Source of the DNA: an uncultured Gammaproteobacteria bacterium
GTDB lineage: Bacteria > Patescibacteriota > Patescibacteriia > Patescibacteriales > Patescibacteriaceae
Direction of reading: 5' to 3'
Assembly: GCA_964545125.1 (NCBI GenBank)
Contig: CAZJEP010000005.1
Coordinates: 1,447 to 65,446 of the forward strand
DNA length: 64,000 nt
Part shown: piece after piece, positions 1-64,000 of the stretch
Position numbering within the stretch: the stretch's first letter is position 1
How the letters are laid out: each line of letters starts with the position of its first letter
Made by a program: the position numbers and the translations under genes
Notes under the pieces: model-generated
What the model was told of the DNA's origin: nothing
Database searches by the model: none
The model's input: only the letters and a program-made list of their open reading frames with translations

Positions 1-258
1 GCGTCCGGCCACAATATCCTGACAGGCCAAACAATGATCGCAAGGCTCAGCTTCTCCGACTGGTCTTTCCAAACAATTCAATGATTTAGCCAAAACTCTG
101 GCTAGAGTGGTTTTGCCCACAGCTCGCGGACCGCAAAACAAATAAGCGTGCGCCAATTGGCCACTTTTTAATTCATGTTCTAAAGTCAATTTGATGTGAT
201 TTTGTCCGACGACTTGAGCAAATTTTTGCGGACGATATTTGCGATATAAGGTAGCCAT
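1..258 (-). CDS. dnaX: DNA polymerase III subunit gamma/tau, N-terminal fragment running off the window
   Basis: Reverse-complement translation from the ATG at 258-256 reads MATLYRKYRPQKFAQVVGQNHIKLTLEHELKSGQLAHAYLFCGPRAVGKTTLARVLAKSLNC...CDHCLAC. This shows the clamp-loader Walker A and a Cys zinc module. It is absent from the ORF track because it is truncated. Confidence 0.85.
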   Translation of the reverse strand, partial: MATLYRKYRPQKFAQVVGQNHIKLTLEHELKSGQLAHAYLFCGPRAVGKTTLARVLAKSLNCLERPVGEAEPCDHCLACQDIVAGR

Positions 259-466
259 ACATAATAGTTATAAAGTCAAAAGTTAAAAGTTTATAAAGTT
301 AATAGCCAATAAAAATAATCTATATTTAAAACTTTTATCTCTTGTATTGTAAGCGACTTAAACAAAGAAAGCAAGTTAAAAATAAAAGCCCATAAAGCCA
401 ACTATTTGTAAAGATATTAAACAAAAAAACCTTACAAACTTTGTAAACTTTATGAACTTTATAAAC

Positions 467-1249
467 TCAATGTCTAACAACGTTTTCCACGGCGGCCCAA
501 CGAGATATCCCGACCTTAGGAATCAGAATAACCACCTCATCGCCGATTTCCCCCTTGTAGTAGGTAATACTGGCCGGTAAAACCCGCCAGCGACGATCTT
601 CGGCCATCACATAATATTCGCCGTTATCCCCTTCATCTAAAGTGCCTACCAGACGGCGACGCTCTATCGGATTAATTTGTTTATAGATAAAAGTTCCGGA
701 ATCGGTAATAATCAACTTTAAAGAATCCCCTTCCACCAAACGAGACTTGGAGGCATAATTAACCGGCACCACATAAGTCTTGCCGTCAGGACCCACCATT
801 TTTTCTCCGTCAAACAGACCCTCAATAACATTACCTTTTGGCTCGCTGTAATCTCGGGCAGAAGCGACCGCCGCTCCCTCCCCAGCTCCAACTTCCATCG
901 ACAAAAGTTCTTTTTTAACCTCCTCCGTTTGGCCGGCTTTAATTCTAACTTCGTCCTCGTCTACCATGGATAAAAGTTCTACCAGCTGCCCGGCGCTGTC
1001 ACGCAAACTCTGAGCAATTTTTTTTATCATTACCACTTTATTTTTAGACAGAGTTAGGCTATCACCAGAAGCCACAGAAGCCTCTTTGGTTGAAGTCTCG
1101 GAGGTGTTGGGGGTTGGTTGATCCAATTTTTCTAAATCCTCAAGCTGGCCCAAAGCAACGACGTCGGTTCTGGGATCATGGGCGACCAAAGCATCAAGGC
1201 GCGCCTGTTCTTTTAAATCTTCTCCTAAATTTTTTTTTTCGTCGGTCAT
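467..1249 (-). CDS. hypothetical protein with an acidic N-terminal half and a beta-rich C-terminal domain
   Basis: 260-aa ORF with coding-like composition. I recognise no family motif. Confidence 0.5.
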   Translation of the reverse strand: MTDEKKNLGEDLKEQARLDALVAHDPRTDVVALGQLEDLEKLDQPTPNTSETSTKEASVASGDSLTLSKNKVVMIKKIAQSLRDSAGQLVELLSMVDEDEVRIKAGQTEEVKKELLSMEVGAGEGAAVASARDYSEPKGNVIEGLFDGEKMVGPDGKTYVVPVNYASKSRLVEGDSLKLIITDSGTFIYKQINPIERRRLVGTLDEGDNGEYYVMAEDRRWRVLPASITYYKGEIGDEVVILIPKVGISRWAAVENVVRH

Positions 1250-1322
1250 AATTTTGTTTTTATTTATAAAGTTTTAATGTTTCGATTATAACACCAAACT
1301 TTTCTCTAAACAAGTTCTGTGC

Positions 1323-1328
1323 TATAAT
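1323..1328 (+). promoter_or_regulatory. candidate extended -10 box (TGcTATAAT) 9 nt upstream of the corA-like ATG, implying a near-leaderless mRNA
   Basis: tgctataat at 1320-1328 and ATG at 1338. There is no SD-like purine tract in between. Confidence 0.4.
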
Positions 1329-1337
1329 GATAATACT

Positions 1338-2297
1338 ATGTCGTATAGGAGGGTCAGTAAAAAAATAGAAGTCTTAACTATTGACAACCCCACCACTAAA
1401 AACAAAATTGAGTGGTATAATGTTGTCAATGCCGGGAAAAACGAATTGGAATACATTCGGCGTCGTTATGGTTTTAACATGGAGCATATTCAAGCGGCTA
1501 CCGCTACCAGTTTTTCCCAACGCCCCATGGTCATGGAAGGAAGCAAATATGTTTTTTTAATTTTACATTTTCCTGTCTTTAACAACAAAAAAATCAAAGC
1601 GGCTGAAGTGGATTTTTTTATTGGCCATGGCTTTATTATTACTCTTCACAACAACAATCTCCCCACTTTGACCAACTTTTTCAATTTATGTAAGAAAGAT
1701 TCCGCCTCGCTGGATGCTTATTACAAAGATTCCTCAGCTATTCTTTTGGCGGAAATTTTAGACCGCCTCATCAAGGCCTGTTATCCTATTTTAGACCGCA
1801 ATCTTTTGGAAATCGAAGAAGTGGAAAGCATTATTTTCTCCAATGAACAAAAAAGAGCCGTCGCTATTATTTTAAAATTACGGCACAACATCATCAATAT
1901 CAGAAGAATTTTTCAAAACCATAAAAATATTTTACAAAAATTAATGGGTTTGAGAAGTTCCATTGTTCCCAGCGTAGAAATAAAAAAACATTACACTGAT
2001 TTAGTAGAGCACTCTAAACGTATTTGGGAGTCTCTCGACAACCAGAAAGAAATGATTGAGGCTCTTAACAACACCAACTCTTCGCTTCTTAACGACCGTA
2101 TGACCGACATTATGAAAACCTTGACTATTATTTCGGTCATCGTCTTTCCTCTAACTCTTCTGGCCACCATCTTCAGCATGAAAACAAACAACATGCCCCT
2201 GGTTGATAACCCTTATGGTTTTTGGATAATTCTGGGCTTAATGTTTGTTTTAAGTTTAGGAATGCTGGCTTGGTTTAAGGGCAAAAAATGGTTATAA
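1338..2297 (+). CDS. CorA-family divalent cation transporter with a non-canonical pore motif
   Basis: Length, two C-terminal TM helices and the ending FKGKKWL match CorA. The position of the canonical YGMNF..MP signature reads FSMKTNNMP. Confidence 0.75.
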   Translation: MSYRRVSKKIEVLTIDNPTTKNKIEWYNVVNAGKNELEYIRRRYGFNMEHIQAATATSFSQRPMVMEGSKYVFLILHFPVFNNKKIKAAEVDFFIGHGFIITLHNNNLPTLTNFFNLCKKDSASLDAYYKDSSAILLAEILDRLIKACYPILDRNLLEIEEVESIIFSNEQKRAVAIILKLRHNIINIRRIFQNHKNILQKLMGLRSSIVPSVEIKKHYTDLVEHSKRIWESLDNQKEMIEALNNTNSSLLNDRMTDIMKTLTIISVIVFPLTLLATIFSMKTNNMPLVDNPYGFWIILGLMFVLSLGMLAWFKGKKWL

Positions 2298-2321
2298 ACC
2301 GCAATAAAAAATTATTAAAAT

Positions 2322-2353
2322 AATCCGCCTTTCGGGCGGATTTTATATTTTTT
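2322..2353. terminator. bidirectional intrinsic terminator between convergent corA-like and dus genes
   Basis: aatccgcc-tttcg-ggcggatt stem-loop followed by a T-run. Confidence 0.7.
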
Positions 2354-2364
2354 CAAAAACCCTT

Positions 2365-3330
2365 TTAAAATTTAACTGTACTTAAAATCTTTTTTAAATC
2401 ATCCAGATTATTAATTTTTACCATGGCTTGTCTGAATTTTTTAATGCCAGGAAGGCCGGCGCTGTACCAACACAAATGTTTTCTAAATTCTTGAAAATTG
2501 CCGTTATTTTTTTGCACCAACTTAGCATGCTGTAAAATAATTTTTTTAATCTTGAGATTTGATATTTTTTTATTTTTTAGTTCGGCAAAAATCCAAGGGC
2601 GACCCAAAACGCCTCGCCCGATACCCAAGCCGTCGGCCTGACTAGCTATTAATAACCTTTGACCCGAAACCGCATCAACGACTCCTCCGTTGGCAATAAT
2701 TACCCCTTTAAAATATTGTCTAGCCTGCTTAATTATTTTGCCGTCTACGGGTCCGCTAAAACCTTGCCCCAAAGTTCGACCATGAATCATCAAGGCGGCA
2801 ACCGGTAGATCGGCTATCTTTTTTAAAAAGTCTAAAATACTAATCTCTCCGACTCGCGCGCGCGTTTTAATGGACACCGGCAAATTAGTATTACGCAAAA
2901 CCGCCTCTATAATTTGGTGGGATTTGTCCAGATCCTTAAATAAAGCGCAACCTGCCCCCTGTTTTAAAACTTTGGCCACCGGACAACCGAAATTAATATC
3001 TAGCCCCTGCGGTAAGCGATAATTTTTGACGCCCAATTTTCTGACCGCTTTAAGATCAGTCAATAATTTAACGGCTTTGGCAAAATGCTCAGGATTACTA
3101 CCAAAAAGCTGAACAACATAAGGCGCTTCCGACTTAACGCTAGCGAGCATCCGCAAAGTCTTTTTGGGAGAATAAACCAAAGCCGTGACACTGGCCATTT
3201 CACTAACCACCACGTCAGCGCCAAAATTTTTACATATTTGTCTAAACGGCGAATCAGTAATACCCGCCATCGGAGCCAAAACTAAGATTGGCTGACCAGT
3301 TGCTTTTAATTTTTCCCAAAAATTATTCAT
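2365..3330 (-). CDS. dus: tRNA-dihydrouridine synthase
   Basis: LAPMAGITDSPFRQICKNFGADVVVSEM and a TIM-barrel Dus-like layout with a conserved Cys (FGCP). Confidence 0.85.
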   Translation of the reverse strand: MNNFWEKLKATGQPILVLAPMAGITDSPFRQICKNFGADVVVSEMASVTALVYSPKKTLRMLASVKSEAPYVVQLFGSNPEHFAKAVKLLTDLKAVRKLGVKNYRLPQGLDINFGCPVAKVLKQGAGCALFKDLDKSHQIIEAVLRNTNLPVSIKTRARVGEISILDFLKKIADLPVAALMIHGRTLGQGFSGPVDGKIIKQARQYFKGVIIANGGVVDAVSGQRLLIASQADGLGIGRGVLGRPWIFAELKNKKISNLKIKKIILQHAKLVQKNNGNFQEFRKHLCWYSAGLPGIKKFRQAMVKINNLDDLKKILSTVKF

Positions 3331-3336
3331 GTCGAT

Positions 3337-3363
3337 AAAAACCTAGGTTAACCTAGGTTTTTT
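3337..3363 (-). terminator. perfect palindrome hairpin downstream of cysS
   Basis: aaaaacctaggttaacctaggttttt. A T-run follows on the minus strand. Confidence 0.6.
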
Positions 3364-3376
3364 AATTTTTAAATCA

Positions 3377-4780
3377 TTACTTTTTACTAACTCTTAGACC
3401 ATCCTGGCCATCTTCAACACTGTAACCGAGCTTTTCAATTTTCTGGCGAAGGCGGTCTGACTCGTCCCAATTCTTGGCCTCACGGGCTTTCGTTCGCTCA
3501 ACTAGCAAATCCTGAATCTCTTGAGGCAAGACTTGCATAGTTAAAGATTCTTTAAAATTTAACCCCAAGATTTGATCAAAATCCAAAACCGTGGCTAATT
3601 TTTCCTCGCTATTCAAAGCCGCTTTCAAAACCTCTTGCACCACAGCCAAGGCTTGAGGCATATTCAAATCATCATTCACCGCCTCCAAAAATTTCTCTTT
3701 GAACTCTTTCTTTATGTTATCTATTCGAAATTCAAAATTCGAAATTCGAAATTCTTTCACTTGGTTATATAAGTGTTCCAAACCTCTTTGCGCATTTTCC
3801 AAAATATCCTGGCTGTATTCCATGGGCTTACGATAATGAGTCTGTAAACAGGCAAAACGGAAAACCAAAGGATTGATGTTTTTGACTATCACTTTATCCA
3901 GAGTCAAAAAATTATCAGCGCTTTTGGCCATTTTCTTTCCGCCAGCAATATTCAAAAACTCTCCGTGTATCCAATAATTAAAAAACTTCTGACCTGTCGC
4001 CCCTTCACTTTGCGCTATTTCGTTGGTGTGGTGAACATTAATGTGATCAATGCCTCCGCAATGAATATCCAACTTATCTTGCAAATATTTCAAACTCATG
4101 GCTGAACACTCTAAGTGCCAACCAGGAAAACCTACGCCCCAAGGACTCTCCCACTCCATTTGTCTAGATGCCTGTCCTGAGCTGGCCGAAGGAGAAAACT
4201 TCCACAAAGCAAAATCAGTCGGGTTCTTTTTCTCCTCGTTGACGGCCACGCGTGCCCCTTCTTTTAATTCTTCTAACTTAAGGTGACTCAACTTATTGTA
4301 ATCAGGAAACTTGGAGACATCGAAATAAACACCATCGCTGGTTTGGTAAGTAAAGCCCTTGGCCTCCAACTGTTTGATCAAAGCAATTTGCTCAGCCAGA
4401 TGGTCGGTCGCTTTACACCAAACATTTGGCTCAATAATATTCAAAGCTTTAAGGTCTTTTTTGAAAGCCTCGGTATAAAATTCAGCGATTTCCCAAGCGC
4501 TTTTGCCTTCGCGCTTAGCGCCAACTTCCAATTTATCTTCGCCTTCATCACCGTCATCAGTCAAATGACCGACATCAGTAATATTCATGATATGTTTAAC
4601 CGCGTAGCCGTTATAAAGCAAGGTTCTTTTCAAAATATCCTCAAAAACATAAGTGCGCAAATTGCCCAAATGGGCATAGTTATAAACGGTCGGCCCACAG
4701 GTATACAAACCCACTGTCTGACCGATAGGCTTGAACTCCTCCTTAGCTCTGGACAAGGTATTGTATAAAAAAATAGACAT
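3377..4780 (-). CDS. cysS: cysteine--tRNA ligase
   Basis: CGPTVYNYAHLGNLRTY (HIGH region), GFPGWHLECSAM and KMAKS (KMSKS). Confidence 0.95.
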   Translation of the reverse strand: MSIFLYNTLSRAKEEFKPIGQTVGLYTCGPTVYNYAHLGNLRTYVFEDILKRTLLYNGYAVKHIMNITDVGHLTDDGDEGEDKLEVGAKREGKSAWEIAEFYTEAFKKDLKALNIIEPNVWCKATDHLAEQIALIKQLEAKGFTYQTSDGVYFDVSKFPDYNKLSHLKLEELKEGARVAVNEEKKNPTDFALWKFSPSASSGQASRQMEWESPWGVGFPGWHLECSAMSLKYLQDKLDIHCGGIDHINVHHTNEIAQSEGATGQKFFNYWIHGEFLNIAGGKKMAKSADNFLTLDKVIVKNINPLVFRFACLQTHYRKPMEYSQDILENAQRGLEHLYNQVKEFRISNFEFRIDNIKKEFKEKFLEAVNDDLNMPQALAVVQEVLKAALNSEEKLATVLDFDQILGLNFKESLTMQVLPQEIQDLLVERTKAREAKNWDESDRLRQKIEKLGYSVEDGQDGLRVSKK

Positions 4781-4854
4781 ACTGGCTTAATTTAAAATTT
4801 TAAATTTTAAGTTTTAAATTATCTTTATCCTATCAAAATGACCCCTTTTTGGCA

Positions 4855-4878
4855 AGAAAAAAAGCCCCAAAAGGGCTT
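4855..4878 (-). terminator. intrinsic terminator abutting the tRNA-Thr 3' end
   Basis: Minus strand reads AAGCCC-TTTTG-GGGCTT followed by TTTTTTC. Confidence 0.6.
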
Positions 4879-4953
4879 GGAGCCATCCGTCGGATTCGAA
4901 CCGACGACCTACGGTTTACAAAACCGTTGCTCTACCAACTGAGCTAGGATGGC
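4878..4953 (-). tRNA. tRNA-Thr(UGU), CCA encoded
   Basis: Hand-folded cloverleaf of 76 nt. Acceptor GCCATCC/GGATGGC, anticodon loop TTTGTAA, T-loop TTCGAAT. Confidence 0.9.
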
Positions 4954-5021
4954 TAGATTAGTTTAAAGTTTAAAGTTAAAAGTTTAAAAAGCCACAAACT
5001 TCTCATCCAGTCCAAAATTAT

Positions 5022-5051
5022 ACAAAAATCAAATAAGCAGAAAGCTTATTT
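5022..5051 (-). terminator. hairpin plus T-run downstream of tRNA-Lys
   Basis: Minus strand reads AAATAAGC-TTTCT-GCTTATTT then GATTTTTGT. Confidence 0.5.
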
Positions 5052-5059
5052 TATTTTTG

Positions 5060-5132
5060 TGCGTCGTACTGGATTCGAACCAGTGACCATCAGCTTAAAA
5101 GGCTGCTGCTCTACCAACTGAGCTAACGACGC
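5060..5132 (-). tRNA. tRNA-Lys(UUU), no encoded CCA
   Basis: Hand-folded, 73 nt. Acceptor GCGTCGT/ACGACGC, anticodon loop CTTTTAA. Confidence 0.9.
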
Positions 5133-5268
5133 AAAATATTTTTTGCCCCTTCTCTTTATTTTATTTTCTACTTTAAACAACAAAAAATAGCTTCTACAAG
5201 CTAAGCTGTATGATAATATAACAAACTATTAATAAAAAATCAACAAGTAAAAATCCCCTTTTTATTAG

Positions 5269-6204
5269 CTAAATTGCTAAGGCTTCAAAGATAACTTCCA
5301 CCAACATCCAGGCCAAGAAAATAATAATAATACCAATAATCGCCCACACCAAAATATTTCTTCCCTTTTTAACCTTGGCATCATTGCCGGCCGCTGTCAT
5401 CCAAGTAAAACCTCCAAAAATAATCATAATCAAGAAGATGGAACCAATAATAGCTAAAATAGCTTTGATCACCCGGCCAATCACCTCAGATACATTAACT
5501 GTCTGCAAAGGATTGGTCATGTTGCCATAATCAAAAACTACTTGAGTGGAAACTATGGGCGGTTGATTGCCCCCGCCTGTGCTCCCTGGTTGCTGGGGTT
5601 GTTGTTGAACAACATTTTTGCCGCAACAACATTTGGCGGTGCTAGCATTGGGTTTCTCGCTGTCACGACACCACGTAGGGTCAACGGCCACCACTAAGCC
5701 AACATCAGAACAATTGGCCGCAGTCTGCCAGACACAATGATTTTGGTCGGCGGCGCAAATTTTGGCTTTAACTTTATCATCATTGGTGGTAGCAAAAGCT
5801 GTAGTGGCCGGCAAGAGCCCTTGTCTAAATTCGCATTTGATGGTTCCAGAAAGATTAGAACCTTGTTTGGCGGCACACCGACTGCTTGTAGTGAAGGTTC
5901 CAAAATATTTAGTAGTCCCTGTATTAAAACTAAACAAACCTTTATCAAACTCGCCACAAATACAACAACCAGTAGCCTCGCCTATTTGGCCACAACAACA
6001 ATCCGTATCACCCGTCTTTTTTAGTTGTGGCAAACAAAAACTTTCATCGCTTTTTTTCCAATTAACATCACCGCCACAAGCAGACTGTTCGCCATATTTA
6101 TCAGTGGTGGGCGCCGGAAACCATTGGCAATTTGCCAAAACTACAGCTGGCAGAACCAAAGTAAAAAACGACAACCAAAAAATTTTTGAAAATTTATTAA
6201 GCAT
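5269..6204 (-). CDS. secreted Cys-rich ectodomain fused to a C-terminal VirB2/TrbC-like T4SS pilin two-TM hairpin
   Basis: Signal peptide MLNKFSKIFWLSFFTLVLPAVVLA, about 200 aa with many Cys, then a Q/P/G linker. The C-terminus VIGRVIKAILAIIGSIFLIMIIFGGFTWMTAAGNDAKVKKGRNILVWAIIGIIIIFLAWMLV parallels the neighbouring short pilin. Start trimmed from the track's GTG at 6225 to the ATG at 6204. Confidence 0.6.
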   Translation of the reverse strand: MLNKFSKIFWLSFFTLVLPAVVLANCQWFPAPTTDKYGEQSACGGDVNWKKSDESFCLPQLKKTGDTDCCCGQIGEATGCCICGEFDKGLFSFNTGTTKYFGTFTTSSRCAAKQGSNLSGTIKCEFRQGLLPATTAFATTNDDKVKAKICAADQNHCVWQTAANCSDVGLVVAVDPTWCRDSEKPNASTAKCCCGKNVVQQQPQQPGSTGGGNQPPIVSTQVVFDYGNMTNPLQTVNVSEVIGRVIKAILAIIGSIFLIMIIFGGFTWMTAAGNDAKVKKGRNILVWAIIGIIIIFLAWMLVEVIFEALAI

Positions 6205-6217
6205 ATTTTTATGGGGT

Positions 6218-6613
6218 TTATACACCCAAAGCTTGGAACATAAAAGCTACCAGCATCCAAGATAAGAAAATAATAATCAAAGCAACCGTGGCCCACAGCA
6301 AAACGTTTTTGCCCTGCGCCACTCTACTTTCGTTGCCGGCGGCCGTCATCCAGACAAAGCCACCATAGACAAAAATTAACAGCGCGATGGCTCCGATGAT
6401 AACCAACAAAGCATTAATAACCTTGCCGATAACTTTTGGCAAATCGATAATCGTCCAGCCTTGCGGACCAAGAGGATTGGGCAGGGTCTGGGGGCCAGAC
6501 GCAACCACCGTAGAAACTTGAGGCGGACTATTGGTCGCGCTAACAGTTTTAACTAAAAAAATAGCGCCAAAAAATAAGGCTAAAACAACAAAAATCAACC
6601 ATGATTTTTTCAT
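6218..6613 (-). CDS. VirB2/TrbC-like type IV secretion pilin (short canonical form)
   Basis: 131 aa with a signal peptide, a short mature N-terminus, then VIGKVINALLVIIGAIALLIFVYGGFVWMTAAGNESRVAQGKNVLLWATVALIIIFLSWMLV. This is two TM helices around a short charged loop, the pilin architecture annotated in CPR genomes (from memory). Confidence 0.65.
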   Translation of the reverse strand: MKKSWLIFVVLALFFGAIFLVKTVSATNSPPQVSTVVASGPQTLPNPLGPQGWTIIDLPKVIGKVINALLVIIGAIALLIFVYGGFVWMTAAGNESRVAQGKNVLLWATVALIIIFLSWMLVAFMFQALGV

Positions 6614-6687
6614 AAAATTGCTTTTCTTTTATTGTATCAAAAAAGGGATATTCAATCAATTGATTAAATATCCCCATAAGTTTAGTC

Positions 6688-7437
6688 TTAGCTTTTTGTT
6701 GCTACTTTGTCGATTTTCTTCGGACCAAGCAACTTATCTAAGAATTTGTTCCACTTGTCTAAAAATTTGTCCCAAGCGCTGATGTCGTTCGGCTGGTTTT
6801 TATTGTTGGTTTTTGCAGGATCCTTTTTAGTGAAAAAAATTTCAACTATTCCCCAAAGAACAAGAACAAAACCTAGCAACCCCAAAATCATCAAGATAAC
6901 GCGGAAAACTATCAGAAAAAAATTGCCAATAATTTGACCGAAGCCAGCGATTGGTTTGACCAAGGCTTTAATCGGGTCTATGCCGTTACTGGTTTTCTGC
7001 AAAAGAAAAATTTTGGTTTTTCCGGAAAGCCCTCTGGTAGTAAAAGTAAAAGGTGCTTTCACTTCTCCGACATCGACTATTTCGTTGTTCTCGACAATGA
7101 TTTCCTGTGGCACTGAAAAATTATTCATATACCCAAAACTGTTGGAACCGACGATTTTAATTTTGGCGTCGCTAGGAATAGTTTGGGTGTAGGTTTGGTT
7201 GGGATCAAGAAGGGCGGCTTCCATTATGGTGTAACCTTCTGTTTTCAAATTGCTGATGACATCTTCAACGGTCAAACTTTTCCGAATAGGTTTGGTGTTT
7301 GCTTGATTTTTTTGGGGCATCAACGCCAAAGCCATAATAATAAGTCCGGCGCCAATAATGATTAAAGTTAAAGAATGGGCATCAACCTTAAAATCAAATT
7401 TGGCTAATCTTGTTCTAATAGCTGTGATTATTTTCAC
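6688..7437 (-). CDS. hypothetical bitopic or double-anchored membrane protein
   Basis: N-terminal and C-terminal hydrophobic segments. No family motif recognised. Confidence 0.5.
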   Translation of the reverse strand: MKIITAIRTRLAKFDFKVDAHSLTLIIIGAGLIIMALALMPQKNQANTKPIRKSLTVEDVISNLKTEGYTIMEAALLDPNQTYTQTIPSDAKIKIVGSNSFGYMNNFSVPQEIIVENNEIVDVGEVKAPFTFTTRGLSGKTKIFLLQKTSNGIDPIKALVKPIAGFGQIIGNFFLIVFRVILMILGLLGFVLVLWGIVEIFFTKKDPAKTNNKNQPNDISAWDKFLDKWNKFLDKLLGPKKIDKVATKS

Positions 7438-7555
7438 TGTAGACTCCTGTAATTTATAATTAATATGTAATTTTCAAGGTTCGATTATTTTTATATTATA
7501 TCATATATAAAGAAATTTGTCAATACTTAACCGGGCTAATTCTAAACAATAACTA

Positions 7556-7585
7556 CAAAAAATGGCTTATTCTAGCCATTTTTAT
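7556..7585 (-). terminator. hairpin downstream of recG
   Basis: aaaaatggct-tattct-agccattttt. Confidence 0.55.
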
Positions 7586-7621
7586 TAAGGACGCAAAAAA
7601 TTAATATCTCGTAAATCGTTC

Positions 7622-9778
7622 TTATTCCAAATGAACATTGTTGTCATTCTCCCCTATTTTAGCTTTAAGTAATTTAAAGTCAGCCAAATCCGGGCTGATG
7701 TCCAGTATTTTTAAACTGGCGGCGCGAGCTTGATTCATGAGAGAAAAATCAAACAAACTGGCCAGCTTTAATTCAGGAAAACCTTTTTGTACCGTGCCAT
7801 AGACTTCGCCTGGTCCGCGAAACTTTAAGTCGGCCTTGGCCAAATCAAAACCATTATCAAATTTAAGCATGGCTTCCAGTCTTTCTTTGGCCTTGTCACT
7901 TGTTTCTTGGGCTAAAAGCAAACAAAAAGATTGTTTGGCGCTACGCCCTACTCGCCCGCGATACTGGTGAAGCGAGGCCAAACCAAAGCGATCAGCCGAC
8001 TCAATCATCATCACCGTGGCATTGGGCACATCAACTCCGACCTCCACAACAGCCGTGGCTACTAAAATATTTATTTTGTTATTTACAAAATCGCTCATCA
8101 CTTGTTCTTTGTCTTTGGTTTTTAGCTTGCCGTGAACCAAACCCAAACTCAAATCACTAAACACCTCGTTCTTTAATTTGTCATATTCAGCCTTGGCCGA
8201 TTTGGCGTCAGATAAATCCCCTTCTTCGATTAAAGGACAAACCACAAAAGCTTGGTGACCTTTAGCGACTTCCTGGCGAATTAAATCGTAAGCTTGCTCT
8301 CGTTCGGTTTCTTTAAAAATTTTGGTCATTACCGGCAGACGCCCCTCCGGCATCGTTTTGATTATGGACAAAGACAAGTCATCATACAAAGCTAAGGCCA
8401 AGGAACGCGGAATCGGAGTAGCTGTCATAGACAAAAGATGCGGAGCAAAATCAGCGCCTCCAGTCTTGTTAATTAAAGCCTGTCGTTGGTTAACCCCGAA
8501 ACGATGTTGCTCGTCAACCACTAGCAAAGCCAATTTTTTTCCACCCGAGGAAAATTCATCTTCGACAGAAAAGTTGACTGTTTCTTGAAGCAAAGAGTGA
8601 GTCCCGATGATTATATCGGCCTTAGCGACAATATCATTGGCGGTGATTTTTTTGACCTTAGTCGTCTTTGTTAAGTTGTTTTCATGATTTTTGCTTTGTG
8701 TTTCCTGGCTTGCCGATGGGCGGGTTAAATTTTGAATAAGCTTTTTTTCGGTTCGGGTTAACAACCCAAGAGAAATATCGCTCTTGGCCAATAATTTGGT
8801 TAAAGTATTAAAATGTTGTTTGGCTAAAATTTCTGTGGGCACCAACATGACCGACTGAAAACCATTGCCAACCACATTAAGCATAGCCAGGAGTGCTACT
8901 ATGGTTTTGCCACTGCCAACATCACCTTCCAAGAGTCGAGTCATGGGCAGAGGTTTACCCAAGTCCCGAATAATTTGCCAAGCTGATTTTTTTTGATCAA
9001 CGGTTAAAGCAAAGGGCAAATCAGCCACGAAGTCACGAGTTAATTTTTCTTGGAAGGTAATGGCCGGAGCGGTTAACCGTTTGAGTTGTCGCCGAATAGA
9101 TTGTGATCTCAGTTGCAAAAAAAACAATTCATCAAAAGCCAAACGTTTTTTGGCGTCGTCAATCTCGGCCCTATTTTTTGGAAAATGAATTTGACAAATA
9201 GCTGACGATAAATCAATCAAACCATAATCTTTTTTTATTGAAGGTGGCAAATAATCTGGTAAAGTTTTAGCTAAACCAATAACTTGACCAACCAAAAACC
9301 TTAATTGCTTTTGAGTGAGATTGGCGGTTAAATTATAATTAGGTACCAAGCCTTGGGTATGAATAACCGACGAACTAATTTTTTCATAAACCGGAGACAG
9401 CATTAAGGGCGAACCATATTCTTCCTCCACTTTGCCCGACATGGACACTTTATCCCCTACTTTTAAATTACGGACCAAAAACGGCTGGTTAAACCAAATC
9501 GCTCGCACTGTGCCACTATCATCCATAATTAAAGCCTCGGTGATGGCCAAACGACGACGCCAACTGCGCTTATTACTAATCATAGCAATTTCGCCAACAA
9601 TATTAACTCTGCTCATTGGTGCTAAATCGCCAATGGGAACAGTTTGACTAAAATCGTCATAACGAAACGGCCAATAAAACAACAAATCTTCCACTGTCAA
9701 AATACCCAAAGATTTAAGTTTGTTGACGGTGGCTAGGCCGACACGATTAATTTGAGTTATTGGCGTTTGGAGCTCCAT
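7622..9778 (-). CDS. recG: ATP-dependent DNA helicase RecG
   Basis: Wedge/OB N-terminus, GDVGSGKT (motif I), DEQHRFG (motif II) and QLRGRVGR-like YRGRVGRS. Confidence 0.9.
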   Translation of the reverse strand: MELQTPITQINRVGLATVNKLKSLGILTVEDLLFYWPFRYDDFSQTVPIGDLAPMSRVNIVGEIAMISNKRSWRRRLAITEALIMDDSGTVRAIWFNQPFLVRNLKVGDKVSMSGKVEEEYGSPLMLSPVYEKISSSVIHTQGLVPNYNLTANLTQKQLRFLVGQVIGLAKTLPDYLPPSIKKDYGLIDLSSAICQIHFPKNRAEIDDAKKRLAFDELFFLQLRSQSIRRQLKRLTAPAITFQEKLTRDFVADLPFALTVDQKKSAWQIIRDLGKPLPMTRLLEGDVGSGKTIVALLAMLNVVGNGFQSVMLVPTEILAKQHFNTLTKLLAKSDISLGLLTRTEKKLIQNLTRPSASQETQSKNHENNLTKTTKVKKITANDIVAKADIIIGTHSLLQETVNFSVEDEFSSGGKKLALLVVDEQHRFGVNQRQALINKTGGADFAPHLLSMTATPIPRSLALALYDDLSLSIIKTMPEGRLPVMTKIFKETEREQAYDLIRQEVAKGHQAFVVCPLIEEGDLSDAKSAKAEYDKLKNEVFSDLSLGLVHGKLKTKDKEQVMSDFVNNKINILVATAVVEVGVDVPNATVMMIESADRFGLASLHQYRGRVGRSAKQSFCLLLAQETSDKAKERLEAMLKFDNGFDLAKADLKFRGPGEVYGTVQKGFPELKLASLFDFSLMNQARAASLKILDISPDLADFKLLKAKIGENDNNVHLE

Positions 9779-9868
9779 GCTTATAATTTAGCTTATCCAA
9801 GAAACTTTGACAAACAAAAAGAGAGCTCTTGTCAAAAAAACAATCGCTCTCTTTTTTAAGACAAACTA

Positions 9869-10312
9869 TTATTTGTTTGTTTGGTGATGATCGCAAATAC
9901 CATCATTATTAGCATCAACAAAACCCGGTTTTTGACTTTGACCTCGGTGTCCGCCGCTCCTCATACCGCAACTGTCACTTTGACAACCCGCCTTGCCTCC
10001 ACCTAAACCTAGTTCTTGTCTAATTGCCCTAGCTTCGGCAACTTTGCCTGCTTGCTCCAATTTCCAGGCTTCAACAAATTTACTGAAATTTTGCTGATTA
10101 ATCATCTGAGAAACTCGACCGCGACCGGCCATCAACTCTTGCCAACCCGCATAATCACCTTTATTCATAACCTCAATCATTTTAGCTTGACGTTCAGAAT
10201 TGTAATTTGGCCCCTTTTTAGTGTTGTCGCCTTGATAGGCCCAAGCCGTGCCCACCAAACTTAAACCAACAACTAAACTAGCCAAACCCCCATAAAGAAA
10301 TTTTTTGTTCAT
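9869..10312 (-). CDS. secreted hypothetical protein with a Gly/Cys/His-rich C-terminus
   Basis: Signal peptide ending AWA, and a C-terminal GFVDANNDGICDHH motif. Confidence 0.5.
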   Translation of the reverse strand: MNKKFLYGGLASLVVGLSLVGTAWAYQGDNTKKGPNYNSERQAKMIEVMNKGDYAGWQELMAGRGRVSQMINQQNFSKFVEAWKLEQAGKVAEARAIRQELGLGGGKAGCQSDSCGMRSGGHRGQSQKPGFVDANNDGICDHHQTNK

Positions 10313-10403
10313 GGTTTTATTGTTAATTATTACTTAGCAAAATACTTGTCATTAACTAATACGCCTCAGTTGTTAATTATCTTTCACTTGCTTTATAGCA
10401 ACC

Positions 10404-10748
10404 CTATTTAATATGCAACAAGCACTCACAAGGTTTTTGTTTTAAAATAACTTTTTGTTCCTTGATGGTATTAATAAAAACCCGCTGACTACCAGAACCC
10501 GTGGCTAATTTTTTATCAAGCGGGGTGTAATGTTGGTATCCGCGACGAGCAAACTCTTTTACCAAATCTTCGTGGCGCAAATAAAGCGCTCTATTTTTAC
10601 CTAACCAACGCAAAGTTTCTGGGTGACGGGAATATCCACCTTTCCCCTGATGTTTAGTTAGAATATTCCAGAGTCCATGAAGTTCACGATGCTCAGCCAA
10701 CAAATGCTTCCGGCACAAATGTCTTGGATGTATATCCCAAACCCGCAT
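10404..10748 (-). CDS. pyrimidine dimer DNA glycosylase family protein (T4 endonuclease V-like)
   Basis: MRVWDIHPRHLCRKHLLAEHRELHGLW resembles the L..QHL.AEYREL N-terminal motif of the family. Confidence 0.6.
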   Translation of the reverse strand: MRVWDIHPRHLCRKHLLAEHRELHGLWNILTKHQGKGGYSRHPETLRWLGKNRALYLRHEDLVKEFARRGYQHYTPLDKKLATGSGSQRVFINTIKEQKVILKQKPCECLLHIK

Positions 10749-10752
10749 AAAC

Positions 10753-11148
10753 CTATCTGTTCAAATAAGTAATAGTCAACTGCAAGATAGTTGCAAACAT
10801 TACCCAAAGCAAATACGGAACCTGGATATAAGTAATCCAACGAGCGTGAGGATAAACAGCTACCATAGCCCAGATGAGCGTACCAAGGACAAGTAAAATA
10901 TCTATGGCCGCCAAAAAATTATTTTTAAGTCCGAATTGCAAAGGCGTAAAAGCGAAGTTAAAAATTAAATTTAGAACAAAGGGCAAGGCAACTATTAAGG
11001 CAGCTTCCTTTTTATAAGCCAACCAAAAGACCCGACTAAAGGAAACTGCGATCAAAACATAAAGAAAGCTCCAGACCGGCCCAAAAAGCCAGCTGGGTGG
11101 CGACCACGAAGGTTTGATTAATTGTGAATACCAATTGTAAGCTTGCAT
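10753..11148 (-). CDS. tspO: TspO/MBR tryptophan-rich sensory protein, short form
   Basis: LIKPSWSPPSWLFGPVWSFLYVLIA plus further TM helices. Confidence 0.75.
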   Translation of the reverse strand: MQAYNWYSQLIKPSWSPPSWLFGPVWSFLYVLIAVSFSRVFWLAYKKEAALIVALPFVLNLIFNFAFTPLQFGLKNNFLAAIDILLVLGTLIWAMVAVYPHARWITYIQVPYLLWVMFATILQLTITYLNR

Positions 11149-11152
11149 GTTT

Positions 11153-11386
11153 TTATATTAAATGCTTACTTATAAAAGCTCTGCCAGATCCTGACTTTAA
11201 ATATTTTTCAAACAAAAAAGCTTTATACTTATCATTAATTGCAAAATAAAAATCCAGTTGGACGGGCAGGCCTTTTGTCGTTGCCGGAACATATCCTTTT
11301 TGATGCCTGGCAAGTCTTTCTTTAAGGTTGTCAGTGCAACCAACATAAAAGCCATCTTTACATTTTAAGCTATACACATAATACAT
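11153..11386 (-). CDS. GIY-YIG nuclease domain protein
   Basis: MYYVYSLKCKDGFYVGCTDNLKERLARHQKG. Start trimmed from a GTG in the track to the ATG at 11386. Confidence 0.75.
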   Translation of the reverse strand: MYYVYSLKCKDGFYVGCTDNLKERLARHQKGYVPATTKGLPVQLDFYFAINDKYKAFLFEKYLKSGSGRAFISKHLI

Positions 11387-11404
11387 AGCTTTAAAGGCGG
11401 ACTG

Positions 11405-11490
11405 CGTCACGCCGAAGCTAAGGCGAAGCCCACCTGCGCCCTAAAGGGCTTCGGCGTGGCGAAGGCGGAGAGGGTGGGACTTAGTTGGAA
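11405..11490. repeat. GC-rich structured element with an 11-bp inverted repeat
   Basis: cacgccgaagc (11408-11418) pairs with gcttcggcgtg (11448-11458). Alternative internal pairings exist (gaagccc/gggcttc). The GC content is far above the surrounding DNA. Confidence 0.5.
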
Positions 11491-11500
11491 CGGTTTTATC

Positions 11501-11773
11501 TTAAAAAAGTTTGGAGTGAGAACCGATTCTTAATAATATAATAATCACCTCTGCTTTTTTTATTTCATAAACCAGCAAGACATCAGACTTTAAGTGGCAT
11601 TCAAAAAAATTATTAAAATCTCCAATTAGACGATGGTTGTTATATTTTGCATGTAAAGCCTTTCCCGAAGCTAAAATATTCAAAACTTTTTCCAACTCAA
11701 TTATCACCTCGTTGTCATGTCGGTAATATTTTAAATCTTTTTTGAACCGCTTTGAATATTTTAAAATATACAT
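11501..11773 (-). CDS. yafQ: type II toxin, YafQ/RelE family mRNA interferase
   Basis: C-terminus ECHLKSDVLLVYEIKKAEVIIILLRIGSHSKLF matches the YafQ family ending (..GSHS.LF). It lies 3 nt downstream of the antitoxin gene. Confidence 0.8.
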   Translation of the reverse strand: MYILKYSKRFKKDLKYYRHDNEVIIELEKVLNILASGKALHAKYNNHRLIGDFNNFFECHLKSDVLLVYEIKKAEVIIILLRIGSHSKLF

Positions 11774-11776
11774 AAA

Positions 11777-12061
11777 TTAAACCCTTAGAGCATCTTTTAT
11801 CAGAGAGGCTCCATCACGAAAAGACTTCTTACTCCCCATCCCTTCCAAAGAGGCTTCGCGCAAAATAGTGGCATTGGCCAAAGTCATACCATTTTCATCT
11901 CTTAGCTCGCAAGGAAAATTTTTAGCATTGATAGCTTGGCGAAAAAATAATTTAACTGCTGAACTCATATCTAAACCCAAACTATCAAACACCTTCTTGG
12001 CCTCATTCTTGGTTTTGGCGTCAATGCGAATTTGAATTTGTTCGTTATTTTTTGTATTCAT
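11777..12061 (-). CDS. dinJ: type II antitoxin, DinJ/RelB family
   Basis: IQIRIDAKTKNEAKKVFDSLGLDMSSAVKLFFRQAI ribbon-helix-helix signature. Confidence 0.8.
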   Translation of the reverse strand: MNTKNNEQIQIRIDAKTKNEAKKVFDSLGLDMSSAVKLFFRQAINAKNFPCELRDENGMTLANATILREASLEGMGSKKSFRDGASLIKDALRV

Positions 12062-12134
12062 ATTTTCTTAGTTATTTTAATATAAACACATTGTATGGCA
12101 ATTTAAATAAATTGTCAATACATACTTTTTTGTG

Positions 12135-12221
12135 CGGAGAGGGAGGGATTCGAACCCTCGAACAGCTTTCACTGTTAACACCTTAGCAGGGTGCCCCATT
12201 CGACCACTCTGGCACCTCTCC
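12135..12221 (-). tRNA. tRNA-Ser(GCU), long variable arm
   Basis: Hand-folded, 87 nt. Acceptor GGAGAGG/CCTCTCC, anticodon loop CTGCTAA. Confidence 0.9.
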
Positions 12222-12334
12222 TTTTTGTATGGCGGATAATAAAAATCAAAAGGCTTCTTTTAAAAATTAAACCTTTATGATATAATAAAATATATAAGAA
12301 AATAGAACAATTGTCAATCCAATTGTTGCTTTAT

Positions 12335-12853
12335 ATGGCAAAAAGAGAAAGCCAAGAAATTAAATACGACGAAATAATTAGTTGGACCATTCCCGAATAC
12401 GAGAAACATGATCGTAGTTTTCGTTGGTACGTGATAACGGGAATAATTATGGCTATTTTGGCTGGGTTTTCCCTGTTTACTCCAAACTGGCTTTTTGACA
12501 CGCCAAACTATTTATTTTTGATAATCATTCTTTTATCTGGCGTAACCATGATTTTGTTGAACGCCATGGCAGGAAATATTGAATTTGTGATAACAACCGA
12601 AGGTTTTATTATTGGTGATCGTTTTTATGATTTTGACAATTTTAAAAATTTTTGCGTTTTATACAAACCTAGAGAGAATCTAAAAGTTCTGTATTTGGAA
12701 TTTAGGGGTATCTTTAGGCCTCGTTTAACTGTTCCCTTGCAAGACGTCAACCCCCTTGAGGTTCGTGACATTTTGTTGGATTATTTAACGGAAGACCTAG
12801 AGAGAACCGACGAATCCAATATGGATTTTTTGTCTCGCATTTTTAAGATTTAA
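12335..12853 (+). CDS. hypothetical membrane protein
   Basis: ORF with two central TM helices. Start trimmed from a TTG in the track to the ATG at 12335. Confidence 0.5.
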   Translation: MAKRESQEIKYDEIISWTIPEYEKHDRSFRWYVITGIIMAILAGFSLFTPNWLFDTPNYLFLIIILLSGVTMILLNAMAGNIEFVITTEGFIIGDRFYDFDNFKNFCVLYKPRENLKVLYLEFRGIFRPRLTVPLQDVNPLEVRDILLDYLTEDLERTDESNMDFLSRIFKI

Positions 12854-12914
12854 AATTTGGGCTCAGCCATGATTTTTTGCGCCTTGACTTTAATAGAAAA
12901 ATATTTTATAGTAG

Positions 12915-12937
12915 AAAAATCCCGCAAGGGATTTTTT
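12915..12937 (+). terminator. intrinsic terminator
   Basis: aaaaatccc-gcaa-gggattttt plus a T-run. Confidence 0.6.
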
Positions 12938-12941
12938 AAAA

Positions 12942-12993
12942 GCGCTCGTCGTTTCAGCCAAAGGCTGACCAGCCTCTGGCTAGCAACGGATAG
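12942..12993 (+). pseudogene. tRNA-Arg 5' fragment (first 21-22 nt) interrupted in the D-loop by a 30-nt double-hairpin element
   Basis: gcgctcgtcgtt + [30 nt] + caacgga, compared with gcactcgtcgttcaacgga at 13041-13059. No anticodon or T arm follows. Confidence 0.4.
12954..12984. repeat. GC-rich double-hairpin mini-element, copy 1
   Basis: tcagcc-aaa-ggctga then ccagcc-tct-ggctag. It shares 24 of 31 positions with 37206-37236 inside leuS. Confidence 0.7.
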
Positions 12994-13040
12994 TTTGGAA
13001 ATTTATTGGTGATTATTAAATTGATAATTTAAACAAATAC

Positions 13041-13112
13041 GCACTCGTCGTTCAACGGACAGGACATCAGCTTGCGGAGCTGGTAATATAGGTTCGATTC
13101 CTATCGAGTGCA
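13041..13112 (+). tRNA. tRNA-Arg(GCG)
   Basis: Hand-folded, 72 nt. Acceptor GCACTCG/CGAGTGC, D stem GTTC/GGAC, anticodon stem TCAGC/GCTGG, loop TTGCGGA, T arm ATAGG-TTCGATT-CCTAT. Confidence 0.8.
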
Positions 13113-13155
13113 CAAATAAAAAAAACAGCTCAGGCTAATTTTTTAATCGAAAACA

Positions 13156-13242
13156 GGAGAGATGGCAGAGTGGTCTAATGCGACAGTCTTGAAAACTGTT
13201 GTTGGTGAGAGCCAACCCTGGGTTCGAATCCCAGTCTCTCCG
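13156..13242 (+). tRNA. tRNA-Ser(UGA), long variable arm
   Basis: Hand-folded, 87 nt. Acceptor GGAGAGA/TCTCTCC, anticodon loop CTTGAAA. Confidence 0.9.
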
Positions 13243-13255
13243 CATATAAAAATAT

Positions 13256-13702
13256 ATGAAAAAAATTACGCTTCATAAACAGTGGCTGATTAAAGCGCCT
13301 GTCGAAGACGTCTTTGAGATAATAACAGATTTCGAGAAATTTCCGGAGCATTTCCCAAAGGTTGCCAAAGCAATCCGGGTAAAAAAACGCCAAGGAAATT
13401 ATCTGGAAATAGAGGCTATTGTCGGGTCGTTCGGTAAAAATTTTCCGGTGCAAATGAAAACACAAATCCTCCCAGGAAAAGGATTTATTTCGGACAACGA
13501 AAGCCCTAACTTTGGAACCTCTGGACACGAAGAGTTGTTGCTTTCCAAATCAAGTCAGGGAACCCTGATCGATTATACTTATCAGGTTTCAATTCATAAG
13601 GCTTGGCTAGGTGTAGTGGCCACACCGCTTATCCGCTGGTATTCCATGAAATACTGGGAAAAGGCGGTTATAAACAAATTAAGAAAGATGCTCGAAAAGT
13701 AG
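13256..13702 (+). CDS. SRPBCC (START/cyclase-dehydrase-like) family protein
   Basis: LIKAPVEDVFEIITDFEKFPEHFPKV N-terminal signature, size about 148 aa. Confidence 0.7.
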   Translation: MKKITLHKQWLIKAPVEDVFEIITDFEKFPEHFPKVAKAIRVKKRQGNYLEIEAIVGSFGKNFPVQMKTQILPGKGFISDNESPNFGTSGHEELLLSKSSQGTLIDYTYQVSIHKAWLGVVATPLIRWYSMKYWEKAVINKLRKMLEK

Positions 13703-13752
13703 CAACACAACATTAAATTTTAAAAAATTAACCAAACCAAGATAAAGCTAAT

Positions 13753-13778
13753 AAAAATCGCCCCAAAAGCGATTTTTT
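13753..13778 (+). terminator. intrinsic terminator, followed by a TATAAT box at 13781-13786
   Basis: aaaaatcgc-cccaaaa-gcgattttt plus a T-run. Confidence 0.6.
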
Positions 13779-13880
13779 GATATAATGATATTAAATTACG
13801 AATACTCCTTATGGGAAACAAAGCGGCTCCAAAAAAAACAACCAAAAAATATATCTACAAATAATAACCTCCCTAAATAT

Positions 13881-14045
13881 ATGAACAAATATATTAAGAT
13901 AATATTTTCTATTCTGGCGGTATTATTCGGATTATTTTTAATCATATTCGGCGGATATGATGACAGCCCCGGAGCTCAAGGACTTGGCCTTATATTAATA
14001 ATTGCTACCGTCATTATTATGATAAGAAATAAGAATAAAAAATAA
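13881..14045 (+). CDS. small two-TM membrane protein
   Basis: MNKYIKIIFSILAVLFGLFLIIFGG...LGLILIIATVIIMI. The track's start at 13785 overlaps the -10 box, so I trimmed it. Confidence 0.4.
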   Translation: MNKYIKIIFSILAVLFGLFLIIFGGYDDSPGAQGLGLILIIATVIIMIRNKNKK

Positions 14046-14051
14046 TCCACT

Positions 14052-14627
14052 ATGAATTTTAAAATCTTATTCAAAAACAAAGCAATAATAATTGCCATTA
14101 TAAGTTTTACCTTGGGGGCATTAATCTATAATTATTCCATGGTTTTTTTCCAAGAAGACAATCCTTGGCCACAAATAAAAGGGATAATCCAGTTAAATTT
14201 TGGTAATAAAGATCTTGTAAAACTTGACGATGGAGGAAATAAGTATATTACAAAAAGTGACAATCCGGAGATAATTAAGTCTTTCATGAAAAACAGAAAT
14301 TACGATTTTACGGAACAGATGGGATCGAATTATCTTTTTAAATCAGATGTCGGAGCAAGCGCCGTTGCTACTCATAGATATTACAGTCGATATTATTCTT
14401 TATGGAGTATTGCTGAAAATTTAATTACCAAAGACACTTCATTGGCTGACGAATTAAAAAAATGTCTGCCTAAAAGCGACATAGCAAGTCATCAAAGATG
14501 CAGCGAGTTGCTGGCCATGATTAAAAATTTTGCTGATTGTGTTAATGCCGGTTTTTCTGTTATAAAATCCGATCCTCCACAATGTGTTACGCTAGATGGC
14601 CGAAACTTTACGGATAAAACCAATTAG
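14052..14627 (+). CDS. hypothetical membrane-anchored protein
   Basis: N-terminal TM helix. No family motif recognised. Confidence 0.45.
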   Translation: MNFKILFKNKAIIIAIISFTLGALIYNYSMVFFQEDNPWPQIKGIIQLNFGNKDLVKLDDGGNKYITKSDNPEIIKSFMKNRNYDFTEQMGSNYLFKSDVGASAVATHRYYSRYYSLWSIAENLITKDTSLADELKKCLPKSDIASHQRCSELLAMIKNFADCVNAGFSVIKSDPPQCVTLDGRNFTDKTN

Positions 14628-14655
14628 GCTAATTAAAGTATTTTTTAGTCTCTCT

Positions 14656-15399
14656 TTATCCATGAGCAATAGTTAGGGCGTAGATTTTACTGGCGCCGGC
14701 CACTTTAAGGGCTCGGGCGCATTCGTTCAAGGTGGCGCCGGTGGTAGCCACATCATCAATTAATAAGACGGCTTGACCTGTTAGACTCTCCCCTTGCCAA
14801 ACAAAAGCTTTGAGTAAATTATAACGTCTGGCTTGAGCCGACAATTCGGCTTGTGGCTTAGTGTGTTTAACCCTAACCAAACTTTTTGGTTCAAAATGCC
14901 AATCGAGCTTATTGGCAATAATTTTAGCCAGCAACTCGGCTTGATTAAAACCGCGCCAACGATAACGACGACGGCTCAAAGGAACAGCTACCACCACTAA
15001 TTTTTTCTGTCTAGCCCAATAATTTAATAATTTTAAAATTCTCTGGTTGTCGGTGGCGCGCAAAAAATCCACTAATAAGCCGGCCAAAATCTCGCCAGCT
15101 TCTCGCGAAAAATTATATTTGCACAATTTAATTAGCTGTTTAATAGCTTCGTCGCGATAACTAAAGGCGGAAAAAAAATTATCAATAAATAAATTATGGC
15201 CAGGACAAACCTGACCATTTTTATCGGCTCCGCAAATCAAACAAGTTTGCGCTGGTAGCCAATTTAAGCGACTTCGACATTTATCACACAACCATCCCCC
15301 CTCTCTCGAGCAAACCACACACTCACGGGGAAAGAGGAAATCAATTAAAAACAAAACAAGCCGATTGGCTTGTTTTAAAATTTTCTTAATAATAACCAT
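14656..15399 (-). CDS. comFC: ComF family protein (ComFC-type phosphoribosyltransferase with an N-terminal Cys zinc finger)
   Basis: CVVC...CDKC and CLIC Cys pairs, plus a C-terminal PRTase motif VLLIDDVATTGATL. The track starts at a TTG at 15444, and I prefer the ATG at 15399. Confidence 0.8.
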   Translation of the reverse strand: MVIIKKILKQANRLVLFLIDFLFPRECVVCSREGGWLCDKCRSRLNWLPAQTCLICGADKNGQVCPGHNLFIDNFFSAFSYRDEAIKQLIKLCKYNFSREAGEILAGLLVDFLRATDNQRILKLLNYWARQKKLVVVAVPLSRRRYRWRGFNQAELLAKIIANKLDWHFEPKSLVRVKHTKPQAELSAQARRYNLLKAFVWQGESLTGQAVLLIDDVATTGATLNECARALKVAGASKIYALTIAHG

Positions 15400-15421
15400 A
15401 ACCAAAAAATAACAGAGGTGC

Positions 15422-16030
15422 CTACTGCCAAACGATACTATCAACTTGCCAACGTTTACCGGCTTTTACCATCTCCACCTTAATTTCCGGATTGCTAATT
15501 TTAGGCGCCGCATCCCCCGTTTGATCAGTGCGTCTAGCGCCAACCATAACTGTAGCCGTGCCGGATGCCTTATCTAAAGATAAAATTTTAACCGAAACTA
15601 CTTGGGTGCGAACACTGTGAGGAATTTTATAATCAGTTTGACTGCCAAGAATCTTGTCAATTTGGTTGTCAACCCAAGTCTGCATTTTGGCGGTAATAAA
15701 TAATTTCAAATCAGAAAATTGCTCCGCGCCTTCCTGGTTGGAATAAGTGCCGAAGCGTTGTACAAAAATTTTAGCCACTTGGCCGGCGTCTTGTTGAACT
15801 ATTTCGTCGGTAGTAGAGGGTTGAATCTGGTTAGGCGTGTTGGTAGAGGTTTCTTTTGTCTGGGGAGTGTTGGTAATTAAGGTCGCTGTCGGAATTTTAA
15901 CCACCGGCTCTACATTTTGGGAATCATTACTTTTATTAAAATTATAAAATATTAAATAATAAACCAATAAACCAACGGCTAAAGCGCAAACAACGATCAA
16001 AGATAATAAGGCTAAGTTTCTTTTATTCAT
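15422..16030 (-). CDS. bitopic membrane protein, possibly a VirB8/PrgL-like T4SS component
   Basis: One N-terminal TM helix, a Thr/Gln-rich linker, then an alpha+beta-looking domain of about 130 aa. It lies immediately downstream of the VirB4 gene. The function is inferred from topology and context only. Confidence 0.35.
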   Translation of the reverse strand: MNKRNLALLSLIVVCALAVGLLVYYLIFYNFNKSNDSQNVEPVVKIPTATLITNTPQTKETSTNTPNQIQPSTTDEIVQQDAGQVAKIFVQRFGTYSNQEGAEQFSDLKLFITAKMQTWVDNQIDKILGSQTDYKIPHSVRTQVVSVKILSLDKASGTATVMVGARRTDQTGDAAPKISNPEIKVEMVKAGKRWQVDSIVWQ

Positions 16031-16229
16031 ATGTTTAATATAAATGCGAATCCACGAATTAAATCGCGAATACCTCGAAATAAATTTACTTTGTTAAACA
16101 TCATTCCCGTCTTTTGATGGAAAATTTAACGTGGTGAATACGCCCCTGACCCATCTCTTGAGGGGAATTTGCATATTCGTAACCTTTTGTAGTATTCGAA
16201 TGCTCTTTCATAGTTTCGGATTAAGGCTA

Positions 16230-18161
16230 TTATGCAAAGTTTAGTTGTTTTTTATCTTGACGTTCATTGATGGTGGCCATTTCGGCGGCAAATTCTTTTT
16301 TGGCTTCTTCAATTTCCAAAAGTTGGCGCGGATCGGAAGTGATTAGTTGGTCTTCGGTATAAGAAGCCACTACTTTAATAGCGGCATGTTTATTGCCGGC
16401 AAAAAAGATACCTTCACCCAAGCCACACTCCAACAATAAATATTTTTCTCCTTCGGTCAGCAAAAAAGTTTTTTCCACCAAATCAATAGCGGCCTTAGAT
16501 TGTTTTAAAAGCATTTGCAAGGCAGAGTTATTAACAATGGCTTGACCATAAGGGGAACGCAAAAAGTCGTTGACGTCTTGAGTAATATTAGTTACCCCCA
16601 AATAATATTTACGGCAACGCTTAACCAAAGCAAAAATAAATTTAGCGCTGTCTTCGTGTTGCATCAACCACCAAGCTTCGTCAATCACCAAAATTCTCTT
16701 TTTAATCTTACTACGAACCACGTTCCAAATATAATTAACTACCATATAGATGGCCATCGGTCGTAACTCGTCCTCTAAATCGCGTACCGAGAAAGCCACT
16801 AACTGATTATCCATCTCTACGTTGGTCGGACTGTTAAACAAACCAGCAAAAGTTCCCTGCGTATATTTTCTTAAACGCATAGACAAACTAGCTCCGCCCT
16901 CCATACCTTCTAAAATTTCTTGCAAATCACTCATAATCGGCGGTTCCACTTTGCTTAAATCGCAGTCCGGTGTAATGTCTTTTTTGGCGTAAGTTTCTAG
17001 TAGCGCCCTGTCCATAACCGAATCTTCGTCATAAGTCATGGCACCAATCATAATTTTAATCAAACCCTTAACTGTAATAACGGCGCTGCGAATAATATCT
17101 TCAGTCTTGGTTTGCTCACCTACGGCCCGCGGTAAATCAAAGGGGTTGATTTTGCTTTTAGAGGCTAAAGAAATGTTGATGTAGGTGCCACCGACCGCTT
17201 CAGATAAATGCTTATATTCGTATTCGGGATCGATAATAATTACCTCACAACCAATCATCAAACTACGCAACACTTCTAATTTGACGGCATAACTTTTGCC
17301 GGCGCCGGAGGTGGCAAAAACCACCGAATTAGCATTTTGCAAACTAAACCGATCAAACAAAATCAAACTGTTGTTGTGACGATTAATACCATACAAGATG
17401 CCCTCATCAGAAGTCAGCTCACTAGACACAAAAGGGAAAGACGAAGCTATCGGTGAAGAATTCATATTAAAGGCTACAACCAATTCATCGCGATTTAAGG
17501 GTAAGGTAGAATTAAAACCTTGTTCGGCCTGATAATAAACCCGCTTGGAATAAATCAAACGAGAACCAAAAATATCTTCTACGGTATCAGTTAATTTATC
17601 TAACTCCTCCAAGGCGTCGGCATACAAAGTAACATACAAACAAAATTGAAAAAACTTTTCCGTGCCCTGAGTCAAAGCATCGCGCAAATATTCAATGTCG
17701 CGCAGGGCAGTTTCTCTGATGGGGTCGCGCGCCGCTCCTTTTTCGGCGTCCGAGGCGATTTGCGCCTCAAGATTTCCTGCTTTATTTTTCAATTGCTTTA
17801 AGACTAAAGAAGTTTTAACCGGATAAAAATACATGGCAATATCAAAAGTGGAGTTAAGGTTGATAATCGGAGAAAACCACCCTACGCTGATATAACGAGG
17901 ATAAGTTATAACAAAAACTGTGCGCAAAAACTTTGGCCCAAGTTTAATATGATTAGGAGTAACTTCAAAACTGCTAGGCGCAATTAAATCTTTAATAGAA
18001 ATAATGCCCCGTCGATAAGTCTTTTCTTCCAAAACCAATCGTTCGGTGAGCTGCGCCTCTTTTTCCAATTTTTCCAGGTCGGGTTTTTCTAAAACAAAAC
18101 TCGGCCGTTTAACTTCCGGCTGGTCGGATAATTTTTGATTTTCTTTGTTCAAATCAACCAT
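16230..18161 (-). CDS. virB4: VirB4/TrbE-family type IV secretion ATPase
   Basis: Walker A FATSGAGKSY, Walker B RILVIDEAWWLM, and an N-terminal domain with the ..YPRYISVGWF.. pattern typical of VirB4/TraE proteins. Confidence 0.85.
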   Translation of the reverse strand: MVDLNKENQKLSDQPEVKRPSFVLEKPDLEKLEKEAQLTERLVLEEKTYRRGIISIKDLIAPSSFEVTPNHIKLGPKFLRTVFVITYPRYISVGWFSPIINLNSTFDIAMYFYPVKTSLVLKQLKNKAGNLEAQIASDAEKGAARDPIRETALRDIEYLRDALTQGTEKFFQFCLYVTLYADALEELDKLTDTVEDIFGSRLIYSKRVYYQAEQGFNSTLPLNRDELVVAFNMNSSPIASSFPFVSSELTSDEGILYGINRHNNSLILFDRFSLQNANSVVFATSGAGKSYAVKLEVLRSLMIGCEVIIIDPEYEYKHLSEAVGGTYINISLASKSKINPFDLPRAVGEQTKTEDIIRSAVITVKGLIKIMIGAMTYDEDSVMDRALLETYAKKDITPDCDLSKVEPPIMSDLQEILEGMEGGASLSMRLRKYTQGTFAGLFNSPTNVEMDNQLVAFSVRDLEDELRPMAIYMVVNYIWNVVRSKIKKRILVIDEAWWLMQHEDSAKFIFALVKRCRKYYLGVTNITQDVNDFLRSPYGQAIVNNSALQMLLKQSKAAIDLVEKTFLLTEGEKYLLLECGLGEGIFFAGNKHAAIKVVASYTEDQLITSDPRQLLEIEEAKKEFAAEMATINERQDKKQLNFA

Positions 18162-18200
18162 AATAAAATTAATAATGTAATAACGAAAATTAGCTTTTAC

Positions 18201-18872
18201 TTATTGAGAAACCCGCATGGTATTAACATCTTTTAGGGGTTGGTTGGGAGAAGCTTCAGGGTTATAGATGTTATATAACATTTCTATCAAGGCCTGGGTG
18301 TCCAGCTCCACGACATTTAAACCAATAGAAGCTAAACCGCCCACCACGCTATCTACCCGACGATCCAATTCTTTTTTTAAACGATCAAATTTATCTTGTT
18401 TCATTTTAAGAATTGAAGAGGGACTAAAAATCTCCCCCACCCTAGCTATGAAACTTTTTTTGTCATCAGACATCGGGTTATAAGAAATGATTACATAAAA
18501 CCTTTTATTCATAATCTTGCCCAAGGACACCAATTCGGCCACATAGTCGATATATTCGGCGGTTTGCGCTTTGAGTAATTCGTTAGTCTGAGCTTTCTCT
18601 TTGTCTCGCAGATCATTAAGATAATTTTCAATATTTAATTCTCGAGAATGAATGACCAATTGTAAAGGAAAGCTCAAATTATTCAAAAAACTAACATAAG
18701 CAGCAATAATAGCGTTTTGTTCGTCTTCGTTTTTTAGGGCAAAGTTAATACTAGAAACCATCACAATGGAACGCAAAGTTCCATCATCCATAATAATAGT
18801 ATTATCTCTGATCTCGCTTAAGTTGAGATATTTTTGCGTAGAAGGGATAGAGCTTCTTTTTGAAGGGATCAT
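18201..18872 (-). CDS. T4SS-associated orphan protein without ATPase motifs
   Basis: 223 aa, upstream of virB4. The segment LNLSEIRDNTIIMDDGTLRSIVMVSSINFALKNEDEQNAIIAAYVSFLNNLSFPLQLVI resembles, from memory, the extreme N-terminus of Gram-positive VirB4-like proteins. Confidence 0.35.
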   Translation of the reverse strand: MIPSKRSSIPSTQKYLNLSEIRDNTIIMDDGTLRSIVMVSSINFALKNEDEQNAIIAAYVSFLNNLSFPLQLVIHSRELNIENYLNDLRDKEKAQTNELLKAQTAEYIDYVAELVSLGKIMNKRFYVIISYNPMSDDKKSFIARVGEIFSPSSILKMKQDKFDRLKKELDRRVDSVVGGLASIGLNVVELDTQALIEMLYNIYNPEASPNQPLKDVNTMRVSQ

Positions 18873-18935
18873 AAATAATAAAATAAAATCAAAAGTTAAA
18901 AGTCAAACGGCAAAATTTCAAGTTAAAAATAAAAA

Positions 18936-19326
18936 TTATTTCAATTTATTTTTGAGTTTTATAACTCCAGCTCCTATCATTTTTGCTAATTCTTCCGCTT
19001 CTGTTAATAACTCATTTGTTTTGCGCTCATTCGTTAGCTTAGCATCTCTCAACAAACCCAACCAGTATTTTGTTTCGTTAGCGCTTTTTAATGATATTTC
19101 AAAAAATTTTTTATACTCCAAGCGACTACTGGAAGCTCTTGCTTCAACTATATTAGCGCCAATAGAAGTCGCTGATCTTATTAGAAATCGCTGATCTTAT
19201 TAATTGATCAGAAATAACTTTGGCGCTATTTTTCTTTGGCAAATCATCGAGCAAAGAAATAATTTTTAAACTAAAATAATAGCACCTATACTTAAGTTCA
19301 TTTTTGTCTCTTTTCTCTTCTGGCAC
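18936..19326 (-). pseudogene. four-helix-bundle protein (23S rRNA intervening-sequence protein family) disrupted by a frameshift
   Basis: The downstream part (track ORF 18936-19121) reads EYKKFFEISLKSANETKYWLGLLRD. Removing one 19-bp repeat unit restores ...ISDQLIRSATSIGANIVEARASSSRLEYKKFF..., an ORF of about 111 aa from the GTG at 19326. Confidence 0.75.
19163..19200. repeat. 19-bp tandem duplication (2 units, 1 mismatch) causing the frameshift
   Basis: tagaagtcgctgatcttat (19163-19181) and tagaaatcgctgatcttat (19182-19200). Confidence 0.9.
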
Positions 19327-19383
19327 ACTTTTAATCTTTTATTTTAATTTTTGCCCCTTGAACTTTGAATTTTGATTTAATTG

Positions 19384-19854
19384 TTAGCCCAGCAAATCAT
19401 TAATATTTTTTTCTCGGGTAATACTAATATTGGCGTTTGAATCATCTTCTCCAGAATAATAACCCTTGGTGTCGGCCACTAAGGCTAAGCGGCTTAAGCG
19501 CGAAGAAGAAACTTCTGGTCGAACTAATTCATCCTCCTTGTAGACCGGAACCAAATCCGTAATTTCCGCATCATCAAGCTTGTTCCAAACCCGTAAATTT
19601 TTTCGTTTGAAAGTCTGCAATAGGTTTAATAAAAAATAATGAAAAGGTGCGCCGTTAATTTTAATAAAAGCAAAAGTAAAACCAACCATTACGATAATTA
19701 TAGAAGAAAATAGAAACAAAGAAAAGTCAAAAATTCTATAAGCCAAGAAAACCAAACCAAAATCAACCAGCATGATAATAAATTGGCGCACCGACAAGGG
19801 GCCAATTATTTTGTCTTCCACATCAATAAATTGCGGGACGGTGAATTGCTGCAC
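19384..19854 (-). CDS. PrgI/VirB3-like small two-TM T4SS protein
   Basis: The N-terminus VPQFIDVEDKIIGPLSVRQFIIMLV followed by two TM helices is the PrgI-family pattern. GTG start. Confidence 0.55.
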   Translation of the reverse strand: MQQFTVPQFIDVEDKIIGPLSVRQFIIMLVDFGLVFLAYRIFDFSLFLFSSIIIVMVGFTFAFIKINGAPFHYFLLNLLQTFKRKNLRVWNKLDDAEITDLVPVYKEDELVRPEVSSSRLSRLALVADTKGYYSGEDDSNANISITREKNINDLLG

Positions 19855-19860
19855 AAAATT

Positions 19861-19895
19861 AGGTCTTAGGTCTTAGGTATTAGGTATTAGGGTTT
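19861..19895. repeat. 7-bp tandem repeat (AGGTCTT x2, AGGTATT x2, AGGGTTT)
   Basis: aggtcttaggtcttaggtattaggtattagggttt begins 7 nt upstream of the PrgI-like start codon. Confidence 0.85.
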
Positions 19896-19934
19896 AAAAT
19901 TATTATCTATTCCCCACAACCTTTAACCGACAAC

Positions 19935-21227
19935 CTAATGTATTAATTTATTTATCTCCCGATTAAAGCCCAAAATAGCTTCAAATTCTTCTTTAGTTAA
20001 ATAATCCGGGTTGTCTTTTAGTTTTTTGGCCAAAATATTATCCACACTCTTGCCGGCGTTAATCGCCTCTTGGTAAGCTTCAATATACATACGATTAGTC
20101 GGACTAGCTTTCCAACCTTGGACACCGGCAAATTTTTTGCCATAGTCTTCCTGACCCAGAACTTCTATCTTTTTTTTGATAACTTCCGTGGCTCTGACCG
20201 GATCACTGCTTAAATTACGAAAATTCCTAATGGTCATATACTTTAACTCGTCTACCGGAGTGTAAATCTTGGGATTGGTTTTTATGTCCTCCATTTTTAT
20301 TTTACCGTTTTCGGTGCGCGGTCGATTATCTTTAATAATTTCTCCCTCGACTACGCTCGGGACAGGGCCCTCGATAACTGCTGGTTCAGACTCTTTTTTT
20401 AAATATTCCTCTGTCTCGTTTTTCTGGTTTCCCTTGCCCTGAGCCTGCCGAACGGGTTCGACTGCGTTTCCCTCGACTTCGCTCTGGACAGGCAGGGTAA
20501 GCGGGACAGGCCCCTCGACTACGCTCGGGACAGGCGGTTCTAGGGAGACTGGCGCTGGTTTTTCTTGGTTCTGCCTGGCTTTAATGGCGGCGACCAAATC
20601 ATATTCTACATCGCGAGCAATAGGTGTTTTAACAGCTTCGCCAGACATCCAAGAATTGGGTTGTTTGACGGGCGAAACAATAGGTTCATCTTTGGCTAAA
20701 TTTAAAATGCTTTGCGCCGAATTGATATCAAAACCCAGTCCGCCTAACCCCACTTCTTTTATTAACGATTCTTTGGTGTTGATTTTGTCCCTAATACCCC
20801 GCAAATAGGTGTTCAAAATTTTTCTAAACCTTTCTTCCAGTTCTCGCGAGGCAAAATTAATATTGGCTTTAGCAATAACTTCGGAAATTTTTTTGTCTAG
20901 ATCGGTTAAATGTTTGGCTGACTCATCCAAAACGGTTTGCGACAAATAATCGGTGACAATTTCATTAGCTTGGATGGAAAAAACGCGAAAATTGAGCTCA
21001 TTAGCCAAACTTTGAGCCTGATTAATCGACAAAGAAAATTCTTGACTAATCGTAGTCGCCAAATTATGGCTGGAAATTTCCCCCACCAAAACCCTAATAA
21101 CCAAAGCGCCCAAAACAACCTGATATTTTTTTTCCAACTCCTTAATAGACGCTAACAGTAACGGAGAAGAAAATCTCTGCTTGGTGGCTAGTGGTAATTG
21201 ATTGTATTTTTCTAAATAGCTAAGCAT
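19935..21227 (-). CDS. hypothetical protein with an internal PVPSVVEG repeat region
   Basis: 430-aa ORF. No family recognised. Confidence 0.55.
   Translation of the reverse strand: MLSYLEKYNQLPLATKQRFSSPLLLASIKELEKKYQVVLGALVIRVLVGEISSHNLATTISQEFSLSINQAQSLANELNFRVFSIQANEIVTDYLSQTVLDESAKHLTDLDKKISEVIAKANINFASRELEERFRKILNTYLRGIRDKINTKESLIKEVGLGGLGFDINSAQSILNLAKDEPIVSPVKQPNSWMSGEAVKTPIARDVEYDLVAAIKARQNQEKPAPVSLEPPVPSVVEGPVPLTLPVQSEVEGNAVEPVRQAQGKGNQKNETEEYLKKESEPAVIEGPVPSVVEGEIIKDNRPRTENGKIKMEDIKTNPKIYTPVDELKYMTIRNFRNLSSDPVRATEVIKKKIEVLGQEDYGKKFAGVQGWKASPTNRMYIEAYQEAINAGKSVDNILAKKLKDNPDYLTKEEFEAILGFNREINKLIH
20344..20534. repeat. three copies of a GC-rich 23-mer inside the CDS
   Basis: ccctcgactacgctcgggacagg at 20344-20366 and 20512-20534, and the variant ccctcgacttcgctctggacagg at 20470-20492. 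Confidence 0.85.
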
Positions 21228-21263
21228 AAATTTAAATTACCATTGTGCTTTGGGTCTTATAAT

Positions 21264-22424
21264 TTATCTTTTCAGTTTATCCAGCTCTTCCTCTAGCGCC
21301 AATCTTTCCAAACTGCCCTCGGGATAGCGAGCCAACAGAGTCTGGGTTTCGGTAATCTGTTGCGCTTTCAGCTTGGCTTGCGCTTCTTCCTGATGATTAA
21401 CAGCGGTCGTTTTGGGAAAAATCTTCGGCTTAGTGACTGGAATAACCGGAGCGAATCTGGTTGAATTAGTTTCCTGAGCGCCAACATTTCGACCAAGCGG
21501 TTCTTCAGGAATAGCCACCGGAAAAATCATCCAATGCCTGGGATCGGAACTGGGCAAATTTTCCGGAAAAAATTTCAAGTTGCAATAAACCTGCAAAAGA
21601 TTGCTGAGCAGTTTCTTCTCGTCAAAATCCAAAAATTTGGCGTTGGGAGAATTGGTAACAAAATCAGACAAAGCCACCGCGTCAAACATACCACTACCCT
21701 TTTGCGTTATAAAATAAGACAACCAATTAGCCACCGTGGGGTCGACTTGTCGGCCATCCAAAACCAGGCGCTGACTGGTCAAAGTTTCCTGATTGTTAAG
21801 CAACAAATTAGCTAACTCACCCTGAATCTCCTCGCGAACGTTAAAAATTAAATGAAAAATAAAATCATTGATTTCCGACAAAACTTCGTTATCATTTGAG
21901 CTCAACATTTCCACCAAATTGTTAGCAAAAAATTCTTTAATTTTTTTCTCTCGCTCTTCCCAGTCAACATCTTCATCGTCTTCCGGTTCATCGACAAACT
22001 CCGGCGGTTCAGCCAACTGCTGGGCTACCCATTCGGCTTCCAGAGGAATGGCTCGCTGTTGGATTTCAGCATAACTTTGATATTTAGCCGAATCCCCTCC
22101 CCAAGAACTGATCAGACCGGAAATATCAACGCCCAACCAATCCGCCACCACCAACAAACGGGTGCCGGCAATATCGCAAGCCAGTTGGCGGGCCACCAAA
22201 TCGCTAAAACCAAAAAAGTTTTTGATGGTTTCCACCAAATTAGTCGCCGGAATTTCCTTTAAAAACAGCTGGGCGATTAAATCATAATAAATTCGCAACT
22301 GAGGCAGATTAAACTTATATTTATTGGCAATCAAAACATTGAGCTCGTCAGCTTTAAAAGAATCCAAATAGGCGTAAACTTCCGGGGGCAAATTTTTAGC
22401 CTTGGCTTTAAGGTTATCGTTCAT
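21264..22424 (-). CDS. hypothetical acidic protein
   Basis: 386-aa ORF whose start lies 3 nt from the stop of the upstream gene. Confidence 0.55.
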   Translation of the reverse strand: MNDNLKAKAKNLPPEVYAYLDSFKADELNVLIANKYKFNLPQLRIYYDLIAQLFLKEIPATNLVETIKNFFGFSDLVARQLACDIAGTRLLVVADWLGVDISGLISSWGGDSAKYQSYAEIQQRAIPLEAEWVAQQLAEPPEFVDEPEDDEDVDWEEREKKIKEFFANNLVEMLSSNDNEVLSEINDFIFHLIFNVREEIQGELANLLLNNQETLTSQRLVLDGRQVDPTVANWLSYFITQKGSGMFDAVALSDFVTNSPNAKFLDFDEKKLLSNLLQVYCNLKFFPENLPSSDPRHWMIFPVAIPEEPLGRNVGAQETNSTRFAPVIPVTKPKIFPKTTAVNHQEEAQAKLKAQQITETQTLLARYPEGSLERLALEEELDKLKR

Positions 22425-22427
22425 ATT

Positions 22428-25226
22428 TTAAATTATCTTTTCCAATTTAAGATAGGTTTCTATGGCGTCTTTATTAAGCGGTCCGGCGCCCTGCTCTTTT
22501 TGCGCCAAATTTCTCAAACCATTTAAAGTTTCTTTGCTTAAATCATTGGCTTGACCAAGTTTGCCAGAACCGGAAACTCCGGCCTCCCTCAAAACGTTTT
22601 TGATCATTTCGTTGTCTCTAGCTTTTGACAAATCGGCATCAAGGTCATTGTAAATATTTATTATTTTGGGTGATTCCGGATCAAAATTTTTGGTCTTTTC
22701 TACGGCAATCATTCTGGCTAAGTCAGGATTATTGCCACTTCTTTCCAGAGTTTTCAACCGGTCGGCGCTGGTGCTCTCAGCGATAACTTTAAGAGCTTCC
22801 GGACTAAGCTTATCGGAATTGATATTTCCTAGTTGCTTGGCCGAGGCCTTGGTGGCGTATTTCTCCAGATCGGCCACGTCAAGTTTTCCGTCAAGACCAG
22901 TAAAAGCTTTGGTGGCATCACCATTTAAATCCAAATTCAGACTGTCGGCCCGCAAATAAGTTAAATTTCCTTGGGCCTTCTTAATTTCGTCGGTATAATG
23001 ATCAATAACCTGCTGATTAGCCTCATCAGGATGATCTTGTTGAGCAACTTTAGCCAAATCAAGCTGATTTTTGGCATTAAGTAATTTTTCTTCTTCTCGA
23101 TGTGCCAACTCTCCCAAAGCCTCTGATAACTGTCCAGCTTGTTTAGGGTCACCATCTTTGTCTTTTTTGCTAAGAGCACTACTCCAACGTTCTTTTTTCA
23201 AAGCCTCTCTAAAGGCTTCGGTAAAATTAGCCAAATTCCTTCTATCCGCCTCAACCCCGACCTGCCCTCGAAGATTAGTTTGGGAATTAAGGTCAAAAGT
23301 GGAAAGATTTTGCTTGTCAAAATCTATCTTGTTTTTTTCAATCAGCTTCTTGAGGGCGGCTTTTTGATCAGCATTGGTCAAGTCAAACAGCAGTTCGGCT
23401 TGTTTTTCTTGGGTGGCACTTCGTAAGGCTTTGAGTTGGGCAGGGTTATTGGCAAAAAGTTCTTGCGCCTTATTAAAGGATTCTTTAGCGGTGGTTGACT
23501 CTAAATTTTTAAATTCACCTTTAGCGGCCAAAGCGGCATAGATACCTTTTAATTTACTTTTATCAGTGGTGCCACCAAGCAAGGAATGAAGCTCTTCGCT
23601 GCTCATATTCTTGTAAGGCGACATTAATTCTTCATATTCCTTGTTGGCCCGTTCTGTTTGAGCCACATCCTTGGCTGTGCCGAATTTACTGGCGTGCATA
23701 GCTTGGGCAAATTTATAACCAAAGCTACCAGGTACATAAGCTTTCAATTTAGACACAGCGCCAGTGTCACTAACCATGGTTCCGTCGTTCCTATTTTTAT
23801 CATATTTATACATAACATCGCCTTCTTTGTGGGCTCCGGTAACGGTCGCGGCCAAGCGTTGTTGAGTGACTGCTCGATTAAATTTGTTTTTGGTTAGTTT
23901 ATTAAAATTATCTTTCAAACCCTGTTTGGTCATTAAATTATTATACACAGCGCCGGCGCCCCTAGTGACAAACCCGGGTCTATCTCCGTATTCTCTGCCA
24001 AAAGCTTTAACTAAATTTCGCGAAGCTCTGTAGTCAACGGCCTTAGCCAAACCCAAACCGCCTCGTCCAACAGCTTTGGTGCCTTTCCAAGCGGCTCGAC
24101 CCGTGGCTTTGGTGGCTCCGACGGCCCCCCGCTTGGCTAAACCAAGACTCTTTCTCTTGGCCCAACCTGCTCCGCTTTGTAAGCGAGCCATGGCCGTGCC
24201 AGCCGTAGCGCCAGCCACCCCGCCAAAAGACTTGGCCACTATCAAACCGCCAAGCAACAAACCAATAGAAACAGCGAAACGCATTAAATGTTCGGTGGTG
24301 CCGACATCAGTGAGACCGACACGTGGACCGCCACTGGGAGTATTAAAACCGACGCCGTTAAGCAAACTGGAAGCGCTATTAAATTGACCCAAAGTAGCCA
24401 AAGACAACCAGATAAAAAAAGCTAAAATCGGACCGACAATTAAATTATTGGAAAACTGTTTCCACCAATTAGTGGTAACACCTCTAGTTAGGGGCGCCAC
24501 CGACCCCAAATAAGACAAGGGCGAAAGAATGATAAGAATCCACAGCATAACAACCCGATAAACCAAGGTTATCAACAAGGCAAACATCACCACCAGCATC
24601 ACAATAACATAAAGAAGGGCCACAATATAAGAAGCTACAACCCCCCAAAAATCATAACTACCCTGTTGCTGTCGGAGATTTTCCCAATCGGTGGCACTCA
24701 TAGAAAACAATTTATCCATACCCAGCAAAAAAACGAAATTATTGCCACCAACACCCTTAAAACCATTAACAAAAGTCAACATAATCACCTGAACAAAATC
24801 AATCAACACCCCGCAAATCATTTTGGAAAAATTAATAAGAATAGCAAAAATAATCACCCGCTTCAAAAGCTGTTTAATGCTATAATCTCGAATATGAAGA
24901 ATGGTGGCAAAAGCGATAATCAGCAAAATCAAAATAAAAAACATGTTGGACAAATCTCTGACAATTCCCCAACCCAAGACCACCGCCGGCATAGTAATAA
25001 AGCCGTTGTATTGAGCTACTTCGACCAAAACATTGATAACAATCAAAATTAATTGCCCAAGAGCCAAAATCAAAGCTACAATAATACTACCGATAACACT
25101 CAAAACGGCGTCAGTTATGTCGGAGGCTAGCGCAAAATGAGCCGGCACAACAAAAATTACCAACAGCATCAAAGCTAGGGCCAGGAATTTTTTGGGTTTA
25201 AAAAATTTAGCTACGCGTCTTAACAT
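22428..25226 (-). CDS. polytopic VirB6/TrbL-like membrane protein with a long Gly/Ala/Lys-rich and helical C-terminal extension
   Basis: At least 8 hydrophobic helices in the first 380 aa or so. These are followed by GGVAGATAGTAMARLQSGAGWAKRKSLGLAKRGAVGATKATGRAAWKGTKAVGRGG and then about 520 aa of K/E/A/L-rich sequence. Start trimmed to the ATG at 25226 (MLRRVAKFF). Confidence 0.5.
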   Translation of the reverse strand: MLRRVAKFFKPKKFLALALMLLVIFVVPAHFALASDITDAVLSVIGSIIVALILALGQLILIVINVLVEVAQYNGFITMPAVVLGWGIVRDLSNMFFILILLIIAFATILHIRDYSIKQLLKRVIIFAILINFSKMICGVLIDFVQVIMLTFVNGFKGVGGNNFVFLLGMDKLFSMSATDWENLRQQQGSYDFWGVVASYIVALLYVIVMLVVMFALLITLVYRVVMLWILIILSPLSYLGSVAPLTRGVTTNWWKQFSNNLIVGPILAFFIWLSLATLGQFNSASSLLNGVGFNTPSGGPRVGLTDVGTTEHLMRFAVSIGLLLGGLIVAKSFGGVAGATAGTAMARLQSGAGWAKRKSLGLAKRGAVGATKATGRAAWKGTKAVGRGGLGLAKAVDYRASRNLVKAFGREYGDRPGFVTRGAGAVYNNLMTKQGLKDNFNKLTKNKFNRAVTQQRLAATVTGAHKEGDVMYKYDKNRNDGTMVSDTGAVSKLKAYVPGSFGYKFAQAMHASKFGTAKDVAQTERANKEYEELMSPYKNMSSEELHSLLGGTTDKSKLKGIYAALAAKGEFKNLESTTAKESFNKAQELFANNPAQLKALRSATQEKQAELLFDLTNADQKAALKKLIEKNKIDFDKQNLSTFDLNSQTNLRGQVGVEADRRNLANFTEAFREALKKERWSSALSKKDKDGDPKQAGQLSEALGELAHREEEKLLNAKNQLDLAKVAQQDHPDEANQQVIDHYTDEIKKAQGNLTYLRADSLNLDLNGDATKAFTGLDGKLDVADLEKYATKASAKQLGNINSDKLSPEALKVIAESTSADRLKTLERSGNNPDLARMIAVEKTKNFDPESPKIINIYNDLDADLSKARDNEMIKNVLREAGVSGSGKLGQANDLSKETLNGLRNLAQKEQGAGPLNKDAIETYLKLEKII

Positions 25227-25228
25227 AT

Positions 25229-25876
25229 TTAAGGAAACAAAAGGGCCAAGATGTAACCAAGAAAACTTAGGGGGTCGACAATGGCCCAAACCAGCAAAAC
25301 AACCAAAACAGCAACCGCCAAGATAATAAACAGGGCCAGCAAATCCAATAAAATTAGTAACATAGCCTCAAAAATACCAATATTATCACCAAAAGTTTTT
25401 AGAGTTTTCTTGGCTTCTTTGTTGCCGGAAATAGCCACATTCAAACCGGGAAGATTTCTGGACCACTCATGACCCAACTTAGAAAAAAATTCACTGCCAG
25501 CCACCAAACGCATAAAAACATGAAGGTTGATATAAAGCAAAGTTAAACCCCAACTAGGAATTAAGTTCAACCAAGACTGTGCTAACAAACGGTCGGTGCC
25601 AAACCTAACAGGGGTTCCCAGAGCATTAACAGCGACCATCTCAGTTGTAGCCAGACTAACAGACATATTTTGTCGGGCCTGATGTCTAAGCGAACCCATG
25701 GCAGACTGTTTATCGTTACCTCGGTCTTTGGTAATGATTTTGTTTGTTTGTGCAGGCCTCTTGTTGCCAACAATCTTAATATTATTTTCAGATACATTTA
25801 AACTACGGCTAGCTCGCGCTTCCTGTCGTTGTCTCCTTAAATCATTGGCCAATTCCTGATCTGAATTTCCGACCAT
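25229..25876 (-). CDS. hypothetical membrane protein, first gene after the terminator
   Basis: Basic N-terminus and C-terminal TM helices. The track's start at 25978 lies inside the terminator hairpin, so I trimmed it to the ATG at 25876. Confidence 0.5.
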   Translation of the reverse strand: MVGNSDQELANDLRRQRQEARASRSLNVSENNIKIVGNKRPAQTNKIITKDRGNDKQSAMGSLRHQARQNMSVSLATTEMVAVNALGTPVRFGTDRLLAQSWLNLIPSWGLTLLYINLHVFMRLVAGSEFFSKLGHEWSRNLPGLNVAISGNKEAKKTLKTFGDNIGIFEAMLLILLDLLALFIILAVAVLVVLLVWAIVDPLSFLGYILALLFP

Positions 25877-25964
25877 AAAAAACTCTTTCTTTAATTTAAT
25901 TATATCACTATTTACCGGACCAAGCAAAGAGGAGAAAACGCGCAACGGCCAATATATAACCCGC

Positions 25965-26007
25965 AATAAAAAGGTCAAGCCCCGGCAATTAAGCTTGCCG
26001 GGGCTTG
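25965..26007 (-). terminator. strong intrinsic terminator downstream of the giant gene
   Basis: 13-bp stem caagccccggcaa / ttgccggggcttg with a 6-nt loop, followed on the minus strand by TTTTTATT. Confidence 0.75.
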
Positions 26008-26035
26008 CGAATAATTTAGGGAAATTTGAACCTGC

Positions 26036-29000
26036 TTATTGAAGATTTTTCCAGACAACCAAGGGATGATCCAAGAAGGGGTGGTTTTCTGGGCCAGCGT
26101 TAGGATTGCTATTTGGAGTAAAGGTGTTGGTGGCTCCCCAATTATCGGTCAAAATAATCTTGGGAATAATTTCACAACAATCAATGGCGGGGTTGTTGGC
26201 AATCTCTGATGGCAAACCCTGACAATTATTATGACTGCAATTACCACCGCCGTTTTTTATTTCGTCATAGCTCAAGAAATAATAAACCTGATGGCTATTG
26301 GTAATATCCGGACGCTCAAACATATTAACATTTCTGACCAAGGTAACATCATGATTGTTTTTCTGGTAACCCCAATTAATAACATATTTTTTCAAGGGCA
26401 ACTGATCCTTGTCTATCTTGCTGGCAAAATTGATAACCACCCAACCGGAATCGTTAAGGACATATTTGTCTCCTGACAGCAAGCTGTCGTTAAGTTTAAC
26501 CCGAGGCACAGTCGGACTGACCAAACAATAGTCATTATTGGAGCCATTATATTCCGGTCTGGTGTTATTGTCGCAATTTTTCAAAGCAAAATCAACTTGA
26601 CCGTTACCAATACCACAGCCACTGGCAGAATTTCGGTCATAAGACTGACCATTCCACTTATAGCAAGGGCTTTCATTGTCAACTTTAGTGAACAAACGCT
26701 TAACCGCCTCCACGGCTCGTTTTTTACTCGCCGTCTTATCTGAACTGGTATCTCTAATATCAGAGGCTAGGCGATAAAAATTGGTGTGGTTGAAACATTC
26801 AAACAAACAACCAACTGAAGCACTATCTCCGCAAACACGAGCATCAAGACAATAATCGGTGGCCCAACCAGTAAATTTACTGGTGGCATTATCTTTTGAT
26901 AGTTCACATTTCGTTTGATTATGACGATTACCCCTAGGATAAGATGGGTCATAGCAAACATAAGCATTAAGTGGTGGCATCAAATCATTGGTGGCCCAAA
27001 CTCTATAACCATTCTGATTGGTGGTTGTAATATATTCATATTTGTTGTTTCCCTGAAAGTCACGCCCACCAGGACCACGAGGAGTGCTACATTTTCGATC
27101 TTTGGCTGACCAGGTGCCACATTTATTATTCTCACAAGTAGCGCCATCTTCCCAAATCACAGCCAACCCCACAAAACAATCATCATAAACGCCCAAGTCT
27201 CTGGAGACATCTCGGTCTGTTTTACTGCAATCATTACAGTCGCTAACTTCTATCGGCAGTGGCTCCTGCTTTTGGCTATCCAAATTACCCGGACAATAAG
27301 CTCGACGCTCGCTACCTGTAACATTTTTATCTAGACCGGCTTGGCTAATGCCATAATAAGGTACAAAAGGCATTATTTTGCCTCTAATATTGCCAGCGCT
27401 CAATCTGTCGAACAAGGGCGGTTTAAGCGAAGAATAGGCGCCATAATAGCCACTGCCAGCCTGTTGGTTCAAAACAAGATCCGTGGCCTTGCCTCCGGCA
27501 TTAACCCCAAAATCAGCGTAAAAATAGGAAGAGGTTGGCGTTAGGTTATTGCTATCTTTGAAATTAGTTAATAAATTCGCCGGGATGCTGTAAACACTAT
27601 CCTGGGCAATACGGGAATACCAATAACTTTCTTTGTCCACTTTAATAAAAGTCTGACACTGAAATTCTGGCTGAGTCTTATTGGAACTGTTACAACCATC
27701 ATAAGCGTCCACACAATAATACAAGTCTTTGGGAATATTCAAAGCCACGCCCTCTTCGTATTCTTCGCTTTCCACTTTGTCAATCGGATACCACAAGAGA
27801 CAAGTACCCGAATTTTTCGGATCATATTCCAAACAATAGCCGGTCCAACCTTTCTTGCGCAAACCGCTGTCATCAAAATAATCGCAGGACATAGCATTGC
27901 CCTCTGGGTATAAACGACAGTCGCTATGCAAATATTGTTTGATTTTGTTAGCACTACCGTCATCTTTGATATTGAGACCGGGTTCCAATCTGACATCGTC
28001 AAAATAAACCAAGCCAGCGGTAGGCTTAATCCCAATGGTAATTCTGGTGTCGCGCTCCAGACCCGAAGGCAAGTTTCTTTGATAAGCGTTAGAAATGGAG
28101 AATTTTCCGGTTAAACGAACCCAACGACCAGCCACACTAGTGGAAGCCAGAACGGCCGCCGGGATAGAGGCGCCATCGGCATCGGTGGCATTGCACAAAT
28201 TAGCAGTAGTATCGTTAATGGATTCAAAAGGACACTCGTAATCAGGATCATAACCTCTTTGCCTTAAATTTCTACCCACGGTCAGCTCCACCTTGGCGCC
28301 ATAACGCAAGAAAACATAAGCGGAGACAATATATTGGCGATTGCCCGCATTGGTAACTTCTTTGACCACAAACTCGTTGGTTTTGCCCACAGCCCGACCA
28401 TCAGGAATAATCTTATAACTGCCAAAACCTAGTTCTTTTTCTATAACCTTGGCATCGCTGACGATAGGGGCCCTGGTAGTAGCGGTGCGGAAATCCACAA
28501 AATCGGTTTGCCAAGCATTTTCAAAACTGCCATCAAATTTAACTTTAGCATCACCTTCTTGTTTCATGGTAGCCAAATTATACAAATCGGCATTCCAATA
28601 ATTACCCTCGTAACCAACCTTGGAGTAACCGGTCAAGTTGGAAATATCCAGGGCGGCTGAGCCGGAAATATAAGTTTGGTTGGTGGCCGGATCCTTGGAA
28701 ACAAAATGAATACATTCTCCGGATTCGTTCATTTGGTCGCACAAACCGCGTTCGTAGCAAATCTTGTCCCCGGCTTTGGCCGGATTTTCCGTGTAGCTCT
28801 TACAACCCAGCCAAGCGGAACATTGTCGATCAGGATCAACCTTCAACAAAGCGTTGGCATTATTTTCATTGTCATTGCTGGCGTTTTGCGGGGCCTGTTC
28901 CGAACCGTCGCGGTTTACTCCGCTGGCATTAACATCCCAAACTAAAGGACTGTATTTACCGCCGTTAAAGGCGCGTTCATTAAACAACACCTGACCCTTA

Positions 29001-32000
29001 TCCGGATTAACCGTATTGGGCTTGTCTTGGTTAAGACTGGTCTTGAGACGATAATTAACTAAAGCCTCCCTGATTTGCGCTCCAGCGGGCGGAGTAATAG
29101 TACAATCAGCGGGCTGATTATCCAGCAAAACACTGTTGTCAGCAAAAAAGGCCCCATCAATATAAAATTCTTCACTTTGTTTAACCGTCTTGACCTGATC
29201 GGTGGCCGTAATGATATTATCCTCACCCAAACGATGTAAACGAACTCGTCGCTGATTGCCAGGCGCATTGGGCTGATTGAGATTGACTGCCTTGGTGCAA
29301 GAAATAGTTATTTCGTTGGTAATGTTTTTTAAAACATACAAGGTGTCAAGTTTTAATTTAACTTTGCCGCTGACGACACCGGTCAGAAGATCATAATTAA
29401 CTTTGGATTCCGGATCAATATATTCCGTGCAACTGTTTTGATTGTCCGGACACAAGCCGGCATTGCCAAGCGTCTTACCGGTAGCGTCTTTCACAGCCAT
29501 ACCCACCGGCTGGACCTTGGCTTCACGCACTCCCAAACCGATAGTCTTGTCATAATCTAGCGGATCGCACCGTTCGTCATTGTCAATTAGCTGGCATTTG
29601 GTGCCGACCGAACAATCGGACTGGTTGTCGCAAGAAAATTTGCTGGCGCAATACTGATCGGCGCCGATGGTGACGCAATACTTGCCGTTACCGCAGACTT
29701 TACCGGTCTGAGCGTCAACCGGACAACCCTTGTCGGCGCTAACGCAATGACTGGTTTTTATTTTGTACCAAGCCGGCTCGCTGGCGCTAGACGGTTGTCG
29801 ATATTCGCAAGTGCGCAAACCAGGATCTTTAAAATAAGCTTCGCCTCCGCCTTCTAAACCCCAAGCCTCGCAACCGACCTGATCCTTGGAACACATGGTA
29901 TCTTTGTAATTATTGGGGTCGTTCAACAAATAAACATCCTTATAAGCCTCAGCCAAATCGTCGTATTGTCCTAAACGCGAACAGCCTTTGTCGGCCACCC
30001 GACATTCTTTGGTCTTTTCATAAACCACATAAGCAAAATTATCGGCTGGCACAACAATATTATTAAATCTTTCTTCGCCGTAAAAACTGGAATTATGAGT
30101 ATCAATCATTAATTCGCAACCAACCGCGCTATCTTGGCACAATTTATCAAAACCCTTGAGATTATGAGTTTTATCGGAGCGATCTTTGTACTGTTCACAA
30201 CCCAACATATACAGAGGAGCTGGATTACCAAATAAATCTTGGTTGCAAGAATCTGGGGTCGTCCAAGAATTTCTAATCAAATAATAAGTGTCGGACATTT
30301 CTAAAATCTTAATGTTGTCCAAACGCAAGTCAGCCCCCTGTCCGCCCAAAGTGAATTTTATTTTAGACGAAACGACGTCTTGTTCACCGGGGATGGTTAA
30401 ATCAAATTTATAATTTTTCCAATCGGCTGTGATATCAATATTATCGGCAAAAGCCTGATTAAAACCCGAGTCGCTTTCTATGGCAATCCTGGAAATATTG
30501 ACGTTGTCCGACTTCTTCTTGGCCGTAAAGCTTAAAACATATCTCTTGCCAATTTTTAAATTACTGGTAATGCTTCTTTCAATTTGAGATCCACCCGGTT
30601 TTAAAGAATGCCCGCCCACGGTTAAAGAATCCGAGACCATTTCCACTGGCGGTTTCGGGCCCCAACCGCTTAAGCTGCCCTCAAAAGTATCATAAAATAA
30701 AATTTTAATTTGATTGCCAAAATCACCCTCGTATTCACTACAACCAACCTCGCTAGCGCTACAAGTTTGACTCTTGGTGGGATCGGCCAAATAAACGCAA
30801 GCTTGGTGATCGTCCATCCAGACTCCGCCGTTAAGACAAACAATACAATTTAGTTTGTCGGCGTCCCAATGTCCCAGCTTAGCCTCGCAAGTGGCCTGGT
30901 CAGTAATAGAAACATCAATATTATTATTAACCAAACGATAAGGGTGGCACTCCTTGGAATAAGTGATAGTGGAGGCCATTAAGTGATAAGAAACATTGCC
31001 ATCACGGCCATAGAATTGACGACAATCGGAATTATACAACGGGTGGTCATAGGGTAAAGAATAAAGGGTTTCGTTACAGGCGTCGCCATCGTTGTTGTCG
31101 GCGGTATTGGTGTCGTCGATAGTGGCCGGCTGGCTAATGCCACTAGTTTTGTCCGGATTGGCCAACAACTGATAAACCACCAACTGATAACCAGACTCGT
31201 CCGAACCCTCCCAAGTATAAAACTCAGCATAAACATCATCCGGTTGGCCACAACGGCGGAACTTGGCAAAATACTGATTTTCTTCTCCGCCCGAGGGAAC
31301 TTTGTCCAAATTAACAAACAAAGAACAACCCACGGCATTGGCCTGACAAGTTTTGGCTGTCTTGGGAATAAAATATTCATCACGCGCCGAATAAAAATTA
31401 TTAGCTTTTTGAATAAAAGTGTCATAACCGACGCACTCGTTGGGGCAATAGTCTTTAGGCTTGACCTGGGCCGCCGTTTGATCTTTGGTGTTAACTTCGG
31501 TGTACAACTCGCAACCCACTTCATCGGCTTGGCACTTGCGAGCAAACTCGGAACACTTAGCCGGAGCATCTACTTTAAAGTTGAAATCTTTGTTTTTGTC
31601 TTGATAGCAAGCATCTTCCAAATAATTCGGCAAAAGTTTTTCGTACAGCAGGTTATCTAAACGGTAAGCGGAATATTGACCGCCACTACCCATTTCAAAC
31701 TTCATGTTGTCCACAAAAAATTCGGTGTCTGGACTAATGCCGGAAATTTTCCAGAAATCCATTTTGGCGGCATTGTCGTTGAGTAAGGTCAAAACCATAT
31801 TCTGCCATTCACCAGTGGCTGAAGAATAAATAACCTGGGCGTTGGCCGGATCGGCGCTGTTGCCCATGGTCATCTCCACACTGCCACTAACCACATAAAC
31901 GAAAGCCGACAGCGTATAGATACGATCAAAGTCAAAGGCAAATCCTCCGGGCAACAAACTTTTGTCGTCTGGACCGTAATAAACTCCACGTCTGCCCGCC

Positions 32001-34573
32001 GGCACTTTCAAACTCAAGCCTCCCTGATAAATTTGGTTGCCGGGAGTATTATTGACCAAATCTCCGGAAGCAGACCAACGAGCATCATCAGATGCTTCTA
32101 GTCCCCCATCGGCCAATAAATTAACACCGTTATCATCTTTGACTCTGATAAATTCATGACAACCTTCTTGTTTGTAAGCGCAAGCTCCGGTTTTGCGATT
32201 CAAATAAATATTTTGATTATTGAACCAATTAACCGTGTTGTCGGCCCCATTGTAAGTTCCATTATAAGAATATTCCTTGCAACCAATAGCTGATTGCTGA
32301 CAGCCGTAATCCAAAGTATTGGTTAGATAAGAAACTTTCTGTCCTTTGGGATTTTTGAAAGATTGACAAGTGCTAAACAAAGGATCGCAAGCCTCGTCTT
32401 GCCTGTTTTTATTAAAAATCCAAGAACGTTTTTCCTCGGCGCAATAGCCTCTAAACAAACAAGCGCCGTTGCGACCCTCTTTCAAACAGCCTTGTTCGTC
32501 GGCGCAATAATTATCGTTGCGGTTGACTAAAAGTTTTTGTTCATTGTAAGTGCAAGTAGCCTGGCAAGAAAAATTTCTCAATTCCTTTTCTTTGCCAGGA
32601 ATCATCAATTTGTCTCTGGCCCCCAATTCAGCCTCGGTGCAACAATCATCGTTGGTTTCGCAGGCGTCCAGTTTGCCGTCAACAATCATCCTGGTAGATC
32701 CGTTATCAGCCGAACAATACTTCAAGCCAGTTGTCATCAAGTCGGGATCTTTGACTAATTGCGGACCATAACCTTGGCGCGCGCAATAATATTCCGGCAC
32801 TTTCAAGACCCAGTTGGGATCAACCAAACCGCGACACCAAGGAGCGTCATAACCCCTAAAATTGTCATTAGTATTATAACAAGCCAATAAATCATTAAGA
32901 GTTATTCCCTCCGGCTTATCGGCAAAATCATTGGTTAAATATTTTTTCTGAATGGCTTGAGCGGCCACTTCCCATCCCACCGGTAAAATGCGATATTTTC
33001 TTAAAATAATCAGGGAACGATAAGGATAACCTTGGTTATAAGGAATTTTGTCTTCACCGTTTTTATCAAAACCAAAGGGCCAATTACCAGGCAGTTGGCC
33101 GGATCTGACCGCTTCGGCTACCGTCATTTTGTTTTCAATGGCCGTAGAAAATTCGTTGCCAATAACGCAGTCGGTGGGGCCGGGTCGATCCGGATTGGTA
33201 CAAGCGGTTAATTGTGCCAAGATATCTATTTTGCCACCAGCCGAAAATGTCGGTTCGGTTAATTTGCTGAGTCGGTTTTCAATGGCTTGCCGGCCGACCT
33301 GCTGACCAGTCCAATAACTCAAACTGCCACCTTGACTGCCCAAGTTGCTCATCAAGTTGGTCCAAGAACTGATAGCCCACTGATTTAAGAAAATATTGGC
33401 GGCATCCACCAAAATATCCCCGGTAATTTTGCCCAAATTATCCCACACCGCCTGATCGGCCAATTTCTTTCTCTCCTCGGCGCCATTGGGCGCTCCTTTA
33501 AGCAAACCGGCAAAATTAACATCATCTTTATAGCCATTCTTGGACGGCAAAGAAATTTGGTCGTTAATAACTTGCTTATTGCGATATTCAATTAAATTGC
33601 TGTTCAACAGAAAAGCGGCCCCCAAATCACTGCCGGTCGGATGAAAATTATCCGCCACATTTTCCAAAAAATCTTCACTGGCTAAACTTTTTTGACGCTC
33701 CCATTCGTTAACCCAGTTTTTTTTCATTTGGCTAAAACTACAATGAGTCTGCGAACCGTAATACTGGCTTAGACCCAAACCCAAACTAATCATCAAGGAA
33801 ACATTTAGGCTGGGGTTACAAATATTAAGTCTGGCTAAAGGACTATTAGCACCATTAAACATAGGCGCTCGACGAGCCTGCTCTACCGCGCCACCAGCAT
33901 TTTGCGAACAAGCATTATAAGTGGCCAAACAAGCGTTTAAACAAGCTGTGCTGGGTGGTCCTGATTGACTACAATTACTATCGCACCTTCCTTTGGCATC
34001 ACTACACAAACTCAAACCAGCGCTGACATCACCGCTACTATTCAAACAAACATTATAAGCGTCTTCACAGGCCTTGGTTTGCTCTGGAGTATAGGGGCCA
34101 GTGCCCAGCCGAGCATAACATTCCATTTTTTGCTTATCACAAATAACCTTGCTCTCCTTTTTAATATCTTCGGCAGCGATGTCGGAAATAATCGAATTGG
34201 CAAAACTTTCGATAAAATCACCGGCCGCTTGATCGGCAATATCCTCCCAATGATCTCCCCATTTTTTTTCAATGTATAGTTTTTCTTGTCCTTTGGCGCC
34301 GATGGCCAAATATTTAGCCGCGTCTACGGCCAAATCATTGATATATTTACGCAAAAGGTTTTGAAATAAAATAGTGGCCACCTTATTGCGAACATATTCC
34401 CAGGCAGTCTTAATCCAGTTGGCAGTGGCCGGAATATCCGCTACCACCGTCGTGGTATCCGCCACCCCCAAAATTGCCTCGGCTTGAGGCGCCAACAACA
34501 AATTAGACAATAAAATTAAACTAAAAAAAATTAAAGCAATTTTGAGTTTATGTTGCTTGGTGGTTTTAAACAT
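26036..34573 (-). CDS. giant (2845 aa) secreted cysteine-rich surface protein with three CBM/jelly-roll-like modules
   Basis: Uninterrupted 8.5 kb ORF with a signal peptide ...LLLAPQAEA. It has at least 9 copies of a C-x(4,5)-GC-x-x-aromatic motif, for example CQADEVGCELYTE and CSASEVGCSEYEG. Three modules end FFVDNMKFE, LRLDNIKILE and VYFDDVRLE. Confidence 0.85.
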   Translation of the reverse strand: MFKTTKQHKLKIALIFFSLILLSNLLLAPQAEAILGVADTTTVVADIPATANWIKTAWEYVRNKVATILFQNLLRKYINDLAVDAAKYLAIGAKGQEKLYIEKKWGDHWEDIADQAAGDFIESFANSIISDIAAEDIKKESKVICDKQKMECYARLGTGPYTPEQTKACEDAYNVCLNSSGDVSAGLSLCSDAKGRCDSNCSQSGPPSTACLNACLATYNACSQNAGGAVEQARRAPMFNGANSPLARLNICNPSLNVSLMISLGLGLSQYYGSQTHCSFSQMKKNWVNEWERQKSLASEDFLENVADNFHPTGSDLGAAFLLNSNLIEYRNKQVINDQISLPSKNGYKDDVNFAGLLKGAPNGAEERKKLADQAVWDNLGKITGDILVDAANIFLNQWAISSWTNLMSNLGSQGGSLSYWTGQQVGRQAIENRLSKLTEPTFSAGGKIDILAQLTACTNPDRPGPTDCVIGNEFSTAIENKMTVAEAVRSGQLPGNWPFGFDKNGEDKIPYNQGYPYRSLIILRKYRILPVGWEVAAQAIQKKYLTNDFADKPEGITLNDLLACYNTNDNFRGYDAPWCRGLVDPNWVLKVPEYYCARQGYGPQLVKDPDLMTTGLKYCSADNGSTRMIVDGKLDACETNDDCCTEAELGARDKLMIPGKEKELRNFSCQATCTYNEQKLLVNRNDNYCADEQGCLKEGRNGACLFRGYCAEEKRSWIFNKNRQDEACDPLFSTCQSFKNPKGQKVSYLTNTLDYGCQQSAIGCKEYSYNGTYNGADNTVNWFNNQNIYLNRKTGACAYKQEGCHEFIRVKDDNGVNLLADGGLEASDDARWSASGDLVNNTPGNQIYQGGLSLKVPAGRRGVYYGPDDKSLLPGGFAFDFDRIYTLSAFVYVVSGSVEMTMGNSADPANAQVIYSSATGEWQNMVLTLLNDNAAKMDFWKISGISPDTEFFVDNMKFEMGSGGQYSAYRLDNLLYEKLLPNYLEDACYQDKNKDFNFKVDAPAKCSEFARKCQADEVGCELYTEVNTKDQTAAQVKPKDYCPNECVGYDTFIQKANNFYSARDEYFIPKTAKTCQANAVGCSLFVNLDKVPSGGEENQYFAKFRRCGQPDDVYAEFYTWEGSDESGYQLVVYQLLANPDKTSGISQPATIDDTNTADNNDGDACNETLYSLPYDHPLYNSDCRQFYGRDGNVSYHLMASTITYSKECHPYRLVNNNIDVSITDQATCEAKLGHWDADKLNCIVCLNGGVWMDDHQACVYLADPTKSQTCSASEVGCSEYEGDFGNQIKILFYDTFEGSLSGWGPKPPVEMVSDSLTVGGHSLKPGGSQIERSITSNLKIGKRYVLSFTAKKKSDNVNISRIAIESDSGFNQAFADNIDITADWKNYKFDLTIPGEQDVVSSKIKFTLGGQGADLRLDNIKILEMSDTYYLIRNSWTTPDSCNQDLFGNPAPLYMLGCEQYKDRSDKTHNLKGFDKLCQDSAVGCELMIDTHNSSFYGEERFNNIVVPADNFAYVVYEKTKECRVADKGCSRLGQYDDLAEAYKDVYLLNDPNNYKDTMCSKDQVGCEAWGLEGGGEAYFKDPGLRTCEYRQPSSASEPAWYKIKTSHCVSADKGCPVDAQTGKVCGNGKYCVTIGADQYCASKFSCDNQSDCSVGTKCQLIDNDERCDPLDYDKTIGLGVREAKVQPVGMAVKDATGKTLGNAGLCPDNQNSCTEYIDPESKVNYDLLTGVVSGKVKLKLDTLYVLKNITNEITISCTKAVNLNQPNAPGNQRRVRLHRLGEDNIITATDQVKTVKQSEEFYIDGAFFADNSVLLDNQPADCTITPPAGAQIREALVNYRLKTSLNQDKPNTVNPDKGQVLFNERAFNGGKYSPLVWDVNASGVNRDGSEQAPQNASNDNENNANALLKVDPDRQCSAWLGCKSYTENPAKAGDKICYERGLCDQMNESGECIHFVSKDPATNQTYISGSAALDISNLTGYSKVGYEGNYWNADLYNLATMKQEGDAKVKFDGSFENAWQTDFVDFRTATTRAPIVSDAKVIEKELGFGSYKIIPDGRAVGKTNEFVVKEVTNAGNRQYIVSAYVFLRYGAKVELTVGRNLRQRGYDPDYECPFESINDTTANLCNATDADGASIPAAVLASTSVAGRWVRLTGKFSISNAYQRNLPSGLERDTRITIGIKPTAGLVYFDDVRLEPGLNIKDDGSANKIKQYLHSDCRLYPEGNAMSCDYFDDSGLRKKGWTGYCLEYDPKNSGTCLLWYPIDKVESEEYEEGVALNIPKDLYYCVDAYDGCNSSNKTQPEFQCQTFIKVDKESYWYSRIAQDSVYSIPANLLTNFKDSNNLTPTSSYFYADFGVNAGGKATDLVLNQQAGSGYYGAYSSLKPPLFDRLSAGNIRGKIMPFVPYYGISQAGLDKNVTGSERRAYCPGNLDSQKQEPLPIEVSDCNDCSKTDRDVSRDLGVYDDCFVGLAVIWEDGATCENNKCGTWSAKDRKCSTPRGPGGRDFQGNNKYEYITTTNQNGYRVWATNDLMPPLNAYVCYDPSYPRGNRHNQTKCELSKDNATSKFTGWATDYCLDARVCGDSASVGCLFECFNHTNFYRLASDIRDTSSDKTASKKRAVEAVKRLFTKVDNESPCYKWNGQSYDRNSASGCGIGNGQVDFALKNCDNNTRPEYNGSNNDYCLVSPTVPRVKLNDSLLSGDKYVLNDSGWVVINFASKIDKDQLPLKKYVINWGYQKNNHDVTLVRNVNMFERPDITNSHQVYYFLSYDEIKNGGGNCSHNNCQGLPSEIANNPAIDCCEIIPKIILTDNWGATNTFTPNSNPNAGPENHPFLDHPLVVWKNLQ

Positions 34574-34574
34574 A

Positions 34575-35312
34575 TTATTTATTAATCATAGAATGATACA
34601 TTTCTAATAATTGTTCGTCACTTATTTTACCTAAAGCATCTTTGTCTTCCTGTTTAGTAGCGGCCGAAATTAACTGGGAGCGCAAATATTGGGGATCGGG
34701 ATTGTCGCCAAAAGCCTGTTGTAAAGAACCGGCGCTGGCCGAATCAAGGGGCTGGATGGTAACAGGGGTGGTAACAGCTGAACCGTTAGTAGTGGCGCCA
34801 GAGCTATTAAATAAATCAACCGTCGTAGTAACGCCTGAACTAAGCTGTTCACTGCCGATAATCAAACCATCGGCGCTGCATTGTTTGCCTTCAGGACAAT
34901 TAGGGTTAGTGCTATTTTTAATTTCTTGCTGATCCGAAATACCGTCGCCGTCAGTATCCACCAAAAAAGGCGAAGTAAGATAAACGGTTAATTCTTGAAC
35001 ATCGGTCAAACCATCACCGTCCGTATCTTTGTTGTCGGAAGTAGCTAGTGGCGCTTGGTTGGCATTGTCGGCAGCCACTTTATTTTCAAAACTGGTCTTA
35101 CTCATACCTCCGTAAAAAGGGTAAGTAATATTTTTATTCAGCTCTCTGAACCAAAAAATTATGACAAGCAAGGTAAAACAAGACAAAACAGCCACACCAA
35201 TTTTTTGTTCTTTGGTTAGCCGTAAAGAGTGATTGAGATCCACCTGTTTGGGAGAACCTGCCTGTCCGGCGGGCAGGGATTGTAAATCACCAAAATTTGG
35301 CACTTGCGCCAT
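34575..35312 (-). CDS. membrane-anchored protein with thrombospondin type-3-like Ca-binding repeats
   Basis: One TM helix, then DNKDTDGDGLTDVQE and VDTDGDGISDQQE repeats. Its stop lies 1 nt from the giant gene's ATG. Confidence 0.6.
   Translation of the reverse strand: MAQVPNFGDLQSLPAGQAGSPKQVDLNHSLRLTKEQKIGVAVLSCFTLLVIIFWFRELNKNITYPFYGGMSKTSFENKVAADNANQAPLATSDNKDTDGDGLTDVQELTVYLTSPFLVDTDGDGISDQQEIKNSTNPNCPEGKQCSADGLIIGSEQLSSGVTTTVDLFNSSGATTNGSAVTTPVTIQPLDSASAGSLQQAFGDNPDPQYLRSQLISAATKQEDKDALGKISDEQLLEMYHSMINK
35257..35277. repeat. CCTGCC-N9-GGCAGG hairpin element, in frame in the CDS (encodes LPAGQAG)
   Basis: cctgcctgtccggcgggcagg. Confidence 0.8.
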
Positions 35313-35347
35313 ATGAAAAAATTACTCGTTGTTTAAGAGTAATTTTA

Positions 35348-36226
35348 TTATACCATAAATTGTTTAGCCAAGCCAAGCAGTTTTACCCAATCGGCCAAGG
35401 ACAAGTCTTCGGCGCGAGTGAGCGGATTCAATTCGGCCCTGACAAGCAAGTCTTGAGTCTCGGTAGCGGTTATTTTTAAACCATTGGCCAAATTATTTTT
35501 GAGCATTTTTCGTTTGGAGCTAAAACCAATTCTAGCTAAACGAAAAAATTTTTTTTCATCAACTTGAAACTTATGATTTAAAACTTGCAATTTGATAATG
35601 GCGCTATCCACAGCCGGCACCGGCCAAAAATCGTTTCTGCTAACCGGAGCGATAATTTTAGCTTCGACAAAAAATTGTACCGATAAAGCCAACAAGCTCA
35701 TCTCTCCGGGACCAGCCACGAGGCGCTGGGCCACTTCTTTTTGCAACATCAAAGTTAGCGAGGTCGGCTTAAAATTCCCGGACAAAAATTTGCGTAAAAA
35801 AATCGAAGTAATGTTATAAGGCAAGTTGGCCACGATCTTATATGAACCTTTAATTCCTGCCTCGCCGGCCTGCCTACCGGCAAGACAGGTAGGCAGGTTG
35901 AATTTTGAATTTTGAAAATCCAAAATGTTAGCTTGGACGACTTGAACATTTTTAATCCCCTGACTTTGCAACCTGGTCGGCAAAATGGTGGCTAACTTTT
36001 GATCCAGCTCCACAGCCAAAACCGACTTAACTCGCTCGGCTAATAAAAAAGTTAAGAAACCAAGTCCTGGCCCGACCTCCAACACCGTGTCGTTTTTGTT
36101 TAAGTCAGCTGTTTTAACAATCTGTTCGTAAACCGTTTCGTTGATTAAAAAATTCTGCCCGCGCGATCGCGTGGGCTTGATGTGATAAAGACTACATAAT
36201 TCCCTGGTTTCCTGTAACAAATCCAT
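35348..36226 (-). CDS. rsmA: 16S rRNA (adenine1518/1519-N6)-dimethyltransferase
   Basis: RSRGQNFLINETV, VLEVGPGLGFLT and IVANLPYNITS. Start trimmed to the ATG at 36226. Confidence 0.9.
   Translation of the reverse strand: MDLLQETRELCSLYHIKPTRSRGQNFLINETVYEQIVKTADLNKNDTVLEVGPGLGFLTFLLAERVKSVLAVELDQKLATILPTRLQSQGIKNVQVVQANILDFQNSKFNLPTCLAGRQAGEAGIKGSYKIVANLPYNITSIFLRKFLSGNFKPTSLTLMLQKEVAQRLVAGPGEMSLLALSVQFFVEAKIIAPVSRNDFWPVPAVDSAIIKLQVLNHKFQVDEKKFFRLARIGFSSKRKMLKNNLANGLKITATETQDLLVRAELNPLTRAEDLSLADWVKLLGLAKQFMV
35851..35897. repeat. compound CCTGCC/GGCAGG hairpin element in frame inside rsmA (encodes LPTCLAGRQAGEAG)
   Basis: cctgcctcgccggcctgcctaccggcaagacaggtaggcagg. The 9-bp arms are cctgcctac (35869-35877) and gtaggcagg (35889-35897). 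Confidence 0.8.
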
Positions 36227-36298
36227 GAGATTAAAATATAATCCACAAACAACAAACAACAAAAACTAAAGGTAACTTGTTATTTGTTATTTGTTATT

Positions 36299-38932
36299 TT
36301 ATTCAACTACTATATTCACCAGCTTCCCTTTAACAAAAATGACTTTGGTGGGAGTTTTCCCGTCCAGCCATTTGATAATTTTTTCAGCTTTCAAGGCCAA
36401 TTCTTTAGCTTCCGCTTCGCCAATATCAGCGCTAACTTTAATGGTTGCCCGCAATTTACCGTTAATTTGAACTACTAAATTGATTGACTCATCTTTGGCC
36501 CGTTTAGGGTCAAATTTGGGCCAAGGCTGCTTGAAAATAGAGTCTTGGCCGGTTTGTCCTTGCCAAAGCTCTTCGGCCAAATGCGGGGCAAAGGGGGCTA
36601 AAATGATTAAAAATTTTTTCCAGTCTTCCGCTTCAATAACCTCGCTCTCAGTCATTTTATTAACTAAAATCATCAAGGAACTGATGGCCGTGTTGAATTT
36701 AAAAGCTTCGATATCCTCCCCCACCTTGCGAATAGTTTTATGTAGTAATCTTTTAAAATCCGTGCTCTCCTTATTCTGGCTCTGGCTATTTTTGATTTGT
36801 AATTTTGAATTAATTTTATAGATTCTGTCCAAAAATTTCCGAGCGCCGGACAAACTGTCAGGGTTCCAAGCAATAGACTCGCCAAAAGGACCCATAAACA
36901 TTTCATAAACTCGCAAAGTATCCGCGCCACGAGCAGTTACAATGTCGTCCGGATTAATAACGTTATTCCAACGCTTACTCATCTTGCGATTATCTTCGGC
37001 TAAAATCAAACCGACATGACGCAACTTGGCAAAGGGTTCGTCCACACTCACCGCCCCAAGATCGAACAAAAATTTGTGCCAAAAACGCGCGTAAATCAAA
37101 TGGCGAGTGGCATGCTCCGCTCCGCCCACATAACAATCCACCGGCAACCACTGAGCAAAAGCTTCCTTATAATCTGTCATCGCGAGCGAGGTCGATTGAA
37201 AATTGTCAGCCAAAGGTTGATCAGCCTTGGGCTGAGAAATTCCTGACATAATATAAGCCAAATAATACCAGCTTGAACCGGCCCATTGTGGCATGGTGTT
37301 AGTTTCGCGTCGCGCTGGACCGCCACAGCGCGGACAGACGGTCTCCACCCAGTCGGTAATATTGGCCAAGGGCGACTCCCCAGTGCCTGACGGTTCGTAA
37401 CTGTCTATCTCAGGCAACTTAACCGGCAAATTGTTATCAACAAACCAACCTGGATTTAACTCTTCTCCCCTATTGCTAACTTTCAACTTTTTACTTTTAA
37501 CTTGTGACTGGCAATTTTCGCAGAAAATTAGCGGAATGGGTTCTCCCCAGTATCTTTGACGCGAAAACACCCAATCTTTTAATTTATACTGGACTTTTTT
37601 AGTGCCGATTTTTTTATCTTCCAGCCAGGCGATAATTTTGTCCTTAGCCTCCAGAGTGGTCAAGCCATTTAAAAAATCAGAGTTGATAACCAAGCCCTCT
37701 CCGCAATACACTTGATTAATTTCTAATTTCGAATTTTGAATTTCCTTATCATTGCTAACAACTACCTGTTTAACCGGCAATTTATATTTAGTCGCAAATT
37801 CATAATCTCTACTGTCGTGTCCTGGTACCGCCATAATCGCGCCCGTGCCATAGCCGGCCAAAACATAATCGGCCACATAAATCGGAATTTCTTCCCCGTT
37901 GGCGGGATTAATCGCTTTAATCCCCTTAAGCTCGACGCCCGTCTTGTCCTTATTTAAATCAGTCCGCTCCAAATCAGACTTATTTTTAGTTTTATTGATG
38001 TAATCCTCAACTTCTTTATAATTCTTAATTCTTAATTCTTCATTCTTAATTATTTCATGTTCCGGCGCTAAAACTAAGTAAGTCGCCCCAAAAATTGTAT
38101 CCGGACGCGTGGTAAACACTTCTATTTCGGTTAGCTTCTTTACCTCGACAGGAATGACAGAATTTTTTGCGATTTGGGATTTGGGATTTTTTTGCCTGCC
38201 TGCCGGCGAGGCAGGGAGATTGGCCTTTATGATCTGGAATTTAATACTGGCTCCTTCGGATCTGCCAATCCAATTTCTCTGCATTTCTTTGATTGGCTCT
38301 TCCCAATCATTTAATTTGTCTAAATCATCGAGCAATCTGTCGGCATAGTCGGTAATTTTAATCACCCACTGGCGTAAAGGTTTTTTTTCTACTGGCGTAT
38401 GGCAACGCTCGCAACGACCATCTTCCACGTCTTCGTTGGCTAAGCCGGTCAAGCAAGTCGGACACCAATTGATTGGTTCATATGACTCATAAACCAAACC
38501 GCGTTCAAACATTTTGCTAAAAACCCACTGAGTCCATTTATAGTATTCGGGATCAGTCGTGTTTATTTCTCGCGACCAATCATAACTCAACCCCAAAAGA
38601 TTTAACTGGCGTTTATAATTAATAATGTTTTTGTCGGTAGCCAGGCGTGGATGGACATGGTTAGCCAGAGCATAGTTTTCGGCTGGCAAGCCAAAAGCGT
38701 CCCAACCCATCGGATGCAAAACATTAAACCCCTGCAACTTTTTATAACGAGCTACCACATCAGTGGCGATATAACCTCGCGGATGTCCGACGTGTAGCCC
38801 GGTACCCGAAGGATAAGGAAACATGTCCAAAATATAATATTTGGGCTTTTTGCCGTTGTTTTCGGTTTTATACAAAGCGTCTTTGGCCCATTTCTCCTGC
38901 CACTTGGTTTCGATTTCTTGATGGTTATACAT
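36299..38932 (-). CDS. leuS: leucine--tRNA ligase
   Basis: PYPSGTGLHVGHPRGY (HIGH), KMSKR, the TTRPDT editing-domain motif and the VQINGKLR C-terminus. Confidence 0.95.
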   Translation of the reverse strand: MYNHQEIETKWQEKWAKDALYKTENNGKKPKYYILDMFPYPSGTGLHVGHPRGYIATDVVARYKKLQGFNVLHPMGWDAFGLPAENYALANHVHPRLATDKNIINYKRQLNLLGLSYDWSREINTTDPEYYKWTQWVFSKMFERGLVYESYEPINWCPTCLTGLANEDVEDGRCERCHTPVEKKPLRQWVIKITDYADRLLDDLDKLNDWEEPIKEMQRNWIGRSEGASIKFQIIKANLPASPAGRQKNPKSQIAKNSVIPVEVKKLTEIEVFTTRPDTIFGATYLVLAPEHEIIKNEELRIKNYKEVEDYINKTKNKSDLERTDLNKDKTGVELKGIKAINPANGEEIPIYVADYVLAGYGTGAIMAVPGHDSRDYEFATKYKLPVKQVVVSNDKEIQNSKLEINQVYCGEGLVINSDFLNGLTTLEAKDKIIAWLEDKKIGTKKVQYKLKDWVFSRQRYWGEPIPLIFCENCQSQVKSKKLKVSNRGEELNPGWFVDNNLPVKLPEIDSYEPSGTGESPLANITDWVETVCPRCGGPARRETNTMPQWAGSSWYYLAYIMSGISQPKADQPLADNFQSTSLAMTDYKEAFAQWLPVDCYVGGAEHATRHLIYARFWHKFLFDLGAVSVDEPFAKLRHVGLILAEDNRKMSKRWNNVINPDDIVTARGADTLRVYEMFMGPFGESIAWNPDSLSGARKFLDRIYKINSKLQIKNSQSQNKESTDFKRLLHKTIRKVGEDIEAFKFNTAISSLMILVNKMTESEVIEAEDWKKFLIILAPFAPHLAEELWQGQTGQDSIFKQPWPKFDPKRAKDESINLVVQINGKLRATIKVSADIGEAEAKELALKAEKIIKWLDGKTPTKVIFVKGKLVNIVVE
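37206..37236. repeat. GC-rich double-hairpin mini-element, copy 2, in frame in leuS (encodes SQPKADQPLA)
   Basis: tcagcc-aaa-ggttga then tcagcc-ttg-ggctga. Related to 12954-12984. Confidence 0.7.
38195..38215. repeat. CCTGCC-N9-GGCAGG hairpin element in frame in leuS (encodes PASPAGRQ)
   Basis: cctgcctgccggcgaggcagg, preceded by the tandem gatttgggatttggg. Confidence 0.8.
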
Positions 38933-38940
38933 ATTAATAG

Positions 38941-39714
38941 TTAAATATCAATTTCCAGCCCGACCGGACAATGATCAGAACCTTTAACTTTGTCTAAGAT
39001 AAAGGCTTTTTTAAGATATTTTTTAAGTTTAGCCGATACTAGAAAATAGTCAATTCTCCAGCCAACATTGTTAGCTCGGGCATTAGCTCGATAGCTCCAC
39101 CAGGAATATTGGACTTTTTTAGGATAAAATTCGCGCCAAGTGTCCACCAAGCCAGAAGCCATAAATTTATCAGCCCAAATCCGCTCCTGATAAGAAAATC
39201 CCGGACTGTTAAGATTGGCTTGTGGCCGAGCCAAATCGATTTCTTGGTGCGCCACATTAAAATCGCCACCGATAATGACCGGCTTAACTTTTTCCAATTT
39301 TTTAATCTGATTCAAAATGGCCGAGTTAAATCTTTCTTTAAAATGCAAGCGCGCCAATTCCGGCTGGGCATTGGGAAAATAAGCGTTGAGCAAAAAAAAT
39401 TTATCCAACTCCAGAATTTGCACTCGTCCTTCGTCATCAAATTCAGCCAGACCTAATCCGCTCTTAACCGACAAAATAGGCAAGCCATTTTTAACCAAAA
39501 GAGCTGTGCCACTATAGCCTTTGCGCTTGGCCGGAAACCAATACTCGTCAAAACCCTGAAAATCAAATTTTGTTTCTTCGCGCTTGGCGTCATCTAATTT
39601 AATTTCTTGCAAACCAAGAATGTCCGGCTTGGCCAAACGAAGCCAATCTTCAAAGCCGTTGCGAACCACCGCTCTAATGCCATTAACATTCCAAGAAATA
39701 AGTCTCAAGTTCAT
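38941..39714 (-). CDS. xth: exodeoxyribonuclease III
   Basis: MNLRLISWNVNGIRA and the C-terminal GSDHCPV. Start trimmed to the ATG at 39714. Confidence 0.9.
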   Translation of the reverse strand: MNLRLISWNVNGIRAVVRNGFEDWLRLAKPDILGLQEIKLDDAKREETKFDFQGFDEYWFPAKRKGYSGTALLVKNGLPILSVKSGLGLAEFDDEGRVQILELDKFFLLNAYFPNAQPELARLHFKERFNSAILNQIKKLEKVKPVIIGGDFNVAHQEIDLARPQANLNSPGFSYQERIWADKFMASGLVDTWREFYPKKVQYSWWSYRANARANNVGWRIDYFLVSAKLKKYLKKAFILDKVKGSDHCPVGLEIDI

Positions 39715-39876
39715 AAAGTTAAAAATCGTGAAGTTAAAAGTTGCCAAGCCGAAAACCCAACAACTTTCAATTTAAAAATATTTCAAGCATCTTAAATTTG
39801 GATTGCCAGATAAATAATGATATACTGTTAGATGAATAATACACAATTATTATACTTTAATTATTACGCTTAAGCA

Positions 39877-40602
39877 ATGAATAATTATAACCAACCGACC
39901 CCTACTCTTAACCCCGCACAAAAGAAAAAAACCTGGATATTGATTGCGGTTATTTTGGGTCTCTTTGTTGTTCTGTCTTTATCTATGACCAAATTTGTCG
40001 GCAACAAAGTTGGTCAATTTTACAATTCGGAACAAGCCCGCACCTCCGCCGAAGCCACCGACAATCTGTATAACTCCGAGAAGCAACTTCGTTATGAGGG
40101 CTTGGATAATGTTTGGAATGTTTTTGGTAGCGCTAAACCAAAAATAACTATTGTCGAATTTGGAGATTTTACTTGTCATTACTGCAAAAACAATTATCCC
40201 GTCATCAGGGCCGTGACTATGCGCCACCAAGATACGGTGCAGTTAATTTTTCGCGATCGCACGCCCGACCAGCGCTCTCTCGGTTTGTCGCTAGTAGCGC
40301 AATGCGCCGGTGAACAAGGAAAATTTTGGGTCATGCACGATAAACTGTATCAAAACCAAAGCGATACTTTGGGCAACGACTTTGCGCAACTGCTGACTTT
40401 AGGGCAAAGCATTAATTTGGACGAAACCACTTTTCGTGATTGTTTAATCAAACAAAAATATTTAAGCAAAATCAAAAAAAACATGCAAAGCAGTTTGGAT
40501 TTGGGCATCAAGGGCACCCCGACTTTTTTCATTAACGGCAAAGAATACGTGGGAGAATTATCCGAAAGTCAACTAGAAGAAATAATTAAAGAATTAGAAT
40601 AA
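39877..40602 (+). CDS. membrane-anchored DsbA-family thiol:disulfide oxidoreductase
   Basis: N-terminal TM helix and a thioredoxin fold with FGDFTCHYCK (CxxC). Confidence 0.75.
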   Translation: MNNYNQPTPTLNPAQKKKTWILIAVILGLFVVLSLSMTKFVGNKVGQFYNSEQARTSAEATDNLYNSEKQLRYEGLDNVWNVFGSAKPKITIVEFGDFTCHYCKNNYPVIRAVTMRHQDTVQLIFRDRTPDQRSLGLSLVAQCAGEQGKFWVMHDKLYQNQSDTLGNDFAQLLTLGQSINLDETTFRDCLIKQKYLSKIKKNMQSSLDLGIKGTPTFFINGKEYVGELSESQLEEIIKELE

Positions 40603-40604
40603 TT

Positions 40605-41144
40605 ATGATTGAGATAAGAATCCATGGTTTAGGTGGACAAGGTGTCGTGACAATGTCAGAAATCTTGGCCTTGGCTTGTTACGAATCCGGCCGAGAAGTC
40701 CAAGTTTTTCCCTGGTTTGGTCCGGAACGCACTGGCGCGCCGGTTACCGGCTTTATTCGCCTAGACGACAAACCAATTCGCCTGCGCTCGCAAATTTACC
40801 AACCGGATATTATTATCGTTACCGATACCAGGCTTTTAAGCAAAATAAAAGTAGCCGAAGGAGCTAAACCAACAACTCGTTTGCTGATAGCCACACCTCA
40901 ATCCTGCTCCGAAACAGTCAAAACCATCAAATTAAAAAACGACCAAATAATTTGTTATAATGTCGAGTCGGTTACTACTGATAAACGTCTGGCCAACAGC
41001 GCTATTTTGGGTTTTGCGGCTAAAACTCTGAATTTAGCCAGTTTGGCTAATTGCCTAAAAGCCGTTAAAATAAAATTAAAATACAAAGACGTCCAAATCA
41101 TAAAGGCCAATCTTGAGGCTGTTACCAAGGGTTATGCCAGTTAA
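40605..41144 (+). CDS. porG: pyruvate/2-oxoacid:ferredoxin oxidoreductase gamma subunit
   Basis: IRIHGLGGQGVVTMSEILA...FPWFGPERTGAPV. Confidence 0.8.
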   Translation: MIEIRIHGLGGQGVVTMSEILALACYESGREVQVFPWFGPERTGAPVTGFIRLDDKPIRLRSQIYQPDIIIVTDTRLLSKIKVAEGAKPTTRLLIATPQSCSETVKTIKLKNDQIICYNVESVTTDKRLANSAILGFAAKTLNLASLANCLKAVKIKLKYKDVQIIKANLEAVTKGYAS

Positions 41145-42300
41145 TAAATACGCTAAACAATTATTAAATACTTCCGAGGCAATCGCTTTGACAATCAGCC
41201 GTATCGGTGTGGGCGTAGTCAGTGCCTATCCAATTACTCCTCAAACCAAAATCGTAGAAGGCTTAGCTAAAGCTCAAAACGCTAGAACCAATAAATATGA
41301 ATTTATCCGCGCGGAAAGCGAGTATGCCGCTGCCTCTATTGCTTTGGGCGCCAGCGCCGGTGGAGCCCGGGCTTATACCGCCACCAGCTCGCAAGGATTA
41401 TTGTTCATGCTCGAGGTACTTTATAACATCGGAGGGCTTGGTTTGCCGGTAGTCATGACATGCGCTAATCGGGCCATCAGCGCTCCTTTAAATATTTGGA
41501 ATGATCACCAAGATGCTTTTGCTATGCGTGATGCCGGTTGGCTGATGTTTTTTGCGGAAAGCGCCGAAGAAGCCAGTGCTCAACACATTTTAGCCTATAA
41601 GTTGGCGGAAAAATTACATTTGCCGGTCGCTGTTAATGTGGATGGTTTTATTTTGACTCATACTAGCGAACCAACTTTTGTTCCGACTCGCGAACAAATT
41701 AAAAAATTTTTGCCGGCCTTCAAACCTCAAACCAACAATGTTTTAGACGTTAAGCATCCGGTTAGTATCGGCCAGTTGGTTCTACCCCAAGATTATCAAG
41801 CCTTCCGCCAAAAATTAAACGAAACGCTGAATAACAGCGCCAAAGTTATCAACCAAGAGCAGGCGCTTTATCAAAAAATGTTCTGCCACCAAGCCAGTCA
41901 TGATTTAAATAACGGCCTTATTGAATATTATGGTCCGAGGTCAGCTAAAATTATTGTGGTGGCCATGGGTTCGGTAGCCGGCACCATCAAAACCGCTCTA
42001 GATGAATACAACCAACGCAAATTAAATCTAAAAAAAGCCGCCCTACTAAGAATAAAAACTTTCCGCCCTTGGCCAACCAAAGCTGTCCAAAAACTAACCC
42101 AGGGAAAAAAAATTATTGTTGTAAACAAAGGCCTAAGTCCTGGTTCTTTGCCTCCCCTATCCCTGGAGGTAGCGGCTAGCGTTTCGGGTAAAATGGACAT
42201 ACTTCATGCGGTGGCTGGTTTAGGAGGAAGAGACATTACAGTTGAGCATATTTTACGTTTAATAAAAAACAAAAATAAACAAAAGTTCTTGTTTGTTTAG
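41134..42300 (+). CDS. porA: pyruvate/2-oxoacid:ferredoxin oxidoreductase alpha subunit
   Basis: GVVSAYPITPQT motif, about 390 aa. Start trimmed to the ATG at 41134, overlapping porG by 11 nt. Confidence 0.8.
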   Translation: MPVNKYAKQLLNTSEAIALTISRIGVGVVSAYPITPQTKIVEGLAKAQNARTNKYEFIRAESEYAAASIALGASAGGARAYTATSSQGLLFMLEVLYNIGGLGLPVVMTCANRAISAPLNIWNDHQDAFAMRDAGWLMFFAESAEEASAQHILAYKLAEKLHLPVAVNVDGFILTHTSEPTFVPTREQIKKFLPAFKPQTNNVLDVKHPVSIGQLVLPQDYQAFRQKLNETLNNSAKVINQEQALYQKMFCHQASHDLNNGLIEYYGPRSAKIIVVAMGSVAGTIKTALDEYNQRKLNLKKAALLRIKTFRPWPTKAVQKLTQGKKIIVVNKGLSPGSLPPLSLEVAASVSGKMDILHAVAGLGGRDITVEHILRLIKNKNKQKFLFV

Positions 42301-42428
42301 TAATTTAAAAGACAAAAATCAAAGGGCAAAATTATGAAGTCCCGATATTCATCGAAACAATAATTGATTAATTTTAATTTTTGAATTGTAATTTTTCATT
42401 TTGATATTTACATTTTGATTTTACTATT

Positions 42429-43262
42429 ATGTCTAAAATCTTCCTAATTCCCACCGGCATTTTTCTATCGTCTTTGGTCGTGTTTAATGTCGCTCAAGCT
42501 GCCAATGACCTTTATTTCACCCCGCAGATTTCCATTCCGGGTAGCGACTTCCAATCGCAACAACAAATTTTGATAAAAAACGACACCAGTTTAATTTGCG
42601 ACTATATTATTGCTGTTTACAAATACGCCATTGCTATCGTGGGCGTCTTGGCAGTGGTCTCAATAGCTATCGGTGGAACGATCTGGATTCTGTCGTCCGG
42701 TAGCAGCAGTATGGTCGGCACCGCCAAAGACTGGATTTTCTCCGGACTCATCGGTTTAATTTTGGCTTTAGGTTCTTTTATGTTGTTGGCTACCATTAAC
42801 AAAGATCTGGTTACCTGCCAAATCTCAAGCGTTCAAGACATAGCCAAAATCAACCAAACCCCTCAACCAACAACCACTGGAAACAACCCTAACAACACCC
42901 CCAACAACAACAATCCCATTAAAGACACTAGCAAAGATTTTGCTAAATACTTTGGCTGTTGCACCTTGTCAAGCGGTTCTTCGCAAACGCTTACCGAAAA
43001 AACGTGTACCGAAAATGGCGGAAGTTGGCAAGCTGATAGTTTCGTTGAAAATAACAAGTGCGTCAAAGGAGCAAATTGTTGCGTGGGAGACGACATGAAT
43101 CATTGGTCTCTTTTCGGCAAGCCGACTTTTAATATTATGATACCCACCAACGCCACCAGCGACAAAGACTGCAAACAACCAGCCAGTTTTTCAGCAAAAA
43201 TTAATTACTGGGACTTGGTAAAAAGTCCTTGCTCGTCCATTGTCGCTAGCGTAACCCCCTAA
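42429..43262 (+). CDS. VirB2-like pilin hairpin with a Cys-rich C-terminal extension
   Basis: Signal peptide, then YKYAIAIVGVLAVVSIAIGGTIWILSSGSSSMVGTAKDWIFSGLIGLILALGSFMLLATIN (two TM helices). An N/P/T-rich linker and a domain of about 110 aa with 9 Cys follow. Confidence 0.55.
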   Translation: MSKIFLIPTGIFLSSLVVFNVAQAANDLYFTPQISIPGSDFQSQQQILIKNDTSLICDYIIAVYKYAIAIVGVLAVVSIAIGGTIWILSSGSSSMVGTAKDWIFSGLIGLILALGSFMLLATINKDLVTCQISSVQDIAKINQTPQPTTTGNNPNNTPNNNNPIKDTSKDFAKYFGCCTLSSGSSQTLTEKTCTENGGSWQADSFVENNKCVKGANCCVGDDMNHWSLFGKPTFNIMIPTNATSDKDCKQPASFSAKINYWDLVKSPCSSIVASVTP

Positions 43263-43284
43263 CCTTAAAAACTGTTATTGACCC

Positions 43285-44028
43285 ATGCTGACAAAAATAA
43301 AAAAAATATTATACAAAAAAGTTAAGCCCGTTGTCGGTTACTCGATTTTGGGAGTTATGTTATTTTTAACCGCTTTGCTTGGTTATGATGCCTACAATTC
43401 CGACTTGCTTTTTTTTAATCCCAACCCCGTCACCGAACCAACGGTTTATCCTCTAAGTCCCAAAGAATATAAACAGGCCTTGCTGGAACAAAAACCGATT
43501 GAAACCTTAAGCATGGGAACGCATAACGGCAAACCTAATTTCAAAGACAACATCAAAAAATACGACGGTCTTTTTAAAGAGGCGGCCAAAAAATACAAAG
43601 TTGATTGCACCTTAATAAAAGCTACTATGTTGGCTGAATCACGAGGTAACGCCAAAATCAGAAGCGGAGTCGGCGCGGTTGGCTTAATGCAATTAATGCC
43701 GGCCACGGCGCGCGCTATGGGCTATGGTGGCAATCTTACCGATCCGCGCGTCAACATCATGGCCGGAACCAAATATATGGCGCACTTAAAAGAACGCGGT
43801 TGTCACGAAAAACCGGCCAACGAAGTTTGCGACGTTAAAAAAGACGTTAAATATCGTCTAGCCGCCTATAACGGTGGGCCAAAATGCAATCAACCGGGCA
43901 ACGGCAAGTGTTCCCGACAAACCGCCTGGGAGTGTATTTATTACGATGCCTACGGCCAAACCAGACACTATGTCAATAGAGTTAAGGCTAATTACGAAGA
44001 ACTAAAAAATAAGGGTTGGGGATGCTGA
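43285..44028 (+). CDS. lytic transglycosylase (SLT domain, VirB1-like)
   Basis: LIKATMLAESRGNAKIRSGVGAVGLMQLMPATARAMGY, with an N-terminal TM anchor. Confidence 0.8.
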   Translation: MLTKIKKILYKKVKPVVGYSILGVMLFLTALLGYDAYNSDLLFFNPNPVTEPTVYPLSPKEYKQALLEQKPIETLSMGTHNGKPNFKDNIKKYDGLFKEAAKKYKVDCTLIKATMLAESRGNAKIRSGVGAVGLMQLMPATARAMGYGGNLTDPRVNIMAGTKYMAHLKERGCHEKPANEVCDVKKDVKYRLAAYNGGPKCNQPGNGKCSRQTAWECIYYDAYGQTRHYVNRVKANYEELKNKGWGC

Positions 44029-44138
44029 AAAAGTTCTAAATTTTAAGTTTAAAATTTCAAGTGAAACAACTTTACCCAAAAAACTTAAAACTTAAGCCTT
44101 GAAACTTGAAACTTAAGACACACCTTATCCATAACTAA

Positions 44139-44747
44139 ATGAAAAAAATATTGCTGGCTATCTTAATAATTTCCGTGGCTATTTTGTTGCTTTTCTGGCC
44201 TCTCTCTGGTTGGCAAGGGCCTAAAATAAAATTATTTGCGAAATTATTAACCAAATCCATTGAAAACGTGCGTGAAGATTATGCCAAAAAATCTTGCACC
44301 GAATTTAACAAACAAGAATTGAAACAAGGATATTTTGATGCTCTTGTTACCGGCTATTGCAAACCCAGTCCGGAAAATTTCACCAATCGCGCCGATTTTC
44401 TGTGCGCCGTCGGACTTAATTGTTCCTGCCCCAACGGACGAGATGAAACGGCCGGCTGCGCCCTAGAAGGATCCTTGACTTGGTCTCCCTGTAAAGAATT
44501 TGATAATAAAACTATTCCCTATTGCCATCAGACGGCCACTGGCGCCGAGCCAAAACCTGGCGATGTGGCCGCGGACTGGAATTGTTTTGCTAAAAATTCT
44601 ACCATTAACATTAATAATCAAAATTACCATGTAACCGACAAGGGTTCAGCTATTACCGGGAGGCGCGCCGATATTTGGTTTGCTAATTGTCAAGACGCCT
44701 TTAAAGTAATGGGGATATATAAGGTGGCTATACCAAATAAATTTTAA
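44139..44747 (+). CDS. 3D-domain (MltA/RlpA-like double-psi beta-barrel) cell-wall protein
   Basis: VTGYC...TATGAEPKPGDVAADWN...YHVTDKGSAITGRRADIWF. Confidence 0.6.
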   Translation: MKKILLAILIISVAILLLFWPLSGWQGPKIKLFAKLLTKSIENVREDYAKKSCTEFNKQELKQGYFDALVTGYCKPSPENFTNRADFLCAVGLNCSCPNGRDETAGCALEGSLTWSPCKEFDNKTIPYCHQTATGAEPKPGDVAADWNCFAKNSTININNQNYHVTDKGSAITGRRADIWFANCQDAFKVMGIYKVAIPNKF

Positions 44748-44758
44748 ATTAAAATACC

Positions 44759-46414
44759 ATGTTACTAAATAACATTAAAAAAATATATTTACCGACCTTA
44801 ATCTTTTTACTCTTGACCCCTAGCTTAGTTTTGGCAGCCGACAACGATATTATCTGCCCCGAAGCTCAGGCCACAGAGGTTCTGGTTTATTTTCATGGCC
44901 TCACCCACAACGACCACTCCATTTATGTCAACAGCTTAAACACCTTTAAGTCAGAATTAGCAAAAATAAAAAATCAACGACCAGGCGTGGCCGGCATCCA
45001 TGTCAACAACGAAGCCAACGGAGGCAACTGGAAAGGGGTCAAGGTTAACGTCAGCGCTCTGGTTGACCAAGTCAAGAATAAATGTGGCGTTCAGGCTGGC
45101 GCTAATTTTTACACCACTATCGCCGGCCATAGCGCCGGTGGCTATGCCGTTATTAACAACGCCAATTCAGCCAGCAAAATTATTATTTTAGACGGTATGT
45201 ATTGGCCGGCCGATCCCCTGTTTGACAAGTGTTCCAAGATTAGCGTCATCGGAGGATCCGTGGCCGGTAATGGCGGGACCAAAGACCAAACAACTAGATT
45301 AATAAATAAATGCTATGGAACCAGTGGCTTTAATTCCATAGCCAACAGCGACGGTAAAATCAGCCATGACGGCACTCGCGCCTATTTATCCTCTTTCTAC
45401 CTAAATTCTTCCGGAGTTGTCAGTGTGTCCTCGCCTAATACTAGTCAAAATCAAAATAAAACAAATTCAACATTTAATGTTTCTTTGCCGATGATTAAAA
45501 ACCCCTTCGACAGTTTGCAGGTAATGATTCCGGGCATGCCCAGATTTTCGGACGCTGTTATTAGCGGTTCTGGCAACAATATGAAAATTACCATCAACTG
45601 GATAGGCGAATACATCATGGGAATTTATAATTACGCTATCGGCGTTATCGGTATTTTTTCGGTGGTGGCCATTGCCATTGGCGGCACCATGTGGATTTTG
45701 TCTTTTGGCAATCCGGGTCAAATCATTATCGCCAAGGAATGGATTCTTGGCGCCATTTTGGGCTTGGTATTGGCCCTGGGGTCATATATCCTGCTCAACA
45801 CTATCAATGACGATCTAATTCAAATGAAACCAATAGAATTGGCTTATATTCAAAGAATTGAAGATCCGGGCGATAATGGTTCTGGCGGCGATTACTACCA
45901 TGTCGGTCCTAACCAGGTCGGTCAACCTTACAGCGGTCAAGATCCGAATAATCCTTGTCCGGCCAGCACTCTCCCTGATTTAACGCAATATTATGCTTAC
46001 AAAGCTAACCCTCCTCTTATTTATAGTCAGGATCCTAATAAACGAAGACAGGCGGGATATTGTGATTGCTCCTCGTTCTCTCAACACCTGGCTATTTGTT
46101 CCAGAGCCAATGCTATTGCCGGCGAAGGTCGCACCATAAATTTATTTAAAGATGTCAGTAACAATCGCGAAGAAATCATGGACTGCGACAATCCTCCTAA
46201 AATGTCTCCAGGAGACATTTTTGGCTACTACAGCGATAGCAAAGAAAGAGGCCACGTCTTAACTTACATTGGCAATGGCCAATACATCGAATGTGGCGGT
46301 GAATTCAAAGGCAACACACAAACCCGGGGAGCTATTAAAATTGGCCCCTTTAGAGAAAGATGTTTATCATACAAAAAAAACAATAACATTAAACTCTTCT
46401 TTATTAGTCGATAA
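44759..46414 (+). CDS. tri-partite protein: alpha/beta-hydrolase-like domain, pilin-type two-TM hairpin, and NlpC/P60-like cysteine peptidase
   Basis: N-terminal part has VLVYFHGL and TIAGHSAGGYA (GxSxG). The middle has YNYAIGVIGIFSVVAIAIGGTMWILSFGNPGQIIIAKEWILGAILGLVLALGSYILLNTIN. The C-terminal part has GYCDCSSFSQHL and GHVLTYIGNGQYIECGG. Confidence 0.6.
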   Translation: MLLNNIKKIYLPTLIFLLLTPSLVLAADNDIICPEAQATEVLVYFHGLTHNDHSIYVNSLNTFKSELAKIKNQRPGVAGIHVNNEANGGNWKGVKVNVSALVDQVKNKCGVQAGANFYTTIAGHSAGGYAVINNANSASKIIILDGMYWPADPLFDKCSKISVIGGSVAGNGGTKDQTTRLINKCYGTSGFNSIANSDGKISHDGTRAYLSSFYLNSSGVVSVSSPNTSQNQNKTNSTFNVSLPMIKNPFDSLQVMIPGMPRFSDAVISGSGNNMKITINWIGEYIMGIYNYAIGVIGIFSVVAIAIGGTMWILSFGNPGQIIIAKEWILGAILGLVLALGSYILLNTINDDLIQMKPIELAYIQRIEDPGDNGSGGDYYHVGPNQVGQPYSGQDPNNPCPASTLPDLTQYYAYKANPPLIYSQDPNKRRQAGYCDCSSFSQHLAICSRANAIAGEGRTINLFKDVSNNREEIMDCDNPPKMSPGDIFGYYSDSKERGHVLTYIGNGQYIECGGEFKGNTQTRGAIKIGPFRERCLSYKKNNNIKLFFISR

Positions 46415-46424
46415 AAAGCTAGAT

Positions 46425-47294
46425 ATGACAAAAAATCTTAATTTATTAAGCAATGAACATAGCGCTTGCGCGGGTTGCGGGCAAATTATCGCCTCGCGCG
46501 TGGTGGTTAATACTTTAGGACCAAACACCGTGGTTATTAATGCGACGGGCTGTCTGGAAGTTACCACCTCGCAATATCCTAGTTCGGCCTGGAAACTTCC
46601 CTGGATTCATTCTTTGTTTGCCAATCCAGCTCCTTTGGCCTCCGGGGTTTTGGCGGCTTTGCGACAGCAAAAAAAATCAGCCAAAATCTTAGTTCAGGCC
46701 GGCGATGGCTCCACTTTTGATATCGGCTTTGGCGCGGTTAGCGGCATGTGGGATCGAGGCGATGATATTATTTATGTTTGTTATGACAATGAGATTTACG
46801 CCAACACCGGCATGCAGGCTTCGGCCGCCACACCCTATGGCAGTCGCACTTCCACTACTCCTTATGGCAAACTCTTAGACGGACACAAAAAAAATATGGT
46901 AGAAATCGCCTTATCACACGGTTTGAAATATGTGGCGCAAACTACCGCTGGTTTTATTGACGACTTGAAAGATAAGGTCATTAAAGCCAGCCTTACCAAA
47001 GGTCCGAGTTATATTCAAATCCTCTCCCCTTGTATCCCTGGCTGGTCGGTGGCCATCGCCGAATCGATTAAAGTGGCCCAATTAGCCGCGTTGACCGGTC
47101 TTTACCCTGGTTTGGAATACGTCAACGGCGAATTAACCAAAGTTATTAAGGTCACCAAACCACAAATTAAAGTTTGGGAATACTTGCAATATCAATCACG
47201 CTTTCGCCATTTAGCTAAAACCAAAGAAGGACAAGCTATTTTAGCAGAACTACAAGCCCTGGCTGATAGTAATATCAAAAAATATGGATTATAG
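46425..47294 (+). CDS. porB: pyruvate/2-oxoacid:ferredoxin oxidoreductase beta (TPP-binding) subunit
   Basis: CAGCGQIIASR, TGCLEV and GDGSTFDIGFGAVSG. Start trimmed to the ATG at 46425, 10 nt after the preceding stop. Confidence 0.8.
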   Translation: MTKNLNLLSNEHSACAGCGQIIASRVVVNTLGPNTVVINATGCLEVTTSQYPSSAWKLPWIHSLFANPAPLASGVLAALRQQKKSAKILVQAGDGSTFDIGFGAVSGMWDRGDDIIYVCYDNEIYANTGMQASAATPYGSRTSTTPYGKLLDGHKKNMVEIALSHGLKYVAQTTAGFIDDLKDKVIKASLTKGPSYIQILSPCIPGWSVAIAESIKVAQLAALTGLYPGLEYVNGELTKVIKVTKPQIKVWEYLQYQSRFRHLAKTKEGQAILAELQALADSNIKKYGL

Positions 47295-47347
47295 GTAATA
47301 GGTAGTAAGTTTTTGGTTATAGAAATTAAAAATTACGTCTTAAAAAT

Positions 47348-47378
47348 AAAAAACTTTGGAACATTATCCAAAGTTTTT
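47348..47378. terminator. bidirectional terminator between convergent genes
   Basis: aaaaactttgga-acatta-tccaaagttttt. Confidence 0.7.
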
Positions 47379-47404
47379 TAACGATCTATTACCTAATACC
47401 TCGC

Positions 47405-48907
47405 TTATAATTTGATACACTTATTGGCCACACAATCTGGTTGGTTAGAATCAAGGCAATCTCCGCACAACAGGGTTCCGCCACAACCGTCAGCCAAGCG
47501 CCCACATTCAGCTTGACTAGACTGACAATCGGCTGGATTGCAAACCTTGATCGTACCCTTGGTTGAACCGACATTGCCATAAATATCACTAACAGTAATT
47601 TCTAAATCAAAAAATTCGTAGGCTCTACCCGGAGACAAATCAATGCTCTTGGCCACCAAAGCTTTTTGATTGTCAAAATTTTTAATATCTTCCAATTTTA
47701 AACCAGGTTTACTGTTGTCAGACCAGCGCCAGCCACGCCTATACCAATCGTTCCAATCAGCGGTAATTCTTAGGCTACTCCAATCAATCGGGTAGTCGCT
47801 ATTAACCGCCAAATAATCCCTAAACGAACCTTCCCTGGCGTTAAGCGTCCCTAAAATAATATTAATCGTACTAGGATTAGGTAGTTTAATAGGATTGCCC
47901 AAACAATTAAGATCTTCGGGTATACCGGCATATTTGGTTTCAAAATTGGCGCAAAACAAATAAACATTTGTTTTGGGGTCCCAAGAATAAGCAAAAGCCA
48001 AAGAACCTTCAGGGAAATAATCCGGGTAAATAAAACTGGAAGCATATTTTTTATCGACTTCGTTCCAGCAAGTAACGCTGTCAAAGCTGGCTGGACAGTT
48101 TTGCAACCTATTGACCGGATCCTGAGGCAGCTTATAACCTAAAGTCTTACCCAGGGTTTCATTCCAGCTCGGCCAAACGGAAATGGATTTATTGGGCAAA
48201 TAAGAACCGGAAGGCAATCCAGGATACTTTTTGTTTTTTCCATTATAAACTTCAAAAGCTATTTTAGCTTCTCTCATATCAGCCATTCTCTTAACATCAC
48301 GCACCAACTTAGCCTTGACACTATCGCAGTATTGACCATAAGAACATTCGTCCGACAAAAGACATTTCTTAACACAAAAAAAGTTACCACTACCGTCGTC
48401 TTCGCAAGAATTGTCTATAAACTTTCCAGTACAACCCTTGGCCATGTCACAAGATTCGGTGCTTTTTGGCTGGCAAATTCCCGGACCGGTTTTATCCACC
48501 AAATCGGCGTTAAACTTCCAATACTGCAATAATTGTCCAAAAATGTCCCTGGTTTCGTCAGTGGCTTGTTGATTAAAGGAAATAATATAAATATTGGTAT
48601 ACAGCATATCAGGCGACCAGTTGGGAGTTTGAGCTGGCACCACATTAGCGGCATTAACATATACCGTGCGACCGTCGCGCACCGCTTCATAGCCGTTGAC
48701 AATCAACGACTGAGGGGCGCCCTTAATATCCACATTGTCGTAATACCAGGCCAAAGGAGATTCGTGATCAGGATTGGGCATCACCCGGACGGCAATCGCG
48801 TCAGGCGAAGAATCCGTCGCCGCATTAATCGACCAAAACGATAAAAATAAACCTAAACAAAAAAATAGGGTTAATAAATTTAATTTGTTGCTAATACTAG
48901 AAAGCAT
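47405..48907 (-). CDS. secreted hypothetical protein with Cys-rich central and C-terminal segments
   Basis: Signal peptide, and a C-terminal CNPADCQSSQAECGRLADGCGGTLLCGDCLDSNQPDCVANKC. Confidence 0.5.
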   Translation of the reverse strand: MLSSISNKLNLLTLFFCLGLFLSFWSINAATDSSPDAIAVRVMPNPDHESPLAWYYDNVDIKGAPQSLIVNGYEAVRDGRTVYVNAANVVPAQTPNWSPDMLYTNIYIISFNQQATDETRDIFGQLLQYWKFNADLVDKTGPGICQPKSTESCDMAKGCTGKFIDNSCEDDGSGNFFCVKKCLLSDECSYGQYCDSVKAKLVRDVKRMADMREAKIAFEVYNGKNKKYPGLPSGSYLPNKSISVWPSWNETLGKTLGYKLPQDPVNRLQNCPASFDSVTCWNEVDKKYASSFIYPDYFPEGSLAFAYSWDPKTNVYLFCANFETKYAGIPEDLNCLGNPIKLPNPSTINIILGTLNAREGSFRDYLAVNSDYPIDWSSLRITADWNDWYRRGWRWSDNSKPGLKLEDIKNFDNQKALVAKSIDLSPGRAYEFFDLEITVSDIYGNVGSTKGTIKVCNPADCQSSQAECGRLADGCGGTLLCGDCLDSNQPDCVANKCIKL

Positions 48908-48929
48908 ACCACTTTATAAACTTTATAAA

Positions 48930-49799
48930 CTAATTTTGGCATTCTCCGCACCATACTGTCCCCCGTCCTACCAGCTTGCTCTTATGAAGAATCTGCCCGC
49001 ATTTAAAACATTTCTTTCCGCCTCGTCCGTAGACTTTTAATTTTTTTAAAAAATTACCCGAACCTCCCCGGGCATCGCGATAATCGCTAAAAGAAGTTCC
49101 GCGATGAGTTATAGATAATTTTAGCACTTTAGTTATCGCTTTGGCCAAGGCCGACCATTCCGCTTCCTTAAGACTAGCCACTGTTCGCTGTGGCAAAATC
49201 TTAGCTAACCACAAAGACTCATCCGCATAAATATTGCCAATGCCCGCCACCTTGCTTTGATCCAACAAGGCCGCTTTTATTTTAGCCTTACTCCGACCAG
49301 CTAAAGCCGTTTGCAGTTTTTGACCATTAAAATTTTTAGCCAAAGGTTCCGGGCCCAAACGATCTGAAATTGCGGCCAAGGCCCTGGCTGACAGCAACTT
49401 AATATAACCGAATTTACGAACATCATTAAAAAATAACTCACTGCCATCGGCTAATCTAAAAATAACTCTAGTAAACTTATTGGGCAACTCCTCTCCTACT
49501 CCCACTATCGGATGACCACCCACCACTAATTTGTTTTTCTTATTGCTTGCCGTTTGGCTGGCGGAGCGCCAAATCAATTGTCCGGTCATTTTCAAATGTA
49601 TCACTAAATGCTGTTCGGGTATTAAATCAATAATGATTTGTTTGCCCCGTCGCCACACGCGCTTAATTTTTTTACCCCTGACCGAAGCTGACGTCAACTT
49701 AATTTTTTTATTTAAAACTTTAACCTCCTTGATGATTTTATTCGGCAGATATTTGTTCAAATCACGAACAATCGTTTCTACCTCTGGCAATTCCGGCAT
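48930..49799 (-). CDS. mutM: formamidopyrimidine-DNA glycosylase
   Basis: MPELPEVETI N-terminus and a C-terminal CxxC...CxxC zinc finger. Confidence 0.9.
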   Translation of the reverse strand: MPELPEVETIVRDLNKYLPNKIIKEVKVLNKKIKLTSASVRGKKIKRVWRRGKQIIIDLIPEQHLVIHLKMTGQLIWRSASQTASNKKNKLVVGGHPIVGVGEELPNKFTRVIFRLADGSELFFNDVRKFGYIKLLSARALAAISDRLGPEPLAKNFNGQKLQTALAGRSKAKIKAALLDQSKVAGIGNIYADESLWLAKILPQRTVASLKEAEWSALAKAITKVLKLSITHRGTSFSDYRDARGGSGNFLKKLKVYGRGGKKCFKCGQILHKSKLVGRGTVWCGECQN

Positions 49800-49804
49800 A
49801 ATTA

Positions 49805-50830
49805 TTATTTTTTCTTACTAGACAATTTGCTGTACAGTTTAGCTAATTTTGGCAAATCGTGTTTAGTCAACAGGCCATTTTGCGCGCCCTGTTGACTTAA
49901 AACTGAGGCGGCATTGTGAGCTGCTAAAAATAAGGCCTGCTTAATATTTTTGTATAAAATCAACCCGGTAACAAAACTAGCAGCAAAAGCGTCGCCCAAA
50001 CCAGTGGTATCCTCTTTTTTCTTGGGCTTGACAACTGCTTGAAAATAAACTTCTTGGCCGTCATAAGCATAAGCGCCATGTTCACCGTCGGTAACAACAA
50101 TAATTTCCGGTCCCCACTCATGAATGGCTTTGAGCAAATTTTCCACACTGGAAAAAAAATCATAGGATTTGCTAGCCAAACGATTGTGACTCATAACCAA
50201 CTGAATCGCCTCGTCTTTATTCATGGTTAAAACTTTGGTTTTTTTGAAATATTTGGCCAAAACTCGATGACCGGCCAGGAGCTGTAATTCTCCCGGATTC
50301 CAAAAAACTTTGGTGCCGTCAACAATGGAAAATATTTTATCCAAAGACGAACGCCAATTACCGGACAAACTGGTGATAAACAGCCAGGGCGCGCGTTTCA
50401 AGGATTTTTGATCTTTAGCGCTGATGGCCATAAAAGAATTAGCCGCTCGATGAGAAAAGGCTACGTGATCCTTGCTGGCGCCGATGACAATAAAAGAAAA
50501 GCCGGAAATTTCGTTAGGGATTCGCTTCATCAAACGAACATCAACTCGGCGTTTTTTTAAATTGGCCACAATTTTTTTGCCTCGTTCATCATTGCCGTAA
50601 GTAATCATACCAGCGGTTTTTAAACCTAGCGAAGCAAAACAAACCGCCGTATTGGCAGCCCCTCCTCCGAAAGTCATGGCTACTTTCTTAATATCAATTT
50701 TGGTGCCATAATCAAAAGCCAAGAGCTGATTACCGGCCGGATTTAATTTGTTTTCTAAAAGTTGATAATCATCAACATAGAAATTAATATCCTCAGTGGC
50801 TCCACCTATGGTAATAACGTCATATTTCAT
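49805..50830 (-). CDS. PfkB-family carbohydrate kinase
   Basis: GGGAANTA and DTTGLGDAFAASFVTG motifs. Confidence 0.75.
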   Translation of the reverse strand: MKYDVITIGGATEDINFYVDDYQLLENKLNPAGNQLLAFDYGTKIDIKKVAMTFGGGAANTAVCFASLGLKTAGMITYGNDERGKKIVANLKKRRVDVRLMKRIPNEISGFSFIVIGASKDHVAFSHRAANSFMAISAKDQKSLKRAPWLFITSLSGNWRSSLDKIFSIVDGTKVFWNPGELQLLAGHRVLAKYFKKTKVLTMNKDEAIQLVMSHNRLASKSYDFFSSVENLLKAIHEWGPEIIVVTDGEHGAYAYDGQEVYFQAVVKPKKKEDTTGLGDAFAASFVTGLILYKNIKQALFLAAHNAASVLSQQGAQNGLLTKHDLPKLAKLYSKLSSKKK

Positions 50831-50904
50831 AAAAACCGTTTTCTTTTATGGCTTTATTATATCACAAGATTTATGAATAACAAAAATCCGGGGAAAGTCT
50901 TAGC

Positions 50905-50950
50905 TAGTAACCTGCCCGTCTGTCCGCGGTCGCGGGACGCGACCAGGGGT
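50905..50950. repeat. intergenic GC-rich element related to the CCTGCC hairpin family
   Basis: cctgcccgtctgtccgcgg resembles cctgcctgtccggcgg at 35257. It contains the hairpin ggtcgcg-gga-cgcgacc (50928-50944). Confidence 0.5.
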
Positions 50951-51047
50951 AATGGGTAATAGAAAATGTCTAGTTTATGATTTTATAAAAAATGAGCCAT
51001 CTGTATTATTACAAAAATGGCCCAATGAATAACCTGGTCCCTGTTAC

Positions 51048-51971
51048 CTAGTCCACTAAATCTTTAGGATTAACCTGAAAAACTCCAACTAAATTTTTGC
51101 TCAACAAATAAAGATTGGGGCTGACCGCGTTTTTGACAAAAAAATTACCGCCGGGTTTTTTGTTGACCATTTCCTCGTTGCCGATAATTAAAATATTCCT
51201 AATCCCCTCACCGGTCGCTTCTACGGTCCAAATTTTTTTATCTAGACCGGTATCCTTGGCTTTTTGTTCCGGTATGGAGGTGGCCGACAAGTCTCCCAGC
51301 AAGGAAACTATTCTGGCTACCTTGTCTTGATTTAATTTAAGTTTAGGATTGCCGGTTAGTTGCCAGTCGGAATTTTCTTTTTTTAGAGTTAGGATGTTTT
51401 TGCCTTGGGTTATTTTAATCTGCTTAATTTTATCGCTACCGCTATTAAAAATATTAAAATCCCGCCACTCGGCATAATCAAAAACGCTCAATAAATCACC
51501 GGCGACTTCAAAGCTAGCCTCGGTATCAGACCTGGAAACATAAGTATGACCAGACTGACTCAAACCGATATAAAAATCTAATAGTTGGTTGTCTTTGCTC
51601 AATAATTGCACCTTGAGGCCACTGCCATCAGTTTTAAGTTCGGCTTTACTGTCGCGATTGTTGCTAACCAGCGACATCTTGGAAATGGTTGCCCTTTGCC
51701 AAGCTTGATTAAAATTATCAACCAGAGCTTCGTTTACATACCACTGGCCATCGGTGACGACACGCCAGCGTTCCCCGTCTCGGCTTAAAGTTGTCGTCTG
51801 GCCGTTTTTTTTAATAACTATTTTGTCCACTTCCGCTAAATTGACTTTAGCCAACCAATTAACCTGCTGATCAGTAATATTCTTTTTGGGCAACCAAAAA
51901 TACTGGTAGCCGGCGCCCACACCAACTAAGACCACAAGAATTATCAACAGTATTAAATTTTTTTTGTTCAT
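51048..51971 (-). CDS. DUF4340-like protein, last gene of the GldFG-type ABC operon
   Basis: N-terminal TM helix, repeated beta-rich modules and operon context. The family call is from memory. Confidence 0.45.
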   Translation of the reverse strand: MNKKNLILLIILVVLVGVGAGYQYFWLPKKNITDQQVNWLAKVNLAEVDKIVIKKNGQTTTLSRDGERWRVVTDGQWYVNEALVDNFNQAWQRATISKMSLVSNNRDSKAELKTDGSGLKVQLLSKDNQLLDFYIGLSQSGHTYVSRSDTEASFEVAGDLLSVFDYAEWRDFNIFNSGSDKIKQIKITQGKNILTLKKENSDWQLTGNPKLKLNQDKVARIVSLLGDLSATSIPEQKAKDTGLDKKIWTVEATGEGIRNILIIGNEEMVNKKPGGNFFVKNAVSPNLYLLSKNLVGVFQVNPKDLVD

Positions 51972-52001
51972 AGGGAGATAATTTCAAATTTAAAATTTAA
52001 A

Positions 52002-53513
52002 CTATATTTCTATCGTTTTGGTTTTCTTTCTCAACCAATAACGCGTCAAACCGAAGACCAAAACAACCACGGTTACTCCAAAAACATTAAGATAACGCAA
52101 CCAATCTTTGCGCGCCTGCGATGTTTCGCTGAGCGTCCGGCTAGCTAAACGCTTGGAACGAATGCTAGCCAAATCGCCATCTAAACCGGCGCCGTCAAAA
52201 ATATTTTGCAAAAAAACCAAATTAACCCCACTACCATTAAGATAGTTGTCTTGCATAAAATCACCATCGCCGACCACAAAAATTCTTCCTTGAGCGGTTG
52301 TTTTATCTCCATAAGCGCTCTTGATTTTACCGCTGATGGAGACGGCTAAATTATATCGCTGACTGCTCTTGGGCAAATCAAATTGTCGGTTGGGTTGCAA
52401 GTTCCAATCTTTGTTTTCTGTTATCGCCTGCTGGCTAGATTTAGCTAAATAGCTAATCTTGGCGCTGGCATCAATTTTGGTTTGATCCACGTCCAAGCTT
52501 GAAGCCCAGGGTAGAACCACCCCTTCCAACCCCGCCACCAAAGGATTATTTTGATCAAAATTATTATTAGTAATGCGAGGCCAATAAGGATAAGGCAAGG
52601 CAAAACTGATGATACCCTGACTAAAAGACACCACCCCGGCCGAAGCATCTAAAACCAAATCCTGGTTAACCTTGATACCATACTTAGCCAAAAAATCCAA
52701 AACATTAATTTTATTGGCGGTGGCCCGCATATTTTGGTCGGCATTAACTCCGTCTACCAAAAAAATAACCGAATTGCCGTTCATTAAAAATTCATCTATT
52801 TTTTTCAACTCGCCCTCGGCAAAATTTTCTTTAGGCGCCGCAATGACCAAGGTTTTAATGTCGTCCGCTATTTTGTTATTAAGATTAATAGAACGCACAT
52901 CGTAAGTTTTGGCCAACTCTTGGCCGGCCTGCAACATTTGTCCGCTTAATTCAACGCTACCGTGACCAGACACAAAACCAATCGCCGGTAAAGGGCTGGT
53001 TAATTTTTTAAGACGAGAACTTAAATCATACTCAAAATTAGCGGTATCCTGAACCACCGGCATAACTTCACTCTTGCCGTGATAGCTAATAACCAACCCC
53101 ATGTAACCCGCCACTACTTCTAATTTATCTTGACCGTAATTGTTAAATTGTAATTTGGGAATGCCGACCGCCTCCGCTTCCTGTCCGTCGCCCGGATCAA
53201 GATATTCCACTTTAAAATTAGAAGAATAACCATGATAATCGGACAAAATATCCATCAATTCTTGACGCACCGGAATAAATTGACTAGGTAAATCTTTAGA
53301 AAAATAAACTTTGACATTAACCACGTCCGGCAAATTTTTAACTATTTTTTTGGTGGCCGGAGAAATTGAATATAAACCGCCGGCGGTTAAATCTTGGCGT
53401 AAGAAAAAATGATAAGACAACCAATTAACCGCAATCAAAATGCCAACCACCAAACAAACAGCGATAAGCAGATCGCGCAGATTGGTAAATTGTTTGTTTA
53501 AGTTTATTTTCAT
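52002..53513 (-). CDS. GldG-like ABC-transport auxiliary protein
   Basis: N- and C-terminal TM anchors and a large extracytoplasmic domain, downstream of an ABC-2 permease. Confidence 0.55.
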   Translation of the reverse strand: MKINLNKQFTNLRDLLIAVCLVVGILIAVNWLSYHFFLRQDLTAGGLYSISPATKKIVKNLPDVVNVKVYFSKDLPSQFIPVRQELMDILSDYHGYSSNFKVEYLDPGDGQEAEAVGIPKLQFNNYGQDKLEVVAGYMGLVISYHGKSEVMPVVQDTANFEYDLSSRLKKLTSPLPAIGFVSGHGSVELSGQMLQAGQELAKTYDVRSINLNNKIADDIKTLVIAAPKENFAEGELKKIDEFLMNGNSVIFLVDGVNADQNMRATANKINVLDFLAKYGIKVNQDLVLDASAGVVSFSQGIISFALPYPYWPRITNNNFDQNNPLVAGLEGVVLPWASSLDVDQTKIDASAKISYLAKSSQQAITENKDWNLQPNRQFDLPKSSQRYNLAVSISGKIKSAYGDKTTAQGRIFVVGDGDFMQDNYLNGSGVNLVFLQNIFDGAGLDGDLASIRSKRLASRTLSETSQARKDWLRYLNVFGVTVVVLVFGLTRYWLRKKTKTIEI

Positions 53514-53535
53514 AATAAGTCAGCAAGAATAAATT

Positions 53536-54273
53536 TTATCGCCATTTGCGAGCTTCCAAAGATTTGGCATTAAGCCACAAAAACAAACCAATTAAACTGC
53601 CATAATAAATAAAGTCACGACTATCCATAACGCCACGAGCCATACTGGAAAAACGCTGGCCCAATCCAATAAACTGAATCGGCCCGACCAAAAACTTGGG
53701 CAAGCTGACTACTACAAAATTTTCTCCAATAATAAACCAAACAAAACAAACAACCAAGGCCATAATAAAAGCGATGATTTGATTGCGTGTCAAACTGGAA
53801 ACAAACACCCCGATAGCCAAATAAGCTCCGCCCAAAAGGACCGCTCCCAGATAACTGCCGATAACCGGCCCCCAATCCAAAGAACCCAAATTAGCCACGG
53901 TCAAAGGCAAGCTGAAAGTCAAGACTAAAGTAATCATTAAAAATACAAGGGCGCTAAAAAATTTAGCTAAGACCGCTTGCCAATTAGTAATCGGTAAGGT
54001 TAACAAAAATTCTTCCGTGCCCATTTTTTTTTCTTCCGCCCACAGACGCATCGTCAAGGCCGGCGCCAAAAACATAAACAACCATGGCAAAAGATTAAAA
54101 TAAGAACGGAGACTGGCTTGATCCAGCAAAAAGAAAGCTTTAAAAAACAACCAGTTGCCCACAATTAAAAAAGCGCCAATAAAAATATAAGCGATGGGAG
54201 AATTAAAATAAGACAGTAATTCTTTTCTGAAAATAGTGTAAATACTGCGGATGTAGTGGGGATCTCGTTTCAT
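53536..54273 (-). CDS. ABC-2 type transporter permease (GldF-like)
   Basis: Six hydrophobic helices, directly after the ATPase gene. Confidence 0.7.
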   Translation of the reverse strand: MKRDPHYIRSIYTIFRKELLSYFNSPIAYIFIGAFLIVGNWLFFKAFFLLDQASLRSYFNLLPWLFMFLAPALTMRLWAEEKKMGTEEFLLTLPITNWQAVLAKFFSALVFLMITLVLTFSLPLTVANLGSLDWGPVIGSYLGAVLLGGAYLAIGVFVSSLTRNQIIAFIMALVVCFVWFIIGENFVVVSLPKFLVGPIQFIGLGQRFSSMARGVMDSRDFIYYGSLIGLFLWLNAKSLEARKWR

Positions 54274-54274
54274 A

Positions 54275-55207
54275 TTATTGCTTGGTCAATTCTCTAAAAA
54301 TATCTTCCAAATTAACTTCCCTGGTTTTAAATTCCAAAATCGGCCAACCGTGTTTCATTAATACCAAACTAACCGCCTCGCGAATATCTCTGCCGGCCTC
54401 AACTTGTAAATTGTAAACGTTTAAATTATCAGTGGCTTCCGCTTGACTGTCCAAGCCCTTGACGCCATCGAGGTTTTTTAAAATTTCGGTAACTTGAGCT
54501 CGTGGTCCCTTAATATGCAAATGAATATCTTGACCGCCAGTCATTTTGGCCATTAATTCTTGAGGCTGGCCCTCAGCCACGATTTTTCCTTTGTTAATAA
54601 TAATCACTCGGTCGCAGGTAGCTTCCGCCTCGGCTAAAATATGAGTGGAAAACAAAACGGTTTTTTCTTGGCCGATAGTTTTGATGAGTTCTCTGATTTC
54701 TACAATTTGATTAGGATCCAAACCAGTAGTCGGTTCGTCTAAAATTAAAATGTCGGGGTCGTGCATAATCGCTTGCGCCAAACCAACACGCTGGCGAAAG
54801 CCTTTGGAAAGTTCGTCAATATTTTTACCGATAACTTTTTGCAAACCGCATTTTTCCGCCACTTCTCTAAGGCGCGGTAAAATTTTATCTGCTTCCAAAT
54901 CACGCATCTCGGCCACAAATTTCAAATATTCATAAACTCTCATGTCATCATACAGAGGAACGGTCTCCGGCAAGTAACCAATCTGACGGCGAGTTTGTAA
55001 AGAATTTTTTACCGTATCCAAACCATCCACCAGAACTTGGCCTTGGTTGGGATCATAAAATCCGGTGATAACTTTCATGGTGGTGGTTTTGCCGGCGCCA
55101 TTAGGGCCCAAAAAACCCAAAACTTCGCCCTTAGCCACTTTGAAACTAAGACCGTCAACGGCGCGCGTGGCGCCAAAAGTTTTCACCAAATTGGTAATTT
55201 CTATCAT
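54275..55207 (-). CDS. ABC transporter ATP-binding protein
   Basis: GPNGAGKTT (Walker A), LSKGFRQRVGLA (signature) and ILILDEPTTGLD (Walker B). Start trimmed to the ATG at 55207. Confidence 0.9.
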   Translation of the reverse strand: MIEITNLVKTFGATRAVDGLSFKVAKGEVLGFLGPNGAGKTTTMKVITGFYDPNQGQVLVDGLDTVKNSLQTRRQIGYLPETVPLYDDMRVYEYLKFVAEMRDLEADKILPRLREVAEKCGLQKVIGKNIDELSKGFRQRVGLAQAIMHDPDILILDEPTTGLDPNQIVEIRELIKTIGQEKTVLFSTHILAEAEATCDRVIIINKGKIVAEGQPQELMAKMTGGQDIHLHIKGPRAQVTEILKNLDGVKGLDSQAEATDNLNVYNLQVEAGRDIREAVSLVLMKHGWPILEFKTREVNLEDIFRELTKQ

Positions 55208-55360
55208 AAAATTTAATGTCGGCCTTGGATACAACAAGAAACACCCCGAAAAGTGTCCCCTAGACTCTCTTTAAATAAAGAAGTTTTTTATTAATCGCTC
55301 TTTAATAATAACAAAAAAGGCTTAAAATCGTCAAGGAAACATTTTAGAGAGACTCCGAGG

Positions 55361-56482
55361 TTACTGGGTAAATTCATCCAAAACCACTATTTTGTTAAAA
55401 ATATCCTGACCTCGCTTAATGCGCAAACCGATTCTGTTGCCGGGCTGGAAACGCTGAACCGCCGACAACAAAGTATTACTGTCGTTAATTTTAATTTTAT
55501 TTATTTCCAAAATAATATCCCCTTCCTGGAGACCGGCTTTATCGGCCGGAGAACCCGGAACGATGGCTGGCTGGCCCATATCATCTTTAGCGATTAAAGC
55601 TCCAACATTGCTGGTGGCTTGTTTAGCTTCGGCCACATAGGCATCCAACATTACATAACGCACACCTAAACGAGCCCGAATAATTCGTCCAGTTTTGCGC
55701 ACACTCTCAATCACGCTACGAGCGTCATCAATTGGAATAGCAAAACCCAAACCGGTACCACCTTTATCCACGGCTACACTCACACCGACAACTTTGCCCT
55801 CCAAGTTAATCAAGGGACCACCAGAATTACCCTCGTTGATTTCCGCGTCGGTTTGCAGGACATTATCCAAAAGTTCCACTCCGCCATTTGGATTGGTAGC
55901 CGTCAAACTTCGTCCGATACCGCTGACAATTCCCTTGGTCACACTGTTTTCATAACGTCCTAAAGAATTTCCAATAGCCAACACGGTCAAACCAATCGGC
56001 TGATTACCGCTTCCGGCCATTTCTAAATAAGGCAGGTTTTTATCGTCAATTTTCAAAACGGCTAAATCGTGAATCGGGTCGTTGCCGATCAGCTTGGCAT
56101 CATAAGATTTTTTATTGTTGAGCACGACTTTATATCTGACTGTTTCCGGCTTACCGGCAGTGGAAATATGTTTGTTGGTTAAAATCAAACCGTCGGCAGA
56201 AATCAAAAAACCGCTACCGTTGCCCTTAGTCATTTCTTTTTGTTCAACATCGGTCGTGGTCGTAGAACCGAGATTAACATTGACTACGTTTTCTTTGTCA
56301 TAAACTACAATACTCACGACGGCCGGCAAGGCCCTTTTAATGGCGCGCACCGTGGCTTCCTGTTCGTCTAGTTTTAAGTTATCGGCCGTCACTGCCCTGG
56401 GCGAAAATTTATAACCCAAAGCTAAGCCAAAAAATAGACAAATCGCGCTGAGCAAAACTACACCGGTAAATTTCTTTTTCAT
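55361..56482 (-). CDS. htrA: HtrA/DegP-family serine protease with a PDZ domain
   Basis: HDLAVLKI, GNSGGPLINLEGKVVGV and a C-terminal PDZ-like segment. Confidence 0.9.
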   Translation of the reverse strand: MKKKFTGVVLLSAICLFFGLALGYKFSPRAVTADNLKLDEQEATVRAIKRALPAVVSIVVYDKENVVNVNLGSTTTTDVEQKEMTKGNGSGFLISADGLILTNKHISTAGKPETVRYKVVLNNKKSYDAKLIGNDPIHDLAVLKIDDKNLPYLEMAGSGNQPIGLTVLAIGNSLGRYENSVTKGIVSGIGRSLTATNPNGGVELLDNVLQTDAEINEGNSGGPLINLEGKVVGVSVAVDKGGTGLGFAIPIDDARSVIESVRKTGRIIRARLGVRYVMLDAYVAEAKQATSNVGALIAKDDMGQPAIVPGSPADKAGLQEGDIILEINKIKINDSNTLLSAVQRFQPGNRIGLRIKRGQDIFNKIVVLDEFTQ

Positions 56483-56615
56483 ATACTTTTCTTTTTTAAT
56501 AAAATCAATGAAATTTTACCACAAAAAACAAAGTTTTTCAAGCCTAAAAACGGAAAATATTTCATTTCTTTTTAGTTTTTACGCCCATTTTAACTTTTTT
56601 CTTTCATCTTTCTTA

Positions 56616-56647
56616 TAACAAAACCGCCCCAACAAAGGTTGAGACGG
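56616..56647 (-). terminator. intrinsic terminator downstream of the cupin gene
   Basis: Minus strand reads CCGTCTCAAC-CTTT-GTTGGGGCGG followed by TTTTGTTAT. Confidence 0.55.
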
Positions 56648-56662
56648 CCAAGTTATAAAAAA

Positions 56663-57061
56663 TTATTCTGTGGTAGTACCGTTGAATTCGGCTTCGTTGG
56701 CCATCGCCTCTTCTTTAGTGGCGCGCACAATACCGTCCTGATGGTGAGCCGGAGAATAAATGGTATATAGTTTCAAGGCTTCGGTTTCGGACAGGTTAAT
56801 AATATTATGCTCGGCGCCAGCCGGCACAACAATGACCGAACCGTCTTTGATGTCATATTCGTTACCATCAATAATAGCCTTACCCACGCCCGATTCAAAG
56901 CGAAAAAATTGGTCATTATCCGGATGAACCTCCGAACCAATATCCTCTTTCGGTTTTAAGCTCATCAGCACCAACTGGCTATGCTTGCCAGTATACAACA
57001 CTTTACGAAAATTTTCATTGGCCAAAGTGTCTTGTTCAATGTTGGCATTAAATCCTTTCAT
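56663..57061 (-). CDS. cupin domain protein
   Basis: GSEVHPDNDQFFRFESG and VIVVPAGAEHNIIN. Confidence 0.7.
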   Translation of the reverse strand: MKGFNANIEQDTLANENFRKVLYTGKHSQLVLMSLKPKEDIGSEVHPDNDQFFRFESGVGKAIIDGNEYDIKDGSVIVVPAGAEHNIINLSETEALKLYTIYSPAHHQDGIVRATKEEAMANEAEFNGTTTE

Positions 57062-57070
57062 ATATTCTCG

Positions 57071-57125
57071 CCCAGTGAAATACAGCCTTGCTGTAATCCC
57101 GCAGGAGCGGGATTATTTCACGGGG
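57071..57125. repeat. nested GC-rich hairpin element in the divergent intergenic region
   Basis: Inner hairpin taatcccgc-agga-gcgggatta. Outer arms cccagtgaaat / atttcacgggg. Confidence 0.5.
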
Positions 57126-57255
57126 TAAATTAATAATAATATTTCAGTATAACAAAGAATTGATTTTTATACAAAGAATAAAGAACATTAAACCTATTAC
57201 CTATTCCACTCTTTACAAATTATAAAATCTGTGCTTTAATTATACTTTATTAAAC

Positions 57256-57276
57256 CCCTGAAATTTCGTTTCAGGG
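57256..57276 (+). promoter_or_regulatory. hairpin in the putative 5' leader of the DEAD-box helicase gene
   Basis: ccctgaaa-tttcg-tttcaggg. Confidence 0.3.
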
Positions 57277-57370
57277 CAGAACTCGAACTTAGCCTTTGTC
57301 ATTAATTTGCAACTGCTTTAGATCTCGGGTTGCAAACAAGGAACTACCCCAAGAGGCCTTCCTCAAAATT

Positions 57371-58645
57371 ATGACAAATGTCACTCAAGCAGTGGTAGGC
57401 TTTGATCATCTCGGTGTGGAGCCAAAAATGTTGGCTATGCTGGACAAGAAGCAATTCGTTGTCCCCACCCCCATCCAAGTTAAATCCCTGCCTCTCACCT
57501 GCCAAGGCAAGGATATTGTGGGTATTGCCCAAACCGGTACTGGCAAAACCTTGGCTTTTGGTATCCCCTTAATTCAAAGACTGGCTCAAACTACCGGTCA
57601 GGCTTTAATCATCTTGCCGACCCGCGAACTAGCCATTCAAGTTCAAGCCGACCTAAAAGATCTGGCTCGGGGCTATGGTTTGCGCACCGCCCTTTTAATC
57701 GGCGGTGAACCCATGGGCAAACAAATTTTTGCTTTACGCAATAACGCTAAAATTATTATCGCTACCCCGGGACGCTTAATCAATCACCAGGAAAGACGCA
57801 CCGTCAATTTAAACACCATTAAAATTTTGGTTTTAGACGAAGCCGACATGATGTTTGATATGGGCTTTGAACCGCAAATCAGAAAAATTTTAAAAACTTT
57901 GCCGGAGCAAAAACAAACCATGTTGTTCTCCGCCACCATGCCACCGGAAGTGGTGACCATTATCACCAAATATATGACCATGCCGGTGCGCATTGAAGTG
58001 GCTCCGGCTGGCACGCCGGCTGCCAATGTTAACCAAGAAATTGTCGTCTTGAAAGCCGAAGACAAACGCAGTCAACTAGAAAAAACTTTAAAAGACTACC
58101 CTGGCTCAGTGTTGATTTTCGCCCGCACCAAACACGGCGTCAGGGATTTATGCAAATATCTCAAAGCTCTCGGCCACAATAGCGCCGAGATTCATTCCAA
58201 TCGTTCCCTGGCGCAACGTCGTGAATCTTTGGACGGTTTCAAAGCCGGAAAATTCAGAATTCTGGTGGCCACCGATATTGCCGCCCGCGGTTTAGACGTC
58301 AAGGGCATTGAGTTAGTTTTGAATTATGACTTGCCGGAAAATATTGAAGACTATGTTCATCGCATCGGTCGTACCGGTCGCGCCGGTCTAAGTGGCAAAG
58401 CTATTTCCTTTATTACCGCTTCACAAACCAAAAGCATCGGCAAAATTGAAAAACTGACCAACAAAAGTATTCCCTTGACCAAACTGGTAGATTTTGAAAT
58501 TACGCCGGTTAGATCAGGGGCTTCCCGTTTTAGTCGTCAGCGTTCACGTGGCGGTCGCCCCAATCGGTTTGGCCATTCCCGACGCTCAGGATCCCCTTTT
58601 GCTAGTCACCAAGCCAGTCACAGCCGATCCAGATATTCCAGATAA
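57371..58645 (+). CDS. DEAD-box ATP-dependent RNA helicase with an Arg/Ser-rich C-terminal tail
   Basis: AQTGTGKT, VLDEADMM, SAT and HRIGRTGRAG. Start trimmed from a TTG in the track to the ATG at 57371. Confidence 0.9.
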   Translation: MTNVTQAVVGFDHLGVEPKMLAMLDKKQFVVPTPIQVKSLPLTCQGKDIVGIAQTGTGKTLAFGIPLIQRLAQTTGQALIILPTRELAIQVQADLKDLARGYGLRTALLIGGEPMGKQIFALRNNAKIIIATPGRLINHQERRTVNLNTIKILVLDEADMMFDMGFEPQIRKILKTLPEQKQTMLFSATMPPEVVTIITKYMTMPVRIEVAPAGTPAANVNQEIVVLKAEDKRSQLEKTLKDYPGSVLIFARTKHGVRDLCKYLKALGHNSAEIHSNRSLAQRRESLDGFKAGKFRILVATDIAARGLDVKGIELVLNYDLPENIEDYVHRIGRTGRAGLSGKAISFITASQTKSIGKIEKLTNKSIPLTKLVDFEITPVRSGASRFSRQRSRGGRPNRFGHSRRSGSPFASHQASHSRSRYSR

Positions 58646-58670
58646 ATTTTTTGTTAAAAAAATAATAATT

Positions 58671-58699
58671 TTGACTTTATGGTCATTTTGTTGTAACAT
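58671..58699 (+). promoter_or_regulatory. candidate sigma70-type promoter for tRNA-Gln
   Basis: TTGACT, a 17-nt spacer, then TAACAT. Confidence 0.4.
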
Positions 58700-58786
58700 T
58701 TTTTTGTATATTAGCAACGAACAACGGTTGCTGATATCTTTATTTTCCCGCCTTCGTTCTGAGTACAGAACTTCGGCGCGGTACGA

Positions 58787-58857
58787 TCGGGGATCGTCTA
58801 AGGGTAGGACAGCGGCCTTTGAAGCCGTGAATCGGGGTTCGAATCCCTGTCCCCGAG
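58787..58857 (+). tRNA. tRNA-Gln(UUG)
   Basis: Hand-folded, 71 nt. Acceptor TCGGGGA/TCCCCGA (U1-A72), anticodon loop CTTTGAA, T arm CGGGG-TTCGAAT-CCCTG. Confidence 0.85.
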
Positions 58858-58875
58858 CCGCGTAAAATAAAACGA

Positions 58876-58917
58876 AAACCCCGTGGTAGCTTCGCTACTT
58901 TACGGGGTTTTTGTTTT
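58876..58917 (+). terminator. intrinsic terminator after tRNA-Gln
   Basis: aaaccccgt...acggggttt extended hairpin followed by TTGTTTT. Confidence 0.75.
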
Positions 58918-59035
58918 CACACGCGGCGCAGCCAAGTGTAGGTTTTACGTGGCCCCGCGGGACGAGCAAACGAGATAAACTTCGAGGTCTTTTAAATCTG
59001 TGTTATACTTTATAAATAATATCTAGCAACAAGGT

Positions 59036-59962
59036 ATGGTTTTAAATTTTTTTCTCTTAATAATTTCTTTAGTTTTGGTTGTCAAAAGCGCTGATTTGGC
59101 TATTCGTTATTCAACCAAGTTGGCGGAAAGTTTAAATTTGTCAAAATATATCGTCGGCTTTTTAATCGTCGCTGTTATTTCTGTTCTGCCAGAAACCTTC
59201 ATTGCCATAACTTCCGCTGTTGAAAATAATCCATCTTTAGGTTTAGGCGTTTTGTTTGGCTCTAATATTGCCGATCTAACCCTTGTCTTTGCTCTAGTGG
59301 TCTTGATTGCTGGTCATGACTTAAAAATTAAAAGCAAAATAATAAAAAACAGAGGTTTATATATCACCGCTTTATCGGCGCCAATTATTTTCGGACTGAA
59401 CGGCTATTATTCAAGGGTCGAGGGTCTGGCCTTAATTAATATCGGTTGTTTGTTTTATTATCTCGTTTTAAGAAAAAATACTTACAAAATAAAAATTGAG
59501 AAGGAAAAATTCGAAATAAAAAATTTATTATTTTTACTTGCCAGCATGGCCGGACTGCTGCTTGGCGCTAATTTGACAGTCAATTACGGAACAAAACTAG
59601 CCTTATCTTTGCATGCCAGCTCAGTAATTATTGGGATGTTCTTTATCGGTCTGGGGGCAATTATTCCTGAACTATTTTTTTCCATTAAAGCTGCCAAAGG
59701 CCACCAAGACAACTTAGCCATGGGAGACATCCTGGGAACAGTTATTGCTGACAGTACCATTGTTGTCGGCGCCATGGCCTTGATTAAGCCATTTAGTTTT
59801 AATCCTCGAATTATTTATATTTCCGGTTTGGGCATGATTTTAGCCTCATTTTTGCTTTTTCACTTTATGAAATCAGACAAGGCTCTAACCAAAAAAGAAG
59901 TTTTTCGGTTGTTGCTTTTTTATGCAATATTTATTCTAGCTGAAATGCTTATTAACTTTTAA
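59036..59962 (+). CDS. Ca2+/cation antiporter (CaCA, YrbG-like) family membrane protein
   Basis: Two internal alpha-repeat regions (VLPETF...GSNIADLTLV and IIPELF...GDILGTVIADSTIVVG) and about 10 TM helices. Confidence 0.7.
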   Translation: MVLNFFLLIISLVLVVKSADLAIRYSTKLAESLNLSKYIVGFLIVAVISVLPETFIAITSAVENNPSLGLGVLFGSNIADLTLVFALVVLIAGHDLKIKSKIIKNRGLYITALSAPIIFGLNGYYSRVEGLALINIGCLFYYLVLRKNTYKIKIEKEKFEIKNLLFLLASMAGLLLGANLTVNYGTKLALSLHASSVIIGMFFIGLGAIIPELFFSIKAAKGHQDNLAMGDILGTVIADSTIVVGAMALIKPFSFNPRIIYISGLGMILASFLLFHFMKSDKALTKKEVFRLLLFYAIFILAEMLINF

Positions 59963-60848
59963 ATTTACAGCCAGGATAACGGCCAAGATGAGACAAAACG
60001 TCTTTTGAATATTCGGAATAATTGACAAAATAATCAATCTGAGAATAAAGGTATTCCAAGGGATCACCACAATCAAGGTAATGGCCGTCAGAAATTATTT
60101 TAGCCAACAAGCCGATGTCTTCTTTCATTTTCTTAAGAATATCAGTCAGCCATAATTCGCCATTTTTGCCAAACTTGGTTTTATCTAAGGCCTTAAAAAC
60201 TTCCGGTGGCAAAACATAGGCCCCGTGAGTGGCAAAAACTGACGGCTCTTTGCCTAGGGCCGGTTTTTCTATTATTCTAACAATTTCCTTGATTTCTTTT
60301 TCACCGCGCAAGTCCTTTAATTCAGCCATACCGTATCTGTGTCTTTTGCTGGCGTCCTTAATTTCTACGGCCGAAATTACCGGTTGTTGATATTTTTCAA
60401 AAGCCTCTAAACATTGCTGAATTCTTGGTTTTTTCTTAGAAAAAATTACTTCATCCGACCAAACAAAAACAAACGGTTCATGTTCCACCAAGTGCCTAGC
60501 TGCAGCCAAAGCGCCACCATTGCCATAGGGGGGTTTAGTATAAACAAAACTAAACTCGGCCAAATTGGTAATTTTTTTTAAATTAGCCACCTGGGGTTTT
60601 TTCCCTATCTTCAAATAATAATCCTCTAGAACTTCATTAGCCGAAAAAAAGCTTTCAATAGATTGTTTGTGATGAGAAACCACAAAAATAATATTTTCAA
60701 TACCCGAAGCAACCGCCTCTTCAACTACGTGCAAAATAATCGGCTTGTTGCCAAGCGGAAACATTTCCTTGGGTACGCTTTTTGAGCTAGGCAGAAAACG
60801 CGTGCCCCAACCCCCGGCCGGAATAAGAGCTGTTTTTATTTTATTCAT
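59952..60848 (-). CDS. galU: UTP--glucose-1-phosphate uridylyltransferase
   Basis: ALIPAGGWGTRFLPSSKSVPKEMFPL. Confidence 0.9.
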   Translation of the reverse strand: MNKIKTALIPAGGWGTRFLPSSKSVPKEMFPLGNKPIILHVVEEAVASGIENIIFVVSHHKQSIESFFSANEVLEDYYLKIGKKPQVANLKKITNLAEFSFVYTKPPYGNGGALAAARHLVEHEPFVFVWSDEVIFSKKKPRIQQCLEAFEKYQQPVISAVEIKDASKRHRYGMAELKDLRGEKEIKEIVRIIEKPALGKEPSVFATHGAYVLPPEVFKALDKTKFGKNGELWLTDILKKMKEDIGLLAKIISDGHYLDCGDPLEYLYSQIDYFVNYSEYSKDVLSHLGRYPGCKFKS

Positions 60849-60852
60849 AAAA

Positions 60853-61041
60853 TTAAATTAAACCCTTCATGGTTTCAACTATTTTAGCGTGCCTGACCTC
60901 GTCAGCGGCAATTTTTTTTAAAATATTTTGGTCGGCTGGATTGTCAATAAACTTTAACAACCCCATAACCTCTTTTTTCATGCCTATTTCAACTTGGTAA
61001 AGCTGATTAAAATAAGCTAAGTAATCTTTTTTATTAAACAT
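60853..61041 (-). CDS. small helical protein, possibly half of a ferritin-like domain
   Basis: 62 aa, with AADEVRHAKIVE containing an ExxH motif. Confidence 0.35.
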   Translation of the reverse strand: MFNKKDYLAYFNQLYQVEIGMKKEVMGLLKFIDNPADQNILKKIAADEVRHAKIVETMKGLI

Positions 61042-61300
61042 ATTTTTTAAATGACTTTAAATAATTTTTCTCCAGTTTTTTTAACATTTTAATATGATAC
61101 TTTGATTCGCTTTCCAAAATTTTTAAATAACGGATAATTTTCTTTTGTTTTTCGTTGGGCAAACCTGACCAAAATAAAGTTTGTTCTATGTGACTAACAT
61201 ACAACGGCATGGCCAATTCTTCTTTAATTATGGCCTCCTTAATTTTTTGTAAAACCGCAGTGGGATCTAAAGGCTGTTTGTTTTTTTTCATATTAAGCAA
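61034..61300 (-). CDS. small helical protein
   Basis: 88 aa. It overlaps both neighbouring genes by 8 nt, which suggests translational coupling. Confidence 0.35.
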   Translation of the reverse strand: MLNMKKNKQPLDPTAVLQKIKEAIIKEELAMPLYVSHIEQTLFWSGLPNEKQKKIIRYLKILESESKYHIKMLKKLEKNYLKSFKKYV

Positions 61301-62831
61301 ACTTTAAAATGTCATTTTTGATAATCTTTGGTTTTTTGTTCAAAATAAAAATATTCATAAGCAACAACGAATGATACAGACACCAAAACATATTAATACC
61401 AACGGCATAGTAATTTTCCGAAAGACGGAAAAAACCATTAATAACGGCCAGCAGATTAATGGTCAACATTAATGTCCAGGGCCATAGCTGAGCAAAAGAT
61501 AGTTGGCCGGTTTTGCCTTTATCGGTTACTTGGAAAGTAACCCTTTTACCAAATAGGGCTCCGAGGGTTGAACTCATTAGAATTGGGTAGCTCAAAGAAC
61601 CCATAATAACGCCATAAAAAACATCTCTAAGCCGGTAATTTCTTTTTTTCATTGTGGCATAAAAAGTGGTTAATGTCATTATATAATAAGGAACAAAGGT
61701 TCCCAAATACAGATAAGGGCTAGCAAAATAGGACGGAACATTAAACAATAAATATAAAGTCGGGCAAATCATTAAAATAAAAAAGGACCAACCGGCAAAG
61801 TAATAGGTGGCCGATAAAAAATATTCCCAAGTCTGATTAGCTGTTAATTTTAATTCCTTTTTAAAAAATGAGATGAAAATTTGTCGCAATACGCCGACCG
61901 ACCCAGCCGACCAACGAAATTGTTGTTTTAAATAAGCCGGCAAGGTTTCGGGAGCCATGCCAAAAACTCGCACATGATTATAATAGATAGAACGATAACC
62001 AAGCGAATGTATTTTTACCGACGTGGCAAAATCTTCCGTAACTGAATTACCGTCAAAACCGCCAACCTCTTTCAAGGCCTTGGTTCTCATCAAAAAATTG
62101 GTACCACAACAAAACATGGCCTGAGCCGCGCTTTTTGATTCACAAACGCTTTCATAAAAAATAGACTGCTGAAGCGACGCTCCCCGAGCAATCGGACTAA
62201 CGTTCATGTTTGAATACAATTGAGGCGATTGAACAAAAGCAATTTTTTCCGAATACTCGGCCAAGCTGACAAGCTCTAACAAAAATTCCGGCAAAGAATT
62301 TTGGTCAGCGTCAAAAACCGAAAGATATTTACTAGATATTCTTGGCAAATAACTGTTAATAATTTCCGCCTTGCTTTTAGGTTTTACTAACGGTTTAAAA
62401 TATTCTATATCGTATTTTTTAACTAATTTTTTATTAGCTACTAAATATTCATCATCTGACCCATCTAAGAAGACTATTTTTTTGTTATAATAATTTAAAG
62501 ACACCAGCGAGATAAAAGTTAGCTCCAAGATGTCTAGTGGTTCATTTCTGGCGGCCACCAAAATAGTAACGGCCGGTAAATTGTTTTTCGATAATTTCAC
62601 CCGTCGGTGATAATTAATGCCGGCTTTTTCCAACCGAATAGCTCCGGTTATAAAGCCCAGTGAGTGCAAAATAGAATGGCTTTCGGCAAAAAGCAACAAA
62701 ACAGCAAAAATTAAATTAAAAGTGTTATAACCATTGGAAAAAAAGATAAACAACCTAACAACAAAATAGGCAACTAAAAACAGGCAAGAAATCCAAGCTA
62801 CCAATAAAAAATTTTTTTGATTTTTTTTCAT
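61293..62831 (-). CDS. processive family-2 glycosyltransferase (cellulose/chitin-synthase-like)
   Basis: VTILVAARNE, FDADQ, TEDFATS and QQFRWSAGS (QxxRW), flanked by TM helices. Confidence 0.85.
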   Translation of the reverse strand: MKKNQKNFLLVAWISCLFLVAYFVVRLFIFFSNGYNTFNLIFAVLLLFAESHSILHSLGFITGAIRLEKAGINYHRRVKLSKNNLPAVTILVAARNEPLDILELTFISLVSLNYYNKKIVFLDGSDDEYLVANKKLVKKYDIEYFKPLVKPKSKAEIINSYLPRISSKYLSVFDADQNSLPEFLLELVSLAEYSEKIAFVQSPQLYSNMNVSPIARGASLQQSIFYESVCESKSAAQAMFCCGTNFLMRTKALKEVGGFDGNSVTEDFATSVKIHSLGYRSIYYNHVRVFGMAPETLPAYLKQQFRWSAGSVGVLRQIFISFFKKELKLTANQTWEYFLSATYYFAGWSFFILMICPTLYLLFNVPSYFASPYLYLGTFVPYYIMTLTTFYATMKKRNYRLRDVFYGVIMGSLSYPILMSSTLGALFGKRVTFQVTDKGKTGQLSFAQLWPWTLMLTINLLAVINGFFRLSENYYAVGINMFWCLYHSLLLMNIFILNKKPKIIKNDILKFA

Positions 62832-63026
62832 GTCTTAATTTGATGATGTTTGTTTATTATAACATATTTAAAATCAAAATAACTACCGCCGAAACTTGGT
62901 GGCAAATAATTAAGTTGTTTTTTTGTCAGCTTGCACCGAACATGTTTTCATTATATCATACAGAGACAGAGTCCTTCCGGCGCTTAATCTTAGAAATTAA
63001 GACTAATAAAAATCTTAAACAAAATT

Positions 63027-63110
63027 ATGCTTATCATTATAATAGCCCTAGTCATTGTCGCCCTGTTTGGCTTTTTTTGGTTCATCTCAGAAAAAACCGA
63101 CAAAAAATAA
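63027..63110 (+). CDS. possible 27-aa hydrophobic micropeptide
   Basis: MLIIIIALVIVALFGFFWFISEKTDKK, ending 7 nt before the MFS gene start. Weak support. Confidence 0.2.
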   Translation: MLIIIIALVIVALFGFFWFISEKTDKK

Positions 63111-63117
63111 AAAACTT

Positions 63118-64000
63118 ATGAAAAAAATGTTTTCCAGTGTTCATCCTGATGTCGTTAAATTGGGCGTTGTTAGTTTTTTTACCGACCTTAGTTCCGAAGC
63201 CATCTTTTCCGTCTTTTCCGTCTTTTTTACCGTCATTGTTGGCGCCTCGGCTTCTCTCTTGGGCTTAATAGAAGGCTTGGCAGACTTTGCCGCCTCTTCT
63301 TTGGATTATTTTGCTGGTTGGCTGTCCGACAAATCAGGTCAAAGAAAACCCTTGGCTTTAACCGGTTACGGTTTTTCCACTTTGGCTAAATTAATGCTCC
63401 TGGTCGGCAGTTCGGTGGCCACCCTCGCCTCTTTTAGAATTATTGAACGTCTGGGCAAAAGTTTTCGTGGCGCCCCTCGAGATGCCTGGCTAGCTGACGT
63501 GGCCAAAGCAAACAACCGCGGTTATGCTTTTGGTCTGCACAAAGCCATGGACAAAGCCGGAGCCGTCATTGGTCCGCTACTCGCCTATGTTTTGCTTCTT
63601 AGATTCGGCCAAGGCCTCGGCACCTTTCAGCTTATTTTTGTTCTAGCTATTGTCGGCGCGGTTATCTCGGTCATAATTTTATCCTTAATGAAAGATCGTC
63701 CGGGAACACCGCACACCAGAGAAAATATTTTTAAAGCTTGGGGTGTTTTGAGCGCCAGCTTCAAAACTTATCTAATTCCGGCCGGCATTTTTTCTTTGGC
63801 TTACTTTAGTTTTGGTTTTCTTTTGTTGCGAGCCTACTCTCTCGGTTTTGCTATCAAAGATGTGGTTTTGTTGTATGCCTTGTTCAATATCTCTTTTGTG
63901 GTCGTATCTATTCCTGTGGGCAAGCTGGGCGATTTGATTGGGCGAAAGTATATCGTGATCTTAGGCTATTTGCTTTATATTATCATGTCCTTGGGTTTTG
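63118..64000 (+). CDS. MFS transporter, N-terminal part running off the window
   Basis: Open frame to the window end with multiple TM helices and the GWLSDKSGQRKP loop motif between TM2 and TM3. Confidence 0.75.
   Translation, partial: MKKMFSSVHPDVVKLGVVSFFTDLSSEAIFSVFSVFFTVIVGASASLLGLIEGLADFAASSLDYFAGWLSDKSGQRKPLALTGYGFSTLAKLMLLVGSSVATLASFRIIERLGKSFRGAPRDAWLADVAKANNRGYAFGLHKAMDKAGAVIGPLLAYVLLLRFGQGLGTFQLIFVLAIVGAVISVIILSLMKDRPGTPHTRENIFKAWGVLSASFKTYLIPAGIFSLAYFSFGFLLLRAYSLGFAIKDVVLLYALFNISFVVVSIPVGKLGDLIGRKYIVILGYLLYIIMSLGF

What the first reader, a model, noticed from the sequence alone, without database searches (positions are those of the whole stretch)
5269..6613. Tandem pilin paralogues, one short and canonical and one carrying a 200-aa Cys-rich N-terminal ectodomain
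The 131-aa product (6218-6613) is a minimal signal peptide plus two-TM pilin. The next gene (5269-6204) ends in a clearly paralogous hairpin (GGFTWMTAAGNDAKVKKGRNILVWA against GGFVWMTAAGNESRVAQGKNVLLWA). It is preceded by about 200 aa with more than 25 Cys and a QQQPQQPGSTGGGNQPP linker. This looks like a major pilin plus a minor or tip pilin carrying a binding domain. The pair lies about 10 kb from the ATPase cluster and 36 kb from the second pilin pair. That second pair uses a distinct hairpin subtype (GGT.WIL..G...AK.WI).
Basis: partly seen in the sequence, partly recalled or inferred. Interest (0 to 1): 0.6.

Follow-up and report, generated by a model that had tools for sequence, protein, structure and literature searches.

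The report
Paired Patescibacteria T4SS pilins, one Cys-rich
Two adjacent genes in an ultrasmall (Patescibacteria/CPR) bacterium encode VirB2-like secretion-system pilins, and one carries a fast-evolving, disulfide-rich outer domain of about 190 residues that may be a built-in host-binding module; tandem pilins are already known in this group, but this fused architecture does not seem to have been described.

Summary
Gene A (6218-6613, minus strand, 131 aa) and gene B (5269-6204, minus strand, 311 aa) both score above the Pfam cut-off for PF18895 T4SS_pilin. Their C-terminal two-helix hairpins are 54% identical without gaps (shuffle z = 31). B has 18 Cys, not more than 25. The window is a Patescibacteria-type chromosome with a monoderm-type T4SS 10 kb away (TrsD-like, VirB4, PrgI and a VirB6-like protein).

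Tandem VirB2-like pilin arrays are already documented in Patescibacteria (PMC12102498), so the pair itself is ordinary.

The less ordinary part is B's ectodomain. Only about 7 sequence clusters share it among billions of proteins. It keeps 15 invariant Cys (CCC, CC, CCC) across five aligned members. Its Cys count is always even. It follows a cleavable signal peptide and evolves much faster (about 30% identity) than the hairpin (61-68%). The recG / membrane protein / A / B / cysS arrangement is conserved in relatives.

In 80 related loci, 19 carry at least one N-terminally extended Cys-rich pilin from many unrelated ectodomain families, nearly always inside an array. The major/minor or tip-pilin reading is plausible but unproven. 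I found no homology to the giant protein or to any solved structure.

The parts
6218..6613 (-). Gene A: 131-aa short VirB2-like pilin. Signal peptide is about residues 1-26 (VSA|T), followed by a Pro-rich ~30-aa N-terminus with the NPL motif and a C-terminal two-helix hairpin (residues ~58-131). It has no Cys.
   Evidence: PF18895 at 44.2 bits against a cut-off of 26.6. Hydropathy analysis. Orthologues in L003, L004, L005, L007 and L008. The top 120 hairpin relatives are all 101-151 aa, and the few that carry a source name are called 'pilin' by NCBI.
5269..6204 (-). Gene B: 311-aa extended VirB2-like pilin, made of signal peptide, Cys-rich ectodomain, Q/P/G linker and C-terminal hairpin.
   Evidence: PF18895 at 44.7 bits over residues 245-312 of the 318-aa GTG-start ORF 5269-6225, which is residues 238-305 of the 311-aa protein. 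18 Cys. Family alignments A1, A3 and A4.
6133..6204 (-). B signal peptide (residues 1-24, MLNKFSKIFWLSFFTLVLPAVVLA). The predicted cleavage is before the conserved mature N-terminus N-C-Q-W.
   Evidence: Hydropathy analysis. In the first four members (A1) the string A-N-C-Q-W is invariant. The subfamily of P0005-P0007 has A-D-C-G-W instead.
5623..6132 (-). B ectodomain (residues 25-194), beta-rich with 18 Cys including CCC (69-71), CC.C (80-83) and CCC (192-194).
   Evidence: 15 Cys are invariant in the 5-member alignment A3. Only 3 relatives were found among 1.84 billion representative proteins, and 3 more by profile search. The AF2 model has only pLDDT ~55-65 here, and Foldseek found no PDB match.
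5497..5622 (-). Low-complexity linker (QQQPQQPGSTGGGNQPP...) followed by the conserved Y-x-x-x-T-N-P-L-x-T motif that precedes the hairpin.
   Evidence: Sequence read. pLDDT is below 50 for residues 199-236. Y226, T230, N231, P232, L233 and T235 are invariant in all 7 members.
5272..5496 (-). B hairpin: two transmembrane helices joined by the basic loop AAGNDAKVKKGRN (net +3).
   Evidence: AF2 predicts helices at 238-270 and 275-308.
6688..7437 (-). Conserved upstream 249-aa membrane protein with an N-terminal TM segment, an extracytoplasmic domain and a C-terminal hydrophobic segment. It forms part of the syntenic module recG / this gene / A / B.
   Evidence: Orthologous to the L008 gene at 2645-3526 (E = 3e-12). 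Genes in the equivalent position occur in L004, L005 and L007. No Pfam family above cut-off.
6631..6675 (-). Terminator-like hairpin (6675-6644) overlapping a promoter-like site (6659-6631, TTGATT-17-TACAAT with TG) just upstream of gene A. This would make A-B a bicistronic unit.
   Evidence: Consensus scan only, so this is weak evidence.
15422..25978 (-). Context: a monoderm-type T4SS cluster. It holds a VirB4 P-loop ATPase (16230-18161), a TraC-N/TrsD-like protein (18201-18872), PrgI/VirB3 (19384-19854) and a 953-aa membrane protein resembling the Mycoplasma ICE protein Mbov_0396 (22428-25289), plus several unassigned proteins. No relaxase or coupling protein was found in the window.
42429..46414 (+). 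Context: second pair of hairpin proteins (277 aa at 42429-43262 and 551 aa at 44759-46414). Their hairpins are internal and followed by C-terminal extensions. They flank an SLT lytic transglycosylase and a protein with a near-threshold 3D-domain match (22.8 bits against a cut-off of 23.8).
39877..40602 (+). Context: membrane-anchored DsbA/MdbA-like thiol-disulfide oxidoreductase with a C-H-Y-C active-site motif. It is a candidate catalyst for the disulfides of B.
   Evidence: Thioredoxin_4 at 82.7 bits and DSBA at 50.9 bits. Sequence read. This family is enriched in CPR according to PMC6744442.

Best explanation
A and B are paralogous members of the Patescibacteria VirB2-like pilin family (Pfam PF18895). 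They form a minimal, probably bicistronic, two-gene pilin array at a conserved chromosomal site between recG and cysS.

Shown or directly supported: both are exported through a Sec signal peptide and inserted in the membrane as an N-out/C-out helical hairpin with a basic cytoplasmic loop.

Inferred: the chromosomal monoderm-type T4SS (VirB4, TrsD-like, PrgI, VirB6-like) 10 kb away draws such hairpin subunits from the membrane pool into a surface structure, either a pilus or a short stalk. A contributes a nearly bare subunit. B contributes a subunit whose N-terminus displays a ~170-aa domain on a ~40-aa flexible linker. That domain is beta-rich, cross-linked by 8-9 disulfides, and probably oxidised by the DsbA/MdbA-like enzyme encoded in the window.

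The ectodomain evolves about twice as fast as the hairpin but keeps its Cys scaffold, so it is most likely the part that contacts the environment or host cell. It could stand in for the PrgB- or VirB5-type adhesins that a published survey reports as undetected in Patescibacteria T4SS loci.
For: Family membership:
- PF18895 above cut-off for both proteins.
- Close hairpin relatives are 101-151 aa. About a third are also annotated PF04956 TrbC/VirB2, and the few with an NCBI name are called 'pilin'.

Paralogy:
- 54% identity over the hairpin, z = 31.
- A and B orthologues are each closer across genomes (61-69%) than A is to B (53-58%), so the duplication is old.

Conservation and synteny:
- The recG / TM protein / A / B order is seen in L004, L007 and L008; cysS follows B in L003, L004 and L008, and dus follows in L003.

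Export and disulfides:
- Signal peptide, loop charge +3 and acidic C-tail.
- The mature Cys count is even in 7 of 7 family members and in 41 of 44 Cys-rich pilin N-terminal regions.
- A DsbA-like protein with a CHYC motif is encoded in the window.

Rates (window against L008 and L004):
- B ectodomain 30-31% identical, B hairpin 61-68%, RecG 64-68%.

Machinery:
- T4SS core genes are in the same window.

Literature:
- 441 VirB2-like arrays were found in 383 Patescibacteria assemblies, and no PrgB-type adhesins were detected (PMC12102498).
- The pilin array is essential in Southlakia epibionticum (PMC10633639 and PMC12857230).

Generality:
- 19 of 80 related loci carry at least one extended Cys-rich pilin, 18 of them inside arrays.
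Against: - No PF18895 filament has been observed in any organism.
- A and B do not reach PF04956 (TrbC/VirB2) directly.
- They match no solved pilin by sequence or by fold.
- The pair is not inside the T4SS cluster; housekeeping genes lie between them.
- The ectodomain has no detectable relative with a known function, and its AF2 model is of low confidence. Binding is therefore pure inference.
- A orthologues in L002 and L008 also carry a Cys-containing N-terminal domain, which weakens a fixed major/minor division.
- No expression data exist; only DNA runs hold the locus.
Confidence: 0.55

Rival explanations
1. Membrane-anchor reading. The PF18895 hairpin of B serves only as a C-terminal two-helix membrane anchor, perhaps with lateral oligomerisation. 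B would then be a cell-surface, disulfide-rich envelope protein that is never extracted into a filament. The adjacency to A reflects duplication history rather than co-assembly.
For: - Very diverse, mutually unrelated N-terminal (and sometimes C-terminal) domains are attached to the same hairpin, as expected of a generic anchor module.
- The pair lies outside the T4SS cluster.
- No pilus of this family has been seen; reviews only speculate about one (PMC12857230).
Against: - The hairpin is conserved at a housekeeping-like rate with specific motifs (NPL, GGF.WM, the basic loop), which is more than a plain anchor needs.
- The extended forms sit almost always in arrays with short canonical pilins (18 of 19 loci).
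- Array pilins are essential together with the T4SS in S. epibionticum.
Confidence: 0.25
2. Channel or stalk component. A and B are VirB2-like subunits of a short trans-envelope conduit of the monoderm T4SS rather than a long pilus. B's ectodomain caps or gates the distal end at the host interface.
For: - Sub-threshold similarity of A and B to the Mycoplasma ICE 'pilin-like conjugal transfer protein' NF045849 (E about 1e-7).
- Similarity of the 953-aa cluster protein to the protein named after the next locus tag, Mbov_0396 (E = 5.6e-10). Wall-less Mollicutes are not known to make long conjugative pili; that last point is my own knowledge.
- No relaxase or coupling protein was found in the window.
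Against: - The NCBIfam scores are below the curated cut-offs (29.6 and 31.4 against 40; 39.2 against 70).
- There is no structural evidence either way.
- This reading overlaps heavily with the best explanation and differs mainly in filament length.
Confidence: 0.15
3. Artefact or chance. The long ORF is a spurious or decayed reading frame, and the hairpin similarity is only compositional, as expected between hydrophobic helices.
For: None beyond the general hydrophobic bias of TM segments.
Against: - Shuffle z = 31.
- Pfam scores are above the gathering cut-off.
- Intact orthologues with 15 invariant Cys occur in at least 6 other metagenomic or MAG sources, in conserved synteny.
Confidence: 0.01

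Closest known systems
VirB2-like pilin arrays of Patescibacteria (PF18895 / PF04956; Quinonero-Coronel et al. 2025, PMC12102498; essential pilin array of Southlakia epibionticum ML1, Wang et al. 2023, PMC10633639)
   Same: - The same Pfam family.
- Tandem arrangement of divergent paralogues.
- A chromosomal monoderm-type T4SS with VirB4, TrsD and PrgI, and no relaxase or coupling protein in view.
- Array members diverge strongly. The paper reports a mean of 25% and a maximum of 54% identity; here the hairpins are 54% identical and the rest is unalignable.
   Different: - The published descriptions treat these as small pilins and do not mention N-terminal Cys-rich ectodomains.
- B is 311 aa with a 170-aa disulfide-rich domain.
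- This pair lies 10 kb from virB4, at a conserved recG-cysS site rather than inside the T4SS cluster.
TrbC/VirB2/TraA conjugative pilins of diderm T4SS (Pfam PF04956; F, T, pED208 and R388 pili)
   Same: - Signal peptide plus a two-helix hairpin with a basic inter-helix loop.
- N-out/C-out membrane topology. In the solved pili the termini face outward and the loop lines the lumen (my own knowledge of those structures).
- About a third of the closest hairpin relatives are co-annotated PF04956.
   Different: - A and B themselves do not match PF04956 at E <= 1.
- No PDB pilin is hit by sequence or fold.
- Known VirB2 pilins are about 65-75 aa when mature, with no fused globular domain.
- There is no evidence here for cyclisation or phospholipid binding.
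Mycoplasma ICE 'Mbov_0395 family pilin-like conjugal transfer protein' (NCBIfam NF045849) and the protein named after the next locus tag, Mbov_0396 (NF045889)
   Same: - The hairpins of A and B align end to end with the 80-residue model (E = 4e-7 and 1e-7).
- The window's 953-aa T4SS protein aligns with Mbov_0396 (E = 5.6e-10).
- Both are monoderm-type T4SS.
   Different: - All scores are below NCBI's curated cut-offs, so this is not membership.
- In the window the pilin genes are not adjacent to the Mbov_0396-like gene.
VirB5-type minor pilins or tip adhesins, and multi-copy VirB2/VirB5 paralogues of Bartonella Trw and Anaplasma
   Same: The proposed role is the same: a variable, host-contacting component of a T4SS surface structure, diversified through paralogy.
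   Different: - No sequence relationship was found; no VirB5-type family appears among the Pfam hits of A or B.
- Here the putative binding module is fused to the pilin hairpin itself instead of being a separate protein.
Pam pili of CPR bacteria (bioRxiv 10.64898/2026.03.03.709456)
   Same: A CPR-specific surface filament system implicated in host contact.
   Different: Pam pilins are Ig-like and assemble by donor-strand exchange. They are unrelated to the helical-hairpin proteins here.

Membership tests
Pfam PF18895 T4SS_pilin | HMM score at or above the gathering cut-off (26.6 bits) | tested here: met
   A scores 44.2 bits and B scores 44.7 bits. The second pair scores 18.6 and 20.2 bits, which does not meet the cut-off.
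Pfam PF18895 T4SS_pilin | Architecture: N-terminal signal peptide followed by two hydrophobic helices joined by a short basic loop | tested here: met
   Hydropathy segments and loop charge (+3 in B, +1 in A). AF2 predicts helices at 238-270 and 275-308. No dedicated signal-peptide or TM predictor was available.
TrbC/VirB2 pilin (Pfam PF04956) | Direct match to the family HMM | tested here: not met
   No PF04956 hit for A or B at E <= 1. About a third of the top 120 hairpin relatives do carry a precomputed PF04956 annotation, so the link is indirect.
TrbC/VirB2 pilin (Pfam PF04956) | Small mature subunit (about 65-75 aa) with no extra globular domain | tested here: not met
   Mature A is about 105 aa. 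Mature B is about 287 aa with a 170-aa Cys-rich domain.
TrbC/VirB2 pilin (Pfam PF04956) | Polymerises into a T4SS-dependent helical pilus with bound phospholipid | not testable with these tools
   No multimer prediction or experimental data were available. Foldseek against the PDB gave only generic helical hairpins at E >= 1.9.
Patescibacteria VirB2-like pilin array (as defined in PMC12102498) | Two or more pilin genes in tandem, or separated by one non-pilin gene, in a genome that also encodes VirB4 | tested here: met
   A and B are 13 nt apart on the same strand. VirB4 lies at 16230-18161.
Patescibacteria VirB2-like pilin array (as defined in PMC12102498) | Pilin gene located near virB4 (true for 1135 of 1948 assemblies in that study) | tested here: inconclusive
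   The pair is about 10 kb (roughly 12 genes) from virB4, with housekeeping genes between. It may or may not fall inside the +/-20 CDS range used in that paper.
NCBIfam NF045849 Mbov_0395 family pilin-like conjugal transfer protein | Score at or above the curated cut-off (40 bits) | tested here: not met
   29.6 bits for A and 31.4 bits for B.
VirB5-type minor pilin / tip adhesin | Sequence or fold similarity to VirB5/TraC-type proteins | tested here: not met
   No such Pfam or NCBIfam hit for B and no Foldseek hit. The fold model is of low confidence, so fold similarity cannot be excluded.
Bacterial lipoprotein (considered because Cys is the second residue of the mature protein) | Lipobox [LVI][ASTVI][GAS]C at the signal-peptide end | tested here: not met
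   The sequence is L-A-N-C, or K-A-D-C in the sister subfamily. N or D at position -1 does not fit the lipobox; the lipobox pattern is from my own knowledge.

The most novel reading that the evidence does not exclude
Patescibacteria may use the VirB2-type hairpin as a universal assembly handle for a 'pilin display' system. Arrays of up to 12 hairpin genes would encode bare subunits alongside subunits fused to hypervariable, disulfide-locked ectodomains (N- or C-terminal) from many unrelated families. These would co-polymerise on the essential T4SS and determine which host cell the epibiont can attach to. On this reading the adhesins reported as undetected in these T4SS loci are built into the pilins themselves. 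The B family (NCQW...CCC...CC...CCC) would be one such host-specificity module.
Probability: 0.3. Interest if true: 0.7.

Novelty: new variant of a known kind. Interest (0 to 1): 0.45.

Why it matters
The T4SS and its pilin array are essential for the epibiotic life of the one genetically tractable Patescibacterium. What the pilins do, and how hosts are recognised, is unknown, and no T4SS adhesin has been detected in this group.

Fusion of fast-evolving, disulfide-rich ectodomains to the conserved pilin hairpin recurs in about a quarter of the related loci sampled here. That gives a concrete and testable candidate for the host-contact element. It would also be the first VirB2-type pilin known to carry a large globular passenger domain.

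The tandem pilin pair on its own is ordinary for this phylum.

Tried and rejected
1. Homology between B's ectodomain and the giant 2845-aa Cys-rich protein or any other window ORF. BLASTP gave E >= 0.6 and a family-profile hmmsearch gave E >= 0.2. Rejected.
2. Word-index search with the ectodomain found only the protein itself. Exhaustive HMMER was needed to find relatives.
3. Single-sequence AF2 and AF2 with a 7-sequence alignment gave ectodomain pLDDT below 50 and about 55-65. Foldseek against the PDB returned only generic helical hairpins at E >= 1.9, so there is no fold assignment.
4. PDB sequence searches. Gene A gave nothing. The hairpin profile hit only designed 'Pizza' beta-propellers through a repeated G-x-x-W-V-T-x-x-G-N string, which is spurious.
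5. tblastn of the A hairpin against 72,556 plasmids found no match.
6. Laying metagenome contigs on the locus to look for strain-level variation in the ectodomain showed only about 7x identical coverage in one wastewater run, which is uninformative. No RNA runs hold the locus.
7. The lipoprotein reading of the N-C-Q-W N-terminus was rejected because there is no lipobox.
8. The new CPR 'Pam' pilus preprint was checked and is an unrelated Ig-like system.
9. Homology between B's ectodomain and the 8-Cys N-terminal domain of the A orthologues in L002 and L008. All-against-all phmmer places them in separate clusters.
Full report
**What is there**

The minus strand between recG (7622-9778) and two tRNA genes plus cysS (3377-4780) carries three genes:
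- a 249-aa membrane protein (6688-7437);
- gene A (6218-6613, 131 aa);
- gene B, which starts 13 nt after A's stop codon (5269-6204, 311 aa; an alternative GTG start lies at 6225).

The window as a whole looks like a Patescibacteria/CPR chromosome. It has about 40% GC and dense housekeeping genes (CysRS, Dus, RecG, LeuRS, KsgA). It also carries a monoderm-type T4SS cluster: VirB4 P-loop ATPase at 16230-18161, a TraC-N/TrsD-like protein at 18201-18872, and PrgI/VirB3 at 19384-19854. The nearest hairpin relatives in GTDB genomes are Falkowbacteria, Uhrbacteria, Parcubacteria and 'Patescibacteria group' MAGs. The locus occurs in wastewater and freshwater metagenome runs.

**Checking the observation**

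Both proteins match Pfam PF18895 (T4SS_pilin) above the gathering score, at 44.2 and 44.7 bits against 26.6. Both have an N-terminal signal-like segment and two C-terminal hydrophobic helices. The two hairpins align without gaps at 54% identity over 74 residues. The alignment score lies 31 standard deviations above composition-preserving shuffles, so the paralogy is not a hydrophobicity artefact.

The quoted strings and the Q/P/G linker are present. The one error is the Cys count. B has 18 Cys, not more than 25, and all lie in residues 26-194. It is still the most Cys-rich ORF in the window, at 5.8% against a mean of 1.5%.

A motif scan and a custom hairpin HMM find exactly four hairpin proteins in the window: A, B, and the pair at 42429-43262 and 44759-46414. 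That second pair is 22-26% identical to A and falls below the PF18895 cut-off.

**Is the Cys-rich domain a real, conserved thing?**

A word-index search with the ectodomain found only the protein itself. An exhaustive HMMER scan of 1.84 billion representative proteins found just three relatives, P0002 to P0004. A profile search then added P0005 to P0007.

All seven share the same architecture: signal peptide, then a mature N-terminus N-C-Q-W (or D-C-G-W), then the Cys-rich domain, a low-complexity linker, a Y-x-x-x-T-N-P-L-x-T motif, and the PF18895 hairpin. Fifteen Cys are invariant across five members, including CCC, CC and CCC clusters.

The mature Cys count is even in all seven members (16, 18 or 22). 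Among 44 distinct Cys-rich pilin N-terminal regions collected from related loci, 41 have an even count. That is what fully disulfide-bonded extracytoplasmic domains would show.

The window also encodes a membrane-anchored DsbA/MdbA-like oxidoreductase with a CHYC motif. This enzyme family has been reported as CPR-enriched (PMC6744442).

Other topology indicators agree. V-L-A sits at positions -3 to -1 of the signal peptide, the inter-helix loop has a net charge of +3, and the C-tail is acidic. Together these give an N-out/C-out topology with the ectodomain outside.

**Conservation of the locus**

The neighbours of the relatives show the same gene order. L004, L007 and L008 have recG, one or two membrane proteins, an A orthologue and a B orthologue. 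cysS follows B in L003, L004 and L008, and dus follows it in L003. The upstream 249-aa protein is orthologous to its L008 counterpart (E = 3e-12).

Identity of window proteins to their L008 and L004 orthologues:

| Protein or region | Identity |
|---|---|
| RecG | 64-68% |
| CysRS | 76-83% |
| A hairpin | 65-69% |
| B hairpin | 61-68% |
| B ectodomain | 30-31% |
| A against B hairpin, same genome | 53-58% |

The N-terminus of A is essentially unalignable between genomes. It is Pro-rich here, consists of Gly-rich repeats in L004, L005 and L007, and is a ~130-aa domain with 8 Cys in L002 and L008.

Two conclusions follow. The A/B duplication predates these lineages. The hairpins evolve like core genes, while the exposed N-terminal parts evolve fast.

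**How general is it?**

In the 80 species-representative loci fetched through the hairpin, my HMM found 297 hairpin domains. Their median N-terminal length is 58 aa. 47 loci have two or more hairpin genes, and some have up to 12. 19 loci contain at least one member with 100 or more N-terminal residues and six or more Cys, and in 18 of those the extended member sits in an array with other hairpin genes.

These ectodomains fall into many families with no detectable similarity to each other. B's family forms one discrete cluster. The sample is biased towards relatives of B's hairpin.

The top 120 hits of a hairpin profile in the 5.8-billion-protein collection are all 101-151 aa. About a third are co-annotated PF04956 (TrbC/VirB2), and the few that carry an NCBI name are called 'pilin'. 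Gene A is therefore the canonical form and B is a derived form.

**Comparison with the literature**

Quinonero-Coronel et al. 2025 (PMC12102498) found VirB2-like pilins (PF18895/PF04956) in 1,948 Patescibacteria assemblies. They reported 441 arrays of 2-11 pilin genes, with a mean identity of 25% and a maximum of 54%. They also noted that no PrgB-type adhesins were detected.

Wang et al. 2023 (PMC10633639) and a 2025 review (PMC12857230) report that the pilin array is essential in Southlakia epibionticum. They only speculate that a pilus is built.

None of the texts I could search mentions extended or Cys-rich pilin forms. The recently described CPR Pam pilus is an unrelated Ig-like donor-strand-exchange system. 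So the tandem pair is a known kind of feature, and the fused disulfide-rich ectodomain appears to be an undescribed variant.

**Mechanism**

Shown or directly supported:
- family membership;
- paralogy;
- probable co-transcription (13-nt gap; a terminator-like and a promoter-like site lie upstream of A only, which is weak evidence);
- export, with an extracytoplasmic and disulfide-bonded ectodomain;
- presence of a T4SS in the same genome region.

Inferred:
- The T4SS extracts the hairpin subunits from the membrane into a pilus or stalk.
- By analogy with solved VirB2/TraA pili, whose termini face outward (my own knowledge), B's N-terminal domain would decorate the outside on its ~40-aa linker and contact the host.

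Whether B is a minor, tip or stoichiometric subunit cannot be decided from these data. The fact that A orthologues can also be extended argues against a rigid major/minor split. The main rivals are that the hairpin is merely a membrane anchor, or that the proteins form a short channel rather than a pilus.

An interesting side lead comes from NCBIfam. A and B align end to end, below the curated cut-off, with the Mycoplasma ICE 'Mbov_0395 pilin-like conjugal transfer protein'. The 953-aa T4SS protein aligns with the protein named after the next locus tag, Mbov_0396. This hints that VirB2-like hairpins may not be foreign to monoderm MPF-FATA systems.

**Dead ends**

- No similarity between B's ectodomain and the giant 2845-aa protein or any other window ORF.
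- AF2 models of the ectodomain are of low confidence, and Foldseek found nothing.
- PDB sequence searches were empty or spurious.
- No plasmid hits.
- The metagenome contigs showed no informative variation, and there are no RNA data.

**Verdict**

The pilin-family interpretation is supported, while the functional split into major and minor or tip pilin is plausible but unproven.

The pair is a new member of a documented class. The Cys-rich passenger domain makes it a new variant worth a systematic survey and a structural or biochemical test. Interest is moderate (0.45).

Noticed in passing
window 40605-47294 (+): A four-gene cassette sits between the pyruvate:ferredoxin oxidoreductase subunit genes. 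The cassette is a 277-aa hairpin protein, an SLT lytic transglycosylase (43285-44028), a protein with a near-threshold 3D-domain match (44139-44747) and a 551-aa hairpin protein. The flanking POR genes are gamma (40605-41144) and alpha (41113-42300) upstream, and the TPP-binding beta subunit (46269-47294) downstream. In these two hairpin proteins the hairpin is internal and followed by 160-200 aa, so they would also display ectodomains, on the C-terminal side.
   Followed up: partly
window 22428-25289 (-), 6218-6613 (-), 5269-6204 (-): The 953-aa T4SS-cluster protein resembles the Mycoplasma ICE proteins Mbov_0396 and MMCAP2_0566 (E = 5.6e-10 and 1e-6). The A and B hairpins resemble the proteins named after the preceding locus tags, Mbov_0395/MMCAP2_0565 'pilin-like conjugal transfer protein' (E about 1e-7). 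All scores are below the curated cut-offs. This suggests that VirB2-like hairpins may exist in monoderm MPF-FATA systems, contrary to the usual statement that they lack them.
   Followed up: partly
window 16230-18872 (-): VirB4 appears as two ORFs: an N-terminal TraC_F_IV-like protein of 223 aa (18201-18872) and the P-loop ATPase of 643 aa (16230-18161). This matches the TrsD plus VirB4 arrangement reported as typical for Patescibacteria. No relaxase or VirD4-type coupling protein was found in the ORFs that were scanned.
   Followed up: partly
window 26036-35312 (-): A giant 2845-aa secreted protein has 108 Cys and one CBM_4_9 domain. It is followed by a 245-aa protein with bacterial TSP3 repeats, right next to the T4SS cluster. 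It shows no similarity to B's ectodomain.
   Followed up: partly
window 47405-48907 (-): A 500-aa protein with an N-terminal signal-like segment, 21 Cys and no Pfam family. It is another orphan Cys-rich exported protein.
   Followed up: no
window 7495-7523 (-): A perfect sigma-70 consensus (TTGACA, 17 nt, TG-TATAAT) lies 58 nt upstream of the 249-aa membrane-protein gene that precedes the pilin pair.
   Followed up: no
L004:4440-4928, L005:1975-2508, L007:3668-4156, L002:1-765, L008:3610-4371: Orthologues of the short pilin A have quite different N-termini. They carry tandem Gly-rich repeats (GAGQVDTG five times, or GGGNAPGVT three times) in L004, L005 and L007, and a ~130-aa domain with 8 Cys that starts A-[GA]-C-C-R-I in L002 and L008. 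The hairpin stays 65-69% identical throughout.
   Followed up: partly
P0006 (369 aa) and P0007 (298 aa): Two members of B's family carry an extra internal Cys-containing module that begins G-C-C-[EK]-I. P0006 also has SVTDSG tandem repeats in the linker. This suggests that the ectodomain is built from small CC-initiated modules that can be duplicated or inserted.
   Followed up: no
window 14656-15444 (-): A ComFC-like protein (double zinc ribbon plus phosphoribosyltransferase domain) lies directly beside the T4SS cluster.
   Followed up: no
Genome contigs record titles for L010-L083: Many MAGs that carry typical Patescibacteria pilin arrays are titled 'uncultured Gammaproteobacteria bacterium' (binchicken/SRP co-assemblies). 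This looks like a placeholder or a mislabelled taxonomy.
   Followed up: no

Follow-up and report, generated by a model that had tools for sequence, protein, structure and literature searches.

Is the set of T4SS-like genes in this chromosome part of a conjugative element, or is it an apparatus that a CPR-like organism has kept for its own use, and what might such an apparatus carry? The window analysed here, that is the whole 64-kb stretch of DNA, contains nine co-directional minus-strand genes between positions 14656 and 25876 which form the T4SS cluster, with comFC as the last of them (Table 1). The preliminary description of this DNA had read the set as a T4SS domesticated in the chromosome and not as a conjugative element, and the identity of VirB4, the synteny, the housekeeping flanks and the lack of att repeats all agree with this proposal. 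We consider it nearly certain that the cluster is the chromosomal, relaxase-less T4SS of Patescibacteria. Of all T4SSs, this system was the first for which essentiality to its own carrier was shown, and a firm clue to its cargo would bear on the way in which a large part of bacterial diversity lives off its hosts.

The T4SS genes form a compact array that ends at comFC

All eight ORFs of the previously outlined T4SS set, as well as comFC, are present on the minus strand with the coordinates given before. The 215-aa gene overlaps the VirB6-like gene by 4 nt (ATG 25226), and spacers of 3, 36 and 80 nt separate the VirB6-like gene from orf386, orf386 from orf430 and orf430 from the PrgI gene, respectively. 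The distance between the PrgI gene and the 223-aa gene is 511 nt, followed by 39 nt between the 223-aa gene and virB4 and 199 nt between virB4 and the 202-aa gene. The latter overlaps comFC by 23 nt, and the array thus ends where it had been said to end. Five of the eight genes had been counted as orphans; this number should be lowered to three, as the 18201-18872 product is TrsD-like and that of 15422-16030 has a predicted VirB8 fold.

A terminator-like hairpin (26007-25976; a 13-bp stem with 9 G-C pairs and a T tail) lies just after the giant surface-protein gene and sets it apart from the T4SS cluster. The hairpin overlaps a promoter-like site, TTGACC-16-TATATT at 25978-25951, that was found by a consensus scan, and judging from these sequence elements the operon probably starts in this region. 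The presence of rsmA, leuS and xth upstream of the cluster was confirmed by a Pfam search of the window's ORFs.

Table 1. Features of the T4SS locus and of related genes in the window
Feature	Coordinates	Strand	Basis
Two VirB2-like T4SS pilin genes	5269..6613	-	Pfam PF18895
RecG helicase, a neighbour and no T4SS part	7622..9778	-	Pfam
ComFC, double zinc ribbon and PRTase-like domain	14656..15444	-	Pfam, NCBIfam
Bitopic VirB8-like protein, 202 aa	15422..16030	-	AF2 and Foldseek
VirB4 ATPase, 643 aa, MPF_FATA type	16230..18161	-	Pfam, NCBIfam, PDB
TrsD/TraD-like protein, detached VirB4 N-terminal segment, 223 aa	18201..18872	-	Pfam, NCBIfam
Frameshifted 23S-rRNA-IVS-type four-helix-bundle pseudogene	18939..19314	-	Pfam 23S_rRNA_IVP
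PrgI/VirB3-like protein, two TM helices	19384..19854	-	Pfam PrgI 4.8e-9
Soluble orphan, 430 aa, first gene of the five-gene core	19935..21227	-	Synteny, AF2
Soluble orphan, 386 aa	21264..22424	-	No TM
Extended VirB6-like polytopic membrane protein, 953 aa	22428..25226	-	Hydropathy, weak family matches
Orphan membrane protein, 215 aa from ATG 25876	25229..25876	-	Alignment, 16 sequences
Terminator-like hairpin and promoter-like site (probable operon start)	25951..26007	-	Consensus scan
Giant secreted/anchored protein and TSP3-repeat membrane protein	26036..35312	-	Pfam
Cell-wall and pilin block between porA and porB	42429..46414	+	Pfam

The motor is a VirB4 ATPase split into two proteins

The ATPase of the cluster had been called a VirB4 with Walker A and B motifs, and this is what we found (Walker A, ATSGAGKS; Walker B, ILVIDE, at residue 490). 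It matched Pfam P-loop_TraG (3.9e-27) and exceeded the cutoff of its best curated NCBIfam model, NF045971 of the CD1110 family, which is an MPF_FATA family (351.8 bits vs. a cutoff of 325). Its best PDB match was VirB4 (4AG5, 1.7e-46), with TrwK next. We also considered a HerA or FtsK identity and rejected it: no HerA or FtsK chain appeared at E<=0.01 in the PDB search, the Pfam DUF87 match (4.4e-8) was far below the VirB4/TraG models, and the NCBIfam matches were to T4SS ATPases only.

The 223-aa protein matched Pfam TraC_F_IV (5.6e-5) and NCBIfam TrsD (NF041427, 1e-7); a PDB sequence search with it returned nothing useful. Tiling of the CD1110 VirB4 HMM assigned positions 2-121 to the TrsD-like protein and positions 175-730 to the 643-aa protein. 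The TrsD-like piece is an ORF of its own beside virB4 in all 80 of the 80 related loci.

Among 562 VirB4 relatives found, the 80 listed are 74-91% identical to the protein, and all of these 80 come from Patescibacteria-type MAGs, similarity serving here as a proxy for clade placement. The records of some relatives are mislabelled ‘uncultured Gammaproteobacteria’.

The membrane components comprise PrgI, VirB6-like and VirB8-like proteins

The PrgI/VirB3-like protein, described before as having two TM segments, does have them, and its Pfam PrgI match (37.1 bits) is above the cutoff of 27. Its median identity across 73 loci is 50%, and a PDB sequence search with it gave nothing useful.

As for the VirB6/TrbL-like protein, the earlier call stands in part. 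The protein is indeed polytopic, with about 7-8 TM helices in residues ~29-360 according to a hydropathy scan (counted from TTG 25289), followed by a charged variable tail of ~590 aa; in the family, the N-terminal 360 aa are conserved and the tail is not. The family matches on which a VirB6/TrbL name would depend are, however, all below threshold. These are two NCBIfam models of Mycoplasma-ICE TM proteins, NF045889 (5.6e-10, 39 bits vs. a cutoff of 70) and NF045848 (9.8e-7), and Pfam TrbL/VirB6, matched by 3 of the 24 family members with 6.2e-4 at best. Comparison of the family with PDB sequences yielded coiled-coil noise only.

The suggestion that the 202-aa product is a bitopic VirB8-like protein gained support from its predicted structure. 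An N-terminal TM helix and a disordered linker precede an NTF2-like domain, and the AF2 model has a pLDDT of 80.8, exceeding 90 across this domain. The top Foldseek matches of the model are VirB8 homologues, namely TraE of pKM101 (3.5e-5), CagV and PrgL of pCF10 (1.1e-4), and further ones include TrwG, TraH and Brucella VirB8. A single-sequence word-indexed search for homologues gave 9 close matches, after which an alignment was used as the query; Pfam NTF2_YvbJ was matched by 6 of 67 homologues. Sequence comparison with the PDB gave no match, the support thus being confined to the level of the fold, at which the VirB8 assignment is confidently predicted. The inner-membrane translocon consists of PrgI/VirB3, a split VirB4 (the TrsD-like protein and the 643-aa motor), the putatively VirB6-like protein and the VirB8-like protein.

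Three lineage-specific proteins accompany the translocon

Two soluble helical paralogues and one two-TM protein are lineage-specific companions of this T4SS. The two-TM protein, of 215 aa, begins with a basic disordered stretch, and its conserved two-TM module bears the motif GLTL.Y.N.HVF...F.KLG.EW (alignment of 16 sequences); no Pfam or NCBIfam family matched it, and 21 related loci have its gene upstream of that for the VirB6-like protein. The 386-aa protein, whose gene is present in 33 related loci, has no TM segment by hydropathy and likewise no match in Pfam or NCBIfam. The 386-aa and 430-aa families are paralogous (hhalign probability 98.6%, E 8.5e-16), a relationship that is visible by profile-profile comparison only, the pairwise BLASTP between the two proteins being insignificant.

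The 430-aa gene lies directly upstream of that for PrgI in 69 of 80 loci, and its family numbers 2,881 cluster representatives at E<=1e-3. The AF2 model (pLDDT 78.3) consists of confidently predicted all-helical domains (residues 1-90, 102-180 and 320-430) connected by Pro-rich disordered linkers. Neither Pfam nor PDB sequences matched the protein or its family, and a fold search of the whole model against the PDB returned nothing at E<2. One might imagine that the 430-aa and 386-aa proteins are new cytoplasmic T4SS components which take the place of the coupling protein and relaxosome and connect the VirB4/TrsD motor with ComFC/RadA, the ABY1 T4SS being a ComEC-independent importer of host DNA or RNA into a monoderm cell; we regard this as an improbable scenario.

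The cluster is chromosomal and vertically inherited

A comparison of synteny across Patescibacteria had been recommended, and it was informative: the core order of 430-aa gene, PrgI, TrsD, VirB4 and VirB8-like gene is shared by ~80 species-level Falkowbacteria/ABY1 genomes. As this order recurs in so many species-level genomes, it is not due to chance. The cluster is an arrangement of class ABY1/Falkowbacteria, vertically inherited and probably derived from monoderm MPF_FATA conjugation machinery.

Does anything in the window speak for an integrative element? In agreement with the preliminary description, no ORF of at least 100 aa in the 64 kb matched a relaxase, coupling protein, VirB11 or integrase family in Pfam. 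P-loop_TraG/AAA_10 matches in the window came from VirB4 alone, hence there is no VirD4/TcpA-type coupling protein in it, and no integrase or resolvase match was obtained in the 64 kb. Flanking direct or att-like repeats were not found between 11 and 41 kb, nor was a compositional island around the cluster or a repeated tRNA fragment near it. We thus rejected an ICE within the 64 kb. The broader version of this idea, in which the cluster belongs to an ICE or its decaying remnant with a relaxase, T4CP and integrase encoded beyond the 64 kb, is extremely improbable in our view. Three tRNA genes at 12134-13243, about 1.4 kb beyond comFC, could be invoked in its favour, tRNA genes being typical integration targets, as could a large serine recombinase, which 5 of 76 related loci encode 5-6 genes downstream. 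However, the gene order is conserved in ~80 species with housekeeping genes on either side, repeats and an island are lacking, and a relaxase was reported near only 15 of 2,474 surveyed virB4 genes (PMC12102498). Moreover, VirB4 is better conserved than RecG (median identity of 77% vs. 52% in the same 37 genomes), as would suit a gene under strong constraint that is passed on vertically.

Comparison with known T4SSs

The system, together with the import hypothesis and the link of ABY1 to comF, recG and radA, has already been published (PMC12102498; PMC10633639; PMC12857230). Quinonero-Coronel et al. 2025 described the system in the same way, likewise hypothesised import, found strictly vertical inheritance with rare transfer between classes, and noted T4CP homologues elsewhere in most Patescibacteria genomes (PMC12102498). 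With the T4SS of the Patescibacteria clade (PMC12102498; Southlakia epibionticum SEML1_0006-0019, Wang et al. 2023, PMC10633639) the cluster shares the chromosomal location without a relaxase, a VirB4 with an adjacent TrsD homologue, PrgI/VirB3, nearby VirB2-like PF18895 pilins and KsgA/RsmA in the neighbourhood, and a putative VirB6 is present as well. For class ABY1, comF, recG and radA are described in the locus along with detectable VirB8 homologues (PMC12102498); here comFC adjoins the VirB8-like gene, and recG is at 7622-9778. We see no essential difference, although the pilin array and hydrolases, which are inside the cluster in Southlakia, are 9 kb and 17 kb off here. New for the ABY1 arrangement are the support that a predicted structure lends to the VirB8 fold, the conserved unannotated 430-aa protein and its 386-aa paralogue as accompanying genes, and the alternation of RadA and ComFC as the first downstream gene. 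The parts list for ABY1/Falkowbacteria thereby becomes sharper: a split VirB4, a fold-level VirB8, a large unannotated family at the head of the core and a near-invariant ComFC/RadA junction.

Among conjugative T4SSs of the MPF_FATA type, we compared pGO1 (TrsC-TrsD-TrsE), pIP501, pCF10 (PrgH-PrgI-PrgJ-PrgL) and the CD1110 family of C. difficile CTn. Common to them and the cluster are a VirB4 above the CD1110-family cutoff, a VirB8-like fold as in PrgL/TraH and the lack of outer-membrane parts; the order VirB3, TrsD, VirB4 is that of pGO1 (TrsD subclass, PMC12102498). The cluster differs from them in lacking, within the 64 kb, a relaxase, a T4CP and a recognisable oriT, in being chromosomal and vertical, and in possessing VirB2-like pilins and extra lineage-specific proteins. 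The NCBIfam models of the Mycoplasma ICE proteins Mbov_0395 (pilin-like), Mbov_0396 (TM protein) and Mbov_0397 (VirB4) were all matched, all below their equivalog cutoffs (pilins 1e-7, VirB6-like 5.6e-10, VirB4 1.3e-82; TrsD-like 6.9e-11). While the three genes are adjacent in the Mycoplasma ICE, their counterparts here are not. Mycoplasma ICEs are mobile elements that encode a DDE transposase and a TraG-type T4CP.

ComFC or RadA follows the operon, and pilin genes lie elsewhere in the window

ComFC of the cluster matched Pfam Pribosyltran and DZR_2 as well as TIGR00201 (1e-29). In related loci the first downstream gene encodes ComFC (30 of 69) or RadA (32 of 69), so that one or the other comes first, co-directional and mostly less than 50 nt from the operon, in 62 of 69, and RecG is encoded at most 6 genes downstream in 35 related loci. 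In natural transformation, the ssDNA that enters the cell is a substrate of ComFC, RadA and RecG alike (PMC9005727, PMC5512693, PMC6755099), and ComFC of Firmicutes works with ComEC and ComFA (PMC12663950).

Pilin paralogues had been noticed at two other loci, and T4SS_pilin (PF18895) matches bear this out. At the first, ~13 CDS downstream of virB4 by a count in the ORF list, a classical pilin of 131 aa (6218-6613) neighbours one of 318 aa (5269-6225) in which a Cys-rich domain is followed by a C-terminal pilin hairpin. Their PF18895 matches are above the cutoff (2e-11 and 1.4e-11) and those to the NCBIfam Mbov_0395 pilin-like model below it (4.2e-7 and 1e-7, respectively). The block at 42429-46414 encodes a 277-aa pilin-like protein, a VirB1-like SLT lytic transglycosylase (43285-44028; SLT 2.7e-21, with lytic transglycosylase matches in NCBIfam too), a 3D-domain protein (1.1e-4) and a 551-aa protein with an internal pilin-like hairpin. 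T4SS_pilin is matched weakly in this block (6.3e-4, Pfam), and its hairpins were read directly from the sequence; the block may be tied to the T4SS. The giant protein upstream of the cluster (2845 aa, with a CBM_4_9 domain) and the TSP3-repeat membrane protein are candidate adhesins, and weak tblastn matches to the giant protein occur upstream of the cluster in ~15 related loci.

What the apparatus might carry

Contact-dependent transfer of macromolecules seems the most likely function of this T4SS. TrsD and VirB4 would dock onto PrgI/VirB3 and power both the assembly of a VirB6/VirB8 channel across the single membrane and the wall and the extrusion of a VirB2-like pilus touching the host bacterium. 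Through the channel, macromolecules could move between host and epibiont, and any imported host nucleic acid would be passed, on the cytoplasmic side, to ssDNA-handling proteins, as in H. pylori ComB or archaeal Ced. Import of host nucleic acid is the cargo that we tentatively favour, as a possibility short of a probable conclusion, because ComFC or RadA comes directly after the operon, RecG is close and the DNA-processing parts of conjugation are missing. On the other hand, ComFC, RadA and RecG are also general repair and housekeeping genes, whose adjacency could reflect nothing but inherited gene order, and since ComFC partners ComEC/ComFA in Firmicutes, the position of comFC may have nothing to do with the T4SS. 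The VirB6-like and Mycoplasma-ICE matches, being below cutoff, and a T4CP that may exist elsewhere in the genome count against import as well. A saccharibacterium needs the T4SS in order to grow as an epibiont (PMC10633639), which speaks in favour of the proposed function. In Southlakia, where the T4SS is essential, however, deletion of comEC abolishes transformation and not growth (PMC12857230); its essential role there is thus not ComEC-dependent DNA uptake, which is a further point against import.

H. pylori ComB and archaeal Ced offer themselves for comparison. ComB is not known to have a relaxase or a VirD4-type coupling protein. It belongs to diderm cells and includes homologues of VirB7, VirB9 and VirB10, and we found no close sequence relationship between it and the cluster. 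ComB is a T4SS that imports DNA in natural transformation (PMC13395361) and acts upstream of ComFC (PMC9005727); for the Patescibacteria system, import is hypothetical. Ced (CedA/CedB) has a VirB4-like ATPase and imports DNA in a pilus-dependent manner (PMC12102498); the NCBIfam CedB match is weak (1.3e-12 over ~70 residues of the ATPase core, 47 bits vs. a cutoff of 700), and its membrane partners are unlike those of the cluster.

Could the same T4SS work outward, extruding a VirB2-like pilus for host attachment or exporting effector proteins onto the host cell or into it, with ComFC, RadA and RecG as unrelated neighbours? We consider this rather unlikely, even though export is the ancestral activity of T4SSs and VirB4 powers the building of pili (PMC12857230), several divergent pilin-like genes are present in the window, and Wang et al., given the absence of a relaxase and T4CP, suggested that the system exports proteins or has some other role (PMC10633639). 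The ComEC-independent essential role in Southlakia would fit as well (PMC12857230), and tubular structures at the parasite-host interface may be T4SS pili (bioRxiv 10.64898/2026.06.21.733656). Yet no coupling protein or recognisable effector is encoded in the 64-kb window, the known exporters that lack a T4CP (Ptl, Brucella VirB) are diderm systems (PMC12102498), and the occurrence of ComFC/RadA after the operon in 62 of 69 loci is left unexplained. Export or donation of DNA without a canonical relaxase, or two-way exchange of DNA between epibiont cells, would require processing proteins of an unrecognised type, such as the 386-/430-aa paralogues, and appears quite improbable. It would accord with the descent from conjugation machinery and with the conserved soluble orphans whose genes immediately precede that for PrgI, and the survey authors leave room for very different relaxases (PMC12102498). 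However, neither a motif nor a fold of the nuclease, HUH or Rep-like kind is apparent in the orphan proteins, a general search for direct repeats revealed nothing resembling an oriT, and strict vertical inheritance with rare between-class transfer argues against an active transfer element (PMC12102498).

A pseudogene occupies the PrgI-TrsD spacer

The 511-nt spacer between the PrgI and TrsD-like genes houses a frameshifted pseudogene, the joined frames of which match Pfam 23S_rRNA_IVP (1.4e-24). It is an insertion and no part of the T4SS, and within it lies a tandem duplication of 19 nt (19163-19200).

A chromosomal gene array that matches the T4SS described in Patescibacteria

The T4SS gene array outlined in the preliminary description is real: an unbroken series of co-directional ORFs runs along the minus strand between 14656 and 25978, with the family matches listed in the table below. 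As homologues start at equivalent positions, the ATG codons at 25876 (215-aa gene) and 25226 (VirB6-like gene) are better choices than the upstream alternatives. The DNA upstream of 25876 contains a terminator-like hairpin and a promoter-like site. Upstream of the cluster, the Pfam scan recovered rsmA, leuS and xth, as reported before, and genes encoding a 2845-aa protein with a CBM_4_9 domain and a TSP3-repeat protein. Between virB4 and the VirB8-like gene lies an unusually long spacer of 199 nt (far shorter in related loci), which includes a 36-codon ORF that begins MKEHSNTTKGYEY.

Features of the locus, of the rest of the window and of related loci (L-numbers denote loci found through VirB4 homologues)
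Feature	Position	Strand	Basis
215-aa protein (249 aa from upstream TTG)	25229-25876 (or to 25978)	-	ORF
932/953-aa protein	22428-25226 or 25289	-	ORF
386-aa protein	21264-22424	-	ORF
430-aa protein	19935-21227	-	ORF
156-aa protein, PrgI	19384-19854	-	Pfam, over cutoff
223-aa protein, TrsD-like	18201-18872	-	Pfam TraC_F_IV, NCBIfam TrsD/TraD
643-aa protein, VirB4	16230-18161	-	Pfam P-loop_TraG, AAA_10, weak CagE_TrbE_VirB
202-aa protein, VirB8-like	15422-16030	-	Predicted fold
262-aa protein, ComF family	14656-15444	-	Pribosyltran, double zinc ribbon
Terminator-like hairpin	26007-25976
Promoter-like site	25978-25951
23-nt repeat, three copies	20344-20534
23S-rRNA-IVS-type gene	18939-19314	-	Pfam
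19-nt tandem duplication	19163-19200
36-codon ORF	16101-16211	-	ORF
Two VirB2-like pilin genes	5269-6613		PF18895, over cutoff
Pilin-like hairpin proteins	5269-6225; 42429-43262; 44759-46414
Pilin/SLT block	42429-46414
porA	41113-42300
porB	46269-47294
DNA-repair gene regions	7622-11148; 38941-39747; 48930-49799
Pyrimidine-dimer glycosylase	10404-10748
23S-rRNA-IVS-type copy, PrgI-TrsD spacer	L024:3135-3431
23S-rRNA-IVS-type copy, 430-aa gene/PrgI spacer	L046:7531-7809
Large serine recombinase, example	L055:12057-13568
~176-aa membrane protein, example	L017:14083-14613

Feature by feature, the locus agrees with the system of Quinonero-Coronel et al. (2025, PMC12102498), who reported VirB4 in 2,417 of 3,035 Patescibacteria genomes and placed almost all of these proteins in a single clade nested in MPF_FATA (the monoderm conjugation class). 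There, VirB4 comes with a TrsD homologue next to it and with PrgI/VirB3, VirB6 and arrays of PF18895 pilins, relaxases being very rare and KsgA nearby; in the class ABY1 the T4SS locus includes comF, recG and radA, and it is in this class that the few detectable VirB8 homologues occur (PMC12102498). Tn-seq found a homologous saccharibacterium cluster to be essential for epibiotic growth, and its absence of a coupling protein and relaxase was noted (Wang et al. 2023, PMC10633639), while a 2025 review counts the Patescibacteria systems as a new T4SS type (PMC12857230). Given this match, the earlier reading of a domesticated chromosomal T4SS is right but not new: the locus is real and well delimited, an ordinary example of a system described only recently.

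The VirB4 ATPase appears to be encoded in two pieces

The 643-aa ATPase scores 351.8 bits against NCBIfam NF045971 (“VirB4-like conjugal transfer ATPase, CD1110 family”; curated cutoff 325) and bears the Walker motifs A (ATSGAGKS) and B (ILVIDE, at residue 490), which identifies it as VirB4. The closest solved structure is the C-terminal domain of Thermoanaerobacter VirB4 (4AG5, 1.7e-46), followed by R388 TrwK, and no HerA or FtsK chain is among its PDB matches, so that the refuting condition set in the preliminary description, clustering with HerA/FtsK rather than VirB4, came out negative. The 223-aa protein, formerly called an orphan, is not one: it matches Pfam TraC_F_IV (5.6e-5) and NCBIfam TrsD/TraD (1e-7), and it covers positions 2-121 of the CD1110 VirB4 model, the 643-aa protein covering 175-730. 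The two proteins jointly tile one VirB4, a fission reading that is new to the present analysis and to which we attach modest weight. Because TrsD-like and VirB4 are separate ORFs in all 80 of 80 related loci, usually 0-30 nt apart, this split is ancient and fixed.

A fold-level VirB8-like and a probable VirB6-like protein

No match to the 202-aa protein, which has a single N-terminal TM helix, was found by PDB sequence search, and an NTF2-like Pfam model was touched by 6 of its 67 homologues. Its confident AlphaFold2 model, calculated from an alignment of 98 sequences (mean pLDDT 80.8, >90 over the folded domain), comprises the TM helix and, after a disordered linker, three helices with a curved antiparallel sheet. 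A Foldseek search of the PDB ranked VirB8 homologues at the top: pKM101 TraE (3.5e-5), CagV, pCF10 PrgL (1.1e-4), Rickettsia VirB8-like, TrwG, pIP501 TraH and Brucella VirB8. As NTF2-like folds are widespread, the assignment rests on this ranking together with bitopic topology and the place after virB4; on these grounds the VirB8-like candidate of the preliminary description holds up as a predicted fold-level assignment, new here and of modest weight.

The 953-aa protein, called VirB6/TrbL-like in the preliminary description, has about 7-8 TM helices in the first 360 residues; the ~590-residue tail that follows is charged and poorly conserved. Below cutoff, the protein matches NCBIfam models for two transmembrane transfer proteins of Mycoplasma ICEs (5.6e-10 and 9.8e-7), and Pfam TrbL/VirB6 is matched by 3 of 24 homologues; “extended VirB6-like” is probably the best description, with moderate support.

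Three proteins remain orphans

With the 223-aa and 202-aa proteins identified, the true orphans are three (the 430-aa, 386-aa and 215-aa proteins) and not five as first proposed. The 430-aa protein is soluble; disordered, proline-rich linkers connect its three domains, each confidently predicted to be all-helical. It had no sequence match in Pfam, NCBIfam or the PDB, nor did its predicted fold match the PDB (best E 2.3). Yet its family is large, with 2,881 cluster representatives at E<=1e-3 (1,695 of them at E<=1e-30), all source-named members being annotated only as “hypothetical protein”. The disordered linker is highly variable in length among homologues, and a 23-nt repeat inside the gene encodes its repeated GPVPSVVEG motif. 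The 386-aa protein, to which family searches (NCBIfam among them) matched nothing else, is a paralogue of the 430-aa protein: an hhalign alignment of ~200 N-terminal columns has a probability of 98.6% and E 8.5e-16. The recognition of the pair as conserved, unannotated companions of the core is new here and of modest weight. The 215-aa protein combines a disordered N-terminus with a conserved two-TM module, without known relatives in family searches.

The core is conserved and mostly followed by ComFC or RadA

The species-representative genome collection contains 562 relatives of VirB4, of which the best 80, 74-91% identical, all belong to Ca. Falkowbacteria or other Patescibacteria MAGs, one being a closed 977-kb chromosome. 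Many of the closest genomes (L004, L008-L013 and others) were deposited as “uncultured Gammaproteobacteria bacterium” and have VirB4 loci typical of Patescibacteria; these labels are probably wrong. Essentially all of the best 80 retain the order 430-aa gene, PrgI, TrsD-like, VirB4, VirB8-like. The 215-aa/VirB6-like/386-aa module is contiguous with this core in ~30 loci; others encode unrelated soluble proteins upstream, and therefore the module must lie elsewhere there. Median identity in the same 37 genomes is 77% for VirB4 versus 52% for RecG, which is what one would expect of a core gene under strong purifying selection and not of a gene on a mobile element.

Among the 69 loci that reach beyond the VirB8-like gene, the first gene downstream is co-directional RadA in 32 and ComFC in 30, mostly after spacers of <50 nt, and RecG lies within six genes downstream in 35 loci. 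The RadA/ComFC alternation at the operon end is new here and has modest weight.

Pilin-like proteins lie elsewhere in the window

Pilin paralogues had been noticed at other loci, and they are indeed there: two VirB2-like genes exceed the PF18895 cutoff, also touching an NCBIfam Mycoplasma-ICE pilin-like model below cutoff, and a four-protein block adds one pilin-like protein and, in a 551-aa protein, an internal pilin-like hairpin; the other two products of this block are an SLT lytic transglycosylase and a 3D-domain protein. Only a classical 131-aa pilin and a 318-aa fusion protein attain the Pfam cutoff. The two-helix hairpins either form fusions with Cys-rich extracellular domains or sit inside much larger proteins (277-551 aa). 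SLT lytic transglycosylase is the usual VirB1 activity, and we infer from family and proximity that the pilins and the block belong to the T4SS. The 4-kb block separates porA from porB (pyruvate:ferredoxin oxidoreductase) and looks as if a cell-envelope cassette had been inserted in the por operon.

The pilins, the VirB6-like protein and VirB4 plus TrsD match, all below cutoff, NCBIfam models of Mbov_0395, Mbov_0396 and Mbov_0397, respectively, which are consecutive locus tags of a Mycoplasma ICE. This three-way likeness (pilin-like, TM protein, VirB4), noted as new and of modest weight, is a hint that MPF_FATA lineages possess a pilin-like component, which may not be foreign to them; the Patescibacteria pilin then need not have come from diderm systems.

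Import of host nucleic acid is tentatively preferred over outward action

By analogy with established T4SS biology, VirB3/PrgI would anchor the VirB4 hexamer, whose N-terminal subunit is detached in this case, the membrane channel would be built from VirB6 and VirB8, the SLT enzyme would open the cell wall, and the VirB2-like pilins would assemble into a filament, which is unusual for a monoderm. The Pfam scan of every window ORF of >=100 aa gave no family match for a relaxase, VirD4/TcpA coupling protein, VirB11, tyrosine/serine recombinase or transposase, in agreement with the preliminary description. There are no direct repeats flanking the cluster between 11 and 41 kb and no compositional island in the window, and no repeated fragment was found of the three tRNA genes ~1.4 kb past comFC. 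The remaining genes are housekeeping ones, among them CorA, Dus, CysRS, RecG, TspO, pyruvate:ferredoxin oxidoreductase subunits, Fpg, an ABC transporter, HtrA, a DEAD-box helicase and glycosyltransferases. An ICE with its other parts beyond the window is very improbable.

We give the edge, tentatively, to import of host nucleic acid, because ComFC or RadA directly follows the operon in 62 of 69 (~90%) related loci, because export-specific parts (T4CP, relaxase) are absent locally, and because import-type T4SS precedents exist (ComB, Ced). ComFC, RadA and RecG handle incoming ssDNA in transformation (PMC9005727, PMC5512693, PMC6755099). However, genes may stay adjacent without being functionally linked, the usual partners of ComFC are ComEC and ComFA (PMC12663950), and the Southlakia T4SS has an essential role independent of ComEC (PMC12857230). 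Outward action, either pilus-mediated attachment or effector export, is the main rival to import and somewhat less likely. A role as relaxase-independent DNA donor we regard as improbable.

Other genes at the locus and in its relatives

DNA-repair genes (RecG, a pyrimidine-dimer glycosylase, Xth, Fpg) are unusually dense round the cluster for a reduced genome, and HhH-GPD glycosylases are present in 11 related loci. In 42 related loci, a gene at the third to sixth place downstream of the core encodes a conserved ~176-aa membrane protein with no Pfam match. In five of 76 related loci (the tabulated example and four further ones), the fifth or sixth gene downstream of the core encodes a large serine recombinase with Resolvase, Recombinase and Zn-ribbon domains; the window has none. 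Finally, the PrgI-TrsD spacer holds a 23S-rRNA-intervening-sequence-type four-helix-bundle gene (Pfam 1.4e-24 once both frames are joined), inactivated by a 19-nt tandem duplication. Copies just 35-37% identical are located in T4SS spacers of two other genomes, which suggests that such small genes may have been inserted there repeatedly and independently.

Follow-up and report, generated by a model that had tools for sequence, protein, structure and literature searches.

A giant cysteine-rich secreted protein with CBM4/9-type modules, a probable host-recognition arm of a Patescibacteria T4SS-like apparatus

The 64,000-nucleotide stretch of DNA analyzed here (hereafter the window) carries on its minus strand, at 26036..34573, a giant gene encoding 2845 amino acids plus a stop codon from an ATG start. 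We propose that its product (~310 kDa, 108 cysteines) is probably a Sec-exported, host-glycan-binding arm of the T4SS-like apparatus of Falkowbacteria-type Patescibacteria, and an analogue, though no homologue, of the adhesin PrgB. Since the gene adjoins T4SS genes, no better candidate is at present available for the part by which this T4SS grips the host cell. Patescibacteria make up much of the bacterial diversity that has yet to be cultivated, and their cultivated members live attached to host cells. Their T4SS is MPF-FATA-like, is essential for epibiotic growth in Saccharibacteria, and is required in the sole genetically tractable member of the group; a 2025 survey of these systems found no adhesin, PrgB-like or other. 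The family to which the giant protein belongs is a concrete, lineage-wide candidate for this missing contact element, with a fixed place beside the T4SS genes and with separable parts, namely the three lectin modules, a conserved region of putative docking function and the small TSP3 protein encoded next to it. The CPR/Patescibacteria origin of the genome, which a preliminary description of the DNA had assumed, was upheld.

The signal peptide noted in that description was recovered as the sole hydrophobic segment of the protein (aa 8-38), ending in ..LLLAPQAEA; no other stretch resembled a transmembrane helix. The peptide spans aa 1-33 (34475..34573, minus strand), with a putative cleavage site (LLLAPQAEA / ILGV) placed by the AxA pattern, and an N-terminal hydrophobic segment was present in 143 of 149 full-length relatives. 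Beyond the signal peptide, the protein displayed no wall or membrane anchor motif. An LPXTG adhesin was discarded, the motif being absent both from the giant protein and from the vicinity of the C-terminus of the 149 relatives, as was an SLH-anchored S-layer protein, no SLH, LysM or CWB domain being found in the giant by Pfam. A motif check of the sequence likewise returned no YD/Rhs and no RGD motif. Export of a cysteine-rich product is thereby supported, and the cysteines would be expected from their spacing to form dozens of disulfides.

The dense cysteines first noticed in the sequence proved to be the best-conserved residue type, with 59 of the 108 kept at >=90% among 66 relatives. All nine C-x(4,5)-GC units listed previously were found again (aa 758, 798, 1014, 1076, 1271, 1479, 1561, 1708 and 1918), and a tenth was located at aa 1524. 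The strict form of the motif, C-x(4,5)-GC-x2-[FYW], matched seven times against 0.06 expected, with at most two matches in 2000 shuffles, while a relaxed pattern matched ten times against 0.68 expected; every cysteine of the ten units was invariant across 40 homologues. Most units fall in three Cys-rich linkers, which, with mean pairwise identities of 0.45-0.51, are the most conserved parts of the protein. Linker 1 (aa 691-812; 32138..32503, minus strand), with C-x5/6-C hairpin units at 690, 705, 729, 758 and 798, tops the range at 0.51. Linker 2 (aa 974-1290; 30704..31654, minus strand; units 1014, 1076 and 1271; identity 0.50) shares a repeat with linker 1 (hhalign 84%) and is repeat-related to linker 3 (aa 1427-1620; 29714..30295, minus strand; units 1479, 1524 and 1561) as well.

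Interspersed with the linkers are the three CBM4/9-type jelly rolls proposed earlier, at nucleotide ranges within ~50 nt of those given then. Module 2 (aa 1291-1426; 30296..30703, minus strand; ending in LRLDNIKILE) matched Pfam CBM_4_9 (PF02018) over aa 1291-1409 with an E-value of 4.9e-12 and 46.8 bits against a gathering cut-off of 25.9; its profile retrieved chains 4d0q, 4xup and 1gui from the PDB, and most homologues of the giant carry the same precomputed CBM_4_9 match. Module 1 (aa 813-973; 31655..32137, minus strand; ending in FFVDNMKFE; pLDDT ~90; identity 0.29) and module 3 (aa 2005-2215; 27929..28561, minus strand; ending in VYFDDVRLEP; pLDDT 76-90; identity 0.29) were modelled as beta-sandwiches, and the three modules are mutually homologous by hhalign (97.2% for module 1 against module 2 and 95.7-95.8% for module 3 against the other two; E 3e-11 to 8e-9), whereas control comparisons with other regions stayed below 3%. 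The AlphaFold sandwiches (pLDDT 76-95 at aa 813-973, 1295-1425 and 2005-2215) agree with the beta-sandwich fold anticipated for them, a jelly roll of the galactose-binding-domain-like type: Foldseek gave TM scores of 0.6-0.76 to CBM16/22/4 and CDTb RBD1 overall, and of 0.6-0.68 to CBM16/22/4 for the N-terminal model containing module 1, these outputs carrying no query ranges by which to assign a score to one module. The CBM module dominated the matches in all three fold searches. As in CBM4, CBM9, CBM16 and CBM22 proteins (PF02018), each module closes with a terminal hydrophobic-D-D/N-hydrophobic strand of the same sandwich; the giant's modules differ in being joined to no recognisable glycoside hydrolase and in accounting for no more than some 15-18% of its length. 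Judging from their fold, all three may be assumed to bind carbohydrate. With mean pairwise identities of 0.29-0.34, they are, together with aa 2331-2680 (0.26), among the least conserved parts of the protein, and conserved linkers carrying variable lectin modules are the pattern expected of a fixed scaffold with ligand-specific heads.

Pfam and PDB profile searches of the giant returned CBM_4_9 and CBM chains only and NCBIfam gave no match, in line with the earlier impression that it has no characterised homologue. The N-terminal region (aa 34-452; 33218..34474, minus strand) is predicted to be helical, with two long helices modelled by AlphaFold at low confidence (model residue numbers equal protein residue numbers minus 33); the alignments for structure prediction combined the window segment with full-length proteins from the protein search. 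Its identity is 0.40, falling to 0.23 in a variable Cys-helical insert (aa 141-240), it carries the invariant motif GDILVDAANIFLNQ, and we propose that it may serve as a docking domain. It showed no relation by BLAST to other proteins of the cluster. It is followed by a conserved alpha/beta domain (aa 453-690; 32504..33217, minus strand; YPYRS..ILRKYRILPVGWE and WC.GLVDPNWVLK; pLDDT mostly 83-94) with many invariant residues, including the charged R519, E535 and D570. Between linker 3 and module 3 lies a beta-rich region (aa 1621-2004; 28562..29713, minus strand; hairpin units 1708 and 1918), predicted to be mostly strands over aa 1585-1915 (pLDDT 70-87) and unrelated to the CBM modules in profile-profile comparison. 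The C-terminal third (aa 2216-2845; 26039..27928, minus strand) consists of a conserved Cys-rich part (2216-2330), the most variable part of the protein (2331-2680) and a terminal domain of ~165 aa, whose sequence pattern might be PKD-like, a lead only. The extreme C-terminus is conserved, with P2726, N2811 and W2812 invariant. Profiles of aa 34-700 and aa 2301-2845 found nothing among PDB sequences at E<=10 and only insignificant SseC, EGF and DUF matches in Pfam at E<=1.

Directly upstream of the giant gene, as first described, is a gene for a calcium-binding-repeat protein (34575..35312, minus strand; 245 aa), which crosses the membrane once (TM aa 37-55) and carries its TSP3 repeats outside the cell (TSP3_bac, E 2.7e-10). 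Its TAA stop codon (34577-34575) is separated by 1 nt from the ATG of the giant at 34573, a spacing suggestive of translational coupling. The partner precedes the giant in 65 of 71 loci, and TSP3_bac matches were obtained in all seven partners scanned, remote lineages included, part of them above the 25-bit Pfam cut-off and others weak, with E-values of up to 0.23. We also considered whether the paired repeats might be dockerin-like and bind a cohesin-like partner, but abandoned this idea, none of the seven proteins matching Dockerin at E<=10; the one cohesin match, a faint one, came from another gene in a distant locus. Further upstream, a divergently transcribed gene (39877..40602, plus strand) encodes a membrane-anchored DsbA-like thiol-disulfide oxidoreductase (Thioredoxin_4 4.3e-23, DSBA 2.2e-13; TM aa 20-38) that has a counterpart at the same place in 46 of 55 loci and is likely to supply disulfides to the giant and to Cys-rich pilins. 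Two VirB2-like pilin genes with Cys-rich extensions (42429-43262 and 44759-46414, plus strand; pilin matches weak and below cut-off) flank genes for an SLT lytic transglycosylase (43285-44028, plus strand) and a 3D-domain protein (44139-44747, plus strand), a pilin homologue occupying the corresponding position in 39 of 49 loci.

On its 3' side, the giant gene is followed by the strong terminator reported before, an intrinsic-terminator-like hairpin (25976..26007, minus strand) with a 13-bp stem containing nine GC pairs, a 6-nt loop and a T-run, and a promoter-like TTGACC-16-TATATT (25978-25951) overlaps the 3' side of the hairpin, so that in this window the two elements part the giant from the T4SS block. 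The downstream T4SS-like genes were borne out in detail. The first (25229..25876, minus strand), for which we moved the start to the ATG at 25876, encodes 215 aa that match no family and include two hydrophobic helices near the C-terminus; in 41 of 59 loci a homologue follows the giant. The second specifies an extended VirB6/TrbL-like polytopic membrane protein (22428..25226, minus strand) with ~8 TM segments and a hydrophilic tail of ~600 aa, whose matches to the NCBIfam Mbov_0396 ICE TM and MMCAP2_0566 conjugal transfer families both fell below cut-off. The rest of the block (16230..22424, minus strand), whose gene order recurs in L004, L005 and other loci, comprises two acidic soluble proteins (21264-22424 and 19935-21227), PrgI/VirB3 (19384-19854; PrgI 4.8e-9), a TraC/TrsD-like protein (18201-18872) and a VirB4-like ATPase (16230-18161; P-loop_TraG 3.9e-27). 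The Patescibacteria T4SS cluster comprises a Patescibacteria-clade VirB4, TrsD, VirB3/PrgI, VirB6 and VirB2-like pilins without a relaxase, with comF and recG nearby in class ABY1 (Quinonero-Coronel 2025). By gene content the present locus belongs with these MPF-FATA-like systems, ComF-like (14656-15444) and RecG (7622-9778) genes included.

Locus neighbourhoods, read within 10-kb flanks, followed a conserved order: ksgA, the single-pass TSP3 protein, the giant, VirB6-like through VirB3, TrsD and VirB4. A VirB6-like gene lies downstream of the giant in 45 of the 52 loci with enough flank, and single-sequence tblastn found, as lower bounds, PrgI in 23/47, a TraC/TrsD-like gene in 21/44 and VirB4 in 13/27 of the loci with a long enough flank. 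Orthologues of the giant thus co-occur with T4SS genes, as had been expected, and the arrangement is kept in distant lineages. The argument from synteny is nevertheless weakened because ksgA and, usually, leuS, which are housekeeping genes, are neighbours conserved equally well; gene order alone could therefore reflect inheritance and not function. On these grounds the giant might be a general envelope or surface-layer scaffold binding the cell's own wall glycans, without a functional tie to the T4SS, a reading that we regard as unlikely but to be taken seriously. The most deeply conserved arrangement is indeed ksgA-TSP3-giant, the giant has its own terminator, and in seven of 52 loci the T4SS block is missing downstream and replaced by unrelated genes, such as those for LexA or SecA; constant length and a highly conserved scaffold would suit a structural protein, and CBM-type modules could bind the wall polymers of the cell itself. 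However, the T4SS, pilin, SLT and DsbA theme extends on both sides of the gene and is still seen at 26% identity, at which distance the other neighbouring genes are different ones. The ligand-binding modules, moreover, evolve fastest, which is unexpected if they bind a conserved self polymer, and known wall-anchoring domains such as SLH and LysM are lacking. Were the T4SS link to prove inherited gene order only, the family would still be the largest conserved surface protein of the Falkowbacteria type and an unannotated domain family worth curating.

In the host-recognition model that we favor, the giant would be made together with the small TSP3 membrane protein from the gene 1 nt upstream, oxidized by the neighbouring membrane DsbA and kept non-covalently at the cell surface, the last because it has neither LPXTG nor a transmembrane anchor. 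The conserved N-terminal region (aa 34-690) would do the holding, its partners being the TSP3 protein, the VirB2-like pilins or those parts of the VirB6-like protein that lie outside the cell, singly or in combination. The conserved linkers of repeated C-x6-C hairpin units would form a stiff scaffold presenting the three fast-evolving CBM4/9-type modules and the variable C-terminal region, which may bind host-envelope glycans and so let the secretion channel or pilus make contact with the host. The fast-evolving lectin modules could also serve as host-range markers in metagenomes.

Against this model, an architecture so constant and a sequence so strongly conserved would be more usual in a machine part than in an adhesin. 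The giant could also be an extracellular T4SS component, a stalk or tip complex stapled by disulfides that the TSP3 protein anchors and that bridges the gap to the host, whose conserved helical N-terminal domain would contact the pilus or channel or enter the host membrane; we consider this rather improbable. If true, it would describe a part not known in monoderm T4SSs, made elsewhere as two separate secreted proteins. Since ~85% of the giant is without a recognisable fold relative, the N-terminal 690 aa might be catalytic or have some other role. A secreted enzyme or toxin acting on the host envelope, with a catalytic domain there and targeted by its CBM modules, would be compatible with the classical association of CBM4/9/16/22 modules with glycan-degrading enzymes (as in the PDB matches) and with the confidently folded, strongly conserved alpha/beta domain and its invariant R519, E535 and D570. 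Yet Pfam, NCBIfam and PDB sequences, profiles at E<=10 included, yielded no catalytic-family match, and the peptidoglycan hydrolases of the locus (SLT and 3D) have their own genes nearby. The C-terminus, besides, is conserved and not cassette-like, and no immunity-type gene follows it, which argues against a polymorphic toxin. We hold an enzyme or toxin to be improbable. A polymorphic toxin of the Rhs/YD or CDI-like type was rejected: there are no YD motifs, the C-terminus is conserved, and the next gene encodes a conserved membrane protein of the T4SS block.

That the giant belongs to the secretion machine proper as an integral extracellular part, be it stalk, pilus tip or host-membrane translocon, and is not an accessory adhesin, appears very doubtful. 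Machine-like conservation with constant size over >1000 clusters, the long N-terminal helices and the lack of a known tip protein for the VirB2-like pilins of such systems speak in its favor, as does a faint match to the SseC translocator (aa 371-443; two of 12 members; E 0.013-0.12). The SseC match is, however, not significant, the helical region is modelled at low confidence, in this window the giant forms a transcription unit of its own, and the descriptions of Saccharibacteria T4SSs in the literature examined do not include it. Profiles of the VirB5/TraC family found no Pfam match at E<=1 in the giant or in 12 N-terminal regions, and VirB5, the pilus-tip protein, is a three-helix bundle of ~220 aa, the giant being 13 times larger.

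In pCF10-type systems, genes for surface adhesins stand upstream of the channel genes. The giant resembles PrgB and the aggregation-substance adhesins (pCF10, MPF-FATA) in being a large Sec-exported surface protein encoded just upstream of VirB6/VirB3/VirB4-type channel genes of a monoderm T4SS, with a presumed role in target-cell contact by binding surface polymers. It differs from them in lacking homology, polymer-adhesin or Ig-like (antigen I/II type) domains, LPXTG and RGD; it is also more than twice as long, cysteine-rich and equipped with CBM4/9 lectin modules, and its gene is chromosomal and lineage-wide, whereas the PrgB type is plasmid-borne. The same jelly-roll module recognises glycans on the target-cell surface in phage receptor-binding proteins and in tail fibres whose heads are CenC-type CBMs, and many BFVD tail-fibre matches appeared in the fold search; likewise, the receptor-binding domains of binary toxins (CDTb RBD1, iota Ib) gave Foldseek TM scores of up to 0.76, to CDTb RBD1. 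In both cases the similarity is that of a single module (global TM ~0.1), and domains of baseplate, tail or pore-forming type are absent from the giant. When several domains were matched at once, Foldseek ranked highest, for aa 1166-2300, Reelin repeats and the C-terminal region of the Cry1A protoxin, in which CBM-like beta-rolls also alternate with small disulfide-rich spacers; with an rmsd of ~30 A, TM of 0.08-0.16 and identity of 7-9%, this resemblance is almost certainly convergence in design, not homology. Very large predicted surface proteins proposed to act in host recognition have been reported from other CPR bacteria, for example the epibiotic or predatory Vampirococcus lugosii (PMC8080830); compared by description, these carry WD40, PKD, integrin, fibronectin and saposin domains and have no described T4SS link.

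That the giant is an assembly artefact, pseudogene or chance ORF can, as far as sequence data go, be practically dismissed: apart from the frame change in L010 and the frameshift-rich L086, nothing points that way, while a 69-kb NCBI contig encodes an identical, already recorded protein, all 65 distinct complete loci have one intact ORF of about 2500-3000 aa in one frame, dozens of residues are invariant, and the absence of tandem or direct DNA repeats and of internal protein repeats rejects a collapsed-repeat assembly. The initial worry over frameshifts or collapsed repeats is thus cleared by more than 60 independent assemblies in which the ORF is intact, and the ORF is genuine. Among the 85 related loci surveyed, the exceptions to a single intact ORF were cuts at contig ends, L010 and L084. 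In L010 the frame changes within the giant locus, and L086 is a frameshift-rich assembly.

The family comprises 1042 clusters at 50% identity (E<=1e-30), with a near-constant length of 2476-3033 aa over these >1000 clusters, and occurs in 373 species genomes (search pattern: aa 453-690), those named being Candidatus Falkowbacteria or Patescibacteria. It is thus a large, unnamed family confined, where named, to ultrasmall Patescibacteria. A word-indexed protein search with the N-terminal profile retrieved 15 proteins, mostly fragments, among them three distant relatives. The size of the family, the divergent DsbA gene, the split-gene form and the fast evolution of the lectin modules go beyond the preliminary description. 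The split form was observed in a distant lineage (L087; ~26% identity), where two secreted proteins take the giant's place in the locus, the division falling just after linker 3, in the order TSP3, the two secreted halves and the VirB6-like gene. In another distant lineage (~26% identity), pilin arrays flank the TSP3-giant gene pair.

The giant protein is encoded on the minus strand by a single unbroken ORF of 2845 codons (26036..34573) starting with ATG, and its sole hydrophobic segment (aa 8-38) ends in LLLAPQAEA, in keeping with the uninterrupted 8.5-kb ORF with a signal peptide reported in the preliminary description. It contains 108 cysteines (3.8%). The strict motif C-x(4,5)-G-C-x2-[FYW] occurs 7 times where 0.06 occurrences are expected (maximum of 2 in 2000 shuffles), and a relaxed form 10 times against 0.68 expected; the nine copies listed previously were all recovered, and a tenth was located at aa 1524. 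The Ca-binding-repeat gene proposed to lie upstream encodes a 245-aa single-pass membrane protein with TSP3 repeats (34575-35312, minus strand; hereafter the TSP3 partner), the stop codon of which (TAA, 34577-34575) is separated from the ATG of the giant by one base. Past the giant, the anticipated terminator consists of a hairpin and then a T-run (26007-25976); GC pairs make up 9 of the 13 bp in the stem, and a promoter-like TTGACC-16-TATATT partly coincides with the 3′ side. The T4SS-like genes said to follow are present in the order VirB6-like, PrgI/VirB3, TraC/TrsD-like and VirB4-like. The earlier observation is correct as written. Another promoter-like element, TTGGCT-18-(TG)TATAAT, lies within the 3′ end (35376-35347) of ksgA (35348-36262).

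CBM_4_9 exceeded the Pfam threshold at aa 1291-1409, and a whole-family profile compared to PDB sequences matched only CBM4/9/16/22 chains, in three separate regions. The three modules previously likened to CBM4/9-type jelly rolls (aa 813-973, 1291-1426 and 2005-2215) proved mutually homologous by profile-profile comparison, with probabilities of 97.2, 95.7 and 95.8% (controls elsewhere in the giant, <3%), and AlphaFold confidently modelled a beta-sandwich for all three, the mean pLDDT being 63.7 over aa 34-1165 and 67.8 over aa 1166-2300. Foldseek partners of these sandwiches included CBM16/22/4 and the CDTb receptor-binding domain at TM 0.6-0.76, in line with the fold first proposed, as well as many phage tail-fibre and receptor-binding proteins. 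In one subgroup of relatives (P0021, P0022, P0025), the precomputed Pfam label of the lectin module is DUF642 (PF04862) and not CBM_4_9. Ahead of the modules, aa 34-452 are predicted with low confidence to be helical, with two helices of ~45-50 residues, and are followed by a confidently modelled alpha/beta domain (aa 453-690) where sequence invariance is most conspicuous, namely in the motifs YPYRS..ILRKYRILPVGWE and WC.GLVDPNWVLK; neither region has relatives by sequence in PDB or Pfam, and a lone SseC match in the N-terminal region (E 0.013-0.12) was not significant. The inter-module linkers are Cys-rich and share a repeat of ~75-100 columns holding C-x6-C units (hhalign 81-84%), and aa 1621-2004 are beta-rich. 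No PDB or Pfam match was found for aa 2301-2845, of which the last ~165 residues show a PKD-like sequence pattern that we regard as a lead only. LPXTG, RGD and YD motifs were sought in the giant and none was found.

Conservation was measured over 66 full-length members. Cysteine was the best-conserved residue type (mean 0.70; 59 of the 108 at >=90%), followed by tryptophan. Mean pairwise identity was 0.51, 0.50 and 0.45 in the Cys-rich linkers and 0.40 in the N-terminal region (aa 34-140 plus 241-620), falling to 0.29, 0.34 and 0.29 in the three lectin modules, 0.26 at aa 2331-2680 and 0.23 at aa 141-240. Conserved cysteines and linkers together with low-identity lectin modules thus suggest a fixed, disulfide-stapled scaffold bearing fast-diverging binding modules.

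The first gene downstream of the giant encodes a 215-aa membrane protein, the start of which was re-assigned to the ATG at 25876. It is followed by an extended VirB6/TrbL-like polytopic protein (22428-25226, minus strand) with ~8 TM segments and then a ~600-aa Lys/Ala/Glu-rich hydrophilic tail; its nearest curated families in NCBIfam, both below cut-off, are the Mollicutes ICE conjugal-transfer families Mbov_0396 and MMCAP2_0566. Between this gene and prgI, two acidic TM-free proteins of 386 and 430 aa (19935-22424, minus strand) yielded no family match and are kept at the same position in 30/49 and 25/48 related loci, respectively; they may represent unrecognised cytoplasmic T4SS components. 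The genes for PrgI/VirB3, a TraC/TrsD-like protein and a VirB4-like ATPase come next. prgI and the TrsD-like gene, nearly contiguous in the related loci L004 and L005, are here 511 bp apart (18873-19383, minus strand), and the gap contains a pair of small ORFs on the minus strand, of 57 and 61 aa. We take them to resemble the two halves of a protein of the 'four-helix-bundle / 23S rRNA intervening sequence' kind, which makes a disrupted insertion probable. Just past virB4 lie genes for a ComF-like protein combining a double zinc ribbon and a phosphoribosyltransferase (14656-15444, minus strand) and for RecG (7622-9778, minus strand), a linkage that has also been described for T4SS loci of class ABY1 (PMC12102498). 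Three VirB2-like pilin genes (42429-43262 and 44759-46414, plus strand; 5269-6225, minus strand) encode products of 277, 551 and 318 aa, much longer than usual; only the third met the Pfam threshold (E 1.4e-11), and 10 Cys lie in a C-terminal extension of the first. The pyruvate:ferredoxin oxidoreductase (POR) subunit genes are split, with POR gamma and alpha at 40605-42300 and the TPP-binding beta subunit at 46269-47294 (plus strand), and pilin-like, SLT, 3D-domain and second pilin-like genes inserted between them (42429-46414). A like interleaving occurs in L004 (1-4207), where two unannotated genes separate POR_N from TPP_enzyme_C.

The window's proteins were compared by tblastn to 83 non-redundant loci, counting only those with a long enough flank. 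Upstream of the giant, the TSP3 partner was present in 65/71 loci (adjacent in most), KsgA in 61/64 and LeuRS in 53/57; the divergently encoded membrane DsbA (39877-40602, plus strand) was found in 46/55 and a pilin-like gene beyond it in 39/49. The suggested co-occurrence with T4SS genes held at the syntenic level, the VirB6-like gene lying downstream in 45/52 loci; further down, genes in the same order encoded PrgI (23/47), the TraC/TrsD-like protein (21/44) and VirB4 (13/27), counts that are minima, since detection relied on one query sequence per gene. Unrelated genes lie downstream of the giant in seven loci, e.g. LexA and SecA in L001; in L003 the place of the T4SS block is taken by a BNR/Por_Secre_tail protein gene. 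Distant relatives (~26% identity) keep the core arrangement. Locus L087 reads LeuRS, KsgA, a TSP3-like protein, then a 1702-aa protein that aligns with aa 53-1619 of the giant and one of 2031 aa that aligns with parts of aa 1909-2293; both large proteins have a signal peptide of their own, and a VirB6-like gene 35% identical to that of the window comes next. The P0058 locus comprises a pilin array, KsgA, a 192-aa protein, a 1456-aa relative, a 1752-aa protein and further pilin genes, and L088 comprises KsgA, a TSP3-like protein and a 3214-aa relative amid different neighbours. The triplet of ksgA, TSP3 membrane protein and giant persists at ~23-27% identity in these three loci, where other neighbours have changed. 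TSP3_bac repeats were detected in 7/7 scanned partner proteins; the best scored 40 bits, whereas the weakest match reached 11.8 bits (E 0.23).

From its sequence, the giant is predicted to be exported by the Sec route to the cell surface, to contain many disulfide bonds and to carry three lectin-type modules, and in nearly all loci it is paired with the small single-pass Ca-binding membrane protein. Its surroundings are rich in extracellular-assembly genes, namely DsbA, VirB2-like pilins with Cys-rich extensions, SLT and 3D hydrolases, and T4SS channel genes. Patescibacteria T4SS clusters have been described as MPF-FATA-like, with TrsD, PrgI, VirB6 and pilins, as lacking a relaxase and, in class ABY1, as lying close to comF and recG (PMC12102498); the window's cluster appears to agree with this type in TrsD, PrgI, VirB6, pilins, comF and recG. 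The same survey detected no PrgB-like adhesin (PMC12102498), and epibiotic growth of a Saccharibacterium requires its T4SS (PMC10633639; PMC12857230). On the strength of the domain content, the T4SS-type neighbourhood, the survey result and this essentiality, we therefore lean, by a modest degree, toward reading the giant as the host-glycan-binding arm of a T4SS-like apparatus. The neighbouring DsbA would form its disulfides, the TSP3 partner would anchor it, and the CBM-type modules would bind carbohydrate as the protein touches the host and cooperates with the T4SS. It would then act like the surface adhesins of Gram-positive conjugation channels, which are encoded upstream of the channel, though it is unrelated to them. 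Inheritance by itself can account for the conserved gene order, since the most faithfully conserved neighbour is the housekeeping gene ksgA; the giant in the window ends with its own terminator, and the T4SS block is missing downstream in 13% of loci. A scaffold of the bacterium's own envelope would fit the constant architecture, yet it accords poorly with fast-evolving binding modules and with a T4SS theme persisting in distant lineages, and we consider it unlikely. Rather less probable is a CBM-targeted enzyme hidden in the N-terminal 690 aa, which lack a fold assignment; no catalytic family matches the giant and hydrolases are encoded by separate genes. That the giant is an integral machine part (stalk, tip or translocon), an idea drawn only from machine-like conservation and weak hints, seems more doubtful again.

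Relatives of the giant were found in 373 genomes in a scan of one genome per species, the named ones being Candidatus Falkowbacteria, Parcubacteria or 'Patescibacteria group'. Searched with a profile of aa 34-700, 1.84 billion cluster representatives yielded 1381 proteins at E<=0.001 (1042 at E<=1e-30); of the best 150 matches, ~120 measured 2400-3060 aa and the remainder were shorter, mostly fragments, and the domain started within the first 200 residues in nearly every match listed. Source databases label the family 'hypothetical protein', and Pfam and NCBIfam hold no model for it beyond one domain (CBM_4_9). Very large surface proteins are already on record, in broad outline, for CPR bacteria (PMC8080830), and neither CBM modules nor T4SS-linked adhesins are new as types; in the searchable literature we found neither the family itself nor its fixed TSP3-anchor pairing, its location next to the Patescibacteria T4SS, the form with a split gene or the contrast in conservation between scaffold and heads. 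The family would not overturn expectations; it does bring the question of how these essential T4SS-like systems engage a host within reach of experiments, because the protein has defined parts to work with.

As far as sequence data reach, an artefact is excluded and its probability negligible, an identical protein being recorded from a 69-kb NCBI contig and 43 homologues (23-64% identity) being nearly all 2560-2990 aa long. Most of 85 fetched loci, including all 65 distinct complete ones, carry one intact single-frame ORF of ~2500-3000 aa, the others being cut by contig ends, changed in frame (L010) or short (L084). Neither tandem or dispersed DNA repeats nor a BLAST-detectable internal protein repeat was found in the giant, so that a collapsed-repeat assembly is not an issue; together with the intact ORFs of the relatives, this largely answers the concern over frameshifts and repeats raised at the outset. 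In the frameshift-rich assembly of L086, LeuRS occupies three ORFs and the giant is shortened to 889 aa, and in L010 the giant is spread over two frames; short database members of the family can thus be assembly or sequencing errors instead of true short forms. Dozens of TPA MAGs titled 'uncultured Gammaproteobacteria bacterium' (L011, L014-L017, L019, L023, L025 and many others), and one record under the title 'Bacillota', contain this Patescibacteria-type locus in the same syntenic setting, and their taxonomic labels are almost certainly wrong.
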